A DNA stretch of 64,000 bases from Geosiphon pyriformis uo1 (taxonomy: Eukaryota; Fungi; Glomeromycota), in contig JAAOMT010000627.1 of NCBI GenBank assembly GCA_016748015.1, forward strand, positions 434,001-498,000. Direction: 5' to 3'. Below the pieces are notes generated by a model. The model saw only the letters and a list, made by a program, of their open reading frames with translations. It did not search any database and was not told where the DNA came from. This document shows positions 1-64,000 of this stretch, piece by piece. The position numbers and the translations under genes were made by a program. Each line of letters starts with the position of its first letter. Positions within the stretch are counted from its first letter, which is position 1.

Positions 1-582
1 CCATTGGTCGGCTTTGGCTGGTGGTTCCCCTGCTTCTGCCGTGTTGCGAGTTTTGTTTTGATGTTCCTTTGATGTTGGGCTGTACACTTTGGTGTGCAAA
101 AGGTTTGTGCTGGAGAAGTGGTATGAGGAGGCTTGCAGTGTTTTTGAGGATAGAAAGGTGGCCACTGCTCGGATTGTTGATTTTGTCAGATTTGTTGTTG
201 GGTTGCATTGTGCTAAAGTATGGTTGGCTAGGGCCAGCCACCAAGTAGTGATGGAGAAGGCTGGTCTGGTCTGTAACATTAGTGTTGTTTCTGGGCTCCC
301 CTGTGGTGTGTCTTCAGTTTTGTCTAATGGTGTTGTGAGATTGCTTGGTGTGGCCAATTCCTTTGCTATTAGCTTTGGTTGTCAGAAGCCTTATTGTTTC
401 TTTTCTGGTCTGGGTAGCAGTGTGCGGGTAATTATAGATGTGTAGTGTTGCCTTGTCTGGCCTGAATGGCTAGCCACATGTAGAAAGTGCGTGAGTCGCG
501 TTTAGTTTGAGTCTCTTAGTTTGGTTCTATGTACTAGATAGCGATTGGGCTACACTCATTAAATGTGTTAATAAAAAAAAAA
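1..582 (+). mobile_element. 3' end of a young LINE-like retrotransposon (ORF2 C-terminus, 3' UTR, poly-A)
   Basis: ORF 89..445 (CKRFVL...FFSGLGSSVRVIIDV*) matches the ORF2 C-terminus of the decayed copies. The ~125-nt 3' UTR (446-572) recurs six more times in the window. A10 tail at 573-582. GC-rich and retains CpG. Confidence 0.85.
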
Positions 583-635
583 TTAAAACATTATTTTTGT
601 TTTAAAGTTTGTTTTTTTTTGAAAAATAAAATATA

Positions 636-3500
636 TTTTTTTTAATTTAATAAGTACAACCCAATTATTATCTAGTATAAAAAAACAAACTAAGTAATTT
701 TAATTAAACATGGCTCATGTATTTACTATATGTAATTAGCTATTTAGATTAATTAAGACAATACTATACATTTATACAAACTTTTACATTATTGTTTACA
801 TTTAAAAAAAATAAATAAGCTTTATATAATTTAAACTAACAGTAAATAATTTCATAATACTTAACAAATTATCTCAATTAACAAAAAACCAGTCAGACTA
901 CAAAAAACATCAAACAACACTTTCTTATTACTTATCAAACTACTTTTTTTTATGTCTACTCTAAACTTTAATTTAAATATCCACAACTTACTACAATATT
1001 ATTCAGCCAAACAATAAACAAAATTAATCACCAATAATACAGTCTTTTTTTTTTTTATTAAAAACCAATACCATTTTATTAATCTAATTCTTAAAAACAA
1101 AACCTTTACACAAAATTATATAAATACTATTATTCAATAAAAATTAAAACAATAATATTATAAAATATTAACTAATTATTAAATAACAATATAAATAACA
1201 CAGAACAATAAATAAAATTAAAAAATATAATATATACATAATAATATATAAAATGTATACAAACATATCTAATTTAATGTAATTATAAACAAATAAGCCA
1301 AAAAGCATTTATAGTTAAATAAAAAGTCCAATAGCTTATTAATTATTTATTAATCAATTAGAATAAACACAATTATATATAACTTAAAATATGTATATAT
1401 ATAATAACTTTTTAATTAAAAAAAATACAAACTAACAAAAAGTTAATTAAACAAAAAAAAATTAAATTATAATTTCAAAAAAAGGTAAAAAGCATGCCTT
1501 TTTAACTTTATATTATAAAATCTATTAATAACAAAATCAGTAAATCGAAAAAAATTTTTTATTATAAATTAGAGCCTTAATAAAAATCTAAAAGAAATTA
1601 TTATCCTTTCATTATTGCTTTCTATTAGTAAAAACAATAATAAAAATATTCAACATAATAATAAAGCATAAATAAAATCTAAGCTTAACAAAATTAAAAA
1701 CATATTAGAAAAATATCAACTATATACAATTACATAAAATTTATTTGTAGTAATATTTTGGCCAAAATTAACAATTAACTTAAAAATTCAAAATAATTTT
1801 TTTATGTTTTGGAAAAATAATCTTTAATCAAAATTATTTTCAAATACTAATTTTATTAAATTCTGTTTTTTTTTAATTTTCTTTAAATTTATTAAAAATA
1901 GAATACCATTTTATTACAAGTAAAAAAATACAGATATCTGATATTAATACAATATAAAAAAATATATCTGTAAGAGTCTTAAAGAAAAACATAATTAAAA
2001 GTATAAAAATATAAAAAAATTCTTTTTAAAAAACTAATATAGTAGTAGTTACTAATAGCAATTTTAATGGAAACAATATACAAAACATTAAATTAAATAA
2101 AAAAACACTTACCAAAAAAATTATTCAATACTTGTTAAAAATTAAAAAAAACTTATTAAACTAATTTTTAAGTTTTTAAATAAGAAAAATAGTAGTAATT
2201 TATTAAACAAAAATCTAACATAAATTAAAATAATATTTATTAAGACTAATATACTTATCTATATATTATAATTAGATAATTTTCAATATTATTATTTAAT
2301 TTAAAACCATATTTAAAATTAATTATAATATAATTTTTAAAAAAACTACTTTATAACAATGCCAATATCTAAAGTCTCTAAAAAAAGAGTATCCAATACC
2401 AAAAATAATAAAAATAAGCAAGTTTTTACTAAAAATTTTCACAGTTTAACATGACCAAACAAGATTTTAAATTACATAAAAGCATTTTTTGAATAGGTAA
2501 AAATATAATTAAATAATTTAATATTATTATATATTAAACATAAAATATTCAAATAATTTTTATTATAAAGTTTTTTCTTAATTACAATTGGCAATTTTTA
2601 TAAACAATTTTTATTAAATATATATAAAAAACAACCAAAAGTCTGTTAATAAATCTAAAACACATATGAGAGTTTAAATATTAAACCAAGACAATACAAG
2701 CTTAGTTTATGTTTTAGATAAATCATTCACAATTTTTGCACTAAAATCTGTTTTTCATAGAGCATAACAAATTGTTTAATAAATATTGCAAACAAAATAA
2801 CAAGTTTTGTTTAATCTAACTGAATTATTAGTTAAGATAAATCTTTTATAAATCTTAACAGAAAAAATTAAACAAAATTATATTATAATATACACAAAAG
2901 CATTTGTTTAATTATTGTTAACATTATTTAAATGATCTTTAATCTTTATTTACTTTACAAAAATATTTTTTAATTTAATTAAATTAACTATATAATAATA
3001 TTCTATTCAATACTTATTTTAAAAATCAGACTAATTAAGCTTAAGCTTAAGCTCCAAAATACATGTATTAATTGCAGTCTGATAGTTTATATGCAAAATT
3101 ATTAAGCAAAAAAAAAGAATATTTTAATACCAAAATAATTGTCTATAATTCTCTTATTATTAAAGACAATAACTCATATATCTTAATATTTATATTTATT
3201 TTAACTTGAGAAAAGTAAGCTAGAATTTTATTAGTCACTTTTGTAGTATCCAATTTTTTTTAATAAACTATTGATATAAATATTTATTATTTTTATCTAT
3301 AACTTATACAAATGTTTTTAAATATCTAAAAAAATTTTTAAACTAAAAAAGTTCAAACAGTCAGAGCTAAAAATAATCCCATTAAATTTAACAAAGAAAT
3401 TGTTTATGTAAGTTAAAATTTTTTTAAATTATGATAAAACTGAATTCTTAAAACACAATTTTTTTCAATAATAAAAAGTTTTTTAATCTATAACCAATGT
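636..3500 (-). mobile_element. Decayed LINE 3' fragment (RNase H region to poly-A), interrupted by a solo LTR
   Basis: T-tract 636-643 followed by the reverse-complemented family 3' UTR. An eroded CCHC-type motif (LYNKNYLNILCLIY...NYIFTY) lies at ~2500-2560. ORF2 reads D-I-G-I-Y-I-I-L-C-K-G-F-V once 1128-2358 and one TSD copy are removed. Confidence 0.75.
1128..2358 (+). mobile_element. Heavily mutated solo LTR (1231 bp)
   Basis: Termini TATTAT...ATAACA (eroded TGTTAC...GTAACA). TSD ATAC (1124-1127) / ATGC (2359-2362). Eroded CCAAT box (ATTAACTAATTA, ~1168-1179) and ATGTATATATA (~1391) at positions similar to LTRs A and C. Excision restores the host LINE frame. Confidence 0.7.
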
Positions 3501-5780
3501 TTTTATTTTTATTTTTATTAAAGTTTAATAAGTATAATTTAATTGCTATCTAGTATATAAAACCAAAGCTAAGAGTTCCAATTAAATACAATTTACACTC
3601 TTTCTATATATAACCAGTTACTTGAACTAATTAAGAATACACTATGTTAATGCTTTAAAAAAAACTTACCCAAAAAAGACATTTTTTAAGCAACTTTAAA
3701 TAATATAGTATTATTAAGAACCAATTTTACTAACCAACTAATTATTTTAAATATATTAGACTTGATATTAGTATATTTATGCTTCCAAAGTAACAGCAAA
3801 TTAGAAAACATATTATTATTAATAACAAACAAATTTACATGAAAACTAAACATATTAATATTAATAAAACCACAATCATTTTTCAGCACAACTATATTAT
3901 GTTTTAGCTTACTTATAGTTTTATTAAAAATATTTATATATATCAAAATTTTATTAATCTTGAAACCAAAAATACTGCTTAATACAAAATCACTTTTTAC
4001 AAACTGTTCAAACATAGTAATCAATATACTAACAATATTAACAATTAAATTAACCAAAGTTGACAACTTAACCAAATTAGATTTCAAAAATGCCAGCAAA
4101 AAAAAAACCAAAAAATTAACAACAACTATAAAAAAAAAAGCAGAAGCTACTAGAAAAAAAAGCATTAGAGAATTAAAAAAACAGAGACCTTAACATAAGA
4201 CTTAGTACTCACAAAATATAGAACAAATATCTTAAAAGCCTTAAAAAAAAAAAATAAAGAAATTCTATAATCTATGGCCAAATAACATATTTTTTAACAC
4301 CTAAAACAGCATCAATAGTCAAAAGTTTTCTATTAAATATAATACTTCTTTAGTATACCAGTTTTGATTACAGCAGTATTCAAATCAACTTAAGATTCAA
4401 ACATAATTAGAACAAACTGAAAATAATAACTAGAATCAAAAAAGTAAAGAATAAAACATGTCTAATTTTTAACTTAAGAAATCATATTAATAATCTTAAA
4501 AACAATACAACCAGAGTAAAAATTAATTAACTTGGTCTTAAACTTATCATTAAATATAATAGTTTTATTTTAATTCACCAAAGAAAAGATTTTAATACTA
4601 TTTTTATTTACTAAAACTGATTAATAATTCAAAGTAAATACAGCAAAGTCCAGTTTTTTAAAATGAATAATTATATATTGCCAAATTTCAATAGGTTTTA
4701 GCACAACATAAGCAATTTTACTAAACATATTAAGAGCTGTTTTGATATCAGCAGCAAATATATTTAAAAACATATTATACAGTGTAATAGCAACAAAAAA
4801 AAAACCAGTTTTAGAAACCATCAAAAACTTGACAATTTTAAAAGTAGCCAAACAAATAAAACTTGTAAGCTTAACCTAAAAAGCTGTTTTCAAAAATTTC
4901 TAAAAAGCAAACTCTATACAAAAAGGTTTTATATTGTCCTTTAATACGAACTTTACATCCAAAAAACCATATACAGACTAAAAAACAGTCTTAACATAAG
5001 CCAATTTAATTTTAAAAATAGCATTAGACACCAGAGTAAAGACCATCTATTCAGTAAATCTTTAATGACTAAAAATAGTTTTCTAAGCACTACTAATAAC
5101 AGTACCAGAAACCAACAAAAAATAATTCAGTTTCTATTTGGTTAACCCAATTCTTAAGAACAGATAACTCTATAGGAGATAATTGTTTTGTTTCTAAAAT
5201 TAATAATAATCTATTAAAAGACACCATATTTAACAATATATCTAGTAGTTGATTTTAGCCTATGTTAAACAATATACTAAATAATACAACAGAAATTAAA
5301 TTTAAGATTTCATTAGAAACCATAAAAAAATTTAGTGTAATAATAGCAGAGATAAGCAATTGTTCTTACTTTTTTAAATCTTTAATCTTTTTAACCATAT
5401 TTTTTGAAAAGATAATGCTAGCAGCACCAAATATAAAAATTAAAAAAAGAAAAACCAGCTTGTTAACTAGTTTGTTATTAAAAACTTTTGGGCTTTTAGA
5501 TAGGGTAGAAGCAATATTAAAACTAATTTAAGAGTGTCTTTTTGAAGAAACTTTGATTGATAAAAAACCAGCCAAAGATAAAAAAAATGGTTTAATAACT
5601 ACCAAAAGCAGCTTTTTATAATTATTAAGTAAAAGAAAGACTTTTAAAATGTTTTGTCTAACTGCTTTTACAACAGAAAGAACTTTTTTGGTTAAAACTT
5701 TATAAGATATCAGTTACAGTTTTTTTATTCTTTGCTCTAGTCATAATTATAAAATTAAGAAGACAAAAAGTTTTAATACC
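3500..5780 (-). mobile_element. ORF1-only non-autonomous LINE derivative (HAL1-like), ~2.3 kb
   Basis: ATG at 5744 (MTRAKNKK...), eroded CCHC knuckle (CFRC...) at ~4270-4315, and coiled-coil-like C-terminus (ORF 3686..4165). Stop TAG at 3642-3644 is followed directly by the LINE 3' UTR and an A-rich tail (~3500-3520). No ORF2. The 5' end is approximate. Confidence 0.75.
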
Positions 5781-5849
5781 TTTTTACCAAATTATTATTA
5801 TTAAAATCTAAATTATTTAATTATATTTTTATTTATATTTAATTTAATA

Positions 5850-7190
5850 TTAAAACTTAAAGTTTTTAAAAAATTATTATTTTAACAAAAATATTTTTAT
5901 TGACAAAAAAATTTGAATTTAATATTAAATATATTATTAAGTAAATTATTTATATTTTATTTTATTTTAAGATTAACAACTTGTTAACTTGAATTTTTTT
6001 CAAAATACTAATGTTTTTTTAATTAAAAAATTTTTTTTTGATTTTAATATTTAAAAAAAAAGAATATTTATTAATTTTATAACTAAAATAATTAAACCAA
6101 TAAACTTAACAATAAATTTAATTAACAAAGTAAGTTTAATTAATTCAAATTTTAAAAAAACCAATTTAAAACTTATTATAAAATTAATATTAACAAAAAA
6201 TAATAGTCTTTATATATAATTTTATATTAATAATATAACTTATAAAACATTTATAATATTTTTAATATTATTTACAATAATTACAAAAAACAATAACAAT
6301 AAAAACAAACTAAACAGAAAACTTAATAATTTTAAAAGTAAAAAAAATAATTTAACAAACTTAATTTATATAGTAATATTTAAAAAAACTTAAAATATAA
6401 ATTTTATACAAAAAAATTTAATATTTTTTTAATAAATAATTTTAATTTTAACTTTGTAGTTTTATTAAATACTAAAATAAAACTATTTATTTATTTAAAA
6501 ACTTTTAACAATTTATAATAGTTTTTTAGCTATTATTAAAAAAAATTTTAAAAAACAAATAATTTAGTTTTTATTTAATCTGTTTAATCTTTAAAATTAA
6601 GTAATTAATAAACAAATAAATTAAAATTGTATATAAAAACATAACTTTTTTTGTTTTTATAGTTAATTATAATTTAATAAATAAACAAAATTAAATATTA
6701 ATTTAATATAGATTTAATAAATATATTTTTATTATTATTTAAAACAAATAATTAATTATTATTTATAGTTAAAATACTAAGTATTATAATAAATTTGGTA
6801 AAAAAATTTGAATAAAAAAAAAGTTGGTTTTAATATTATTAAAAACACTAATAATTAACTTAAAAAAAATTGGTTTTTTATTATTTGAATAATTAAAAAA
6901 AAGTTATAAAAAAAAATAACAATTTAATTACCAACTTAAAATTAAAAATTTTAAAGCTGTTTAAGATAATAATAACTATTTTTAATATGTTATTTTAATA
7001 GAAAAAACTTTAATTAAAGCCAAAAAGATGTTTTAAAATTAGCAAAAAACCAATTTATTATAATATTATTTAAAAAAATGCTTTTACAAAATACTATTAA
7101 ACAGTTTTTATAATTGTAAATATATTTTTGATAAAAATATTATTAATAATTTTAAGTATTAAGATATTAGTAATTTTTTATTTTAAATAT
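5850..7190 (+). mobile_element. Extremely AT-eroded LINE ORF1-type remnant
   Basis: Local similarity to the reverse complements of ~34560-34660 and of the 3500-5780 element. Boundaries uncertain. Confidence 0.4.
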
Positions 7191-7192
7191 AA

Positions 7193-7960
7193 TTTTTTTT
7201 GTTTAATTTATAAATTTAAATATTATTTAATATAATATATTAAATTAAGTAACTTAAATTAAATATAAATTATGTACTTTTTATATATAATTAGATATTA
7301 ATTTAATTTAATTTAAATTAAACTAAATTAAATTTAAAAAAGAAAATCTATATTAAAAAGATATTTTATGTATAATTATAATTAAAAAACTATTATTTAC
7401 TAATTTACTTAATTATTTAATAGTTTTATCTAAATATTGTTTAATTTTAAAAAATTAATGTTCTTATAAAATTATTAATTAAAAATAAATATTTTTATTT
7501 AATATATAGTTAATATTATTTATTAAATTAGTTTTATATTATATTTAGATTTAATTTTAATTATTTTAATATTAATTTTGCTTAAAATTTTATCAAAAAT
7601 AGATAATTTATTATAAATAAATACAATTAAATTTTTAATTTTTATATATATAATAGAAAAAATATTTAAAATAATAATAATTAATATAATTAATAAATTA
7701 ATTGGTTTAATAATAAATTTAATTAAAGCAGTTAAATTTAAGATCTGAAAATTTAAAAAATTTAATTTAAACTTAATAACTAAATTAATAACAAAAATAT
7801 TTAAAAAAACAACAAAAAAAAACAAAAATCTTAGCATAAGATTTTTTATTAATAAAAAATAATACAAAAAATTTAAAGTTAATAACAAACTTAATAACAT
7901 ATTATTATAAACCAATAAATTTTAATTTAACTAAAATAACAATACTAAAAACACCAAAAA
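7193..7960 (-). mobile_element. 3' fragment of a second ORF1-only (HAL1-like) element
   Basis: ORF 7523..7915 and the following ~200 nt resemble the ORF1 C-terminus at 3642-4165. 7221-7300 is the family 3' UTR with mostly C>T/G>A changes. Confidence 0.6.
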
Positions 7961-10900
7961 CATTTTTAATATATATATATATTTTTTATTAATTAATGAA
8001 TATAGTTTAATTACTATTTAATATACAGAAACAAACTAAATGAATCTAACCAAATGTGGCTCATGTATTTATTACATATAATCAATTATTTGGGCCAATT
8101 AAGACAACATTATGCACTTATATATATTTTTACAATATTACAAATTCTTGAAAAAAAATAACAAATCTTATATAAGCCAAAACTTATGGCAAAAAATTTA
8201 ACAATACTAAACAAATAAACAATCTCTGTAGATAAACAACAAAATATTTTGCAAAAAAAGAAAAAACTACTTTCATATTACTTACTAAATCATTCTTTTA
8301 TATATTTATCCTAAATTTCACTCTAAATTACTATAGTTCACTTTAATGTTTTTTAGCCAAACATTGAGCAAAATTAATTACCATTAATATAACTTTCTCC
8401 CTATTGTCACAAATTAAAATCACTTTATTTGTCCAATCTTTGAAAACAAAATCTTTATATAAAGCCATATAAACACTAATATTTGACATCTCAGAAAAAA
8501 GAGTTTATAACATTAAAAATGACAATAAAGAACATCCAACTGTCAAAGATTTTTATGAGTAATTTTTGTTATAAAGTCTTTTTCTAACAGCAATAGACAG
8601 TCTTTTGTGAACTATTTTTATTAAATATATATGAAAAGTAGTTAAAGCTTTGCTTATAAATCCTAAAAGCATATATAAGTCTAAATGCCAAACTTTTGCA
8701 ATACTAGCCCAATCTATATTACTAATTATTATTTTATCCATAATTTCAGCATTAGGACCAGCTTCTTATTAAGCATAAAAAACAGTCTAATAAATATCCC
8801 AAACAAAATAACAAGTATTTTTTAATATTATCTGGTTATTAATTACAATATATCTTTTATTAATCTCTTTAGAGAAAACAAAACCTGAATGTATTGCTTT
8901 ACATATAATAACATTAGCTTTGTTATTATCTATATCTTTCAAATAATCTTTAATCTTTACTTATTTAACCAAAATATTCTTAATTTTAATCAAATTAACA
9001 ATATAATATCTTTCTACTTAGCACTTGTTTTAAAAGTCCAGCAAATGCAGTTTAATTTCTAAAGTACATATATTCAAGACTGATTAACTGTTTATATATA
9101 CAATTACCAAGCAAAATAAAGGCACATATTTCAATATCAAAGCAATTACTTGAAGTTTTATTAATGTAAAAGACAGCAATTTATACATCTTAACATCTAT
9201 ACTCATCTTAATATTAGAAAAATAAGCCATTATCTCACCAGTAACTTTTATAGTATCTAAATATTTTAAAGATTTGTCTGTATAAATATTAAAAACATCA
9301 GTTTACAGTCCATATAAATATTTTTTAATATTTCAAAAGCCTTTTGAACAAATAACATCTGAGCAGTTAGAAGCAAAAACAATTACATTAGTACTAACAA
9401 AATAATTATTTATGTAGACTAAGACTTTTTTAAATTACAAAGACACTGAATTCTTAGAACTTAATTTCTTCTAGTGATAAAAAGTTTTTTAACTTACTAC
9501 TAATCTATGCTTATCTAGTAATCTGTTATTAAAGACAATACCAAAATACTTCAAAAAAAGAATCACATTATAATAAAAGAAGTTCCCTAAAATCTTAAAT
9601 ATAGAAAAACAACCAGTATTACAAAATACACAAGAAAATTTGTTGGTTAAAAATATCTTATTATTCAAAAAAATTTTTACAATATTTGCTAAAAAATTGT
9701 TTATAAAACTGACTTTTAATCTAATGAAATATTGCAAAAAATTCATTAGAGCTTATTCTAAGACTTGCAAATTCAGAAAACAATGTTTAAACAATTGACT
9801 AAAAATATCAGACATATTAAAAAATCCAATCAGTAAAACAATTTTGTTTTTTGCTTGTATCTGTTTAAATATTTTAAGTCCATAAAAATAAAGATAGTAT
9901 AATGCCTTATTAAGAAAATCTCTTGGCAAGTTAGTCTTAAACTTTAACTCTTTTTTCAACATAATATTTCACTTTTGATATACATTTTTAGATATAAAAC
10001 CAAACTGTGTCTAATAACTAATAATGGGTTGTAGAATTGTTAAAACCAAATATAAAAACTGTTAATTAGATAATATTTTTTTGAGAACCAAATTAGAAAA
10101 AAACTTGATATTTAAATATGCTTTGCTTAAACAAACTCTCTGTTAACAAAAAAATATCCAAGTATCAGTAAGATTTACCATACCTAGCTATAAAAATTGG
10201 CCAATTACTAATGTGAAAAGAAGTATTTATGATCTTTTGATTAATAAAAATTTTATTTATTTTAAAAAACTTATTAACAATATTCAAAATATACTGTGTT
10301 AAAATCTGACTATTCTTCACTCAAATTATGTTATTAACAAATATATCTGTTGTAAAAAATAAAAATGTGTTTTTACTTACCTTTTCTTTGCCTATTTTTG
10401 CCACAAAGTTTGTATTAATTCTGTATTTATATAAATGCTTCTGTCTTTTAATTTTGCATAGCAAAAGATCATAAAAAATTCTTCACAAGAGTAATAAGAA
10501 AACTTTATTTTAATTTAGTCTATTAAGCACTCTATATTCATCTAAAAGACCAAAATTGGTCATTATTTTGTTGATTCTATTTACATGTATATTTTTAAAG
10601 AACTTAATAAACTTATTACACATTTTTATTTATTTCAAACTAGTTTCCAGATGTTACTACTTAATTGAATTATAGGTTTTATAAATATTCTATAAAACCA
10701 GCCAAACTTTTTGATTCTTTTTCAAAACATCTTTTACTATAAATCCAATTACAAATACAAAAGATTGAGTAGAAGTGCTTTTTAAGACTAAAAAGTTATC
10801 ATCACAAAAAACATTATACCTAATACAAACAAATGAAATATGGTCCAATAAAATCTTAAATGGTATTTTTTTAGCTGTTTTAATAAGTATAATAAACTAT

Positions 10901-11214
10901 GTATTTGTTAAGATATTTTTCTATTTATATGGTTTAGAGATTATTAAAACTCATGCTTTTTTTTAAAAAGTTAAAACATTACCAAACACCAAATAAAAAT
11001 TCAGCAAACTTAATAAACAAGCTAATATTTAATTACTATAATACTTTTAAAGTTCATTTAATATGTCTAATAAACCAGCTGCTTTGCCATTAAACAAGTT
11101 ATCAATTATCATAACTATTTTATACATATTGATTTCATCTATTACTTCAGAAAAAACATTTTTTTTTACATAATTCAACAATGTGTATTGTCAAAATTAA
11201 ATGATAAACAGCAT

Positions 11215-12039
11215 TGTTACTCATAGAAAGAAAACAGATATAGGGAAATAGTAAACCAATAAATGAATAGCATGTAGCATATGAGCATATTGCTTAGCAA
11301 GGTAGAGCAATGTCAGAAAACATAGCACATTGCTCAGCAATGTGGAGCAATGTTAAAAAATTAGGACATATTGCTCAAGAAATCATAGCACATTGCTTGG
11401 GAATGTGAGCAATCTCATAGAACATTAATTATGTATATATAGTGGTAGCATTAGAAGTAGAAAGAGCAGAATCCTTTAATTAGAAATTTTCTATCCACAA
11501 ATATTAAATAAATAAATCATTCATCATCCAAAACCACTCTCCATTATCAACACTTCATGTTGATAGTAATTGATACTTAACCACACTGGAACAATAGCTT
11601 TTGATCATGGCTATTGACGGAATACTAACTTGCAATTGCTTTTGTTTATTTGTTTATTTTCTTTTATTTTCTTTTATTTCTTTTTGTTATTTTTTTTGTT
11701 TTACTAATTGATTAAAGAGTTAAGCACTAAGTTATTGATGTCAAGAATAGCCTGATAAAAGACTCTAAAGGAAGGGTATCGAAATTGAGAATTTAAAAAT
11801 AGTTTATCAGAAAGACATCTCTGCCAAGATTACTGGCCACCACGCTGAGAAAAAAATTCAACAGAATTGCAATTCTGGGAGGTTATAGGAAAGACAACAA
11901 TTAAATCTCTGTCTATTATACAAAGAACTCCACAACAAAATCTTCAGATCATCATCATTATTACCAATGACAATAGCTCTTAAGCACCAAGTTACAGGTT
12001 TGTTATTTGACTTGAGACCCCAAATAATCATTTGTAATA
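11215..12039 (+). repeat. 5' LTR of element A
   Basis: TGTTAC...GTAATA. Direct repeat of 30073-30887. CCAAT box, tandem AGCACATTGCT motifs, TATA, AATAAA. Confidence 0.95.
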
Positions 12040-12041
12040 TT

Positions 12042-12058
12042 TGGTGCTTTCTGTGAGG
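12042..12058 (+). promoter_or_regulatory. Primer-binding site of A (probably elongator tRNA-Met)
   Basis: TGGTGCTTTCTGTGAGG, 2 nt after the LTR. Resembles the complement of eukaryotic elongator tRNA-Met 3' ends. Confidence 0.7.
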
Positions 12059-14823
12059 TATAATCCTACAGAGAACCAGCACCAACTACACCTATCCCAA
12101 AAGTGGCAGAATCAGAAAGTATAGGAGCAAACCATTTAGAATTCACAAAATTCTTATTTCAACATTACTGTCAACACTTGGGATTAAACCAAAATCATAT
12201 ATCAGCAGAATCAGCCTTCAATTTTTATGTCAATGAAAGAATTGCCTATTTGTTAGAAACACCAGTAAACACTAAATCAGCAAGAAAAACCTTTTACCAC
12301 AAATTAATCCAAAACACCAGCTTACCAACAAATCATAATTTTGCATCCATCATTACTGAGATTAACAAAAAAATTGAACATCACACACAACAAAGATACC
12401 TAATCACCTATGCAAGCAAAGACAAAAAAAAACTACAAATACCAACAGTAACACCTTAACAGATTTAACCACCCACTTGGAAGAAACACAAAGTTGAATT
12501 ATCCACAAATCTATCATATCATTATACTCTTGAAAGCACCATCAATATCACATCAGCAGACATGTTCACATTAAACGTAACCTCAACATTTGGATGATTT
12601 GCATTCTAAAGTAAACAAAAGAAAACAAACCTACTAGGACCATATGATGAATACTTCAAGGGATTTAATTCATGATCACCAACCCCATCAGGACTTTAAT
12701 CACTGTTATTACCACCAGATTTTGGAATTTCTGATCCATGAAAAATAACGGAATCAGAAGAAGAGCAAGAAAAAAAATCTAAGGATCAAAAATTTACTTA
12801 CCAAAACCTGATTCCAGAAAATCCAACAATTGAAACCCTGAATTTCTAAGCTCAGCAACATTTAGATTTAGAAAATCCGGAAATCAAAACCCCAAATATT
12901 CAGACACCATGAAATCAAAACAATCCAAACCCTGAATTAATTAATTAGCCAAATTTACCTTCAGTAATCGTCATTAATTAGCCACTAATTGAACCAATCA
13001 TTGAACCAATTCAACCTCCTCAACAATCTCAGCAGCTGCTTCAACAGCCACAACAACAACTTCAACAACCAAACTTAGATCCAATAGTCTATGCTCCAAT
13101 AGCAAAACTCAAAAAATTTACCAGCGAAGAAGACAATGCCCAAATCTGGCTCAATGACATTGAAAAAGCCATTACAGCCAATGGATAGAATAATGTAAGA
13201 GCACTCCAAGCTATCTCCTATTTTCTGCAAGATACTACTGACTTGTGGTATCAAAGTTTAGTCATCAAACCTCAAACATTCCAAGAATTTAAAGTTGCAT
13301 TTCTGGGATATTTTAGTAATAATAATAGTATCAACTGCCTAGCCAACACTTTCACCACCATCAAACAGAGAGAAAATGAAGCAGTTACCACTTACTTAGG
13401 ATGTTTCTACAGAAATCTGTACCAAATCCAGGCCATACAGGCTGATTATTTTACAGCGCCACAGATTCTGAATTAATTTATTAGAGGTCTGTACAGTAGC
13501 ATCCTTCAACGCATTCGTCCAATGCATCCAGTAGATCTTCAAGCTGCCATTACAAATGCCAGAAATTTTGAAGCTGCTGAACTCGAAGCCAACCATGCCC
13601 ATACAGTAAATTTAGTAATGAATGAATCATCTGAACTGGATTCCAAATTAAAACAAATCAGCGAATCAATCAAAAATTAGAGGGATACTTAGCTAACACC
13701 AATCAAGCCATTTATTAACTATCTCAATGACACAACAATCAGGGAAACAGAAATTACTCCCAAAATTAGTCATGTCTAGTATCATCTTTGACCAATCAAC
13801 AGTAGTAGCAAGAAATGTGTGCATGCCATTATTGTGGTAAACAAAGACATTTACAATTTGAATGTTGAAAAAAGATAAGTGACCAGAGATTAGCTAATCA
13901 GTATCGAAACTTTGATCGCCAACTACAAACTCAGAATTACATCAGTAATCAATCAAACTCAGCTCTATATCAACCAAATTACCTACCTATGATACAGCCA
14001 ATATATCAAACCCCAATAATGCAGCAATTATACTTACTTCCAATCTATTAGCCTTCAGCATCAATTTATTAACTGCAGTCTCAACCCATTTATCAGCTGC
14101 AGTTTCAAGTAAATTATCTGCCCTAACAAAATTAGACACCACCATATAACTTACTTCAAAATGGAACTCAAAGACCAAGATTAATACAACAGAGCTGGAA
14201 ATCATTGATGGTAGTTTATCAACCAATCTCCAGTTCCATAAACCTGCCATTAGGATCTTGACAATGAAATTTGGGCACTGAATACAGCCAAAACCCGAAT
14301 GCACAACACTATTTAAATCTTTTGGTTACCCCAAAAGATGCCTCACCCAACAACACAGCAACCAACCAAAAACAACTAATCACTAGCAACATACCTCCAG
14401 CCACTGTTACCAATGACAAATCACTAGCAGCAATCTTTCTATTCGAACTCGAGGAAACTACACCAGTCCTATTATTTAGTGGAGCTATTCTTGACACCAA
14501 ACTAATTACTGCTATGTACATTGATGTGAAAGTTGATGGTCATGCTATTAAACAGATCCTAAATAGTGGATCAACTGACAGCATCATTACAAAACAACTC
14601 ATGGACCAATTAGGTTACCAAGTTGATTGCGCTGCCAACACCAGGATTATAACCACTGATGAAGCGACCAAAACTCCAATTGGCGAAATTGATAACTTCC
14701 CTATAGAAGTCAATAGCATCACCATTCCCATCAAAGTCTTAGTCATGGAAGCCACTTAATACCAAGCACTAGTTAGTAATGATTGGCTATCCAAAACCAA
14801 CACATTACTTGACTGGAATACAC

Positions 14824-15636
14824 TATTATGGAATGGTTTTCTTGGTATATTTTAATTGTTGATTTTCCATTTTAATTGCAATCAGTCTTTTGTAAGTTCT
14901 TCTATTATGTGTTGAATATTAATAATAATGTACTGAAGGTTTTTTTTTGATGTTGTAATGTAAGTCTTTTCTCTAGTTCTAGTTGTCTTTGTATGTTGTG
15001 TACTTCTTCCCAGAGACTAATCTGAAATCTACTTGTTGTCTGGAGTTTTCTCTGAGGCTATCCCTGCAATTGTTTAATGTGTTTCTCTAATCTAAAAACA
15101 CGAAATGTTAATGGTTTTTTTGCGATTTCCCTAAGTATATAATAAGCTTTTTTCAATTTAATTAGTAGTCACATGAATAATCTTGATCAGGGATTATTTT
15201 TCCAAAGAGTTTAAAGATGGAATGATAGTTTTATTCACTAAAGAGAGTATGTGAATTCTATTGTTAATCTTGTAATTGTGATGTTTATTCAATTTATTAT
15301 TTTTATTAATTCTTTTTGAATAAGATTTTATTTAGATATTTGTTGCTTTTAGTTAAAGCTTGTTCTTTTTCATTATTAAAAACTATTGTATATATATATA
15401 ATTATTGTTTTACAAAATAATGTCTTGTAATACTCTATTTCCGTTATTTCTAAATAGTGCTTGTTGCTATTGTAAAATAGTGCTTGCTGCTATTGTACAA
15501 TAGTGCTTGATGCTATTGTAAAATAGTGCTTGCTATTATTTGTAAATCATTTTTTTTTATAAATTGTTGCTATGCTATTTCATAATTGGCTAATTTATAT
15601 TATTTATAACTCCTATTAAATTCTTGAACTGTAACA
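14824..15636 (-). repeat. 3' LTR of element B
   Basis: 813 bp, repeat of 23625-24414. Four copies of a 23-bp unit AATAGTGCTTGnTGCTATTGTAn. Confidence 0.93.
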
Positions 15637-15649
15637 TTATTCTCTCCTT

Positions 15650-16363
15650 TCAAGATTGAGTTCTGTCAAAATTGAAGTTAATTTTTTTATTGATTTCTAT
15701 ATTATTGTAATAATCTAATACTGTATTATTAATTTGTTGTTGTAAATTTTGAAATTGTAAATTGGTTAATCATTCAATACTATTAATTGTTATAAGATTT
15801 ATAGTTGGATTCAATAGTACTTTGTGACAGTTTTCGAAAGCCTTAAAAATTCTGTAAACAGCTTTTATATGAAGTATATTGTTGGTTTTTCCAATAAAAC
15901 TTTCCAATTGTTGTATTATTGTTTTGCTAAATACTTTGACTGAATCTTTTGAGTATAATGTTTATATGTTTAATTGTTTTCCCAATTGGTAATAACAATA
16001 ATTAATGGGAAATTTTTTCTTTAGCTGTTCAAATATACTTGGTGTTAATTCTACTATGTTTATTTCTTCTGTTATCAATGTATTATTCAATGCTATTCCT
16101 AAATTTTTAATGGTTTTGTCAATAAAGCTGTTACTGTTTTTGGCAATAGTAGTATATGATGCAAAACTAGATTTCTCATTTATTATAGAATTTGGTATCA
16201 TTTTTCTTTTATATGATATCTCAGAACTATTGATTGTAATTTCCAAATCTGAATTTGATTGTTGTAAGCTTTAACATAGTTGTTGGGTTAACTTACTAAT
16301 GTTTTCTGGAATATATGTCATTGTTTTAATTCCTGACTGCTTTTTGGGCTCTTTTGCATGCAT
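15650..16363 (-). pseudogene. ORF3 (unknown accessory protein) of element B
   Basis: 238 codons from ATG 16363 to TGA 15650, with a few premature stops. Motifs FPINYCYYQL, IIQQLESFIGK and FDRTQS* are homologous to ORF3 of A and C. Confidence 0.75.
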
Positions 16364-16406
16364 TTTTATGCTTTTTTAACTGTTTCTTGGTGTAATTTAA
16401 GATTAA

Positions 16407-19400
16407 TTATCTTTTTATATAATGTTTAATTAAAACTACTGGTTCTAAATTTTGCGAATCTGATCTGGTAATACTAGTAGTATTTGTGTTCCAATTCTAA
16501 GTGTTTGTGTTGTTATTACTAGTTTGTTGTAATATAATTTCAGCTGGTTGCCATGTGCTGTTTTTCTTAAAATTTTCTCATTTAGTCTTAACTTGTATGC
16601 TACATTGCCAAGTATTTTATGAATATAGAATAATCTATCCCACTTATGGTCAAACTTTTCACTCCATTGCTTTTCTGCTTTGGTACAATGCAACAATACT
16701 TTGTCTTCTATTTTATAGCTAATTATATTATCTAGTAACTGGTTATCATGTCTTACTTTTTGTTGTGCTTGTGACTGTTCAATATTTTGAGCTGCTTTTC
16801 TTCTTTTGTTCTCCAAAATTTTCATTAACTTATATGTTCTTCTAAGTATTGTTTCGTGAAATGTTGTTTCTGTAATAATTTCATTTGAATAAGTTGGAAT
16901 AGTAAGTTCAATTGGTAATATGGCCTTTCTTCTATAAACCAATTCAAATGGTATAAATTGTATAGTATTTTGTTTTAATGTCCTATATGCTAATAAAACT
17001 GCTAGTATGAACAAATTCTATTCTTTTTCATGTTCACTGCTGATTTTGGCTAATGTTTCACATAGTATATAGTTAAACCATTCAACTAATCCATTTGTTT
17101 GGGAATGGTATAGTGATAATAGTGGTCGTTTAATTCCAAATTTTTGGCTGGGTTCATTTAGTGTACTGTTTACAAAATGTGTCCCTTGGTCTGACAACAA
17201 TTCTTGTGGATATTCATGGCAGCAAATTAAATCTTCATGTACAAAGTGGGCTACAGATATAGCATTAACTGTTTGAATGGCTTTAGCTTCTGGCCATTTA
17301 GTAAGGTAATTTACTGCTACTGCAATATAATGATTGTTTCTTGCTGTTATTGATAATGGTCCAACTAAATCAATTCCAATTCTATCAAATGGTTGTCCAA
17401 CTTTTATGGATTTTAGTAGTTCTGTTGTTTTTGTTCCTTCTCTTTATTGGCATGGGTCACAATTTCTTATGTATTAGATAATATCTGAGTGCATTTTTGG
17501 CCAATAATAACAACTAGTTGTATGTTGAATATTTGCTTCTTTTCCAAAGTGACCTGAATGGATATTCGAATGCATGTTAAATAAGATAGTTTCTTTTTCA
17601 TTTTCAGTTATAACTCTCAATGAATTATTTGGATTTTGTTGATTCCAGTAATAAAGTATGTGGTTTTGAATAAAATAATGTTTTAATAATTTCTGGAACT
17701 TAATTAGTTCTTTTATCGATGTATCTTTATCTAGCTGTAGTGTTCTCAAGTATTGGCTAAGATTTTTGTGAAGATAATTGTCCATTGTTTATGAATTGGT
17801 TGTTGTTTGATGGTTTTTATGTGTGTTTCATTTGCGACAAACAGTCAGCATTGGCATTTTTGGTATCTTCTTTGTATTTAATGATATAATTGTATGGTGC
17901 TAATATTTGTAACCATCTGGTGTATTTTCCTTTTAGCACTTTTTTGTTATTTAATCAAACCAAATCTCTATGATCTGTGGTAATATTAAAGAGTTTGTAC
18001 CATAAGTATGTGTCAAAGTGAACACAACTCCAGACTACTGTTAAGCATTCAAGTTCATGTGCTGTGTAGTTTTGCTCTGCCATACTGAGACTTCTGCTGG
18101 CATAAGCAATTACATGTTCTCTTTCATTATCATCTTTTTGTGACAGAATGGCTCCAAGTCCTGTTCCAGAAGCATCTGTAGCCAAAATGAATTTTTTGTT
18201 GAAATCCAGATAGATTATTATAGGTGATTCAATGAGCTTTTGCCTAAGATACTCAAAAGCTTTTTGCTGTGTTTCAGTCCATTCAAATTTCACATTTTTG
18301 AATAGTAAATAATTAAGAAATTTGGCGATGTTTGAAAAGTTTTCTACAAAGTGGTGGTAGTAAGATGCGAGTTCTAAAAAGCTTCTAACTTCTGAAATGT
18401 TTCAAGGTACTAGAAAATTTTTTACTTTGTCTATTTTTGATAGATCTGGTTTTATTCCATCTTTTCCAACTACGTGTCCTAGAAATGCTAGCTCATTTTT
18501 CCTAAAGAAACATTTTTTTAAATTTAATTTAAGTCTAGCATGTCTCAATCTCTCAAAAACTTGTTGTAAATGTTGGAGATGATCCATGAATTTTGGCGAG
18601 AAAACATTTGTATTGTCCAAGTAGACAACAACAGATTGTCACAGAATTCCAGAGTAAATTACGTCCATTAGTCTTTGGAATGTTACAGGAGCATTTGTCA
18701 ATCCAAATGGCATTACATTGAACTCATAATTGTCATTTTGTGTTGTGAATGCTGTTTTATGCCTGTCTTTTGGGTCTATTTCTACTTGTCAGTATCCACT
18801 GGTCAAGTCAAGTGTAAAAAACCATTTTGCTCCTCCAAAAACATCAAAGATTTTGTCAATTAATAGTATTGGGTATAAATCTTTAGTTGTTTTGCTGTTT
18901 AGTTTGCAATAGTTGATGCAAAATCTAATTTTTCCGTTTTTTTTCCTTACTAAAACAACTGGTAAGGACCATGGGCTCATTGATGGTTGAATTATTTCTT
19001 TTTTCAACATGTTTTGGACTTCTTCTCTGATAAAATTATGCTCTATTGGTGGAACATGGTAAGCACGTTGTTTTTCAGATCTGGCATCTCCAGTGGAAAT
19101 TTGGTGTTAAACCAAATTGGTTCTTCTAAATTTGCCATTTCATGAAAATATATCAGAGTATTTTAAAATTAATGCTTTTAATTGTCACTGTTGGTCTGGA
19201 TCCATTGTTCCAATGTTTAATTTGGCCAATTCTTCTGGCATAAATTGATAGCATTCCAACAGTTGTTGCCAATTTATTGAAGTGAGTTCACAGTAAAGGG
19301 TGATTTCTGGGAAATTTAGAATTTTTTGTAGTGTTGATGCATTTTCTAGTTCTGTTCCAAGGTATTCCATGATAATGTTTTCTGGAATGTATATGAGCTC

Positions 19401-22400
19401 TTCTGTGGTATTCATAATAAGAATTTTTATCCATTGTGTTTTGTCAGCTGGAATAAAAAGGTTAGTAAGTCCTATGGAAAACTGTTGGCAAGTTTTTGGG
19501 TGGGGCTCGAATATTAAATTTATATCTTTTATTGTCCTTTTTATTTTAATTTCTGATTTTCCATAAGGTGTAAGCATAATTGACTACTTAGTTTTAATTA
19601 ATTCACCTTTTTCTTCTATTGTTTTAGCAAAATTTGCTTCAATTCCTTTTCCTGTTGATTCGAAACCAAAAGTTCCTCTTGTTGTTTGTATCAATTCCTC
19701 ACAATTTTCCACTGGCACAAATTTCCCAATTTTTACCAATAGTAGAAAAATTGCTTGTGTAATCTTCTCCTTAAATTCAATGATATAAGATTTTTCTGAA
19801 TTGTTTTGTAGCAAAACCATCAAATTTTCAGTGTAGCTGGAGTTAATTACTCCTTCTTGAATGCTTATTCCTTTTTTCACGAGACTTAATTGCGACACTA
19901 TTTGGACCATTATTCCTGGCAGAATTTCAACCACTATTTTTAGGTTGATTTTAGTAATACTTCTGGGTGGCAATGTCATGGATTGGTTTTCCAGATACTG
20001 TAAATCAAATTTGGCGTCAGTTGGATGGGCTCTTTCAGGTACTATTCCTAAGTGCCCATTGTCATAGTACTGGATGCTGATCTCCTGATCTAGATCAGTA
20101 TAGGCTAAAATATTTTCTGACTCAGAACTGTCAGATAAGTTTTGTTGATTTATTGATTGATTTTGGTACTGCTGATTCTTAATTTCCATTTTCTATTCTA
20201 AGTCTTTTTCATATTAACACTCTTCATATTGCTGACTTTGGCACAGAATAAGACAGTCTTCACAAAAGTAAGTGTTAATCTGAGTGAGATACTGTTCTTG
20301 CTCTTGATAAGTGGGGCATAGCTGTTGGTAGTTTTCCTGGAATTTGTCCACTGGGTCGAACATGTTGTAGTTGACAACTTCATTAGCTATTTTGGCTGAC
20401 ACTTTTCAACATCGTATTTTTTCGGTGGTTTCTCCTCTTACTTTGGCTTGTGTGGTGTTGTATAACTCATTCTCATCATGTGGGTAGTGCTGCAGTCTTC
20501 TTAATGCTCTATTAAACACTGCTTCGAATAGCATTCCTCCTCTTATCCAATCACAGATGAGGATCGTGTATTGGCAAGTTGTGTTACATGTTCCTCTTCT
20601 GCCTGGTATGTTATTCCAGTCACATCCTCTTGGTAACAGTTCTTCACAAGCAAGGCACAGTTCTTTGTTTCATTTTCCATGTCTTTCTGGGTAATCGTAT
20701 TTTTCTTTTTTATAACAGTTACAATAATAGTGGATGGGATTTCTTGGGTCTTTGTCTGGTGTACTGCATGCAATTATAGACAAGAGTTTTTTCTTGCAAA
20801 CTGAGCATTCTAGCTTTGGTTTGTGTTGCTGGTGGTTTTTTCATAGACTTACTTGGTTCTATTCGGATCTTTCTTTGCTGGTCTACTTTGGTACGGCTGG
20901 TAGTTCTGTTCTTTGGTCATCAGCCCAAAAGAGCTAATAGGTTTCGATGGCTGGTAGTGCTGGATTTTTCTCAAATTCAAAAGTAGATCTTTGGTTGGTG
21001 CTGGGTTTTTGAAAGTGGCCACAGGTGGCTGGAATTCTGGCCTGGTGACCATTATAATTGATTAGAAGCTCTTAGGTAGTCTAGTTTAGGGTGGCGTTGG
21101 CTTTTGTTAGCCAGTCATTCCTTACTAACACTTGATATTGTGTAGCGTTCATTACTAATACTTTTGTAGGTATTATTATACCATTAATTTCAAAAAAAAA
21201 TGTGTCAATTTCACCATGAGGCAGCTTGGTACTTCCATCAGCTGTTATAATTTGGAACATCACTGTGTGATCAACTTTGAAACCCAGTTGGTTTATTAGT
21301 TGAAGCATTACAATACTTCTAACGGATCTACTGTCTAAGATGAGTTTAATTGGCATATTGTTTACTTTTGCTTCCATGTACATAGCAGTGATTGGGCATT
21401 CCTTATCCAATGCTGCTCCACTAAACATAACCTTTTTTTCCTCTAATTCAAAAAGAAAAATAGCTGTGAGACTGCTATCTTCTGTGACAACAACTGGTGG
21501 TATTGTTTAGATCAAGTTCTGGCTATTGGTGGTATTTTCAGTTCCAGGTATGTTACTATTAATAATTCTGAGATTTAAATTTTCTGATATATTAAAGTAA
21601 GTTGGCTGGAAATTTGGGTAGTTTAGATAGTTTGTGTTTGTTTGCTGATTAAGTCCTACATGATTAGGATTTCTAGTAATAATTGCATTTTGACCTAATA
21701 CTGACTGGCTTCAAAACTCTAAATACCAGTTTGAATTTGGAATTGCTGGTCATTGCTGGTAAGTTTTTTGATTTTGGTACATAGTGAAGTATTGACATGG
21801 TATTGGTGTGTATTGATTTCTGAGCATTTGGGGGGGGTGCGTAATAATTATTTTCATGTGCCTTTTGTATTATTCACATTCGACATTGGCTGATTAAATG
21901 TCCTACATGTTTGCAAAAATGGCAGGCACATGTTTCTGTTCTGAAGTCCTAATGCAACAAGCAATTATTTTGGCTGCTGCTGAATTCCTGGTTGCATCTT
22001 TGAAGTGTTTGGTATGTGTTATTTTTTCCTGGGTCTGAGATGAGGTAACTTTCTATTTTTTTAGAGAGTTTCTCCCCTAATTGTGTTACTCTCTTTTCTA
22101 ATGTTTTTGTCTTGTTTTCCTCTATTACTATGTTAACTATTTGACTATAATTAGCTTCTTTCTCAGCTAATTCAAGGGCTTTGGCAAGCATAACGGCTTC
22201 TGACAATAAATCAGGGTGGGCAGGGTGTACTCTTCCTAAAATACTGCTTTTTAATCCTCTAATAAATTGATTTAAAACCTGAGGATTGATATAGTATCCT
22301 TGTTCAATTGCTTCAATCTGATGGCAAATTTGATTGAATCGAGCAAGATATTAGATAACAGTTTTACCAGTACCTTGCTTGATAGTATTGAATTCATTTT

Positions 22401-23560
22401 GTAGTTGGATTACAGTGTTTGGGTCGCTAAAATACTCCAGGAGTGCATTTTTAAATTCGGCAAAGCTCATGAGTTTTGTTTCCAGGCTTTGATACCATGA
22501 GTCAGCTGTGTCTTTCAGAAAAAAAGGTAATGTTTGAATTGCTCTTTGGTTATTTCAGTTATTTGCCTGGATGGCTTTTTGTGCTTTTTTAAGCCATGTG
22601 TGCACGTTTGTTTTTTCTTCCTCTCCTGAGAAATCTGTTAGTCTTGTGATGTATGATGTGGCCATTTTGTCGCCATTTTCTACTAGTGAGCTTATTGGTC
22701 TAAGAAGGGGGGATGATATTTCCTTGAGCATTTCTAAAGATGGCTTTTCTTATATTTGGTTCTTCCTCTTAATCATGAGTTTCTTGGTTTCTGGATTGGC
22801 TGCTTGTTCCAGTAACCAGTCTTGTAATTGTTTTTTTGCTGGTCTCTTTTTCGGATTCCGATTCAGACTTCTCTTCATGGTTTTCAAACTCTGTTCTGAA
22901 TTTTGGCTGAAAAAGAGGGTTTTAAAATAGTGATGAATATCATCCTGTAATTGGTATGTCTCCCCAGTTATATTGTTTAATTTTATCAGTATAACTAGGA
23001 GTCCTTGGCATTTGTGGAGTTGATATTAATGATGATGCAGCTTCTAATGAAATTTGTATCTTATTTTCTGGTGAAAAATGGTATGATTTATTTTTTGGTA
23101 AATAAATATGTTGTTTCTTTATTGATTAAGTGACAGTTTTCTTTGGTGTTTGAACAGGTGTTCCTAGTTTTTGCTGGTTACTTTTCTGATTAGTTTCTAA
23201 ATTTTCTTTGGTTTTGTTGACACATTCCCTAGTGTTTCCTGTGAATATTAGAAAATTTTTGTTGGTGTATTGCTCAATTTTTTGATGGATTTTAACAATA
23301 GTTGTGGCTATTACTGCTACTTCCTTTGTAGTGTATTGTGATAATTCTCTATACAATCCAAGTTTTGCGTTATGTGGTTCTTCTTTCTTTCCTATGTGGT
23401 AATTTATTCTGGCATTGATATAATAAGTGGGAGCAAATTCTGCTGGACAACACCCTTCTGGTAATCTAAGATCACTTTGATTTTGTGTGTAAATAGCATG
23501 GCAGAATTCAAAAACAGTAAGAGTAGGGGTTTTTGTTACCACTTTTGTTTCTTTCTTTTT
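16407..23560 (-). pseudogene. gag-pol pseudogene of B
   Basis: N-terminal domain (23126-23542), capsid from ATG 22665, protease LILDSRS (ORF 21081..21428), Cys-rich domain (~20820-20210), dUTPase (ORF 19584..20189), RT (19010-18400), RNase H ATDASG (17955..18293), integrase LSDQGTHF (17018..17200). Confidence 0.92.
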
Positions 23561-23624
23561 AGCAATAAATTATTGCTAATTATTATTTTTTTTTTGATTT
23601 TTTTTTTTCATAGGGTTCATCAAA

Positions 23625-24414
23625 TGTTACAGGATAGTTTTCTTGGTATATTTTAATTGTTGATCTCCCGTTTTAATTGCAATCAGTCTCTCATAAGTTC
23701 TTTTATTATGTGTTGGATATTAATGATAATGTACTGAAGGTTTTCTTTTGATGTTGTGATGTAAGTTTTTTCTCTAGTTTTAGTTGTCTTTGTATGTTGT
23801 GTACTTCTTCCCAGAGGCTAATCTGAAATCTACTTGCTGTCTGGGGTTTTCTTTGAGGCTATCCCTGCAATTGTATGATGTGTTTTTTTAATCTAGAAAC
23901 ACGAAATGTTAATGGTCTTTTCACAATTTCCCTAAGTATATAATAAGCTTTTTTCAATTTAATTAGTAATTACGTAAATAATCTTAATCAGAGATTATTT
24001 TTCCAAAGAGTTTAAAGATGGAATAATAGTTTCATTTGCTAAAGAGAGTATGTGAATTCTATTGTTAATCTTGTAATTGTAATGTTTATTCAATTTATTA
24101 TTTTTATTAATTCTTTTTAAATAAGATTTTATTTAGATATTTATTGCTTTTAGTTGAAGCTTGTTCTTTTTTATTATTAAAAATTATTGTATATATATAT
24201 AATTATTGTTTTACAAAATAATGTCTTGTAATATTCTATTTCTGTTATTTTTAAATAATGCTTGCTACTATTGTACAATAGTGCTTGATGCTATTGTAAA
24301 ATAGTGCTTGCTGTTATTTGTAAATCATTTCTTTTTATAAATTGTTGCTGTGCTATTTCATGATTGGCTAATTTATATTATTTATAATTCCTATTAAATT
24401 CTTGAACTGTAACA
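23625..24414 (-). repeat. 5' LTR of element B
   Basis: 790 bp, TGTTAC...GTAACA. Three copies of the 23-bp unit. Confidence 0.93.
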
Positions 24415-27400
24415 ACACAAAAGCTTCAAATCAGCTAGAACAGTCAACACACACATGTACTTGCCATGTGTGGCCACTTCAAGCCAATTACTATGCCAAC
24501 AGCATCTCTTATCGAGTTCGAGAAAGAAGAAAAGAAACCTACTTGGGAAGCCTATCAAGTGTTATGGGCTAAAGCAGATCACAATAAGTTACCACCAATA
24601 CTCTCTTGGGATGATAACGGAAAAGAGAAACAAAAGGAAGGACTTACCTAGAATGCCAACCAAGACTGAGAAACTAACAATAACTCAAACAAATTACCAA
24701 CCTGAGAATGGGAAGAAACCAATAAAGAAAAAGAGAAAAAAAAGGAAGAAAATATAACCAAAGAAACTACTGCCACAAAAAAAATAACTAGGGGCTGGGA
24801 AAAAGAATACTTACAAGAACTGATCAAAGAGCCACCATGTATACTTCTCAAATGCAAGGACTGTGGGAAGAAACTTTCTTTCATGAGAGCTTGGATCACA
24901 CCAAATGAAAATTACTGGATCCAAACCCACTATTATTACAAGTCTTGCCACTGCAAATACTATGGCTACCCAAAAAGACAAGACAAGTGAGACAACGAAC
25001 TATGTCTTGCTTGTGGCGAACAACTATTGAATGAAGGAATATGGAACAACATTCCTGAATGAGGAGGAACATATGACACTTTGTGCCAATACACAATCTT
25101 CATCAGCAATTGGGTGAGCCATGATATGCCAATAACTGCTGCCTAGCACTGTGTAATATCTCACTTGGATGGTTACCCACACGACGAAGACGAGATTTGG
25201 CAAATGGCAAACACCAAAGTAGAAGGTGCCACACCTAGCAAAATATTAGAAATCAAGAACAACTCTCTGAAGACAGTCAACATTGTTTTGATTCCCAACC
25301 CAGATGCTTTTCTGAATCTGGAAGCAGACCCAGAAGAATTCCATGAGCACTACCAAAATTTGGCACCAACAAGAGAAAAACAAGAGCAGTGTTTAGCCCA
25401 AATCAACACTTGACTATGTGACTATTGTTTAATTCTCTGTGACTTTCAATATTGTAATGAGTGTGACCTTATTTACAATCCACCCATCCGCATAATCTAC
25501 ACAATCCCAGAAGAAAATGAACCAATAAGCAACTGCGCATTGGAATTGGAATCAGTTTTTAATCTCAATTCAAACTCTGACAGCAACAATGACAAAAACA
25601 CCAGTTCTAGCTTCACTCAAAACGGCAACAAAAATAACAATGATTTGGACCCCAATTCAAATTCCGAAACATATATCACTCTCCCTGACCTTACCAAGGA
25701 GCAAGAACTGAAATGGTTCAGCAATAATAATGAAGGTATTATGTCTGAATGTGTATATAATACTGATGCAAGATTTGATCTGAGATATCCAGAGAAAAAT
25801 TCCATCAAATTAGAACTTTACTCACACACTTGTATTGATCTGAAAATAGCATTGGAAATTTTAACAACAACAATAGTGCAATTAGCATCCAGAAATAGTT
25901 TAGCAAAAAAGAGAATCAATATTAGAAGAGAAATAATTAATGCAAAATACATAGAAAATATTATTGTTATGCTACAAAATGACTCAGAAAAAACATATAC
26001 CATAGAGCCAAATGAAAAGATAACACAGGCAATATTTTTATCTCTGGTGAAAATAATTTAGTTAGTTTCAGTAGGAAATAAGGAAGAATTAGGGATTACT
26101 GTTAGAGAGATACAAGGATTCAGATCAATAGGTAGAATAGATATACTAATTAATATGACAGAGGAAAAAATTGTTGACAAAAAAGAAATTATCTCAATCC
26201 GTCAATCAATCTCCATTCCACCATATAACTAGTATATATTAGCTATAAAAAGAGAAATAAAGAATCAAGCTCAGTTGTTTGAAGCAGAAGCTGCCATTTG
26301 TGAATCAGGAGAAATTGGACTCACCAATCTCTACATATCAGCCAACAGCCCCAAGAATATCAAAATTTCCATCTACAATACAATAGGACATGTTATTGAA
26401 ATACTAAAAGAAACCATCATTGGATATTTAACCACTGAAGTTGAGGACCAACCACCAAACCATATTCTAGATTTTCCACAGCTTTGTAGATATGTGGACA
26501 TCACATTACAAACCATTTATGGACGAAACAAATGTTATCTACTTGAACCAGAACAATTGGAACAGATAAACATGGGGAATCTAGACCCACTCCAACAGAT
26601 ACAACTAAAGACATTACTTAGCAACTTCAATGACATCTTTGCCAGTGAAAACGAATTTGGCAGAACCAACATCATCCAGCATCAGATCAAAACTGGAGAT
26701 GCAATGCCAATTAAACAAAGAGCATACAGAGTACCACCAGCTAGCCATAAGATCATTCATCAAAAAATTAATTGAATGCTTGACAACAGGCTAATTCAGC
26801 CATTAATGAGCCCATAGTCATCACCAGTGGTATTAGTCCAGAAGAAAAATGGAAAAATCCACTTTTGTGTGGATTACTGGAAACTGAATAGAGTAACCAA
26901 AGGAGATAGCTATCCAACGCCCAAAATCCAAGAGCTGTTTGACACTTTTGAAGGAAATAAATGGTTCTTAATACTAAATTTGGATAGTAGTTACTGGCAA
27001 GTAGCCATGGATCTAGCTGACAAAGAGAAAACAGCATTTACCACAAGAGAAAGAAATTTTGAATTTGAAGTCATGCCATTTGGATTGATGAATGCACCAG
27101 CCATATTCCAATGGCTAATGGAAATTGTATACACTGGACTACTATGGAAGTCAGTAGTTGTATACTTGAATAATACCAATGTATTCTCAAAAACATTTGA
27201 TGATCATCTGTATCATCTTCAACAAATGTTTGAAAGGTTAAGAAGAACCAAACTAAAATTAAATGCAACCAAATGTTTCTTTAGAAAAACTGAACTCAAG
27301 TTTTTGGGACATGTGGTGAGCAAAGATGGAATCAAAACAGATTCAGATAAGATTGCATTAATAAAGAACTTTCCAGTACCAGCAAACTTGCCAGAACTGA

Positions 27401-29378
27401 GGGCATTTTTGGGATTTGCAGACTATTATCGCCGTTTTATTAAGGACTTTTCTAAACTAGCCCAGCCACTTTACCATTTACACACCAAGAATGTGAAGTA
27501 TAAATGGACTGAAATTCAACAAGAAGCGACACATTGAGAAAAAAGCTTATTCAAGCTCCAGTATTGATGTATCCAGACCATAGCAAACCATTCATCATCA
27601 CTATGGATGCATCAGATCAAGCATTGGGAGCAGTACTATCACAGAAAAAACCAGATGGAAGAAAACATCCAGTAGCTTACACCAGTAGAAGCTTAAGTTC
27701 AGCCAAAAAGAACTATAGAACACCAGCACTAAAACATTTAGCAATCTATTGGGCAATCATAAAATGGAGAGAATACTTGAGCCAAAAGTTTGAAATATAT
27801 ATGGATCACAAAGGATTGACTTCAATCCAGAAACAAGAATTTGCAGACAATTGTCATGCCAGATAGAAAATAGAACTTTCACTATTTAATTATACAATAC
27901 ATTATAAAAAAGAAAAAGACAATGGAAATGCTGACAAATTGTCGTGAATAAGACAAATCTAAAAACATTTCAACCCAAAAATATAACAAAACATAAATAC
28001 ACAAAAATATTAACAACTTCAACATTATATAAATATGCAATCATTTAAAGAGAAATTATCTCAAAAAGAACAAAACAACATAAAACAACAATCAAAATAT
28101 TTTAAAATATACTTTACTGAAAGAACAAAAGAAATTCAGATCAACCAATCAGAGTAATCACAGAACCAGAGAAAGAGACAATATTATTCAACATACACTC
28201 AGACCCAACAGCAGGACATTTTTATAAAGAAGCAACCATGGAAAGAACCAGAAAAAGATACTATTGGCCATCAATGTATTCAGACACCATTCAATATATT
28301 CAAAATTGTAATGCTTGTCAGAGAAGAGGAGGAACAAAACCCAGTAAACCATTAAGACCAATTAAAGTAGGACAATTATTCAATTGCATTGGAATTGACT
28401 TAGTCAGACCATTAACAATCACCAGCAGAGGCAACAGATATATTACAGTAGCTATGAATTATCTCACTAAATGGCCAAAAGCAAAAGCCATTCAAAGAAC
28501 AGATGCAGAATTTGTTGCCAAATTTGTTCATCAAAATTTGATCTGTTAATATGAATGTCCAAAAAAACTACTATTAGATCAAAAAACTCACTTTGTGAAC
28601 AGAACACTGGCAGAATTAAGTCAAAGATTTGGAGTTAAAAGACCATTGTTATCACCATACCATCTACAAACCAATAAACTAGTTGAAAAATTTAACAAAA
28701 CATTGTGTAAAGCAATCACCAAAATCAGTCAAGAAAACCAAAATGAATGAGATTTGTTCATACCATTAGTATTATTTGCTTATCAGACAATAAAACAAGA
28801 CACTACACAAGCAACACTATTTGAATTAGTATATGGTAGAACAGCAATACTACCAGTGGAAATAGAAGTCAGCACATACCCAACTGAACCAATAACAAAA
28901 GAGAATTTCAAAAACACATTATTGAGAAAAACATATGACTTAATGGAAACATTAGAAGACAAATGATGAAAAGCAGCTGATAACATACAAAAGTCACAAG
29001 AGAAACAAAAAAAATGACATGATAATCAACTACCAAATAAACCAGTTGAATTCAAGATTGGAGACAAAGTATTTTTATATCATACCAAAGCAGAAAAACA
29101 ATGGAGTAGAAAATTTGACCCCAAATGGGATGGACCATTTCACATAGAAGAAATTCTTGAGAATGGAGCTTATAAATTAAGATGAGACAACAAAATTTTA
29201 GCCAAAGCAGCACATGGTAATTGACTAAAACTATATTACCAGATAGCATCATCATTTACCAATAACATTCTACAACTAGAAATACAAAGAATACTAGTTC
29301 AACCAGATGAGATTCCATAAGATCTAGAACCAATCATAATTATTGAACCAAACATGTCAAATTGAACAACCAAAAGAA

Positions 29379-29385
29379 TATATAA
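29379..29385 (+). promoter_or_regulatory. Candidate internal TATA box upstream of ORF3 in A
   Basis: TATATAA just after the pol stop, ~37 nt before ATG 29422. Equivalent sites at 59839-59845 (C) and 16415-16421 (B, minus strand). Confidence 0.55.
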
Positions 29386-29421
29386 GGGCACAATATACAT
29401 GACAAAAGCAACCAAGATAAA

Positions 29422-30057
29422 ATGGAAATACCAGATCATATTCACATCATAGCTCAACAATTATTTCAGGCCTTAAGTCAACAACTCCTGAACATAGAAA
29501 TTATTGTTAACAACCAAACAATTTGCTATTGAAACACCAAAAGAAAAACAAAGAATACACCATATCAGCAATTACCAAAGAATAATAAAAACTGGTCAGA
29601 TAACATAATAGAAAAAGTAAAGAACACTTTTGGGAAAATACCTATTATGGCACCAACAGAAGAACTTACAAAAAAGAATTAGAAGCAATGGACAAAACAA
29701 CTTCTAATATCATACTACTACTACCAGTTAGGTCAGAAGTTAAATATTTAGGAGTTGTATATTAACAAATTCAAGAAAATATTTAACCAAAACATAATAC
29801 AGCAAATTGAAGAATTTATTGGAAAGAAAACAAACTCAACACTACATATGAAAGCAATTTACCAACTGCACAACATATTTCAGAACTATCCAGAATTACT
29901 GTTACACTCTAACATGGAAACCATAACTATTAACCAATGGGGAAAAATAAACAATGTACAAGTAGAAGACATGAAAAATAAAGTCGAACAAACAATACTA
30001 GAAAAAAAAGTATTAGAGCTAATTCAAAATAAAGATTTCAATGGAGCTCAATATTAA
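29422..30057 (+). pseudogene. ORF3 (unknown accessory protein) of element A
   Basis: 212 codons, MEIPDHIHIIAQQLF...IQQIEEFIGK...DFNGAQY*. Stop codon overlaps the PPT. Confidence 0.75.
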
Positions 30058-30072
30058 AAAAGAAGAAAATAA

Positions 30073-30887
30073 TGTTACTCATAGAAAGAAAACAGATATA
30101 GAGAAATAGTAGACCAATAAGCAAATAGCATATAGCATATAAGCACATTGCTTAGCAAGGTGGAGCAATATCAGAAAACATGGCACATTGCTTAGCAATA
30201 TGGAGCAATGTTAGAAAATTAGTGTGCATTGCTCAAAAAATTATAGCACATTGCTTGGGAATGTGAGTGATTTCATAGAACATCAATTATGTATATATAG
30301 TAGTAGCATTAAAAGTAAAAAGAGCAGAATCTTTTAGTTAGAAATCTTCTATCCACAAATATTAAATAAATAAATCATTCACCATCCAAAACCACTCTTT
30401 ACTATCAACACTTTATGTTGATAGTAATTGATACTTAACCACACTAGAACAATAGCTCTTGATCATGACTATTGATAGGATACTAACTTGCAATTGCTTT
30501 TGTTTATTTCTTTATTTTTTTTTATTTTTTTTTGTTATTTTTTTTGTTTTACTAATTGATTAAAGAGTTAAGTGCTAAGTTATTAATATCAAAAATAGTC
30601 TGGTAAAAGACTCCAAAGGAAGGGTATCAAAATTGAGAATTTAAGGATAGCTTACCAGAAGGGCATCTCTGCCAAGATTACCAGCCACCACACTGAAAAA
30701 AAAATTTGACGGAATTGCAATTCTGGAAGGCTATGGGAAAGACAACAATTGAATCTCTGTTTATTATACAAAAGACTCCACAACAAAACCTTCAGATCAT
30801 CATCATCATTACTAATGACAATAACTCTTGAACACCAAGTTATGGGTTTGTTATTTGACTTGAGACCCCAAATAATCATCTGTAACA
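30073..30887 (+). repeat. 3' LTR of element A
   Basis: TGTTAC...GTAACA, preceded by the PPT and followed by TSD GCAT. Confidence 0.95.
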
Positions 30888-33800
30888 GCATTAAAAACAC
30901 CTTGTATTTTTTTGTTTAATTTACTATAATCTTATCAACTTTGGGCTTTATTTTCTTTGGTTTTAGAATCAACTCTTTTCTAATTACTAAATGGTTTAAA
31001 ACTATCTTGTAAAAAAGTTGATTTAGAATGCTTCTAATTATGCTTCCTTTGTTAGAACTAAAATTTTCTATTTGTCTCTTAATTGCACTTTTAATGACTG
31101 TATTTTTAACAACTTTTAATTCATAATACTTGAACAATTTATATTTTTTTCTAATTAATGACAAATATTTAATAATATTTACCAAATTTTTATTATTCCA
31201 AACCATAATTACAATTTTGAAAGTCTTTTTATTATTAATTATCAACTATTTTGTAAGAAGACAATCAAACTTAAATTTGTTGTCTGTACTTAATTCCTTT
31301 ATAATTTTAGCAACCAGTAATTCAAGCCTAAAAAATCTTGATAATTGTTTATTTTTTAAACACTTGAATTTATTGAACTAATGTTTAGAAAAAGTAGTAT
31401 CTGTTGAACTTATTATTACTTTTTTCAAAATATCTTACATATTATCTAATTTATCAAGAGCTTTTGTATTTGCAAACTTATTTACTATCAACAATAACTT
31501 TAATAAAATACATTCCTTGAGCCAAATCTATTTGGCACTATTCATATTTTTAACATTAAATTTCTAGTGATTTTTATTTGTTTGCTTGTAAATACTATTC
31601 AAATATGCACTCAATAAACTCTTTAGACTAACTGAAACTACAATTACTTTATGATTTGTGTTAAAAAATTTAGAAATAGTGTTAATTTTACATATTGTGA
31701 TCATTGACAACAAATTTTCATTAACAAAAACATAATCAATAATTTTTTTGGCTTTTCTGGAATTATTTCAAGAAAAAACTTTTACCAAAGAATGTCTTTT
31801 AAGTGAATTAACCAGACTTATATCTAAACATTTCTTTAAGCTAACATTTTTTTTAGAATCATTTTTATTGAAATTGCCACCCAAAATCACAAAAAAGTTA
31901 GAGTTAACAGCTTTGAAAATAACAGAATTAATATTAAAAACTTAATTAAATTACATATTAGCAAATACACCAATATATAAACCCAAAATTATAATCAAAA
32001 GTTTGTCTTTAAACAAAAAACAGATTAAAATTAAATGACCCAAAATCTCATCCACTTTTAAAACATACTAAACCAAAAAATTGTTTATAAATACAGTCAT
32101 ATTTACTTCAAGAAAACTTATATTCAGACCAAAAGTAAAAATTCTAATTCAGTCAAACTTATTTATAATTCATAGTTTAATATTAGATCTCAATTTTGTT
32201 TTTGTAATAATTGAAACCATATTTTCCGATTTTATATGCCAATAAACAATGTTTTTCTGCTTGGCAAAGACATTGATACTCTAAACATTGTACATAGCAA
32301 ATTTTCAAACCAAATTACTTATTAAGATAAAAAAAATACCAGAAAACTTAAGCCAGTACACAACTGATTTAACTTTGTCAAAACTAAATTAACAGAAACT
32401 TCAAGAGCCACTATTTTAGATTTTAATTCATCTATCTTAGTGGTCAGAATTTTTGACCTATTTAAACCCAAATTTGAAACCATATTATTTGTAATTAAAA
32501 GAGAAAGAATAAATAACACAGATGAGTTATCCAAAATTATATTCAAATCCAATTTTGAATTTGAAGAAACAAATTTTACAGAAGACAAAAATTAAGAAAC
32601 AAATATTAAGAGTATTAAATTCACAATATTTAATTTTTGTACAATACTTAATATTTGATTGGCCAAAAGCTTTAGGGAATATTTCAAGAAATTTAAGTAA
32701 ACATTAATAAATAAATTATTTTGGGTAACTACAAGACTTGTTTTCATATATAATATATCAAAAAAAAGAATTTAGAGCCAGTACCAAAGTAAGTATTAGC
32801 AGAAAAAAAAAATGAGTAAAACTATCTGTGCTCAAGATTTGTTATTAAAGACAGCAGAACAAGAAATAAAAACACTTTTTTTGGTATATAATTTAGCCAA
32901 TTGAAGACAATTCTTTTCAGAAGCAATATTTTTATATATTTTTTTAGAAAACAAAACACAAAAATCTGATGTATCATATTCTAAAGCTAAGTGTCTAAAA
33001 TACCCACACTTTTTACAATAAATCAGATCTATTTTAGTCTACAAAAGCTTAACACTATCTAAAATAGACTCTATTTAAAAAGCTAATTTTAATTTTTTTT
33101 CTAATTTAAAGCCAATTACTACACAGTAACTCCTATTGCCAGTATTAAATAAATAATTTATAATGCAAGTTTTCTCACCAGTTTCTTTTAATAGAATACC
33201 AAGATATGAGCAGTTGTTTTTACAAACAACATAAACAAAAGTGCCTTAAACTGATTTTTTAACATTCAGACTTCATGATCTCTCACAGTTTTTGTCATAT
33301 GTACTGAGTTTTTTTGATAAGGAATGATCATTTTGTTACTATTTGATTAATCTAACTTGATTTAGCAAATTTTACTATAGTTTTCTGTCATAGTCTAATT
33401 AATTGTAATTAGATTAATACTATTTGACCAAACTCAAAAAAAGCTGTAATAATCATTTTTTTTAGTGTATTTATGAAAAATTTCTTAATAATTATAGCTT
33501 GATCTGAACAAATTTTTTGTCTTTTAATATTGTTGTTTACAATAATTCTCTTATTTTTAACCAATAATATGGCTTTTTTCATACTTTTTTTTAATGTAAA
33601 CATCAATCAAATAATTTTTTTAAATTTTGAGGAAGTAGTAATCATCTTAAAATCATTGATTGATGAAAAAAGTTTTCTGATGAATTGAGTTTTTACCATT
33701 ACTGATTTGTTTTCTACTGTTAAAAAATTAATGTCCAAAACAAAAGACTTCTTAACAAATATTTTTACATAAGTTTTGGTTATTTTAAGATCAATTTATT

Positions 33801-34399
33801 TTTTGTTTAGAAATATAGATAAGTAAGAAGAGAAAAAATTTTATTATCATTTATGTTAAAATTAGACAAGCCAATTAAGAAATCAACAATAGTACCAATA
33901 TTAATTCACTTAGTCTTAAGAATATTTGTTTTAAAATCAAATCACTTTTTTTTTATTACTTGCTTTATAATTAGTATTACTATCTAAAAAGATTATTTTA
34001 GGAGTATTTTTATTTGTATTTATTTTAGCAAACTAACCAATAATATGTTCTAAATTAATAATACTTAAATCTGCGTTATTATCTAAGTGTTTTATTTTGT
34101 TAAAAAAAGTTTTTTGCTTCTGTGCCAAGCTTCTATTAATTGAATCAAAAGCCAAAATCCTGGCTGGTTTTTTCTTAGCTATAAAACCACTCATAATAAC
34201 AGTTAATTTAATAACAAAAGAATTTGTTTCTTAGAAAATTGTGAAATGTAAAAACAAAAAAAAAAACTTCTTTTACAAAAATTATTCTTTGAAAAATTTG
34301 GATGTAGAAGAGAAAAAAGTTTTTTTTATTTTTTAATATTATTAAAAAATATACTATAAAATATAATAAAAATAAAAATAAAGAAACCAAAAGTTATTA

Positions 34400-35270
34400 C
34401 AAAAAATTTTGCAATTTTAAGTATAATTAAAAAAATTACCAATAGCAATTTTAATAATAACAACCAAAAAAATTTAAAAACATAGTTTACATAAACAACT
34501 TAATATTGTTTTTTAATATTAATTTGAGTCTAATAAAACCAAATAATAAGTAAAACAAAAAATTTACAAAAACCAATTTGATCTTAAAAGTAATATTAGA
34601 TATTAGAATAAAAATTATTTATTTAAAGAATTTTTAACAATTAAAATTTGTTTTTTAAATACTATTAGGAACAACATTAAAAAACAAAAAAAACAATTAA
34701 TTTAATTTTTATTTAATTAGTTCAATTTTTAAGATTAAATAACTTAATAAATTGTTTTGTTTTTAAAACTAGTAACAATTTATTAAAAAACACCATATTT
34801 AATAATACAGTCAATAATTAATTTTAATTTATCTTGAAAAACATATTATTATTGTTATTGTTTACATTAAAAAAAGAATTAATTACTATTAAAAAAATTT
34901 TATTTAAGATTTTATTTAAAACTACAAAAACGTTTGATGTAATAATAATAAAAATAAAAACCAAAAAAACCAAATAATTAATTAATTTATTATTAAAAAC
35001 TTTAAGACTTTTAAAAAAATAAAAACAATATTAAAACTAATTTGAATGTGTTTTTTGAAAAAATTTTGACTAAAAAAAAACATTAGCCAAAAGTAAAAAA
35101 AATGCTTCAAAAACTGTCAAAAACAGCTTTTTATTATTAATATTTAAGAAAAATATTACCAAAACATTTTGTTTAGCTGTTTTAATAACAAAAAGCCTTT
35201 TTTTTGTTGTAATTTTTAAAACTTTTTTACTTTTTGCTTTAATTGTGGTCATAAAATTAAAAAAAAAAAA
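34400..35270 (-). mobile_element. 5' fragment of an ORF1-only-family element
   Basis: ORF 35070..35252 (MTTIKAKSKK...AKQNVL) matches the N-terminus at 5744 (MTRAKNKK...RQNIL). Confidence 0.55.
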
Positions 35271-36048
35271 AGTATATTTAATTATAAAAATAAGTTTTTA
35301 TTTTATTTTTATTAATTTAATTACTAGTTTTCTTAAGAATTTTAGCCAGTTTTAATATATATAAAATTTATATTTTAAATATTTATAATATAAAAAATTA
35401 AAGTATAAAAAATAATAAAATAAATTTTATGAAAAAATAAATATTTAATCATATTTTGTAATAAAAAATTGCTTAAATAAAATAAAAGCAATTTATTTAT
35501 TTGGTTTGTTAAATATAATCCTAATAAAAATCTAAAAACCAATTATATATATAAGCTATATTTAATATAATATATATATGTTAAATATAATTAAACTATA
35601 CTTTGTTATAGCAAACCCAAAACATAAATATTGAGTTAATAAAAAAACAATTAAAACTATAGAAAAAATAAATGTAGCTTTTTTTTACTTTTTGATTCTA
35701 ATAAAAATAATTAATTAAAGGTAAAACATAATCTACCTTTTCTATTTATGGCAGACGATTAAATATAATTGATCGCTGAGACATAGAAATATGTACCAAT
35801 ATCTTTGCGTCTCGGAGTTATTTATTTTCTAATATCTGATATCACATCCAACTTTTGCTTTTCTCTCTTTCACTCGTATTGCCCGTTAACTTCAAAAAAC
35901 TTTCCTTCCTTCACGAACCTTTTAAACTACCATTAACTTAACTTTGCCACACTTTAAACCTTTCATTTTTCAGCCTAAAGAGATACCCGTGCTTCATACC
36001 TTTGGCATCTAAAGACCTTTCTGATCACTTTTGATCCAGACAAAGGGC

Positions 36049-36809
36049 ATGAGTCATAACAGTGAACAAGTTGATGGGGTTACTGATACTAATAATACTA
36101 ACTTAGATACTTTCTCCTCTGACATTGCAACTTCAAATACTGAAAGTTCGGCAAGCGATCAGGAAAACACATTCCGTGGAGATCTGATTGTGTCGTTGCC
36201 CACGCCCTACACACACTCAGAGCAAGACTCAGCAGTAGTTATGGGAGGAGACAAACCAGATGAGGCTTTTACGGAGGTTAGGCTTACCTTGTTGCTGGTT
36301 TCAGGCAAACGACACACCTTTAAGTGTAAGCCTACCGACATAGTAGGAACAGTAAAGAAGCGCGTATTTGATAACTGGCCTAAAGGTAACTTTTAATTGT
36401 AAAAGGCTTCCATTTTTTCGTCAACAACTAAGCCGATATAATGCCCGGAATTCTTATGTTCAACGATAGAGTGGGCTGATGAAACTCCTGCAGCAGTCTC
36501 AAATCTTAAAATAGTTCATCTTGGGCGATTTTTGGAAGACGGATCGACGCTTGAATGTAAGCTTGAAAGTTATTAGCAGAATTATAAAACAAATAATAAC
36601 AATAACATCTTTTAAAGCAAATAAAATAGAGGCAGGACAAAATATAATTGCGCATTTGATAATTAAAAATGTATTATCACCGGATGCAGATGGTATGAAT
36701 TTTGGAGAATATTTTTCATACATTAAATTTTTTAATAAAAACCTTGAATTCGCTTACAGATCCAAAATCCACTGACAATGCTCCAAAGTGTCAGTGCACT
36801 ATACTGTGA
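36049..36809 (+). CDS. UBL3: UBL3/MUB-like membrane-anchored ubiquitin-fold protein
   Basis: Four exons (36049-36385, 36470-36556, 36618-36692, 36760-36809) with GT-AG introns in phase. Ubiquitin fold LLLVSGKRH...VKKRVFDNWPKEW...LKIVHLGRFLED. C-terminal CQCTIL (CAAX box). Confidence 0.88.
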
Positions 36810-37382
36810 TTACCCTGTGGGGAAGAAAGTGACAAATAGAACTCTTAGGGTTCGACTACAATTTTCCAACGCATTGCCAGCCCAGCCTTTTTTGTATTTC
36901 AAGGACTAGGGATATTTGAAATTGCATCAAGGGTCTGGCTAGTATAACAAGAACATTCGCCACCATCTTTCGTCATTGATTTTTAAAATCTCGGAAATAT
37001 GATCAACATCATTTGAAGGTGTGTCGTTAATTAGCCTCTTTGTAGTCAGGAGAGAGGAATATTCATCCACCTAAAAAAAAACAAATGCGACTGATCCCTA
37101 GCACGAATATTCTTGACGCATTTTATAATACAAGCAACTACTCATTTAATTTCGGCAATTTTCATTTTTCTTGCAATAGGCAGCTTTATAAGAATTTTAC
37201 CAATCATGGACTCTATGATGTATTCTGAATCATTTACCAAAGTAAAGCCTTAATCTGTAAGTCCTCCAGAATTAAAAGCCCCTGTACATTTTTCAATGCT
37301 TTAACTCCTCAAATATTTCAAAAAAAAGTATACTTGTTCTTTCATTGATTAAATATGGTCGATGCCCAAATTCATGGCTTTC

Positions 37383-38678
37383 TCAATCACCGCTTGCCTG
37401 AATCTCGGCTTTCACGACTAGTCTATTTTTCGATTTTATAAATTTGGCCTTTGCTGTTGAGATATCAACAGTAAATGGCAAACTTTTATCCAGCTGATAA
37501 TATGAAGGAGCATAGAATATAACTCGAGACGATTCTATTTCTAATGTTGAGCTTGAAATTGATTGCTAACAATTTAAAATTAAAAAAATTCGTTAGAACA
37601 AGGATTATCATAAGCTATTTTATTAATGTGTCATCAATCGAATTTACCATAGCTGGAATTTCAATGAAAATGAATGCGAGGGTTTTCCCGTTGATTTTTC
37701 GCTCTAAGAAGGAAACTGCTGGCTCAGGAGAGGAAGTCCCCATTTCCTTAATTTCAGTAATCATGGGTGATGGGCGATGAGATTCCGAAGATTTTGCTTT
37801 AACAGATTGAGTGGAAACCTCCTTAATAAAAGAAGGCTTCTTTTTCTCAAAATGAAGTGTAAAAATTTCCAGTTGGCCTTTGCATCGAGATTTGGGGAAT
37901 GAAATATCTAATTTTCGTTTCAAAGTTTATAACTTAAGTTAGAGGATTAAAAATTTAACCCGAACCAAGAAAAATTAAATACATACTACGATCAAGCTGA
38001 AGGCCATGCTTTTCCTCAATATGTTCGATTGCGAGTTCAGTAACAAAAATCTTAAAGTCCGAATCCACTGTGGTTTTTTTGTATGGCTTCGTGTTCAACG
38101 CAGCATCACAAACGAGATAATCGTTTCCGCCTTTCATATATACTTAAACAGTCAGTCTGAAGGATTGTTTGTAAATATAGGCTTAGGAATACTCGCCTCA
38201 ACAAACCTCTATCTTTATCTTTCTTAAGACTACCAATCATGAAAGGTATTTGATATGTTACACCCTGTTCTGCATTCAAAGCAGATATGATTTCTTTCTC
38301 AGTTGCTGCTGGAGGTTCAGGAACCTTATCCGAATAGCAAACATTGATGAGGAATTTTAAACCGGCTGGAAATTGGTCCGTTTCCGCCTTTGAAACGCTA
38401 GTTTTCACTACATATCCTGGTTTAGGCTCGAATTTTAGGACTCCCTTCTCCTGCTCAGTAGTGTTTTTTTTCAGCTGTACTCCTAATGATTCTGGATTTT
38501 GAGAAATTTGTGCAGAAAGCTCTTCCCAAAGACGAGCTTCTTCTGACAGTTTGGTTTCAGATTCTTTCAAAGAGTGAGCTTTGAGATCAAATAACGAAGG
38601 TAAAGACGTTGATTCAGTGTTATCAAAATCTAAATCTAGTTTCGACGTTTTAATATTCATAGTTCTTGTGAAGGTCAT
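37383..38678 (-). CDS. PIH1: PIH1/Nop17 domain protein (R2TP-type co-chaperone) with C-terminal CS-like domain
   Basis: Exons 38678-38207, 38130-37987, 37907-37648, 37565-37383 with GT-AG introns in phase. Motifs EPKPGYVVKT, KFLINVC, YQIP, VCD, ELAIEHIE. The start ATG could be a few codons downstream. Confidence 0.85.
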
Positions 38679-38989
38679 AATGGGTACCGTTTGATTGGGT
38701 ATTGTTTACCCTAGATACCCTCATTCTACTTCAAAATGTTAGTTTACAGAATTTTAAGACAAATTTGTTATATATTCATATTGTTTATAATTAGAAAAGT
38801 TTATTATGTGGTTTGTTTTCTAATAATTACATATCTATTTTGTAAACATCTTATTTATTTTATGATTTTTATATTTATTTTAGTTTTTTTAATTACTATA
38901 TTTGTTTTAAATATTCAGAATTTTTGAATTATTTATTAATAATTTAAGTTTATAATTTTTAAAATCATGTTTTTTTTCATTATAATTTT

Positions 38990-40790
38990 TAATCAAAACC
39001 AAATTTCTGAAAAAGCTGTATTTCAAAAAAAAAGTTTGTTGTTAAAGAAATAGTTTTTCTTATTTTTTTTTCCTTTTTTTTTGGTTATTTTATTTAACAC
39101 ACTTTTTTTCATTGTAATAAAACTAGTAAACTCTTTTACTGATGGTTTTGGTTCTGGTTTGGCTAGTTTAAAGACTTATTTAGGCACTAAAAAGAAATAT
39201 ATAGAGAATATTTACTCTTATGATATATTTTATAAAAAGCCAAAAAAATTTGATGCTAGTTGTAATATAATTAATTCATCTGCTGGTTTTTGAGTTTGGA
39301 AAATATTGAGAGCTCTAATATGAAACTTATAATATCTTAAAAAAGCAAAATAGATAATAAAGCAATTAATATTAACAATTTGTTAAACATAGAGAATATA
39401 AAAAATATACTTATTAAAAATACTAATTATACAGATTTAGATATTTTAATAATTAATAAAAATATGAACAATATTATACTTAAAAAGACTTGTACTTAAA
39501 TATATATATTGAATTATCTGTTAAAAGTTTTTTTATTTGATATTTAAGTAATAATAATAATATTTTAATGTTTTTATTACTTAAATTTATTGGCTTTAAG
39601 CAATTGTTGTTGGTTAAATTATATGTTTTAAATAAATAAAATTTTAATTTAATAAAATTTTTCATGTTAAACATTGAATTATTTGTTGTATTTGACAAAA
39701 CTTTTAGCAATAAGCTAATAATTATAAAAAAAATTTTTTATCATATTAATGATTTTAAAAAAACATTAACTCTTTTAAAATTCTCAAAAATCATTAAATT
39801 ATTTTTTATATCTGAATTTAGTTTTAAAAAGATTAAAAAAATGGTTATTAATAAGAAAATTATAATAAATAATAATAATAAAAAGATAAATATTCATACA
39901 GATTAAGAAATAATTATCAAAAAAAATTTTATCAATTTTTCTAAATTGGCTATAATATTGGTTTTTTTTAAATTTAATAAAATTATATTAATTAAGATAC
40001 AGCTTATTGATCTTTAATAAAAAACTCTAATTGAATTTAAATCTGCTAAAATTACCAATTTAATTACAATTAAATAATTAGTTTTTATAAGAAAAAATTT
40101 TGTGTATGTAGTTAAAACTGTTAATAATAAACAAATATGGATCTTTAAAAATTATTATTGAATCTTATTATACATATTGTTAGTTAATATAAGTGTTTAT
40201 AATTTCTCTAAGCTGTTAATATTTTATGATAAAAAAATTTGTTTTATTAATTGTAATTCAAGTACATATAAGCAGAACAAATGTATTGTTATTTGTTTTG
40301 CTAATAAAACATTAAAAAAGACTGTTATTAATTTTATTTTAGTTTTTATATATGTAAACTTGCACTAAATTAGTCTGTTCTTGGCTGTTTATGCTTAATG
40401 TAAACAATTTAATCATATTTTAAATATGTGTTTATCTGATAAAAATTCAGGTAATTGTAATAAAAAATTAGTTATCTTCTAAAATCAAATATATTTGGTT
40501 AACATATATAAAAAGAAACAGACACCAATTGCTTATTTAGTTTTTTTTGGTAGCAAAACATAAGTAGAAGTTGTTAGTAGTCTTTTATTTTTTTTTTGTA
40601 TAATAGTTTTCTGAAAATTGGTTTTTTTTGGAAATAAAGTTTTTTTTGTTAATTATAATAGAAGTATATAATAAGTTTACTATTTTTAAGTACAGTCTTA
40701 TTAATTTCAAAAAGTAATTTAGTAAGTTGACTAAAAATTTGGATATATTTGAACTAATAATTTTTTAATCAAGCTCTAAATATTAGTTAT
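38990..40790 (+). mobile_element. Decayed LINE ORF1 fragment
   Basis: Translated pieces (ORFs 39081, 39664, 40177) resemble ORF1 of the LINE copies at 32322-34194 and 42120-43976. Ends at an LTR. Confidence 0.6.
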
Positions 40791-41654
40791 TGTTATAATT
40801 TAAAAATTTAGCAAAAGAATTATAAAATAATATAAATTATTCAATCATAATATAGCACAATAATAATTTTAGAAAGATAATGATTAACATAATAGCAAGT
40901 ACCATCTTGCAATAATAGCAAGCACTAGTTTACAATAGTGACCAACATCAACTGATCATAATGGTAAACACCAGATTGAAATACCAAAAAAAAAGTATTA
41001 TAATGTGTTTTTTCATAAAACTACAAACATATATATATATATAATAGCTTTAATATTAAGAAAAACAACAAAATCATAAAACAAATCATAAAAACAAGTT
41101 TATTTAACAGTTTTATTTTAATTATCTTCTAATTTTTATTTTAAAAATAAATATTCACAAAAATAAATATTCAAAAACAAATAAAAAAAAAATTAAAAAC
41201 TAAATAATCACAATTTAAAGTATTAAAAAACTTATTTGTATTATTTATTGAATAAAACTATTATTTATTAACTGAATTTCTTGAAAAAATAATCCTTAAT
41301 TAAGATTATTTATGTTGTTACTAATTGATAAAAGCTTTATTGTAAAAATTAAGAAAAGTACTAAAGGCCATTAACATTCCATGTTTCTAGATTAAAAAAA
41401 CACATTAAACAATTGTAAGAATAGTTTTAGAGAAGACTTCAAACAGTAGATAAATTTCAGTTTAATCTTTGAAAAGAAGTACATAAATATACACAACAAT
41501 TAGGAATTGAAAAATAACTTATATTATAATATTAAAGAGAAAGTCTTTAGTATAACAGTAATATTATCACACAAATAGAATTAAGGAACTCATAAAAGAC
41601 TAATTGCAATTAAAACAAAATATTGGCAATTAAATATACCAAAAAAATTATTTC
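40791..41654 (+). mobile_element. Isolated LTR related to element B LTRs (3' terminus clipped)
   Basis: Begins TGTTATAATTT and aligns along its length to the sense strand of B's LTR. Lacks the last few bp and has no TSD pair. Confidence 0.8.
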
Positions 41655-44000
41655 AGACTTATTTTTATTGAAATCTCCACCCAAAACCACAAAAGTGCTA
41701 AAGTTAATAGCTTTGGCAATAAAAAAGTTAATTATTGAAGTCTAATCAAATCTAGCTTCAGTGAAAACACCAGCATATAAACCTAAAATTGTAACTAAAA
41801 GCTTGCCCTTAAAGAGAAGTTGCACTAAAATAACACAATTAAGAATCTTTTTTATCTTAGAAACATAACAAGCCAATAAATCATTCATAATAATAGCAAC
41901 CCCGATACCAAGAAAATTTTTTCCAAACCAGATGTAAAAATTTGTACTCACTTAAACTTATTTGCAATCCAAAGTTTAATATTAGACTTCAACTTTGTTT
42001 TTGTTATAAAAAAACCATGATATTTAAATCTAAATACCAATAAACAATGTCTTTCTGCTTAACAGAAACATTTAAACCTCTAATATTACAAGTAGTAAAT
42101 TTCCATACCAGATTTGTTATTAAGAAAAAAAATCTTTTACACTTAAGCTAAAATTGTCTGCTTTGGCCATTAGATCTATAATAATAACCAACAAATTGTT
42201 CATGTTTTTTTCAACTTTAAAACGACTAATTGATCAAAAACTACTACTTTCATAACAGTCTTATTACTAATAGCTGCATTCAAACTCTCACTTATTACTA
42301 TATTTATTCTTTGATTCTGTAATAAAAAAATTATTAACAGCTAATTTTCAGAATTAGGCTGAAAAACTATTGGTTTGAATGTGTCTTATTTCTTAACCAG
42401 CTTATTAACTTGCTCTGTAAGACTGTTAAAACTGTGCTCAAAGGTGGCAAACCTATTATTCATATCTACAAAAACCAGCAAAAAAGGCTTTATCTTTAAA
42501 AAGGAGCCAAAATTTAATAAATTGTTATGCATAAAAAGAAAAGAAAAAGACTTACCAGCAATCTTAGTCCAAAAAATACTACCAAAAGCTATTGGATAAA
42601 CAACAAATACTAAGTGTTTGGCATAAATGATAGCCAATTTGTTTTTATCTAAGTCCAATAATGTCTTATGAGAAAAATGACCAGAAAAAAAATTTTCATT
42701 TACAAAACAGCCTAAAAATATATGACCTAAATTCTCATACTTTGTATATTTGGCAAATTTTAGATAAGACCAATGTAAATTGACATTTCTTAATATTAGT
42801 GTAGTTATCATAACAACATCTAATAATTTGGCAAAGTTAAAACAAACAATTGCATATCTGGCTTAAATATATATAATCAGATAACAATTGATGACACATG
42901 TTTTCTCACCTACCAAAATAATGTAATTCCAAATATTATGTGTATTAATTTCTACTGGCAGAATATATAGCAGTGCCCTATTATAGTTTTTTGTATTTTA
43001 TAATTCTTTGTCTTTATTAGTTTTAGTAATATGTACAGTATCTTTCTCAATTAAAACAAACTATTTAGTTATGACTAAATCAGCATAATCTAATTGCTTA
43101 AATTCTACTACAGTTTTTTGTTATAATTTCACCAATTGCATATTGACTGATTTAATTACTCCAAACTCAGATAGTACAATATATACAGCCTTAGATAATG
43201 TCTTAATTGGAATTTTTTTTACAACCACAGCCCAATCTAAATGTTTAGCAGATTTTTTGAGATTGGTATTTACTAAGATTATCACATTTTTTGCTATATT
43301 AGAAGTTTGAACCAAGCTTAATTCAAAAGTAAACATTGTTTTAATAATTCCAGTAAATTTTAAAAAAATAGAGGCCTCTCCCAAAACCATTGATTTTTGA
43401 AAACAATTTTTTAATTATTGTTAGCTTTTTCTAAGATAATTTCCTAACAACTTTATTCAGTTCAATATTTATAGTAAAAAATTTTCTAATAGAAATATTG
43501 GCCAAGTTTTTTAAAGAAAGAAAAAATATCAGAAGAACATTTAATAATATATCATCATCATTATTACTCAAAAAATCAATTTTTCTCAATGCTTTTTTGG
43601 TCTGTATTAATAAATTTTTAGATGTTTAATTAAAATCTCTTTCAGCAAAAACACCACCTTTATTATAATTAAAGCTGGTCTCTTTAATTAAACACTTCTC
43701 TTTTATGTTAATACTGTCAGATTTAGTAGTATCACCAGTCTTAGAACTTTATAAATGATCACTTAATTTCTTAGCAAAAATTTTTCTGTTATTGACATTA
43801 TCTTTTAAAGCATCTTCTTTTTTTTTCTTTCTAAAAAAAGCAGGTTTAACACTAATACTAGAGCCAGAATCTTTAAGAGTCTTTTTTATAATAGCAATAT
43901 TAAGACCAACAGTGGTCTTATAATTAAGCAAAAACAGTTTGAATTTATTGTACTGAATGTTAAAAACTTCTTTCAAAAAACTTTTTGACTTTTTTTGAAA
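41655..44000 (-). mobile_element. LINE 5' fragment (ORF1 and start of APE endonuclease)
   Basis: ORF1 pieces 43976-42120, then WKFTTCNIRG (~42100) and VVLGGDFN (~41680). Truncated at the LTR. Confidence 0.8.
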
Positions 44001-44199
44001 ATTTAGGATAAAAAAGAGAAAAAAGTTTTTATATTTAGTTTTATAACTTAAAAAACTATTATATTAATTATTTTTAATAATTTAAATAATAATTAAACCT
44101 TTTTTTTTTAAATTAAATAAATTATAAATTTTAATTATAATTACAATTAAAAAAAATAGATTTTTAATTTTATTAAATATTTTATTTTAAATATTAATA

Positions 44200-44760
44200 T
44201 TTTTTTTATTAATATTTAATGAGTATAACTTAATTATTATTTAGTATACAAAAACTAACTAAGTAAATCTAACTAAATATAGTTTATATATTTATTATAT
44301 ATAATTAGTTACTTAAGTCAATTAAAACAATACTATGTATTTATATAAATCTTTATATTATCACTAATACTTAAAAAAAATAAGTCTTATATAGTCTAAA
44401 ACTAATAATAAATAACTTAATAATATTAAGTAAACAAATAATTTTTACTAATATAAAACTAGATAAATTATAAAAAACTATAAACAATTTCTATATTACC
44501 AATTAGACTACTTTTTTTATGTCTATTTTAAACTTTAATCTAAATAACTATAATTTATTATAATGTTTTTTAACCAATTAACAAACAAAATTAACTATTA
44601 ATATAGTTTTTTTTCTATTATCAAAAATTAAAACTGTCTTATTAGTTTAGTTTTTAAAAACAAAACTTTTGTACAAGATTGTATAAATACCAATAGCTAA
44701 AATTTTCAATAAAAAAATATATAATACCAAGGATAAAAAGAGAAAACAACTTCCTATTAA
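44200..44760 (-). mobile_element. 5'-truncated LINE 3' end
   Basis: T-tract 44200-44207, eroded family 3' UTR and ORF2 C-terminus (LYKSFVF, ~44660). Confidence 0.65.
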
Positions 44761-45504
44761 TATTAATATTTTAATTATTACTGCAAAAAAAGTTAAATTT
44801 TATTAAAAAGCTTTTTTATTAAATAAATAATTTTATTTTAAAATTTAAAAATATTAAGAACATTAAATTTAAAATATTTTTAGTCAAAAGACCAACAAAT
44901 AAGTTGATTATACTAGTATTTACAACTTGTTTTTTTGCTTTTTTATTAGTATAACCAAAGTTAAGAATTAAAAAAAACTGAATTTTTTTGTATTTAAGTA
45001 AATTTTTGTACTTATTTTGTCTGTATTTATATTAGTAACTAATTTTATAAGTATTAAAAAAAGATTATTAACAGAAATAGTTTAATAAAAAATAATATAA
45101 GAAAAAAAAAGATATAATATTTTAGTTATTTTGCTATGGCCAAAAAGATTTTTTAACAGAAATTAAACATATATTTTAAAAAAATAATATAAAAACATAT
45201 TTTTAAGAATATAAATTTAATGATTATTTATTTTTTTATTGATTTAACTTTGATTTGTTATTATAAAGCTGTATAATAATTATTTTAATTCAAAAAATAC
45301 ATATGGATTTACTTTTACAAAAAAAAGTTTTTAAAAGTATTACCATTAAAGAAAGTTATAAAATATTTATGTATTAATTAATAAAATAATATTTTCCTGT
45401 ATCCAATCATATGATTTTTTATATATATATGGTCTGTTTATTAGAAACGAGAACAACGCCAAAAATTATATTTCCCTCGCACTAGCTTGAGCCATATCGT
45501 AATA

Positions 45505-48500
45505 ATGGGGCTGCCAAATCTCGTTGTTGTATATTTCAAACGCACAGAACGCATTGCTCTCACACGTATACTTCGTGAATACATTCAGTTTTCATACTCT
45601 GAACATCCTGACGCCTATACTGATGACTTCCGTGTCCTCGATGAGTTAAGAGGCGATTGTGTGAATTTGGAAGTGCATCACAATGCTTTGAACCGACTTC
45701 TTAAGTAAGTTCTTTTAAACTTTCATGATCGATTTATCACTAATTTCATAATTTAATTTTTTTCTCAACTTAGATATTATGGACAATTGGTTTTTATAGG
45801 CTCGAAATTCCCTATTGACGTAGGTTCGACCTCGACAGATAGCATATTCGAGGTAGTTATGCTCTTCTTTTCATCTAGGTTGCTCTCCATCTTTTAGGTG
45901 GGAATCGAATTTCCTTGGTCACTTGCTTTTTCCGAGGACAAAAGGCTTAGTATGTTCTCGTGCATACGTTGATATCAAACACTCCCAAATCAAGGTTTTA
46001 ACTTTCCTTCTTTCAGTTGCCCATAGAAATTTCTTTTACGAGAAAGCATGTGTTCTCTTCAACATTGGGGCTATGTACAGCCAACTAGGAGTTGCCGAAA
46101 ATAGATTTACTGCCGCTGGCGTCAAAAAAGCTAGTCAGCACTTTCAGGTGATTTCTGTAAATTTTTGCCTCATAAATTATTCCATTTATTTTAAAACTTT
46201 TCTAATCCCTCTTAAAGTGTGCAGCTGGTTGTTTTACCTATTTGAATGAAGTGATCATACCGGAAATGAGAATTCCACCTACGGTAGACATGTCTATAAC
46301 TACATTAAATGTATTAAGAAATGTTATGTTGGCACAAGCACAAGAATGTTTTTGGCAAAAGGCTGTAAATGGTTAGTAGACTATCGAGCAACATATTATC
46401 TATTTTCCTTGTACTTTTTCAATCAAAAGTTTCAATGTCACAATAGACAAGATGAAAGATGGGACCATCGCAAAATTGGCCGGTCAGGTTGCTGATTTTT
46501 ACGAGACCGCCCATGAGCTGAGCGTCAATGATTCAAATGTTTCTCAATTATTAGGGCAGGTTAGTGGATGAATTACTTAATTAATTTTCAAATTCATAGT
46601 TACAGTTTTTATATTGCAATTAATCATTCGATTTATTACAGCAATTTATCACACATCTTCAAGGTAAATCTTGGCATTTTCTAGCCGGCTCTGAATTTCG
46701 GAAGTCATCAGAAAATATCAGTCAAAATAAATATGGAGATGAGATTGCAAGATTAAAAGTAGCCGAATCTCTGATAAAAAGAGCATTGGGCCTCCAGAAA
46801 AATTTACGAGACTCGGTCATTAACGATTTGAAGGTCCCTATATAATAGCTTTTCTATTTCGTTCAATATTAAATAACTTTAAATTTTGCTTGGCCCTTCA
46901 GTTTAACCATAAAATTTATTTTAGTCATTAGAAAAACCCATTAACGATAACCTTGTTCGCGCTGAGAAGGATAATGATCTCATATATCTTCACTCTATTC
47001 CCTCTGCGTCCTCATTACCTCCAATTGGGCGTGCCAAGATGGTAGAAGCCACTGTTCCACCAGAGGTCAAGGATCCAATTTCACTGATGAATGAGAGATC
47101 AATATTGGGTGAACCTTTATTTGTACAACTTGTACCTTTTGCAGTGCATCAGGCTATCAGCGTCTATTTTGATCGCAAAGATACCTTGGTGAGGGAAATT
47201 ATTGGTCGCCTTTTGGAACTGACAAATACCTGCAAAAGGTAATTATCAGATTCCTGTTTTTTCCTTACTGCTTCTGAAAAGAGGGTATATCTCTTCATTC
47301 CTTTATTTTTTTAGCACACTCCAATCTCTGAAATTGCAAGGTGCTCTTGAGGCTCTAGAAGAACCCGTAGGCTTACCACCTACTTTAATCCAAAAATCCA
47401 ATGAGGTACGGCAAGCTGGTGGATTAGAAGTCTTAAAAGAGAAGCTTGAGAGAGTGCAAGAACTAGAGCACAACGATACTACTATCCTGGAGGAGGTAAA
47501 TTAATGATGCCCTACAAACGTTGATTAGATGAATTCTAATATATTATACTGTGCCAGGCTTTTGCTTTATTAGACCAAGAAATAGCAGAGGATGAAGAAA
47601 TACGAGAAAAGTATGCAGAAAAATGGCAGCTTCCTCCATCTGATTCTGTAAATCAAGAACTTGTACAGCAAGGTGTCAAGTATCGCGATGTCCTAAATGC
47701 TGCGCGTAATGGTGATCATATAATTGCGCGTAAACTAGAGGATTGGTCAACAATTATTGAATTGCTCAATGCTAGCCAGGTATCTAGTATATCGATTTTT
47801 CAAAAACAGGGTTAAACAGATGCCCTATTCTAACAGTTATATATGGAATTTGTAAACGATTTTTTAAGGATAAATTACTGCGTGCAGTGCCTGCAAGCAC
47901 ACAGACCTATGATGATTCTAATTCTTGCGTGAGTCAACTTCGTGGTTTATACAATCAAGCCCAGCGTTTAATGAATGATCGGGAGGAACGAATTGCAGAA
48001 GTGCAGAAATTTGGAAATTCTGATGATATAGGTAATTAATATTGAACGTGTAAAGATTTGAATCGACGGAACGTTTATAAACCCCTAATATTCATGTAAT
48101 TCAGGGCCTGATCTTCGGAAAGAAGCCGCCAAAATCACGGCAAAGGGCATAGGAGTCAAGATCGAATCTGCGCACTTTGAAGACTTTTTCGCTCAACATT
48201 TGAATAAATATGATCCCTATTTACAGCTAGTGAAATCAGAGACTGACACTCAAGAGAAACTTATAACTTCAATAGTAGTAAGTTCAGCTATAAGTTATCA
48301 TTGCCATTCTCTTCAGTTCCTTTTAATAAATTTCGAAATTTTTATATAGGAAATAAATCAGCGGCTTTTGGAAACACGTCAACGATCAGATGCCGCCAAT
48401 TTAGGACGTATAAAAGCTGTGCAAAACTTGGAGATCGGATATGAAAAATTCAAAGAAATTTTAAAAAACTTAAGAGAAGGAGAACAGGTGCGAATAGCAT

Positions 48501-49057
48501 GATTTATAAGAAGAATTTTAACGAACATAAGAGCTTAAAAACTATCTTATTTTTTAGTTTTACCGATCATTCGGAACTACGCTAATCAAATGGAAAAATG
48601 ATTGCAAAACTTTTGTCGAATCCCGGCGGCATTATTCCCAAAATCATCTTGAGTAAGTTTATTTCAAGCTTAATTTACTTATCCAGTCACAGAAACTATT
48701 ACTGATATCTCGCTGGACCTTAGGCAATTGACCAAAACTTTTTCTGGAATGAGTATTTCAAATCCGCAACCATCTGCTCCTCCAGCATCACAGATTCCTC
48801 AATCTCACGACAGATTGAATAATTCAAATGAGTTGTGGAACAATGGTGTGGGTTTAGCTGTAAATTATGAAGAGCCTTCTCAATCAATGCTTTCATCTTC
48901 CCCTCATCCATCATCCCCTGTTCATCCAATTTGGACAAAAGGTATGCCTGTCTCCTTCGTATCTTCATCTGGACAACGATCGCCAACTACTCCAAATCAA
49001 ACTAGAGGAGCTACATGGACTAGGGGACGGGGCATCCATTTTAATGGGCGGAATTAA
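45505..49057 (+). CDS. palA: BRO1/ALIX-family pH-response protein PalA/Rim20 (multi-exon)
   Basis: Bro1-domain motifs YYGQL...[53 protein letters not shown]-domain-like helices, Pro/Ser-rich tail ending W..GRGIHF. More than a dozen short GT-AG introns. Confidence 0.88.
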
Positions 49058-50099
49058 TAAGCAAATATCCACCCTTATTGGATATAATATTGGAAAAGTT
49101 TACACTAATTCAAATCAAGATTTAAACTCCCGAAAATTACTGATAAAGAAATAGGCTAATTAACTTAAAGGACAGCCGGACGCAGTTGAAATGTCAAAAA
49201 AAAAGTCAACCTTTATAATATTTTCTCTAACTATATAAAAATATTTTTCAAGAGTATTCAAGTGTTATAATATTTGAATAATGTTAATATGAAATTACGA
49301 ATATTTGATAAAGAGTTAGAAATATAAATAAAAATTTTACTTTACATTAATAATTGTTTATTTTTTTGTTGTTTGTTTTAATATCAATTAAATTATGGTG
49401 CAATTAAGTATATGTACATATATATACACTTTATATATATTTTTTTATAAATTTTAAAATATGGTTGTAAAACCAAAGCTAATATATATATAAATAATGT
49501 TTTTTGTGTAATTTATACATTAATTTTTTTCTTATTTATATTTTTATATAATAAATTAAACACAAAATTTTTTGTTTTTTTTTAACAATTTTAAAAAACT
49601 CATAAAGTAATAAAAATTATGTATAAAGTAATAAAAATATTAAAAATAAAAAATATATTAGTTTTAATAAATATAAAAAAAGAATTAAATTTTTTATAAT
49701 TATAATTTTGTATTTTAAAAATATAATAATATTATATTTAACACAAAAAAAACTTTTTTGTATTTTAATTTGTTATTATAAAATTATTATATTTATAGTA
49801 AATTTTATGTTTACAATTAAAGAAAAAATTACAATTAAAACAACTTTTGTTATTTTTAATGTATTTAAAAATATTACTATTTAAACAACTTTTTTTACAG
49901 TTAAAATACATAAATAGTATTTTAAAAAAACATTTTTTAAAATAAAACAAATTTAATTTTTTGTTAATTTAAAAACACTATTTTTAACTTTAAATAAAAG
50001 GTTAAATTTTTTTTAAACAGCTTGTAAGAACAGTTTTAATGTAGTTATGATTTTTATTTTTAAGAATTTTAAAGTTTTTAATAATAAGTAAATATTAAA

Positions 50100-50960
50100 G
50101 CTGTTTTTTAATATTATGCTTTTTTTATTTGCTTAAATAATTTACAAAGTCAAACAAATTTTAAAGTTGTCTGTTTTATTACTGCCAAATTTGCTGTTAA
50201 CTTTTTTAAAATATCTGAAAATATGATTTTTTTTGGTGTTTTTTAAAGTATTTTGGTTGTTTTAAAGTTAGCTTTTCTTTTTATAAAAATAAAGCTTTGG
50301 GTTTTTTAGTTTTGTTAGTGTTATTGTTAATATTATTTTATTTGTGTTAATTAAAATGTCTAATTTAATTATAACTATAGACCAATTTTTTTTTTGTTTT
50401 AAATAATAATAATAAATACATATTTATTGGTTTTAATTTTAATTAATATTAAATTATACTATTTAAATTAAATAATTTTGATTAATTATTACTAGTTTTA
50501 AAAACAAAACAAATTATATTTTAGAACATGTTTAATTTTAAGTATTTTATTGGATTATTAAATTATATTTGAATTAATAAAATAAATATTAAAAATACTT
50601 CTTTTTTTATTTTAAAAAGTTTTTGATTTAATAATATTTAAGCTATTATTATAAGTTGTTAAAAGTTTTTTGAATAAATAGCTTCTATTTTAATGCAAAT
50701 ATTTTTGTTAAAATCAAGTTAAATTATGTTAAGTGTTTGTTTTAGTTTTTTTTAAGTATAATTCTTTATAATATTTTTTTAAAAGCTTTTTTTAATAATA
50801 TTAAGACTGTTTTAAATATTTTTAATAAAGTTTTTTTTATTAAATTAAAGTCTATTAACTTGTAATAATATATTGTTATTTGTTTTAAAAACTTTTTTTA
50901 TTGTTATTGTTTTTGTTTGCTAATTTATAATAGTAAAAAAAATAATATTAAAATTTTATT
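50100..50960 (+). mobile_element. Eroded ORF1-type LINE-derived remnant
   Basis: TTACTAGTTTTAAAAACAAAACAA (~50490) matches the reverse complements of ~34760 and ~5190. Boundaries uncertain. Confidence 0.4.
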
Positions 50961-51115
50961 TTTTATTATTATTATTTTTTTATTACAAGTTTAACGAATA
51001 AAGCCCAACTACTATCTAGTACATAGAACCAAACTAAGAGGAACTAATTAAATACAGTTCATTTACTTACTACATGTAACCAGCCATATAGATCAGATAA
51101 GACAACACTATACAT

Positions 51116-51968
51116 TATTACTCATAGAATATAAGAAATATAGTATTATTAGTTAATAGATATTAGCCAATCAGATGTAGACGTAGTAAATGTGGAATTT
51201 CAAGATTCTTTTTAGAGGAATTGCAGGATTCCAGAAATTTCAGAATTCTCTGACAAGAAATCACAGGATTCCAGAATTCCAAGATTCCTCTTATCAAGAA
51301 TTGCAGAATTCCAGAAATTCCAGGATTCTTGTCATAAGAAATTGAAGAATTGAGGAATCTCAGATATGTATATATAGCAGTAGCATTAGAAGCAAAAAAG
51401 ACAGAATAGACACCAAGAGTTCTTAGCTTAGTTACTACAATCCTCAAATAAATAATTATTCACTATATCAAATTCACTTTTCACTATCAACACTTTATGT
51501 TGATAGTAATTAATACTTAACCACACTAGAACAATAGCTCTTAATCATGGCTATTGACAGGATACTAACTTGCAAATCACCTTGGCTTATTTCCTTATAT
51601 TTCTTTATTTTCTTTATGTTTCTTTGATTTTGCTATTGTGTACTAACCAATTGATTCAAAGTGCTGATTACTGACATTAAAGATTGCCTGGTAAAAGACC
51701 CCTGCAAGTGGGTAGAACATGTACAGAAGATATGGATTACTTACCAGAGGATTGTCAGCCACCAAGCTGAGAAAAAAATTAACAGACTTGCAAGTCTAAG
51801 AAGCTATAGATAAACAATTATTGAATCTCTGTCCATTATACAAAAGACTCATTTGGAAAACCTTTAGATACCAACTACTTAAAAATATTATCCACAATGT
51901 GAATAGCTTTTGAGCACCAAGTTATGGGTTTAGTATTCACTCAACACTCCAAAGACACACCTGTAACA
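51116..51968 (+). repeat. 5' LTR of element C
   Basis: TATTAC...GTAACA. CCAAT box, array of GAATT/GATTC motifs, TATA, AATAAA. Confidence 0.95.
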
Positions 51969-51970
51969 TT

Positions 51971-51987
51971 TGGTGCTCCCTGTGAGG
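51971..51987 (+). promoter_or_regulatory. Primer-binding site of C (probably elongator tRNA-Met)
   Basis: TGGTGCTCCCTGTGAGG directly after the 5' LTR. Confidence 0.72.
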
Positions 51988-54900
51988 TATAATCTTACAG
52001 AGAACCAACACCAACAAACACTATCCAAAAGAGACAGAATCAGAAAATATAAGAGCAAACCATTTAGGATTTGTGAAATTCTTATTTCAACATTATTGTC
52101 AACACTTAGGATTAAACCCCAATCATATATCTGCCAAATCAGTCTTTAATTTTTATGTCAACAAAAAAATTTTCTCTTTGTTAGGAACACTAGTGAATAC
52201 GGAATCAGCAAAGAAAACTTTCTACAGAAAATTAATTCAAAACACCAACCTACCAACAAATCATAATTTCGCATCTATTATCACTGAGATCAACAAAGAA
52301 ATTAAACATCACACCCAACAAAGATATCTGATTACATATGCTAGTAAAGACAAAAAAAAACTACAAACACCAGCAGTAACTCCCAGAAAAATACAACTAC
52401 CTACTTGGAAGAAAACAAGAGTTGAATCACCAACCAATCTATCTTATCACTATACACCTGGAAGCACCATCAACATTTTATCAACAGGCACATCCACATC
52501 AAACACAACATCAGCATTTGGACGATTCTCATTCCAAAGTAACCAAAGAAAAACAGAATTATTAGGACCATATGGCAAATACTTTGAAGGATTTAAATCG
52601 CAATCACCAACACCCTCAGGAATTTGATCACCACTGCCTCAACCAGACTTTGGAACCACTACCCCATGAGAACTATTTAAAGAAAAAGAAGAAGAAGAAT
52701 CAGAAGATTAAGAATTTACTTGCCAGAACCTGATCACTAAAAACCCGGAAGTTGAAACACTGAATCTTCAAACTCAGCAAAATTTAAATTTAAAAAACCC
52801 AGAAATCAAAACTCCGAATATTCAACCACCACCAAATCAGAACAATTAGAACCCCAATCTAATTAATCAACCAGACTTATCTCCTATTATTGTCATCTAC
52901 CCACCACCAGTTGAACTGATTGGCCAGCCACCACAACAATCACACCAGCAGATTCAACAACCACTAGTACTACTTCAACAACCACCACAACCCAACTTAG
53001 ATCCAATGGCATATGCACTGATAGCCAAACTCGAGAAATTTACTGGCGAAGAGAACAACACTCAAGCCTGGATCAACGACATCGCCAAAACAATTACTGC
53101 CAATAACTGAGATAATGCCAGAACCATGCAAGTCATCCCCTATTTTCTCAAAGACATGGCAGACTCTTGGTATCACAGTCTAGCCCAGAAACCTCAAAAC
53201 TTTAATGCCTTCAAATTAGAATTTTTGAGGTATTTTAATGATAACAACAGTATTAACCACTTGGCAAGTACTTTCACCACCATCAAACAAGAAGACACAG
53301 AAGCAGTCACTACTTACTTGAGATGCTTCCATAAAAATCTGCACCAAATTCAGGCAATTCAAGCTGACTACTTTATAGTGCCACAGATCTTGAACCAATT
53401 CATTCAAGGATTGCACAGTAACATTCTCCAGCAAGTATGTTCAATGCATCCAATTAATTTCCCAACCATCATAACTCATGCCAGAGATTTTGAAGCCACT
53501 GAATTAGAAGCTAATCATGCCCAAGCTGTGAATATAGTAATGAATAGATCATCTGACCTGGATTCCAAGCTAAAACAATTCAGTGACAACATCAATCAAA
53601 AATTGGAGGGCTACTTAGCTGACAATTGTGCAATTTATCAGCCACCCCAATGATGTAATGATTTAGGAAGCGTGAATTGTTTCCAGAATCAATCATGTCC
53701 AGGATTGTCTACTAATCAGTCATGACAGCCAGAAATGCATGTCTGCTACAACTGTGGTAAACAAGAGCATATTAAGACCAACTGCCATACTTATAGCAAC
53801 CCACAATCAGGAAACCATTATTGAAACCCCGATTGCCAGTTTTAGACTCCGAATTACCAATCCAATTAAGTGCAATATCAAAATGCTTACCTGCCTATGA
53901 TGCAGCCACCAATTTATCAGCCACCAATATATCAACCACCAATTTATCAGCCACAGCCACCAACAATTTATTAACCGCAGCCACAAGTCATTTATCAGCT
54001 GCAGCCTTAAGTAATTTATCAACCCCAACAAGTTCAAATGCCACACCAAAATTCAGCTATGATGATGTCAGGAAACCTGAGATCCAGAACCACCCAAAAC
54101 TGAAGATCAGCAATGGTCATTCATTAACCAATTTTCAGTTCATCAGGCCAACAATCAGGATCTTGTTAGCAAAATTCGGATATCAGTTTCACCCAAAACC
54201 CGAATTCCCAGAACTATTTAAGTCTCCTGGTTACTCCAGAAAATATTATCTCTAACAACCCAGAACTCGATTAACAACCAACAATACTTACCAACAACAA
54301 TCTACCAGCAATCATCACCAATGATGAATTGTTAGCAGCCATCTTTTTGTTTGAACTTGAGGAAGTTATGTCAGTCCCCTTATTCAATGAAGCAGCTCTG
54401 GAAGAAAAACCCATCACTGCTATATACACTAATACAAAAGTTGATGGCTACTCCATCAAGTTAATTCTTGACAGTGGTTCAGCAGACAGCATCATTACAT
54501 GACAACTCATGGATCAATTAGGTCACTGAGTTGATCAAGCTGTCAGTGCTAGAATCATTACTGCTAATGGCACCACAAAAATGCCTATTGGTGAAATCGA
54601 CGACTTCCCAATTGAAGTTAATGGCATCATTACTTCTATCAAAGTCTTAGTGATGGAGACAACCCAATACTAAGCACTAGTGGGCAATGATTGGTTGTCT
54701 AAAAACAATACTGTTCTCAACTGGATTACACAGGAGCTCCAGCTCAGCCAAAATGGCCAGCACATGCAAGTACCAGCAACGTGTAGCCATTTTAAACCTA
54801 ATAACGTCACGACATCAGCACTGCTTATCAACCTTGAGAAAAAACAACTAAAGTCTACTTGGAAGACATACCAAGTATCGTGAGCTGACGTTGACCACAA

Positions 54901-57900
54901 TGAACTGCTGTCAATACTCGCCTGGGATGACAATAACAATAAAAAGAAGGGACAAGAAAAAGAACCTACCAGTGGAACTACTATCGATACTTGGACTGAT
55001 GACAATGACCACCACGAGCTAACACCAATACTATCATGGGACAACAACTCCAAGGGAAAGCAAAGAGAGGAATTTATTTGGGAAATGGACGACCTGACCT
55101 AAACCGACAACAATGAAAGAGAACCAACACCAAGCTGAGAAGGGGAAGAAAGCAACAAAGGGAAAAGAAAAGTGAAAAAAGAAGAGCCACTGCCAACAAA
55201 CCCGTATACCTCCTGTCAACACACAACACCACAACAATTCACCTATTGCCGACCCAAACTAGTGTGCATCAATTGTGGCAAAAAATTGTTGTCAATGAGC
55301 GCATGCTGTGGCAACGACGAAGAGTATCAGACAGCAACCAAGTTTTATTGCTGCACATGTCTTGTCAAACACTTTGGAAGACCAAAATGAGTGGGAAAAT
55401 AAGATAATACATTATGTTTAGCCTGTGGAGAAACTCTCCTCAATGAAGAAATGTGAAATGACATTCCTGGAAAAAGAGGAATGTGCGATGTTTTCTGCCA
55501 ATACACAATCCTCATCAGCAATTGGATCAAGAAAGGAACACCAATAGAAGCTGCTTAGAGAAGAGCTGTACAGTGATTGGACAGCTGTCCACACAACAAT
55601 AATGAATTATGGCAAATGGCAATCACCAAAATTGAAGGTGTGTCATCAGAAGAAATCAAGACAATTAAAAACAACCCATCAAAACCCATCGAGCTTGACT
55701 GGGACACAGAGCCAGTCATAAATTTTCTGGAACCAAAAAAGTTCTATGAATACTACCAAAACTTGACACCCATTAGAGAGGAGCAAGAATAATGGCTAGC
55801 ACAGTTGAATACAAGACTGTGTTATCATTGTTTAATTCTCAGTGACTTTGAATATTGTAACAATTGTGATCTCATTTACAATCCACCACCATGCATGATC
55901 TACACAATTCCCAAAGAGGAAGAACCAATCAGCAGATGCGCATCGAAATCGGAATCACCATTCAATCCCAATTTAAACTCTGACAATGACGACAATGAGA
56001 ATAACAGTTCCAGTTCCATTCAAAATGACAATAACAATGACAATGATATTAACTCAGATTCAAATTCTAACTTAAACTATGAACAATATATCGCGCTTCC
56101 TGACCTCACCAAAAAACAAGAGCTGAAATGGTTCAGCAATAATAATAAAAATATTATGCCAGAATGTGTGCATGATATTGATGCCAAATTTGACTTGAGG
56201 TATCCAGGAAAAGATGCCATCAAACTAGAACCACATTTGTGCACCTGCATTGATCTAAAAATAGTACTGGAAATCTCAGCAACAACAATGGTTCAATTAG
56301 TATCCTAGAGTAGTTTAGCAAAAAGAGAGATTAATATAAAAGGAGGAATAATTGACACAGGATATGTAAGAAATATTATTGCCATGCTACAAAATGACTC
56401 AGAAAAGGCCTATATAATAGAGCCAAACAAAAAAATAGCACAAGCAATATTTTTACCTTTGGTCAAGATAGCTCAGTTAGTACCAGTAGGAAATAGGGAA
56501 GAGTTAGGAATAACAGCAAGAGGGATACAAGAATTTGAGTTAACAGGTAAAATAGATGTATTAGTTAATATAGTGAAGAAAGAAATTGTTGGCCAAGGAG
56601 AAATTATCTCAACTGGTCAAGCTATTTGTATTCCACCATATAGCCAGTACATGCTAGCAATAGAAAGGAAAAAAAAGGAACAAGAACAGATTTTTGAGGC
56701 TGAAGCAAACCTTTGTAAATTAAAAGAGATTGGGCTGATCAATCTCTACATACTAGCCAAAAGCTATAGCTGCATAAAAATCCCCATCTACAACAACACT
56801 GGCAATATCATCAACATACCAGAAAGAACCACCATCGGATATTTAACCACAGAAATAGAAGACCAAACCCCAAACCCCATTTCAAACTTTCTACAACTTT
56901 GTGGATATGTCGATATCACATCACAAACAATCTATGGACAAAACAAATGTTATTTGCTCCAACCAGACCAATTAGAACAAATGAACATGAGAAATCTGGA
57001 CCCACTACAACATATGCAGCTCAAGATATTACTCAACAATTTTAATGACATTTTTGCCAGCGAAAATGAATTTGGTAGAACTGACATCATTCAACATCAA
57101 ATTAAGACTGGAGATGCAATGCCAATCAAACAGCGAACATACAGGGTACCACCAGCCAGTCATGAAATCATTCATCAAGAGATCAATCAAATGCTTGACA
57201 ATGGGCTAATCCAGCTGTCTATGAGTCTATGGTCATCACCAGTAGTACTCATCCAGAAAAAAAATGGGAAAATCCGCTTTTGTGTGGATTATAGAAAACT
57301 CAATGGAGTAACTCATAGAGATAATTACCTCATTCCACAAATCCAAGAATTATTCGATGCTTTCGGTGAAAACAAATGGTTTTCAACATTAGACCTGGAC
57401 AGTAGTTACTGGCAAGTAGCCATGGATTCAGCCGACAAAGAAAAGACAGCATTTATCACTAAAAAAGGGAATTTTGAATTTAAAGTAATGCTATTTGGCT
57501 TAACCAACACACCAGCCACTTTCCAATGGTTAATGGAAATTGTTTATACTGGCTTATTATGAAAATCAGTAGTTGTATACTTGGACAACACCAATGTATT
57601 CTTAAAAACATTTGATGATTATTTTCATCATCTTCAACAAGTGTTCGAAAGATTAAGAAGAGCAGAACTAAAGTTAAATGCAACAAAGTGTTTTTTTGAC
57701 AAGACAGAACTAAAATTCTTGGGACACATAGTTAGCAAAGATGGCATCAAAACGGATCCAGAGAAAATAGAGATAGTAAAGAACTTTCCAGTGCTGACCA
57801 ATATGACAGAACTGAAATCATTCTTGAGATTTGTCAGCTATTATCAATGTTTTATCAAGAACTTTTTCAAGATAGCACAGCCACTCAACCAACTGCAAAC

Positions 57901-59826
57901 CAAGAATACAAAATATGAATAGACAGAAAGTCAGCAAGAAGCTTTTGATATTCTGAAAAGAAAGCTCATTCAAGCTCCAGTACTGATCTATCCAGATCAC
58001 AGCAAACCATTCATCATCACCACCGATGCATCCAGCCAAGTATTGGGAGTAGTACTATCTCAGAGAGGACCAGATGACAGAGAACATTCAGTAGCATAAG
58101 CCAGCAGAGGTTTAATACCAGCCAAAAAGAACTATAGAACACTAGAACAAGAACACTTAGCAATATACTGGGCAGTCATAAAATAGAAAGAATACTTGAG
58201 CCAGAAGTTTGAAGTATACACAGATCACAAAGGACTAACATCACTTCAAAAACAAGAATTTGGAGATGGAAGACAGTCAAAATAGAAAATGATACTTGTA
58301 CCATATAATTATACTATACATTATAAAAAGGGAAAAGACAACGGAAATGCTGACAGTTTGTTGTGAATAAGACAAATTTAAGAACATTTCAACCCAAAAA
58401 TATAACAAAACCAGAACAATACCAATGAAAAATATAACAAAAAGATAAACATACAAAAATATCAACAACTACAACATTATATAAACACTCAACAGTTCAA
58501 GGGAATTTATCTCAAATGGAACAAAAGAGTATTGAACAACAATCAAAATATTTTATTATTCACCAAAATATACTTTATTGGAAAAATAGAAGAGATCTAG
58601 AGCAACCAACCAGAGTAATTACAGAACTAGAAAAAGAGACAATATTATTCAACATGTACTCAAATCCAACAGCAGGATACTTTTACAAAGAAGCAACCAT
58701 GGAAAGAACCAGAAAAAAATACTATTGGCCATCAATGTATCCAGACATCATCCAATATGTTCAAAATTGTGATGCTTGTCAGTGAAAAGGAGGTATGAAA
58801 TCCAGTAAACCATTAAGACCAATTAAAGTGGGACAACCATTTGACTATATTGGAATTGATTTAGTTGGACCATTAACAATCACCAACAGAGGAAACAGGT
58901 ACATAGCAGTAGCCATAGACTATCTCACTAAATGGCCAGAGGCGAAAGCAATTCAAAGAGCAGATGCAGAATCCGTTGCCAAATTTGTTTATTAAGATTT
59001 AATTTGTCGACATAGATGTCCAAAGGAATTATTATTAGACCAAAGAATTCATTTTGTGAACAAAACATTAACAGAATTGAGCCAAAGATTTGGAATTAAG
59101 AGACCACTATCATCACCATATCATTCACAAACCAATGGATTAGTCAAAAGATTCAACAGAACATTGTGTAAAGCAATAGCTAAGCTCAGCCAAAAAAACC
59201 AGAATGATTGGGATTTGTTGATACCATCAGTACTATTTGCTTATCAGACAATGAAGCAAGATACCACACAAGCAACACTATTTGAATTAGTATATAGTAG
59301 AACAGCAACACTACTAGTGGAAATAGAAGTCAGCACATACCCAACTGAACCAATAACAAAAGAAAATTTCAAAAACACATTGTTGAGAAAAACATATAAC
59401 TTAATAGAAACATTAGAAAATAAACAAAGAAGAGCAGCTAATAACATACAAAGATCACAAGAGAAACAAAAAGAAAGACATGATAACCAACTACCAGATA
59501 AACCAGTTGAATTCAAGATTGAAGACAAAGTATTACTACATTATACCAAAGTAGAAAAACAATAGAGTGGAAAATTCGACCCTAAATGGGACAGACCATT
59601 TCACATAAAAAAAATTCTAGGAAATAGAGCTTACAAATTAAGATTGAATAACAAAATCTTGACCAAAGCAGCACATGGAGATCGACTGAAACCATACCAC
59701 CATATAGTATTATCATCCACCAGTAATATTTCACAATTAAGAGTACAGAGAATACTAGTTTAACCAGATAAGATTCCATGAGATCTGGAACCAATCATTA
59801 TCATTGACAACAACACATTCAATTGA
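51988..59826 (+). pseudogene. gag-pol pseudogene of C
   Basis: N-terminal domain (52073-), capsid from ATG 53006, CYNCGKQEH knuckle (~53743), protease LILDSGS (~54465), Cys-rich domain (55260-55880), dUTPase (56155-56550), RT YLDN (~57580), RNase H TDAS (~58022), integrase IGIDLVGP (~58850). Many premature stops. Confidence 0.93.
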
Positions 59827-59879
59827 TCGACAAAAGAATATATAAGAACATGGTCGACGCAACAGAAGAGATCAGAAAA

Positions 59880-60509
59880 ATAGAAATTACAGACAATATC
59901 TATTCACTAGCCCAATAAATTTTTCAATTAATACAACACTAGGAGATAGAAATTACAATCAATCAACAAACCATTTGTTACAAAAATACGGCAAAGATAC
60001 CACAAAACAAAACACAGAAAAAACTTAAAAATGTTGTTGACAAGATCATAACCAAGATAAAATTGGCCATAAAAGAACAACAAATAGTCAGATTACACCA
60101 AAAACTTACCAGAGAAACTTGGACTTGGTGGACGCAACAATTTCCAAAAAACTATTGTCATTTTCACTTGGAACAACATGTAAATATCCAGAATTTGTAC
60201 ACCGATAAAACAAAATAGTTATTTGACACAACAATACTGAGACAACTGGAACAATTTGTGGGAAAGAACAATCTAACCACACAAGCTCAAGCTATTTACC
60301 AGCTATATATGAGATTTCAAGACTGACCAGAAATCTTACTCAACACAGCAATGGATACAGTTACAAGTAATCAATTAGGAAAAATGACCAATGCTCAATT
60401 TGAAGAACTACAAACTAAAATAACACAAGTAATACTCGAAAAAGAAGTTCAAGAAATAATTCAAGAAGAAGAATTAAAGGAATTAGATTTTGATGGAGCT
60501 CAATATTAA
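59880..60509 (+). pseudogene. ORF3 (unknown accessory protein) of element C
   Basis: 210 codons. Start is ATA, probably an eroded ATG; an in-frame ATG also lies at 59850. Motifs FPKNYCHFHL, LRQLEQFVGK, DFDGAQY*. Three premature stops of the CAA/CAG>TAR type and one TGA. Confidence 0.75.
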
Positions 60510-60522
60510 AAAAAGAGAATAA

Positions 60523-61375
60523 TATTACTTATAGAATATTGGAAATATAGTATTATTAGTCAGTAGATATTAGCCAATCAGATGTAAACATAGTAAATGT
60601 GGAATTCCAAGATTCTTCTCAAAGGAATTGCAGGATTCCAGGAATTTCAGGATTCTCCAACAAAGAATCACAGAATTTCAGAATTCCAAGATTCCTCTCA
60701 TCAGGAATTACAGAATTCTAAGAATTCCAGGATTTCTGTCACAAGAAATTGAGGAATTGAAGAATCTCAGATATGTATATATAGCAGTAGTATTAGAAAC
60801 AGAAAAGACAAAATGGACACCAAGAGTTCTTAGCTTAGTTATCACAATCTTCAAATAAATAATTATTCACTATATCAAATTCACTTTTCACTATCAACAC
60901 TTCATGTTGATAGTAATTGATACTTAACCACACTAGAACAATAGCTCTTGATCATGGCTATTGACGGGATACTAACTTGCAAATCACCTTGGCTTATTTC
61001 CTTATATTTCTTTATTTTCTTTATGTTTCTTTGATTTCGCTATCGTGCACTAACCAATTGATTCAAAGTGCTAATTACTGATGTCAAAAATTACCTGGTA
61101 AAAGACCCCTGCGAGTGGGTAGAACACATACAAAAGATATAGATTACTTACTAGAGGATTGCCGGCCACTAAGCTAAGAAAAAAATTGACAGACTTGCGA
61201 GTTTGAGAAGTTACGGATAATCAACTATTGAATTTCTGTTCATTATACAAAGGACTCATTTGAAAAACCTTCAGATACCAACTACTTAAAAATATTATCC
61301 ACAATGCAAATAGCTTTTAAGCACTAAGTTACAGGTTTAGTATTTACTCAACATCCCAAAAACACACCTGTAACA
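60523..61375 (+). repeat. 3' LTR of element C
   Basis: Direct repeat of 51116-51968, followed by TSD ACAT. Confidence 0.95.
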
Positions 61376-61403
61376 ACATCTATGCTAACAAATACATTAC
61401 CAC

Positions 61404-62008
61404 TGTTACCAGCAGAATTTTAGCTATTAATTAGCATGAAATTACCCTTATAATTTCTATAATTCATTAGTATATTAATATCATTTCAAATTATCATTTA
61501 TTATTTAATCAATTATCACATATCATGATTTAATTAAAATAATCTAATTAGTATAACAGAAAATAAGATGATCAAATTACACAATATCCTGAACTTTGTA
61601 ACATTTAAAAATTCACCGAAATTTACAGAAATTTGCTGAAATTTATAAGAAATTCGCCGAAATTATGAATAGTTCACCCAAATTAATCAATAGTTCAAAA
61701 TAACTTATAGTTCATCAAAATGTATCTTTAGTTTGCCAGAATTTGGGCAAAGAGAAAAAGTGCAAGTTTATAAACTAGTACTACAACAAGTTGTATAAAA
61801 GAAGAGCTTTTCTCTTCTGAAAAATGTATCTTACTTTAGATTTATCTCTTAAAGACTGTTCTTATACACAGAAAAAGAAATAAAATATCAAATAATTTGA
61901 AAAACCAAATTCTTTAATTATTGTACTTGGAAAAACCCCCAAAAACCCAACTAACATTTCGAAATTGATTAGCTACCAATTTCAGTAAACTGTTAGTGAC
62001 TCCAGGCC
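61404..62008. repeat. Probable LTR of a fourth element (D), running into the gap
   Basis: Starts TGTTAC exactly where LINE homology stops. Short tandem AAATTCRCCGAAATT-like motifs at ~61610-61670. The other end is not visible. Confidence 0.55.
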
Positions 62009-62983
62009 NNNNNNNNNNNNNNNNNNNNNNNNNNNNNNNNNNNNNNNNNNNNNNNNNNNNNNNNNNNNNNNNNNNNNNNNNNNNNNNNNNNNNNNNNNNN
62101 NNNNNNNNNNNNNNNNNNNNNNNNNNNNNNNNNNNNNNNNNNNNNNNNNNNNNNNNNNNNNNNNNNNNNNNNNNNNNNNNNNNNNNNNNNNNNNNNNNNN
62201 NNNNNNNNNNNNNNNNNNNNNNNNNNNNNNNNNNNNNNNNNNNNNNNNNNNNNNNNNNNNNNNNNNNNNNNNNNNNNNNNNNNNNNNNNNNNNNNNNNNN
62301 NNNNNNNNNNNNNNNNNNNNNNNNNNNNNNNNNNNNNNNNNNNNNNNNNNNNNNNNNNNNNNNNNNNNNNNNNNNNNNNNNNNNNNNNNNNNNNNNNNNN
62401 NNNNNNNNNNNNNNNNNNNNNNNNNNNNNNNNNNNNNNNNNNNNNNNNNNNNNNNNNNNNNNNNNNNNNNNNNNNNNNNNNNNNNNNNNNNNNNNNNNNN
62501 NNNNNNNNNNNNNNNNNNNNNNNNNNNNNNNNNNNNNNNNNNNNNNNNNNNNNNNNNNNNNNNNNNNNNNNNNNNNNNNNNNNNNNNNNNNNNNNNNNNN
62601 NNNNNNNNNNNNNNNNNNNNNNNNNNNNNNNNNNNNNNNNNNNNNNNNNNNNNNNNNNNNNNNNNNNNNNNNNNNNNNNNNNNNNNNNNNNNNNNNNNNN
62701 NNNNNNNNNNNNNNNNNNNNNNNNNNNNNNNNNNNNNNNNNNNNNNNNNNNNNNNNNNNNNNNNNNNNNNNNNNNNNNNNNNNNNNNNNNNNNNNNNNNN
62801 NNNNNNNNNNNNNNNNNNNNNNNNNNNNNNNNNNNNNNNNNNNNNNNNNNNNNNNNNNNNNNNNNNNNNNNNNNNNNNNNNNNNNNNNNNNNNNNNNNNN
62901 NNNNNNNNNNNNNNNNNNNNNNNNNNNNNNNNNNNNNNNNNNNNNNNNNNNNNNNNNNNNNNNNNNNNNNNNNNNNNNNNNNN
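62009..62983. other. Assembly gap (975 N)
   Basis: Run of N. Confidence 1.
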
Positions 62984-64000
62984 TTTATAGCAGGGTTAAA
63001 AGACAAACTGATTAAGAAAGTCTGTCCACATGCTTCAGCAGACTTAGCAACTGCTATTAGACATGCAAAGAGCTATGAAATGGCAATGGAAGAAGCAAAT
63101 CACACCAAGCTTGTAAATCTTGCAATTGGAAAAACCAGCTCAGCAGCTGAAAAGAAGATAGACCAACTCACAAAAAAAGTTGAAAGCTACTTCACAAACC
63201 AACAACAACAGCAACAACAACCACAAAGATATCAACCCTCACAACGATGTAACCAAAACAATTTTGGATCATCATCCAACAACCAATCTCAAACTTGTCA
63301 TTATTGTGGAATTTTAGGGCACTGGAAATGAGATTGTAAGAAATTACAAAGAGACCAACAAAACAGGAGTAATCAACATTACTCTTCACCACAACAATCC
63401 TATTATCAATCTTTACCACCAACTTATTATTTACCAAGACCACAAAATCAAAACAGTTACTATCCACCAGCTCCACAATCAATGCAGCAACAATATCAGC
63501 AATCTTTACCAATTCAGCCATATCAGACACCACCCACTCAACAATATCAAGTACCAGCAAGAAGATTGGTTCTACATAACCAATCCACACCCCAAAATCA
63601 ATTGCAGAATAACCACAACAGAATCAATTCAAATAACCAGTTGGTTCCCCGAAATTTGGGTCAGCAAAGACCCAATCACTATTACACTCAACCCAGTTAT
63701 CTTACAATACCAGAGGAATCAGATTTTCAACAAACTGCACTTTTTGAAGATGAAGTTGCAGTGCTAAGATCAAACTCTTCCAACCACACCATTCCACCAG
63801 CTCAAATTGCCAAAATGCTAATCTGTCAGATATATTTCCATTTGAATTTGAAGCAAATGAATCACCATTTCTGCTTAGTAATGCAGCAATCAATGAACAG
63901 AAAGCAATTACTGCCATGTACACAGAAGCTACAGTAGAAGGAAAACCCATTCGCTCAATTTTAAATAGTAGATTAGCTGGAAGTATTATTACTTACCAGC
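62984..64000 (+). pseudogene. Ty3/Gypsy gag C-terminus and protease start (element D or another element)
   Basis: FIAGLKDKL...AKSYEMAMEEANH, knuckle CHYCGILGHWK, Q/P-rich linker, AMYTEATVEGKPIRSILNS (eroded ILDSG). Confidence 0.85.

Follow-up and report, generated by a model that had tools for sequence, protein, structure and literature searches.

The 64-kb window (the whole stretch of Geosiphon pyriformis DNA that we analyzed) contains three Ty3/Gypsy retrotransposons, which we call A, B, and C; B is nested within A (Table 1). All three have LTRs with TG...CA ends, a 4-bp target duplication, a primer binding site (easily recognized in A and C but decayed in B), and a polypurine tract (PPT), as expected for Ty3/Gypsy elements. 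The LTR pairs of the three elements differ at 82/805, 85/853, and 53/781 sites, and 80, 83, and 52 of these differences are transitions. A, B, and C are therefore old, mutation-scarred copies. There were no matches to Rfam within the 64-kb window.

Pfam identified Retrotrans_gag, dUTPase, and RVT_1 in C, and RT_RNaseH, Integrase_H2C2, and rve in L001, the contig that encodes the ORF3-related protein P0055. We used tblastn to place the gag-pol domains supported by C or L001 onto A, B, and C; RT-RNase H precedes the integrase. The integrase is broken as often as ORF3, with 3–9 stops per about 400 codons. The dUTPase lies in pol between the protease and RT (25414-26061 in A, 55793-56700 in C, and 19584-20192 on the minus strand in B). 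In A and C, a cysteine-rich segment before the dUTPase looks like a zinc finger and has no match in Pfam. The gag frame seems to begin within U5 and to cross the primer binding site (about 11965-12070 in A and 51895-52000 in C). The LTR leaders of A and C contain a block of two hairpins (11540-11720 and 30397-30580 in A; 51480-51660 and 60887-61070 in C), and one hairpin loop holds the palindrome TGATCA, a possible dimerization site.

The window also contains a solo LTR (40788-41655) with 67% identity to B's LTR and a similar 23-bp repeat in U3 (40889-40937), as well as another fragment related to B's LTR (31848-32334). A gag-like frame starts after a gap of Ns (62009-62983) and occupies 63016-64000; it probably belongs to a fourth element. 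Between the elements are exons of host genes (36025-36396, 37615-38705, and 45857-47242), which may encode ubiquitin-like, PIH1-type, and BRO1-type proteins.

Table 1. Features of the three elements in the window (L001 positions refer to that contig).
Feature	Position	Strand	Remarks
Element A	11215-30887	+	Ty3/Gypsy, decayed; target duplication GCAT
5' LTR of A	11215-12039	+	U3 array as in the 3' LTR; perfect 9-bp inverted pair
RNase H stop, spacer, and integrase start of A	27954-28000
Integrase of A	27993-29365	+	Decayed, start approximate; an ORF of its own, past the RNase H stop (27960-27962)
TATATAA of A	29379-29385	+	14 nt past the integrase stop, 43 nt upstream of the ORF3 ATG; may be an internal promoter
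ORF3 of A	29422-30057	+	Pseudogene; 211 codons with 3 internal stops; P0004 is its nearest relative without stops
Polypurine tract of A	30056-30069	+	Shares bases with the ORF3 stop; a conserved DNA motif lies before it
3' LTR of A	30073-30887	+	TG...CA ends; 4-bp target duplication GCAT
U3 array of A	30143-30255	+	ACATTGCT half-sites, direct and inverted, 40-bp period; candidate ORF3 target
Element B	14824-24414	-	Ty3/Gypsy, decayed, nested in A; target duplication ACAC
5' LTR of B	23625-24414	-	Target duplication ACAC
RNase H stop, spacer, and integrase start of B	17830-17780	-
TATATAA of B	16415-16421	-	58 nt before the first ORF3 codon
ORF3 of B	15650-16363	-	Pseudogene; 237 codons, 3 stops; in relatives, the frame starts at the second ATG (16321)
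3' LTR of B	14824-15636	-	Carries the U3 array
U3 array of B	15445-15547	-	CTATTGTACAATAG palindrome, 23-bp period
Element C	51116-61375	+	Ty3/Gypsy, decayed; target duplication ACAT
5' LTR of C	51116-51968	+
RNase H stop, spacer, and integrase start of C	58370-58460
TATATAA of C	59839-59845	+	41 nt before the first ORF3 codon; homologous to A's site
ORF3 of C	59880-60509	+	Pseudogene; 209 codons, 4 stops; start codon is ATA
3' LTR of C	60523-61375	+	Target duplication ACAT; carries the U3 array
U3 array of C	60601-60765	+	GAATTCC/GATTCCAG units, 40-bp period
RNase H stop, spacer, and integrase start of L001	766-805

ORF3 as a gene family

The initial annotation of this DNA had reported a further frame behind pol in all three elements. 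We recovered these ORF3 frames at the same coordinates, between the integrase and the PPT, and none of them is interrupted by a frameshift. All three copies are dead pseudogenes. The other sense frames of the same DNA contain 8–24 stops and the antisense frames contain 11–21, versus 3–4 in ORF3. At the protein level, A's ORF3 is 44% identical to C's and 34% identical to B's (tblastn E values of 2e-39 and 4e-23), and it is 76% identical over its full length to the 211-amino-acid protein P0004.

Each ORF3 was also said to have a TATATAA upstream. The three boxes are present, and they amount to two independent observations: the boxes of A and C are homologous, sit at the end of a block that the two elements inherited from a recent common ancestor, and are one observation. 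The probability of finding TATATAA in shuffled sequence is 0.009 for the spacer of A or C and 0.09 for that of B. The spacer of L001 has TATAAAT instead, which is unremarkable given its composition (P = 0.75 for TATAWAW). It is plausible, judging from these boxes, that ORF3 is transcribed separately from the internal TATA. Another TATATAA, near the start of the integrase, was rejected as a second promoter because it is coding (H-Y-I-N).

As the initial annotation had noted, in A, B, and C the ORF3 stop codon lies across the beginning of the purine run that precedes the LTR. The ending F(D/N)GAQY or FDRTQS, which had been listed as a shared protein motif, turned out to reflect a constraint on the DNA beside the PPT, and we rejected it as a protein motif because this DNA is read in different frames across subfamilies. 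In subfamilies E, M1, and M2 (the subfamilies are described below), another frame reads it as ELSLEEE or ELNLEEK, and ORF3 runs on into the LTR. In L001, the unused frame still spells FAGAQS followed by a stop. Among 276 collected proteins, 74 and 97 end in one way or the other.

Our first protein search with ORF3 gave six matches, and all six are gene models from Geosiphon pyriformis (the best is 76% identical over its full length). A search of 1.84 billion representative sequences gave 54 matches; we looked up 10 of these, and 8 were Geosiphon models and 2 were metagenomic. In two profile searches, Geosiphon models accounted for 118 of the best 120 of 180 matches and for 117 of the best 120 of 218. 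ORF3 may resemble common hypothetical proteins from Rhizophagus; the best 120 of 180 and the best 120 of 218 matches are all from Geosiphon or metagenomic. Scans of loci found no relatives of ORF3 in viral contigs or prokaryotic genomes, and in metagenomic contigs they found no match for the relative P0034 and one for P0055. A profile HMM of the family found no relative inside the LTRs of the window. No Pfam family reached its cut-off in the sets of 3 and 15 ORF3 proteins that we tested, no PHROG matched ORF3 with E below 0.001, and no PDB sequence matched at E = 10. For annotators, the outcome is that over 260 "hypothetical protein" gene models in Geosiphon are the ORF3 transposon gene.

We divided 273 ORF3 proteins without X residues into eight subfamilies: C (97 members), E1 (77), E2 (40), D (37), A (14), B (4), M1 (2), and M2 (2). 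Representatives of the subfamilies are 18–42% identical to each other, except for E1 and E2, which are 67% identical. Stop-free relatives at 22–27% identity are found in elements of other organisms. In 17 of the 276 gene models, the tail of the integrase is fused to ORF3; because these fusions include D and E types, those subfamilies occupy the same slot behind the integrase.

L001 contains, in order, RT-RNase H, an integrase that is 53–55% identical to the integrases of A, B, and C, a 316-nt spacer, an intact ORF3 of 230 codons, a PPT, and an LTR. Its integrase is otherwise intact and has a single TGA (at 1564-1566), so this could be a newly inactivated copy or an assembly error.

The initial annotation had proposed purifying selection on ORF3, and this held up. 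The pN/pS ratio between A and C is 0.47 (0.38–0.59), and it is below 1 in all six pairs; these values come from protein-guided alignments with saturated synonymous sites, and the shifted-frame controls gave 0.64–1.36. Because of the saturation, the protein-guided alignments, and these controls, the conservation across the family is stronger evidence than pN/pS: the frame is kept, there are eight subfamilies, and the copy in L001 is intact. ORF3 is a real accessory gene that has been kept under selection at the protein level, and it fits the definition of a sense additional ORF of LTR retrotransposons.

The ORF3 protein and the U3 repeats

We obtained AlphaFold2 models for two ORF3 proteins (mean pLDDT of 77.5 and 81.7). 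Both are predicted to have an N-terminal helix and a beta-hairpin, a disordered linker near residues 42–54, and a confident helical core. Within the predicted core, a G-x-T-N turn leads into a helix that bears R/K. The columns that are conserved across subfamilies include Y-x-Y-x3-G-x2-L, the G-x-T-N that leads into an A-x2-R-L-Y-x2-F helix, and N/Q-x2-G-K/R-x-T. Structure searches found no clear match with either Foldseek (best E of 0.2 in PDB and 0.03 in BFVD) or VIA (best Z of 4.1 with rmsd 5.2 over 95 aligned residues, and Z of 5.0 with rmsd 6.3 over 52). We set aside helix-turn-helix-type hits such as SigF (1l0o_C; Z = 3.8, rmsd 2.4, 56 aligned) because they tied with unrelated proteins, and likewise ParB (6s6h_B; Z = 3.4, rmsd 3.0, 59 aligned). 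These searches barely covered the N-terminal module, and a weak match does not show that a fold is new. A homodimer prediction, run without an alignment, scored 0.00 and counts neither for nor against a dimer.

By hydropathy alone, we found no hydrophobic segment: the maximum Kyte-Doolittle value for a 19-residue window is 0.27–1.29 in 11/11 proteins. ORF3 is therefore not Env-like, which agrees with the initial annotation.

At residues 46–56, 6 of the 8 subfamily representatives have R/K/H-x2-5-PY (P = 0.013–0.038 each, by shuffling). This matches the consensus for the PY-NLS, a nuclear localization signal, as it is outlined in PMC8140498. The motif sits in the low-confidence linker of both models (pLDDT under 50), and the linker is basic in all eight representatives (+4 to +6). 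Subfamily C, which is the most numerous (97/273), lacks the PY motif, and both of the E2 representatives that we tested have SY. The 77 E-type models have PY at this site in 45 cases, LY in 18, SY in 10, and FY in 1, and 3 have none of these. C-to-T decay would turn PY into LY or SY. The 25 residues at the C terminus are mildly acidic in 7/8 representatives (net charge of 0 to -7), and in the E and M types the PPT spells part of this acidic tail. Intact proteins of M1 and M2 are acidic (pI of 5.9 and 5.4). The overall pI is uninformative, because G-to-A decay inflates lysine while the intact M1 and M2 are acidic.

Each U3 contains a repeat that stands just upstream of the LTR TATA (in A, this TATA is at about 30292, just 3' of the array). 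The repeated motif differs among A, B, C, and L001, where it is TTGCCCT; in A, B, and C it is palindromic. The 8-mers of the motifs of A and C, and two of the three of B, are found only in their own element, aside from single scattered matches. In L001, TTGCCCT occurs three times in U3 and twice at 51–72 nt upstream of the spacer TATA, and not at all in 2.1 kb of pol (0/2000 dinucleotide shuffles). In A and B, the stretch ahead of the internal TATA has no copy of the motif from the element's U3. Upstream of C's TATA there is a TTCCA...TGGAA pair, which we rejected as a cognate site because it also occurs in A and in the coding sequence of RT. Since A and B have no upstream copy and C's candidate is unspecific, the argument from a shared site comes from L001 only.

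The rate of transversions between A and C is 0.005–0.025 in the integrase and 0.18–0.25 from the internal TATA to the LTR TATA. The left edge of this diverged block is A's TATATAA; the block spans ORF3, the PPT, and U3, and the rate drops after the LTR TATA. At four-fold degenerate sites, we counted transversions at 5/90 positions in the integrase and at 9/19 in ORF3 (P = 2.7e-5, Fisher's exact test). The other 5 of the 6 pairs do not show a contrast between integrase and ORF3, because both genes are saturated. The simplest reading of the block would be a recombinational swap of a cassette that runs from TATA to TATA. The joint divergence of ORF3 and U3 may be trivial: because ORF3, the PPT, and U3 are adjacent, one template switch would move them all, whatever the role of ORF3.

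A and C also differ strongly in another block, between the protease and the zinc-finger segment (24612-25300 in A versus 54928-55700 in C; transversions of 0.16–0.24). A gag-pol linker region is likewise diverged, so the mosaic structure of the elements extends beyond the ORF3+U3 block.

Possible functions of ORF3

We tentatively favor, at a little under an even chance, the idea that ORF3 is an accessory protein with its own TATA-driven transcript that acts in the nucleus, binds the U3 repeats of its own element, and activates that element. Beyond the existence of the gene, each step of this scheme is our inference: ORF3 would have its own subgenomic RNA, be imported into the nucleus, bind DNA, and activate the element, which might work as follows. 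The internal TATA would drive transcription at a low basal level and yield a short RNA that ends in the 3' LTR. The ORF3 protein would enter the nucleus by means of its PY motif and would bind the U3 array of its lineage and, where a site is present, its own promoter. The output of genomic RNA would then rise, either by direct activation, as with Tas from foamy viruses, or by lifting silencing by methylation, as with VANC from VANDAL transposons; these modes are not separable here. ORF3 itself is a conserved accessory gene, without a membrane segment, of fungal Ty3/Gypsy elements that carry a dUTPase; as an activator it would resemble Tas or VANC in how it works, which does not imply relatedness.

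The observations that argue for an activator are the PY-NLS-like motif, the lineage-specific U3 arrays, the ORF3+U3 block, the shared site in L001, and the mildly acidic tail. Against it, subfamily C does not have the PY motif, and the basic pI of the Geosiphon copies may reflect G-to-A decay. Also, repeats in U3 are common and may be sites for host transcription factors. So, the initial annotation's suggestion of a transactivator or an anti-silencing factor now has circumstantial support and is still a conjecture.

ORF3 could act on other parts of the element's life cycle. It would be rather unlikely, in our judgment, for ORF3 to leave U3 alone and to be a cofactor in the particle or in integration, or to be directed at the host (suppressing defense, or aiding spread between nuclei that share a cytoplasm). 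ORF3 is soluble and helical, always adjoins the integrase, and diverges fast (18–42% identity), and a nuclear signal would fit a role before integration as well. Fast divergence is typical of proteins in conflict with the host. Tight pairing with the integrase is hard to reconcile with A and C, whose integrases are 74% identical while their ORF3 proteins are 44% identical with saturated silent sites. A nuclear RNA-binding factor that exports unspliced genomic RNA, like Rev or CERV, seems unlikely. The leaders of A and C do have intron-like signals (GTAATT, a T-rich tract, TACTAAC/T, and then AAG), and their two-hairpin block is conserved between A and C (z of -2.9 to -4.0 in 4/4 copies) and might be a response element; a PY-NLS-like motif is compatible with a shuttling protein; and CERV from the Cer1 element is a precedent (PMC10309623). 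However, splicing of the leader is inferred from motifs only, and the hairpin block was kept between A and C while their ORF3s became highly diverged. The region that diverged along with ORF3 is U3, which is absent from the 5' end of the RNA. And CERV, as characterized in PMC10309623, has 517 amino acids and is made from a spliced mRNA that overlaps gag.

We consider it quite improbable that ORF3 is a translational transactivator like the caulimovirus TAV, which would let ribosomes reinitiate on the separately encoded integrase. Having the integrase as a separate gene is unusual for Ty3/Gypsy elements. A TAA closes the RNase H frame in all four elements (A, B, C, and L001); a short A/C-rich spacer comes next, and then an integrase ORF that has a start codon of its own (ATG in elements B and L001, and ATA in elements A and C). 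TAV, too, comes last among the ORFs; a short spacer ahead of it contains a TATA box, and it has its own subgenomic RNA (PMC5902531). On the other hand, the Pfam scans showed no likeness of ORF3 to TAV, and ribosomes may be able to reinitiate or enter internally at the A/C-rich spacer unaided. A TAV-like role would also explain neither the PY motif nor the ORF3+U3 block nor the fact that U3 arrays are lineage-specific. Finally, ORF3 occupies the slot of env and every copy in the window is broken, so it might be an Env-like protein or a non-functional remnant that is open by chance. This is very improbable, given a hydropathy maximum of 1.29, 1–3 cysteines, and a length of about 230 amino acids, and given that the integrase is broken equally often and that stop-free relatives exist elsewhere at 22–27% identity.

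If ORF3 is indeed an activator, then a wider claim would be that fungal Gypsy elements encode their own sequence-specific activators, of an undescribed family, which are swapped together with the U3 array as a TATA-to-TATA cassette. We view this as possible and somewhat doubtful. Each lineage would then have a private pair of activator and enhancer, as well as an integrase in a separate gene, and a regulatory circuit in the style of complex retroviruses would have evolved independently in a fungal retrotransposon. LTR elements make up 41.2% of the G. pyriformis genome, according to the figure given in PMC11952901, and their expansion might in part be due to an activator or anti-silencer that they encode themselves. 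The function of ORF3 is directly testable, because the family comes with candidate targets, natural intact copies, and natural swaps of activator and enhancer.

Comparison with known systems

ORF3 is an undescribed accessory gene family of fungal Gypsy elements, and its copies in the window are dead. Our literature search, which covered few subscription papers, found no description of the gene; an earlier mention is possible. Extra genes are known from LTR retrotransposons, and most do not have a known function. PMC2864245 mentions a fungal "add. ORF" without a known function, as well as elements that bear dUTPase. Sense additional ORFs between pol and the 3' LTR (aORF-3S) are known as well, and as they are defined in PMC7264820, they are like ORF3 in where they lie and which way they point, in being present in most copies of a family, and in lacking a known function. 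The sense examples described there are env-like and often have membrane segments or splicing, whereas ORF3 is soluble and has a TATA box. The example with its own promoter and a nuclear protein, gene23 of maize Grande, is antisense, unlike ORF3 (PMC7264820).

CERV (PMC10309623) and TAV, or P6 (PMC5902531), are like ORF3 in being accessory regulators of Gypsy-related elements, and TAV shares the last position and a TATA of its own. As portrayed in those two papers, both act post-transcriptionally and differ from ORF3 in size and in expression (CERV is spliced from gag), and we saw no homology to either. VANC, too, is an accessory protein of a transposon, and PMC5735166 presents its targets as tandem repeats, which vary from one related element to another. 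VANDALs are DNA transposons of plants, and we saw no homology between VANC and ORF3.

In contrast to foamy viruses, the elements with ORF3 are fungal Gypsy elements without env and without a spliced product like Bet. No match to the Tas/Bel1 family reached the Pfam cut-off in the sets of 3 and 15 proteins; Tas is poorly conserved, so homology could have been missed. In the account of PMC3798896, Tas resembles ORF3 in its size (209–308 amino acids), its 3' position, and its rapid divergence, and its internal TATA promoter has a candidate counterpart in the TATA boxes upstream of ORF3. The response elements of Tas are lineage-specific and lie in both U3 and the internal promoter (PMC3798896); the candidate sites of L001 have such a layout, whereas A and B have no upstream copy and the candidate in C is unspecific.

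Follow-up and report, generated by a model that had tools for sequence, protein, structure and literature searches.

What kind of transposable element is encoded by three related copies in a 64,000-nucleotide stretch of the Geosiphon pyriformis genome (the window), and how does it arrange and express its genes? An earlier note on this DNA, made from the sequence alone, had described an undescribed Ty3/Gypsy clade organised like a complex retrovirus, possibly with a regulatory or counter-defence module.

Three decayed Ty3/Gypsy elements with one layout

Element C occupies positions 51116-61375 on the positive strand and is uninterrupted by any other element. Element A (11215-30887, positive strand) is split just past its protease by element B (14824-24414, negative strand). 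The genes flanking the elements are eukaryotic (PIH1, BRO1, and a ubiquitin-like gene). As the note had stated, each element is bounded by a 4-bp target site duplication (TSD): ACAT for C (51112-51115 and 61376-61379), GCAT for A and, on the positive strand, ACAC for B. The two LTRs of C (51116-51968 and 60523-61375, positive strand, 853 bp each) are 90.0% identical, and the 5' LTR has a TATA-like element at 51369 and AATAAA at 51447. The two LTR hairpins reported as common to A and C were found again (in C, at about 51483-51507 and 51532-51556), with z-scores of -3.7 to -4.8 against 200 shuffles. A putative primer-binding site (PBS) beginning with TGG is located 2 nt past the 5' LTR (51971-51988, positive strand), a similar site follows the LTR of a metagenomic relative, L008, and a polypurine tract (PPT) is found at 60508-60519 (positive strand). 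Two direct LTRs with TG..CA-type ends, PBS, PPT, and TSD are the structural marks of Ty3/Gypsy elements, the 5' terminus of C now reading TA. The order protease (PR), reverse transcriptase (RT), RNase H, integrase, with Gypsy-type domains, was recovered by Pfam and in trees. All 105 matches to the third reading frame, ORF3, were Geosiphon pyriformis gene models. The three copies are almost certainly dead Ty3/Gypsy LTR retrotransposons of this fungus.

The gag-pol of C is a single frame (51986-58381, positive strand) that ends with TAA right after RNase H. It opens with an N-terminal Gag domain of about 118 aa (52007-52360) that has no Pfam or PHROG family, followed by the capsid (53003-53545; Retrotrans_gag, E = 1.6e-9), a nucleocapsid with one CCHC zinc knuckle (53744-53785), an aspartic protease with the motif LILDSG (54383-54790), and a Cys-rich region with 18 cysteines, five CxxC motifs, and no family match (55250-55975). 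A decayed dUTPase domain (56138-56560; Pfam E = 1e-10, best PDB match E = 2.6e-6), a second, motif-less dUTPase-like beta domain (56573-56905), RT (57053-57775), and RNase H as the final Pol domain (57908-58378) complete the frame. An open alternative frame at 53797-54255 was rejected as a gene, as it overlaps the Q/P-rich linker. Pfam detected Retrotrans_gag, aspartyl protease, dUTPase, RT, RNase H, and integrase H2C2, rve, and SH3 domains in C and the corresponding domains in A and B, the gag of B being identified by tblastn. Matches for all 11 modules tested were obtained with tblastn between C and A and between C and B, the weakest being the N-terminal domain of B (30% over 60 codons). The shared layout is thus well founded. 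So is the lack of a chromodomain: Chromo was absent from all seven integrases scanned with Pfam, and the same scan detected it in 7 of 34 other Pols.

The proposal that C serves as the uninterrupted reference copy holds for its continuity and not for its integrity. Its gag-pol contains 35 internal stops, its integrase frame 5 stops and one frameshift near the start, and its ORF3 4 internal stops. The RT reads YLDN where the relatives have YLDD, and is dead; the integrase reads VKRFN. The two LTRs differ by 83 transitions versus 2 transversions, with an observed/expected (o/e) CpG ratio of 0.24. The copies have decayed by transitions only. A dUTPase would not undo such C-to-T decay of integrated DNA. 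In intact relatives, the frames of Pol and integrase are open and the CpG o/e ratio is 0.8 to 1.2.

Integrase is encoded outside Pol

The note had treated integrase as the continuation of Pol. This reading fails: all three window elements have a TAA at the corresponding point right behind RNase H, at 58379-58381 in C, at 27960 in A (both positive strand), and at 17817-17819 in B (negative strand). In B, an integrase ATG is found 31 nt past the stop (17785, negative strand). The spacer of C (58382-58444, positive strand) includes a second in-frame TAA, and 27 nt of the spacer are identical between C and A. The separate integrase frame of C (58445-59826, positive strand) encodes the H2C2, core, and SH3/GPY-F-type end and starts, as in A, at a non-ATG codon. 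An integrase inside the Pol polyprotein, a usual though not formally defining trait of Metaviridae, was therefore found in none of the three. The stop in A and C could be parallel decay, because the integrase N-terminus lies in the Pol frame (offset 0) and 4 of 13 aligned stops of C coincide with stops in A. The case for a split integrase hence rests on B and on the intact relatives.

In the RT tree, A, B, and C group as a clade (SH-aLRT 99) and, together with 12 relatives, form a 15-row clade (SH-aLRT 98). This tree was rooted at the midpoint, with SH-aLRT as the sole support measure; 31 Cordylochernes rows were left out, and fused rows were subsampled to 40 proteins and 3 viral loci. No row of the 15-row clade has integrase in the Pol frame, with the protein end alone known for six of them, as opposed to fusion in 78 of the 94 rows scored overall. 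Four relatives (P0147, P0149, P0152, and P0153) have Pols that end 0 to 4 residues beyond the RNase H match, and the length of P0147 is identical in 8 of 12 cluster members. In P0150 and P0156, RNase H is followed by a tail of 263 to 403 aa that is not integrase, and no integrase was seen within the 231 nt available past the stop of L009. Three rows outside the clade likewise have no in-frame integrase match.

A separate, ATG-started integrase frame was present at at least five metagenomic loci of the clade (L006, L008, L014, L017, and L023). The L008 element was found again at 99% identity in contigs of four runs, the main contigs of which list no change at the stop; no RNA source was among the matches listed. 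Eight separate integrases form one clade (SH-aLRT 95), grouped largely as in the RT tree, and the RT and integrase trees agree. The metagenome scan yielded at least 598 stretches and at least 19 loci, so that the clade is undersampled; scans of viral contigs added four distant Gypsy loci and nothing further. None of 120 matches was a named reference element, and no description of the lineage was found in the literature searched. Repbase Reports, GyDB, subscription journals, supplements, and the G. pyriformis genome paper were outside its scope, and their element tables could include this layout. Within the literature searched, the grouping may represent an undescribed clade; the combination of dUTPase, ORF3, and missing chromodomain has been published for other elements.

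Additional domains of the Geosiphon sub-lineage

The first dUTPase domain belongs to the trimeric type, with Pfam scores above the cutoff in A, B, and C and matches in PDB. The positions of the five conserved motifs of this type are recognizable over eight copies, each of them damaged. The enzyme would quite probably have been active and have kept uracil out of the cDNA. The second dUTPase-like domain, which the note had listed as a possible extra, is real and not special to these elements: of 72 unrelated Gypsy Pols, 65 have a homologous domain ahead of RT. Neither Pfam nor hhalign matched it directly to dUTPase (0.45% against the first domain). A profile of the 65 sequences, seeded by five matches of a weak first screen in which a shuffled control reached an E value of 0.007, gave hhalign probabilities of 92.7% to the second domain and 46% to the first. 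Pfam dUTPase matches, counted at any position in the protein, occurred in 5 of 34 Pols with such a pre-RT domain. The second domain may be a non-catalytic relic. The Cys-rich region is probably zinc binding; for it and the N-terminal domain, Pfam and PHROG scans returned nothing significant.

In comparisons of C with both A and B, an excess of third-position transversions was found in the Cys-rich region, both dUTPase-related domains, and ORF3 (p from 1e-2 to 7e-5), and it was weak in the N-terminal domain. This excess would be a sign of past purifying selection on the extra modules; by the NG86 test, the Cys-rich and second dUTPase-like domains fall inside the neutral range. The modules had been expected to be inherited together. 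They are so in A, B, and C and not across the wider RT clade: the relatives have no N-terminal, Cys-rich, or either dUTPase domain. The N-terminal, Cys-rich, and dUTPase modules, seen in Geosiphon copies only, are additions of this sub-lineage rather than clade-wide traits.

ORF3

In C, ORF3 (59850-60509, positive strand) comprises 219 codons, is predicted to be soluble and mostly helical, and ends on the PPT, as the note had observed. Its counterparts are found at about 29399-30057 in A (positive strand) and about 16321-15650 in B (negative strand). The TATA motif reported upstream is present in C (TATATAA, 59839-59845, positive strand), at 11 nt from the first ATG in C, 20 nt in A, and 58 to 100 nt from candidate ATGs in B. 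The spacing in C is too short for a promoter of the first ATG; if the motif acts as one at all, it would have to be for a start farther downstream, at a distance of about 41 nt. TATAWAW occurred within 130 nt of the ORF3 ATG in six of seven elements versus 70 of 843 background windows (8%), this background being drawn from the interior of C and the spacers of the relatives being more AT-rich.

No hydrophobic segment was found in six ORF3 proteins (maximum 19-residue KD of 0.3 to 1.3). Together with the lack of an env match and the soluble helical model, this led us to reject an env-like ORF3. A first model, built with 65 close copies, had a pLDDT of 52 and a best Z of 4.8. A second, of the homologue P0303 with 58 sequences, reached a pLDDT of 86 and was helical and soluble; its best Z was 4.2, with none of at least 5 among 48,161 chains, and Foldseek returned no match at an E value of 0.001 in PDB or BFVD. 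An Atlas search with P0335 gave a best score of 0.86 and no family, and Pfam and PHROG scans of ORF3 gave nothing significant. One of 16 members matched DUF1016_N (YhcG-like) at an E value of 0.037, and ParB/KorB rows with a ParB-type HTH scored Z of 3.3 to 3.6, within background. The Geosiphon ORF3 aligned with the smaller ORF3s of relatives at hhalign probabilities of 1% and 25%, HMM searches against decoys revealed no link between them, and one clade relative, L005, has no ORF3. Tentatively, ORF3 may be a soluble accessory protein, the likeliest role being a nucleic-acid-binding regulator of the expression or integration of its own element.

Expression of integrase and alternative explanations

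The interpretation we consider somewhat probable is that Gag-Pol ends at RNase H and is succeeded by two independent frames, for integrase and ORF3, the former most likely translated by restart and the latter likely from a short internal-promoter RNA. As in the family at large, transcription would be LTR driven, reverse transcription tRNA primed within Gag particles, and integration staggered by 4 bp. After terminating at the Pol stop, ribosomes would restart at the integrase AUG; a separately made integrase would then have to be brought to the cDNA through contacts with Gag, RNA, or DNA and not as a cleavage product of Pol. Termination-reinitiation has a nearly even chance of being the mechanism. 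An internal promoter is a plausible but less favored source of integrase, splicing is improbable, and readthrough or frameshifting barely credible. In five relatives (L007, L008, L014, L017, and L023), the spacers are 77 to 96 nt long with frame offsets of 0, 1, and 2 and no upstream ATG, and the offset-0 spacers contain further in-frame stops. The variable offsets and additional stops were grounds for rejecting readthrough and frameshifting.

The same anatomy could also be served by a subgenomic RNA for integrase, made like that of ORF3 from an internal promoter or by splicing, a rather unlikely variant that would come closer to the foamy-virus analogy drawn in the note. It is favored by the T/A-rich spacers of the relatives, with CGGA in six of six (background of 0.2 to 0.6 per 100 nt), by the conserved 27 nt in A and C, by the TATA-like elements ahead of ORF3, and by the absence of the UGGGA reinitiation motif from the 90 nt preceding the stop in eight of eight elements; in the elements examined, stop and integrase start are separated by a gap without overlap. 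According to the available part of PMC5408684, LTR elements typically transcribe their ORF3 as a unit of its own, with a spliced message. However, in four of five spacers the 40 nt leading up to the integrase ATG are free of AG, hence no nearby splice acceptor there, and a TATA-like run was seen in just one relative's integrase spacer (L006/L007).

Could the elements instead be ordinary gag-pol Gypsy copies with a known dUTPase add-on, in which the stop after RNase H arose by decay, with ORF3 and the additional domains carried along as passengers? All window copies are full of transition-derived stops, some common to A and C, fungal Gypsy elements with dUTPase and additional ORFs are already known, and the second dUTPase-like domain is widespread. 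This account is nonetheless very unlikely, since the stop recurs, together with an integrase that begins at ATG, in intact relatives with open frames and undepleted CpG, the RT and integrase trees are congruent, and the modules carry selection signals. Less credible still is a retrovirus-like infectious element or a fungal complex retrovirus equipped with a counter-defence module. Three ORFs, a dUTPase, a TATA before ORF3, LTR hairpins, and 4-bp TSDs recall such viruses, but ORF3 is neither hydrophobic nor env-like, RT and integrase are placed among Gypsy Pols, the dUTPase position is unlike that of retroviruses, the PR-dUTPase-RT order is already known in Gypsy elements, and no defence-related family was among the matches. 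The comparison with complex retroviruses is not supported, and nothing observed points to a regulatory or counter-defence role.

Relation to known systems

With somewhat less than even probability, the elements belong to an old, widespread, and still active tricistronic Ty3/Gypsy lineage of soil fungi. It would recruit a free-standing integrase in trans and, instead of a chromodomain, use an ORF3 of new fold to regulate expression or targeting, Geosiphon having added a zinc-rich domain and a tandem of active and pseudo-dUTPase. The integrase of LTR retrotransposons and retroviruses owes its packaging to being part of Pol; where a lineage encodes the enzyme on its own, dosage and recruitment must be achieved differently, a requirement that can be tested in the intact relatives L008, L014, L017, and L023. 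If true, this lineage would break the rule by which LTR elements obtain their integrase through cleavage of Pol, and it would be a living intermediate towards Ginger-type, integrase-only transposons. The elements also supply three uncharacterised domains and hint at a dUTPase-like relic before RT in many Gypsy Pols. LTR elements make up 41.2% of the G. pyriformis genome in the available text of PMC11952901. With at least 105 gene models in this species, the family is relevant to how the genomes of mycorrhizal fungi expand and are annotated.

Metaviridae of the Ty3/Tf1 type have LTRs, PBS, PPT, capsid and nucleocapsid, PR-RT-RNase H-integrase, and a short TSD; the Geosiphon elements differ by an integrase outside Pol, a third ORF, and four extra domains. 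Foamy viruses use an internal promoter. With complex retroviruses, the Geosiphon elements share a dUTPase within the polyprotein and an accessory ORF on the 3' side that may have an internal promoter. Unlike them, they lack env and have RT and integrase of the Gypsy type; in retroviruses, moreover, integrase is cut from Pol. Retroviral dUTPases occupy other positions: lentiviruses have them between RNase H and integrase, and betaretroviruses fused to nucleocapsid, as far as the accessible portion of PMC4531489 describes them.

The bdelloid elements Juno, Vesta, and TelKA are alike in the PR-dUTPase-RT order, a family-specific ORF3, a GPY/F-type integrase end, and the lack of a chromodomain, and Juno has an additional Zn knuckle upstream of RT (PMC5408684, in the part available). 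Their integrase, however, lies inside pol, and their ORF3s are env-like, transmembrane, GDSL, or DEDDy. By description, the Geosiphon elements are set apart by a soluble ORF3 without known fold and a Cys-rich region of about 240 aa before the dUTPase. Among fungal Gypsy elements, dUTPases occur in Postia PosPlaTy3-3, -4, and -5, Phanerochaete elements, and Tuber Tmt1, and PosPlaTy3-5 has its dUTPase between PR and RT; the survey in PMC2864245 also records further ORFs of unknown function, its tree treats these elements as chromodomain containing, and its available text does not mention a separate integrase. Ginger DNA transposons likewise encode a free-standing Gypsy-type integrase, within terminal inverted repeats and without RT, in the portion of PMC2836005 at hand; compared by description, the Geosiphon integrase instead stays within an LTR element and coevolves with RT. 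The PR-dUTPase-RT order with ORF3 and without a chromodomain was already known from rotifers, and the PR-dUTPase-RT order from fungi; the lineage with a split integrase matched no description in the literature searched.

Three decayed elements with a common layout

C is a 10,260-bp LTR element (51116-61375) flanked by the target site duplication (TSD) ACAT, with 853-bp LTRs that are 90.0% identical. Its relative A (11215-30887; TSD GCAT) is interrupted after the protease by another relative, B, nested on the minus strand (14824-24414; TSD ACAC). The earlier note had described 4-bp TSDs and a common layout for the three elements, and both descriptions held: all 11 of the modules tested were matched in A and in B by tblastn. 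In C, Pfam identified capsid, protease, dUTPase (E = 1e-10), RT, and RNase H in a single gag-pol frame (51986-58381, with X read at stops). The integrase follows RNase H in another frame and, as the note had observed, is without a chromodomain. By its domain content, the element is not a chromovirus. C had also been taken as an uninterrupted reference copy; it contains no insertions, but it is not intact, with 35 internal stops in gag-pol. Its decay consists almost entirely of transitions (83 versus 2 transversions between its LTRs), with a CpG observed/expected ratio of 0.24.

The gag frame apparently opens within the 5' LTR, in U5, and continues across the PBS (11950-12110 and 51880-52060); in A, U5 has an ATG in the frame that is read across the PBS. 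The gag frame of yeast Ty1 likewise begins in U5 and crosses the PBS.

The genes adjoining the elements are eukaryotic housekeeping genes, and host exons encode ubiquitin-like, PIH1-domain, and BRO1-domain proteins (36025-36396, 38106-38705, and 45857-49057). All 105 of 105 ORF3 matches were Geosiphon pyriformis gene models, with up to 91% identity. LTR elements make up 41.2% of the G. pyriformis genome (PMC11952901). A solo LTR at 40791-41658 is ~67% identical to the LTRs of B and has a candidate 4-bp TSD, TTAT. Directly after a 975-N gap (62009-62983), part of another Gypsy family occupies 62984-64000 and comprises the end of the capsid, a CCHC knuckle, and the start of the protease. An AT-rich dispersed repeat family occurs at 438-1130, 7960-8480, 44150-44700, and 50946-51115, a piece of it forming the left flank of C.

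A stop codon separates Pol from integrase

The stronger point, overlooked in the earlier note, is a TAA after RNase H, found at the homologous position in all three elements. In B, the integrase ATG is retained 31 nt past this stop. In A and C, the N terminus of integrase shares the Pol frame, and the two copies frequently have decay stops in common (4 of 13); thus, A and C alone would not prove a split. The closest non-Geosiphon Pols (P0147, P0149, P0152, and P0153; ~49 to 52% identity over RT-RH) end at the same place.

A metagenome scan yielded at least 19 loci. At L006, L008, L014, L017, and L023, an open Pol stops after RNase H and is followed by an ATG-started integrase ORF of ~410 to 420 codons (the L006 copy is cut by the contig end). 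The spacers that were measured (L007, L008, L014, L017, and L023) were 77 to 96 nt long, had frame offsets of 0, 1, and 2, and contained no upstream ATG, which argues against both readthrough and a fixed frameshift into integrase. At L009, no integrase was found in the short stretch (231 nt) available downstream of the Pol stop.

The RT-RH tree, built from 61 rows, grouped A, B, and C with 12 relatives in one clade (SH-aLRT 98). A fused integrase was absent throughout this clade, as opposed to 78 fused among the 94 rows scored overall; six clade rows are known as proteins only, two of them (P0150 and P0156) with non-integrase tails. These C-terminal tails of 263 to 403 aa contain Cys/His and lie where other Gypsy Pols carry integrase. 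Eight separate integrases formed one clade (SH-aLRT 95) in an integrase tree of 50 rows.

The L008 element is an intact, nearly invariant 7.7-kb unit that was met in many soil metagenomes and has a circular assembly. It was present at 0.97 to 0.99 of sampled words in 20 soil DNA runs from 15 studies, which are nonindependent because every one was flagged as a possible source, and no change was listed at its Pol stop in the main contigs of four runs. Its near-invariance, recurrence, and circular assembly make it probable that the element has multiple copies and was active recently.

Extra modules of the Geosiphon elements

Among 120 long Pols, 3 had the N-terminal domain, 3 the Cys-rich domain, and 4 the dUTPase; all of these were from Geosiphon, and none of the three domains was found in the non-Geosiphon relatives examined. 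These modules are a property of the Geosiphon sub-lineage; the co-inheritance expected by the note extends to A, B, and C but not to wider relatives. Transversions are informative here because the decay process barely produces them. Whether C was compared with A or with B, every module had an excess of third-position transversions, the N-terminal domain against B being the one exception. In NG86 comparisons with a transition-only null, the N-terminal domain, dUTPase, and, narrowly, ORF3 passed; the Cys-rich and second dUTPase-like domains failed.

The first dUTPase is of the standard trimeric type. The second dUTPase-like domain resembles a beta domain preceding RT in 65 of 72 unrelated, non-Geosiphon Pols (hhalign, 92.7%) and is not peculiar to these elements. 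The profile of this beta domain matched the first dUTPase weakly (46%; E = 2e-4), and Pfam dUTPase matched 5 of 34 Pols carrying it. The second domain is most likely an old noncatalytic relic. The conserved pre-RT beta domain (Pols P0155 to P0229) resembles a degenerate dUTPase in many unrelated Gypsy Pols; the term "dUTPase-like" was not met in the papers listed by one literature search.

ORF3

Searching 1.84 billion representatives with an ORF3 profile produced 100 matches. Ten, mostly the weakest, were looked up: eight were from Geosiphon and two (P0303 and P0313) were intact-looking proteins. The P0303 model was confident (pLDDT 86, pTM 0.69) and mainly helical, with no structural match in PDB or BFVD. 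A search of ORF3 for a transmembrane segment found none. An ORF of 137 to 207 aa occupies the ORF3 place at L008, L014, and L017, is partial at L012 and L023, and is absent at L005; its homology to Geosiphon ORF3 is unproven. The ORF3 proteins P0303, P0313, P0327, and P0328 share an ELSLEEE-like motif at the end, which, by comparison with C, may reflect a frame that passes through the PPT and enters the 3' LTR. The note's TATA-preceded ORF3 was borne out in part: in 6 of 7 elements, a TATAWAW is no more than 130 nt from the ORF3 ATG, versus 70 of 843 background windows, but in C it is just 11 nt from the first ATG.

Proposed life cycle

Transcription would be driven by the 5' LTR, as in Gypsy elements, with reverse transcription primed by a tRNA at the PBS and from the PPT, and integration with a 4-bp stagger. 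Gag-Pol is in one frame in C, and other clade members also have a single gag-pol ORF. At L009, L012, L014, and L017, TTTAAAC directly precedes the gag stop and is likely a -1 frameshift site. Processing of Pol would release PR, the Cys-rich domain, dUTPase, RT, and RNase H, integrase being made as a separate protein.

For integrase synthesis, we tentatively favor reinitiation downstream of the Pol stop, both because the spacers lack AUGs and are short and because this route would couple integrase dose to Pol. The UGGGA motif was found in none of 8 elements, and CGGA was present in all 6 of 6 spacers. An internal promoter for integrase is possible, if less probable than reinitiation, and splicing is unlikely. 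ORF3 RNA would likely come from an internal promoter, and the best guess at its product, held with some doubt, is a nucleic-acid-binding accessory factor. The dUTPase would reduce dUTP during cDNA synthesis, a role that would amount to housekeeping for the element rather than counter-defense as a shown function.

Comparison with known elements

C, A, and B are Ty3/Gypsy elements and are not retroviral. The earlier note was mostly right on anatomy, but its analogy with complex retroviruses is weak, since retroviral dUTPases are placed elsewhere (PMC4531489). The interest lies instead in the stand-alone integrase and the uncharacterized ORF3, Cys-rich, and N-terminal domains. Our literature search, which covered listings and opening lines of abstracts of openly accessible papers, turned up no account of a Gypsy lineage whose integrase is a separate ORF, and dUTPase and Glomeromycota are both absent from the main text of a survey of LTR elements in fungi (PMC3248453). 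A dUTPase between PR and RT has already been described in PosPlaTy3-5 of Postia, in a text that cites further fungal cases (PMC2864245). The bdelloid elements Juno, Vesta, and TelKA also have a dUTPase intervening between PR and RT; they carry ORF3s but lack a chromodomain, and an additional Zn knuckle is present in Juno (PMC5408684). Ginger transposons have a free Gypsy-type integrase, yet without RT (PMC2836005).
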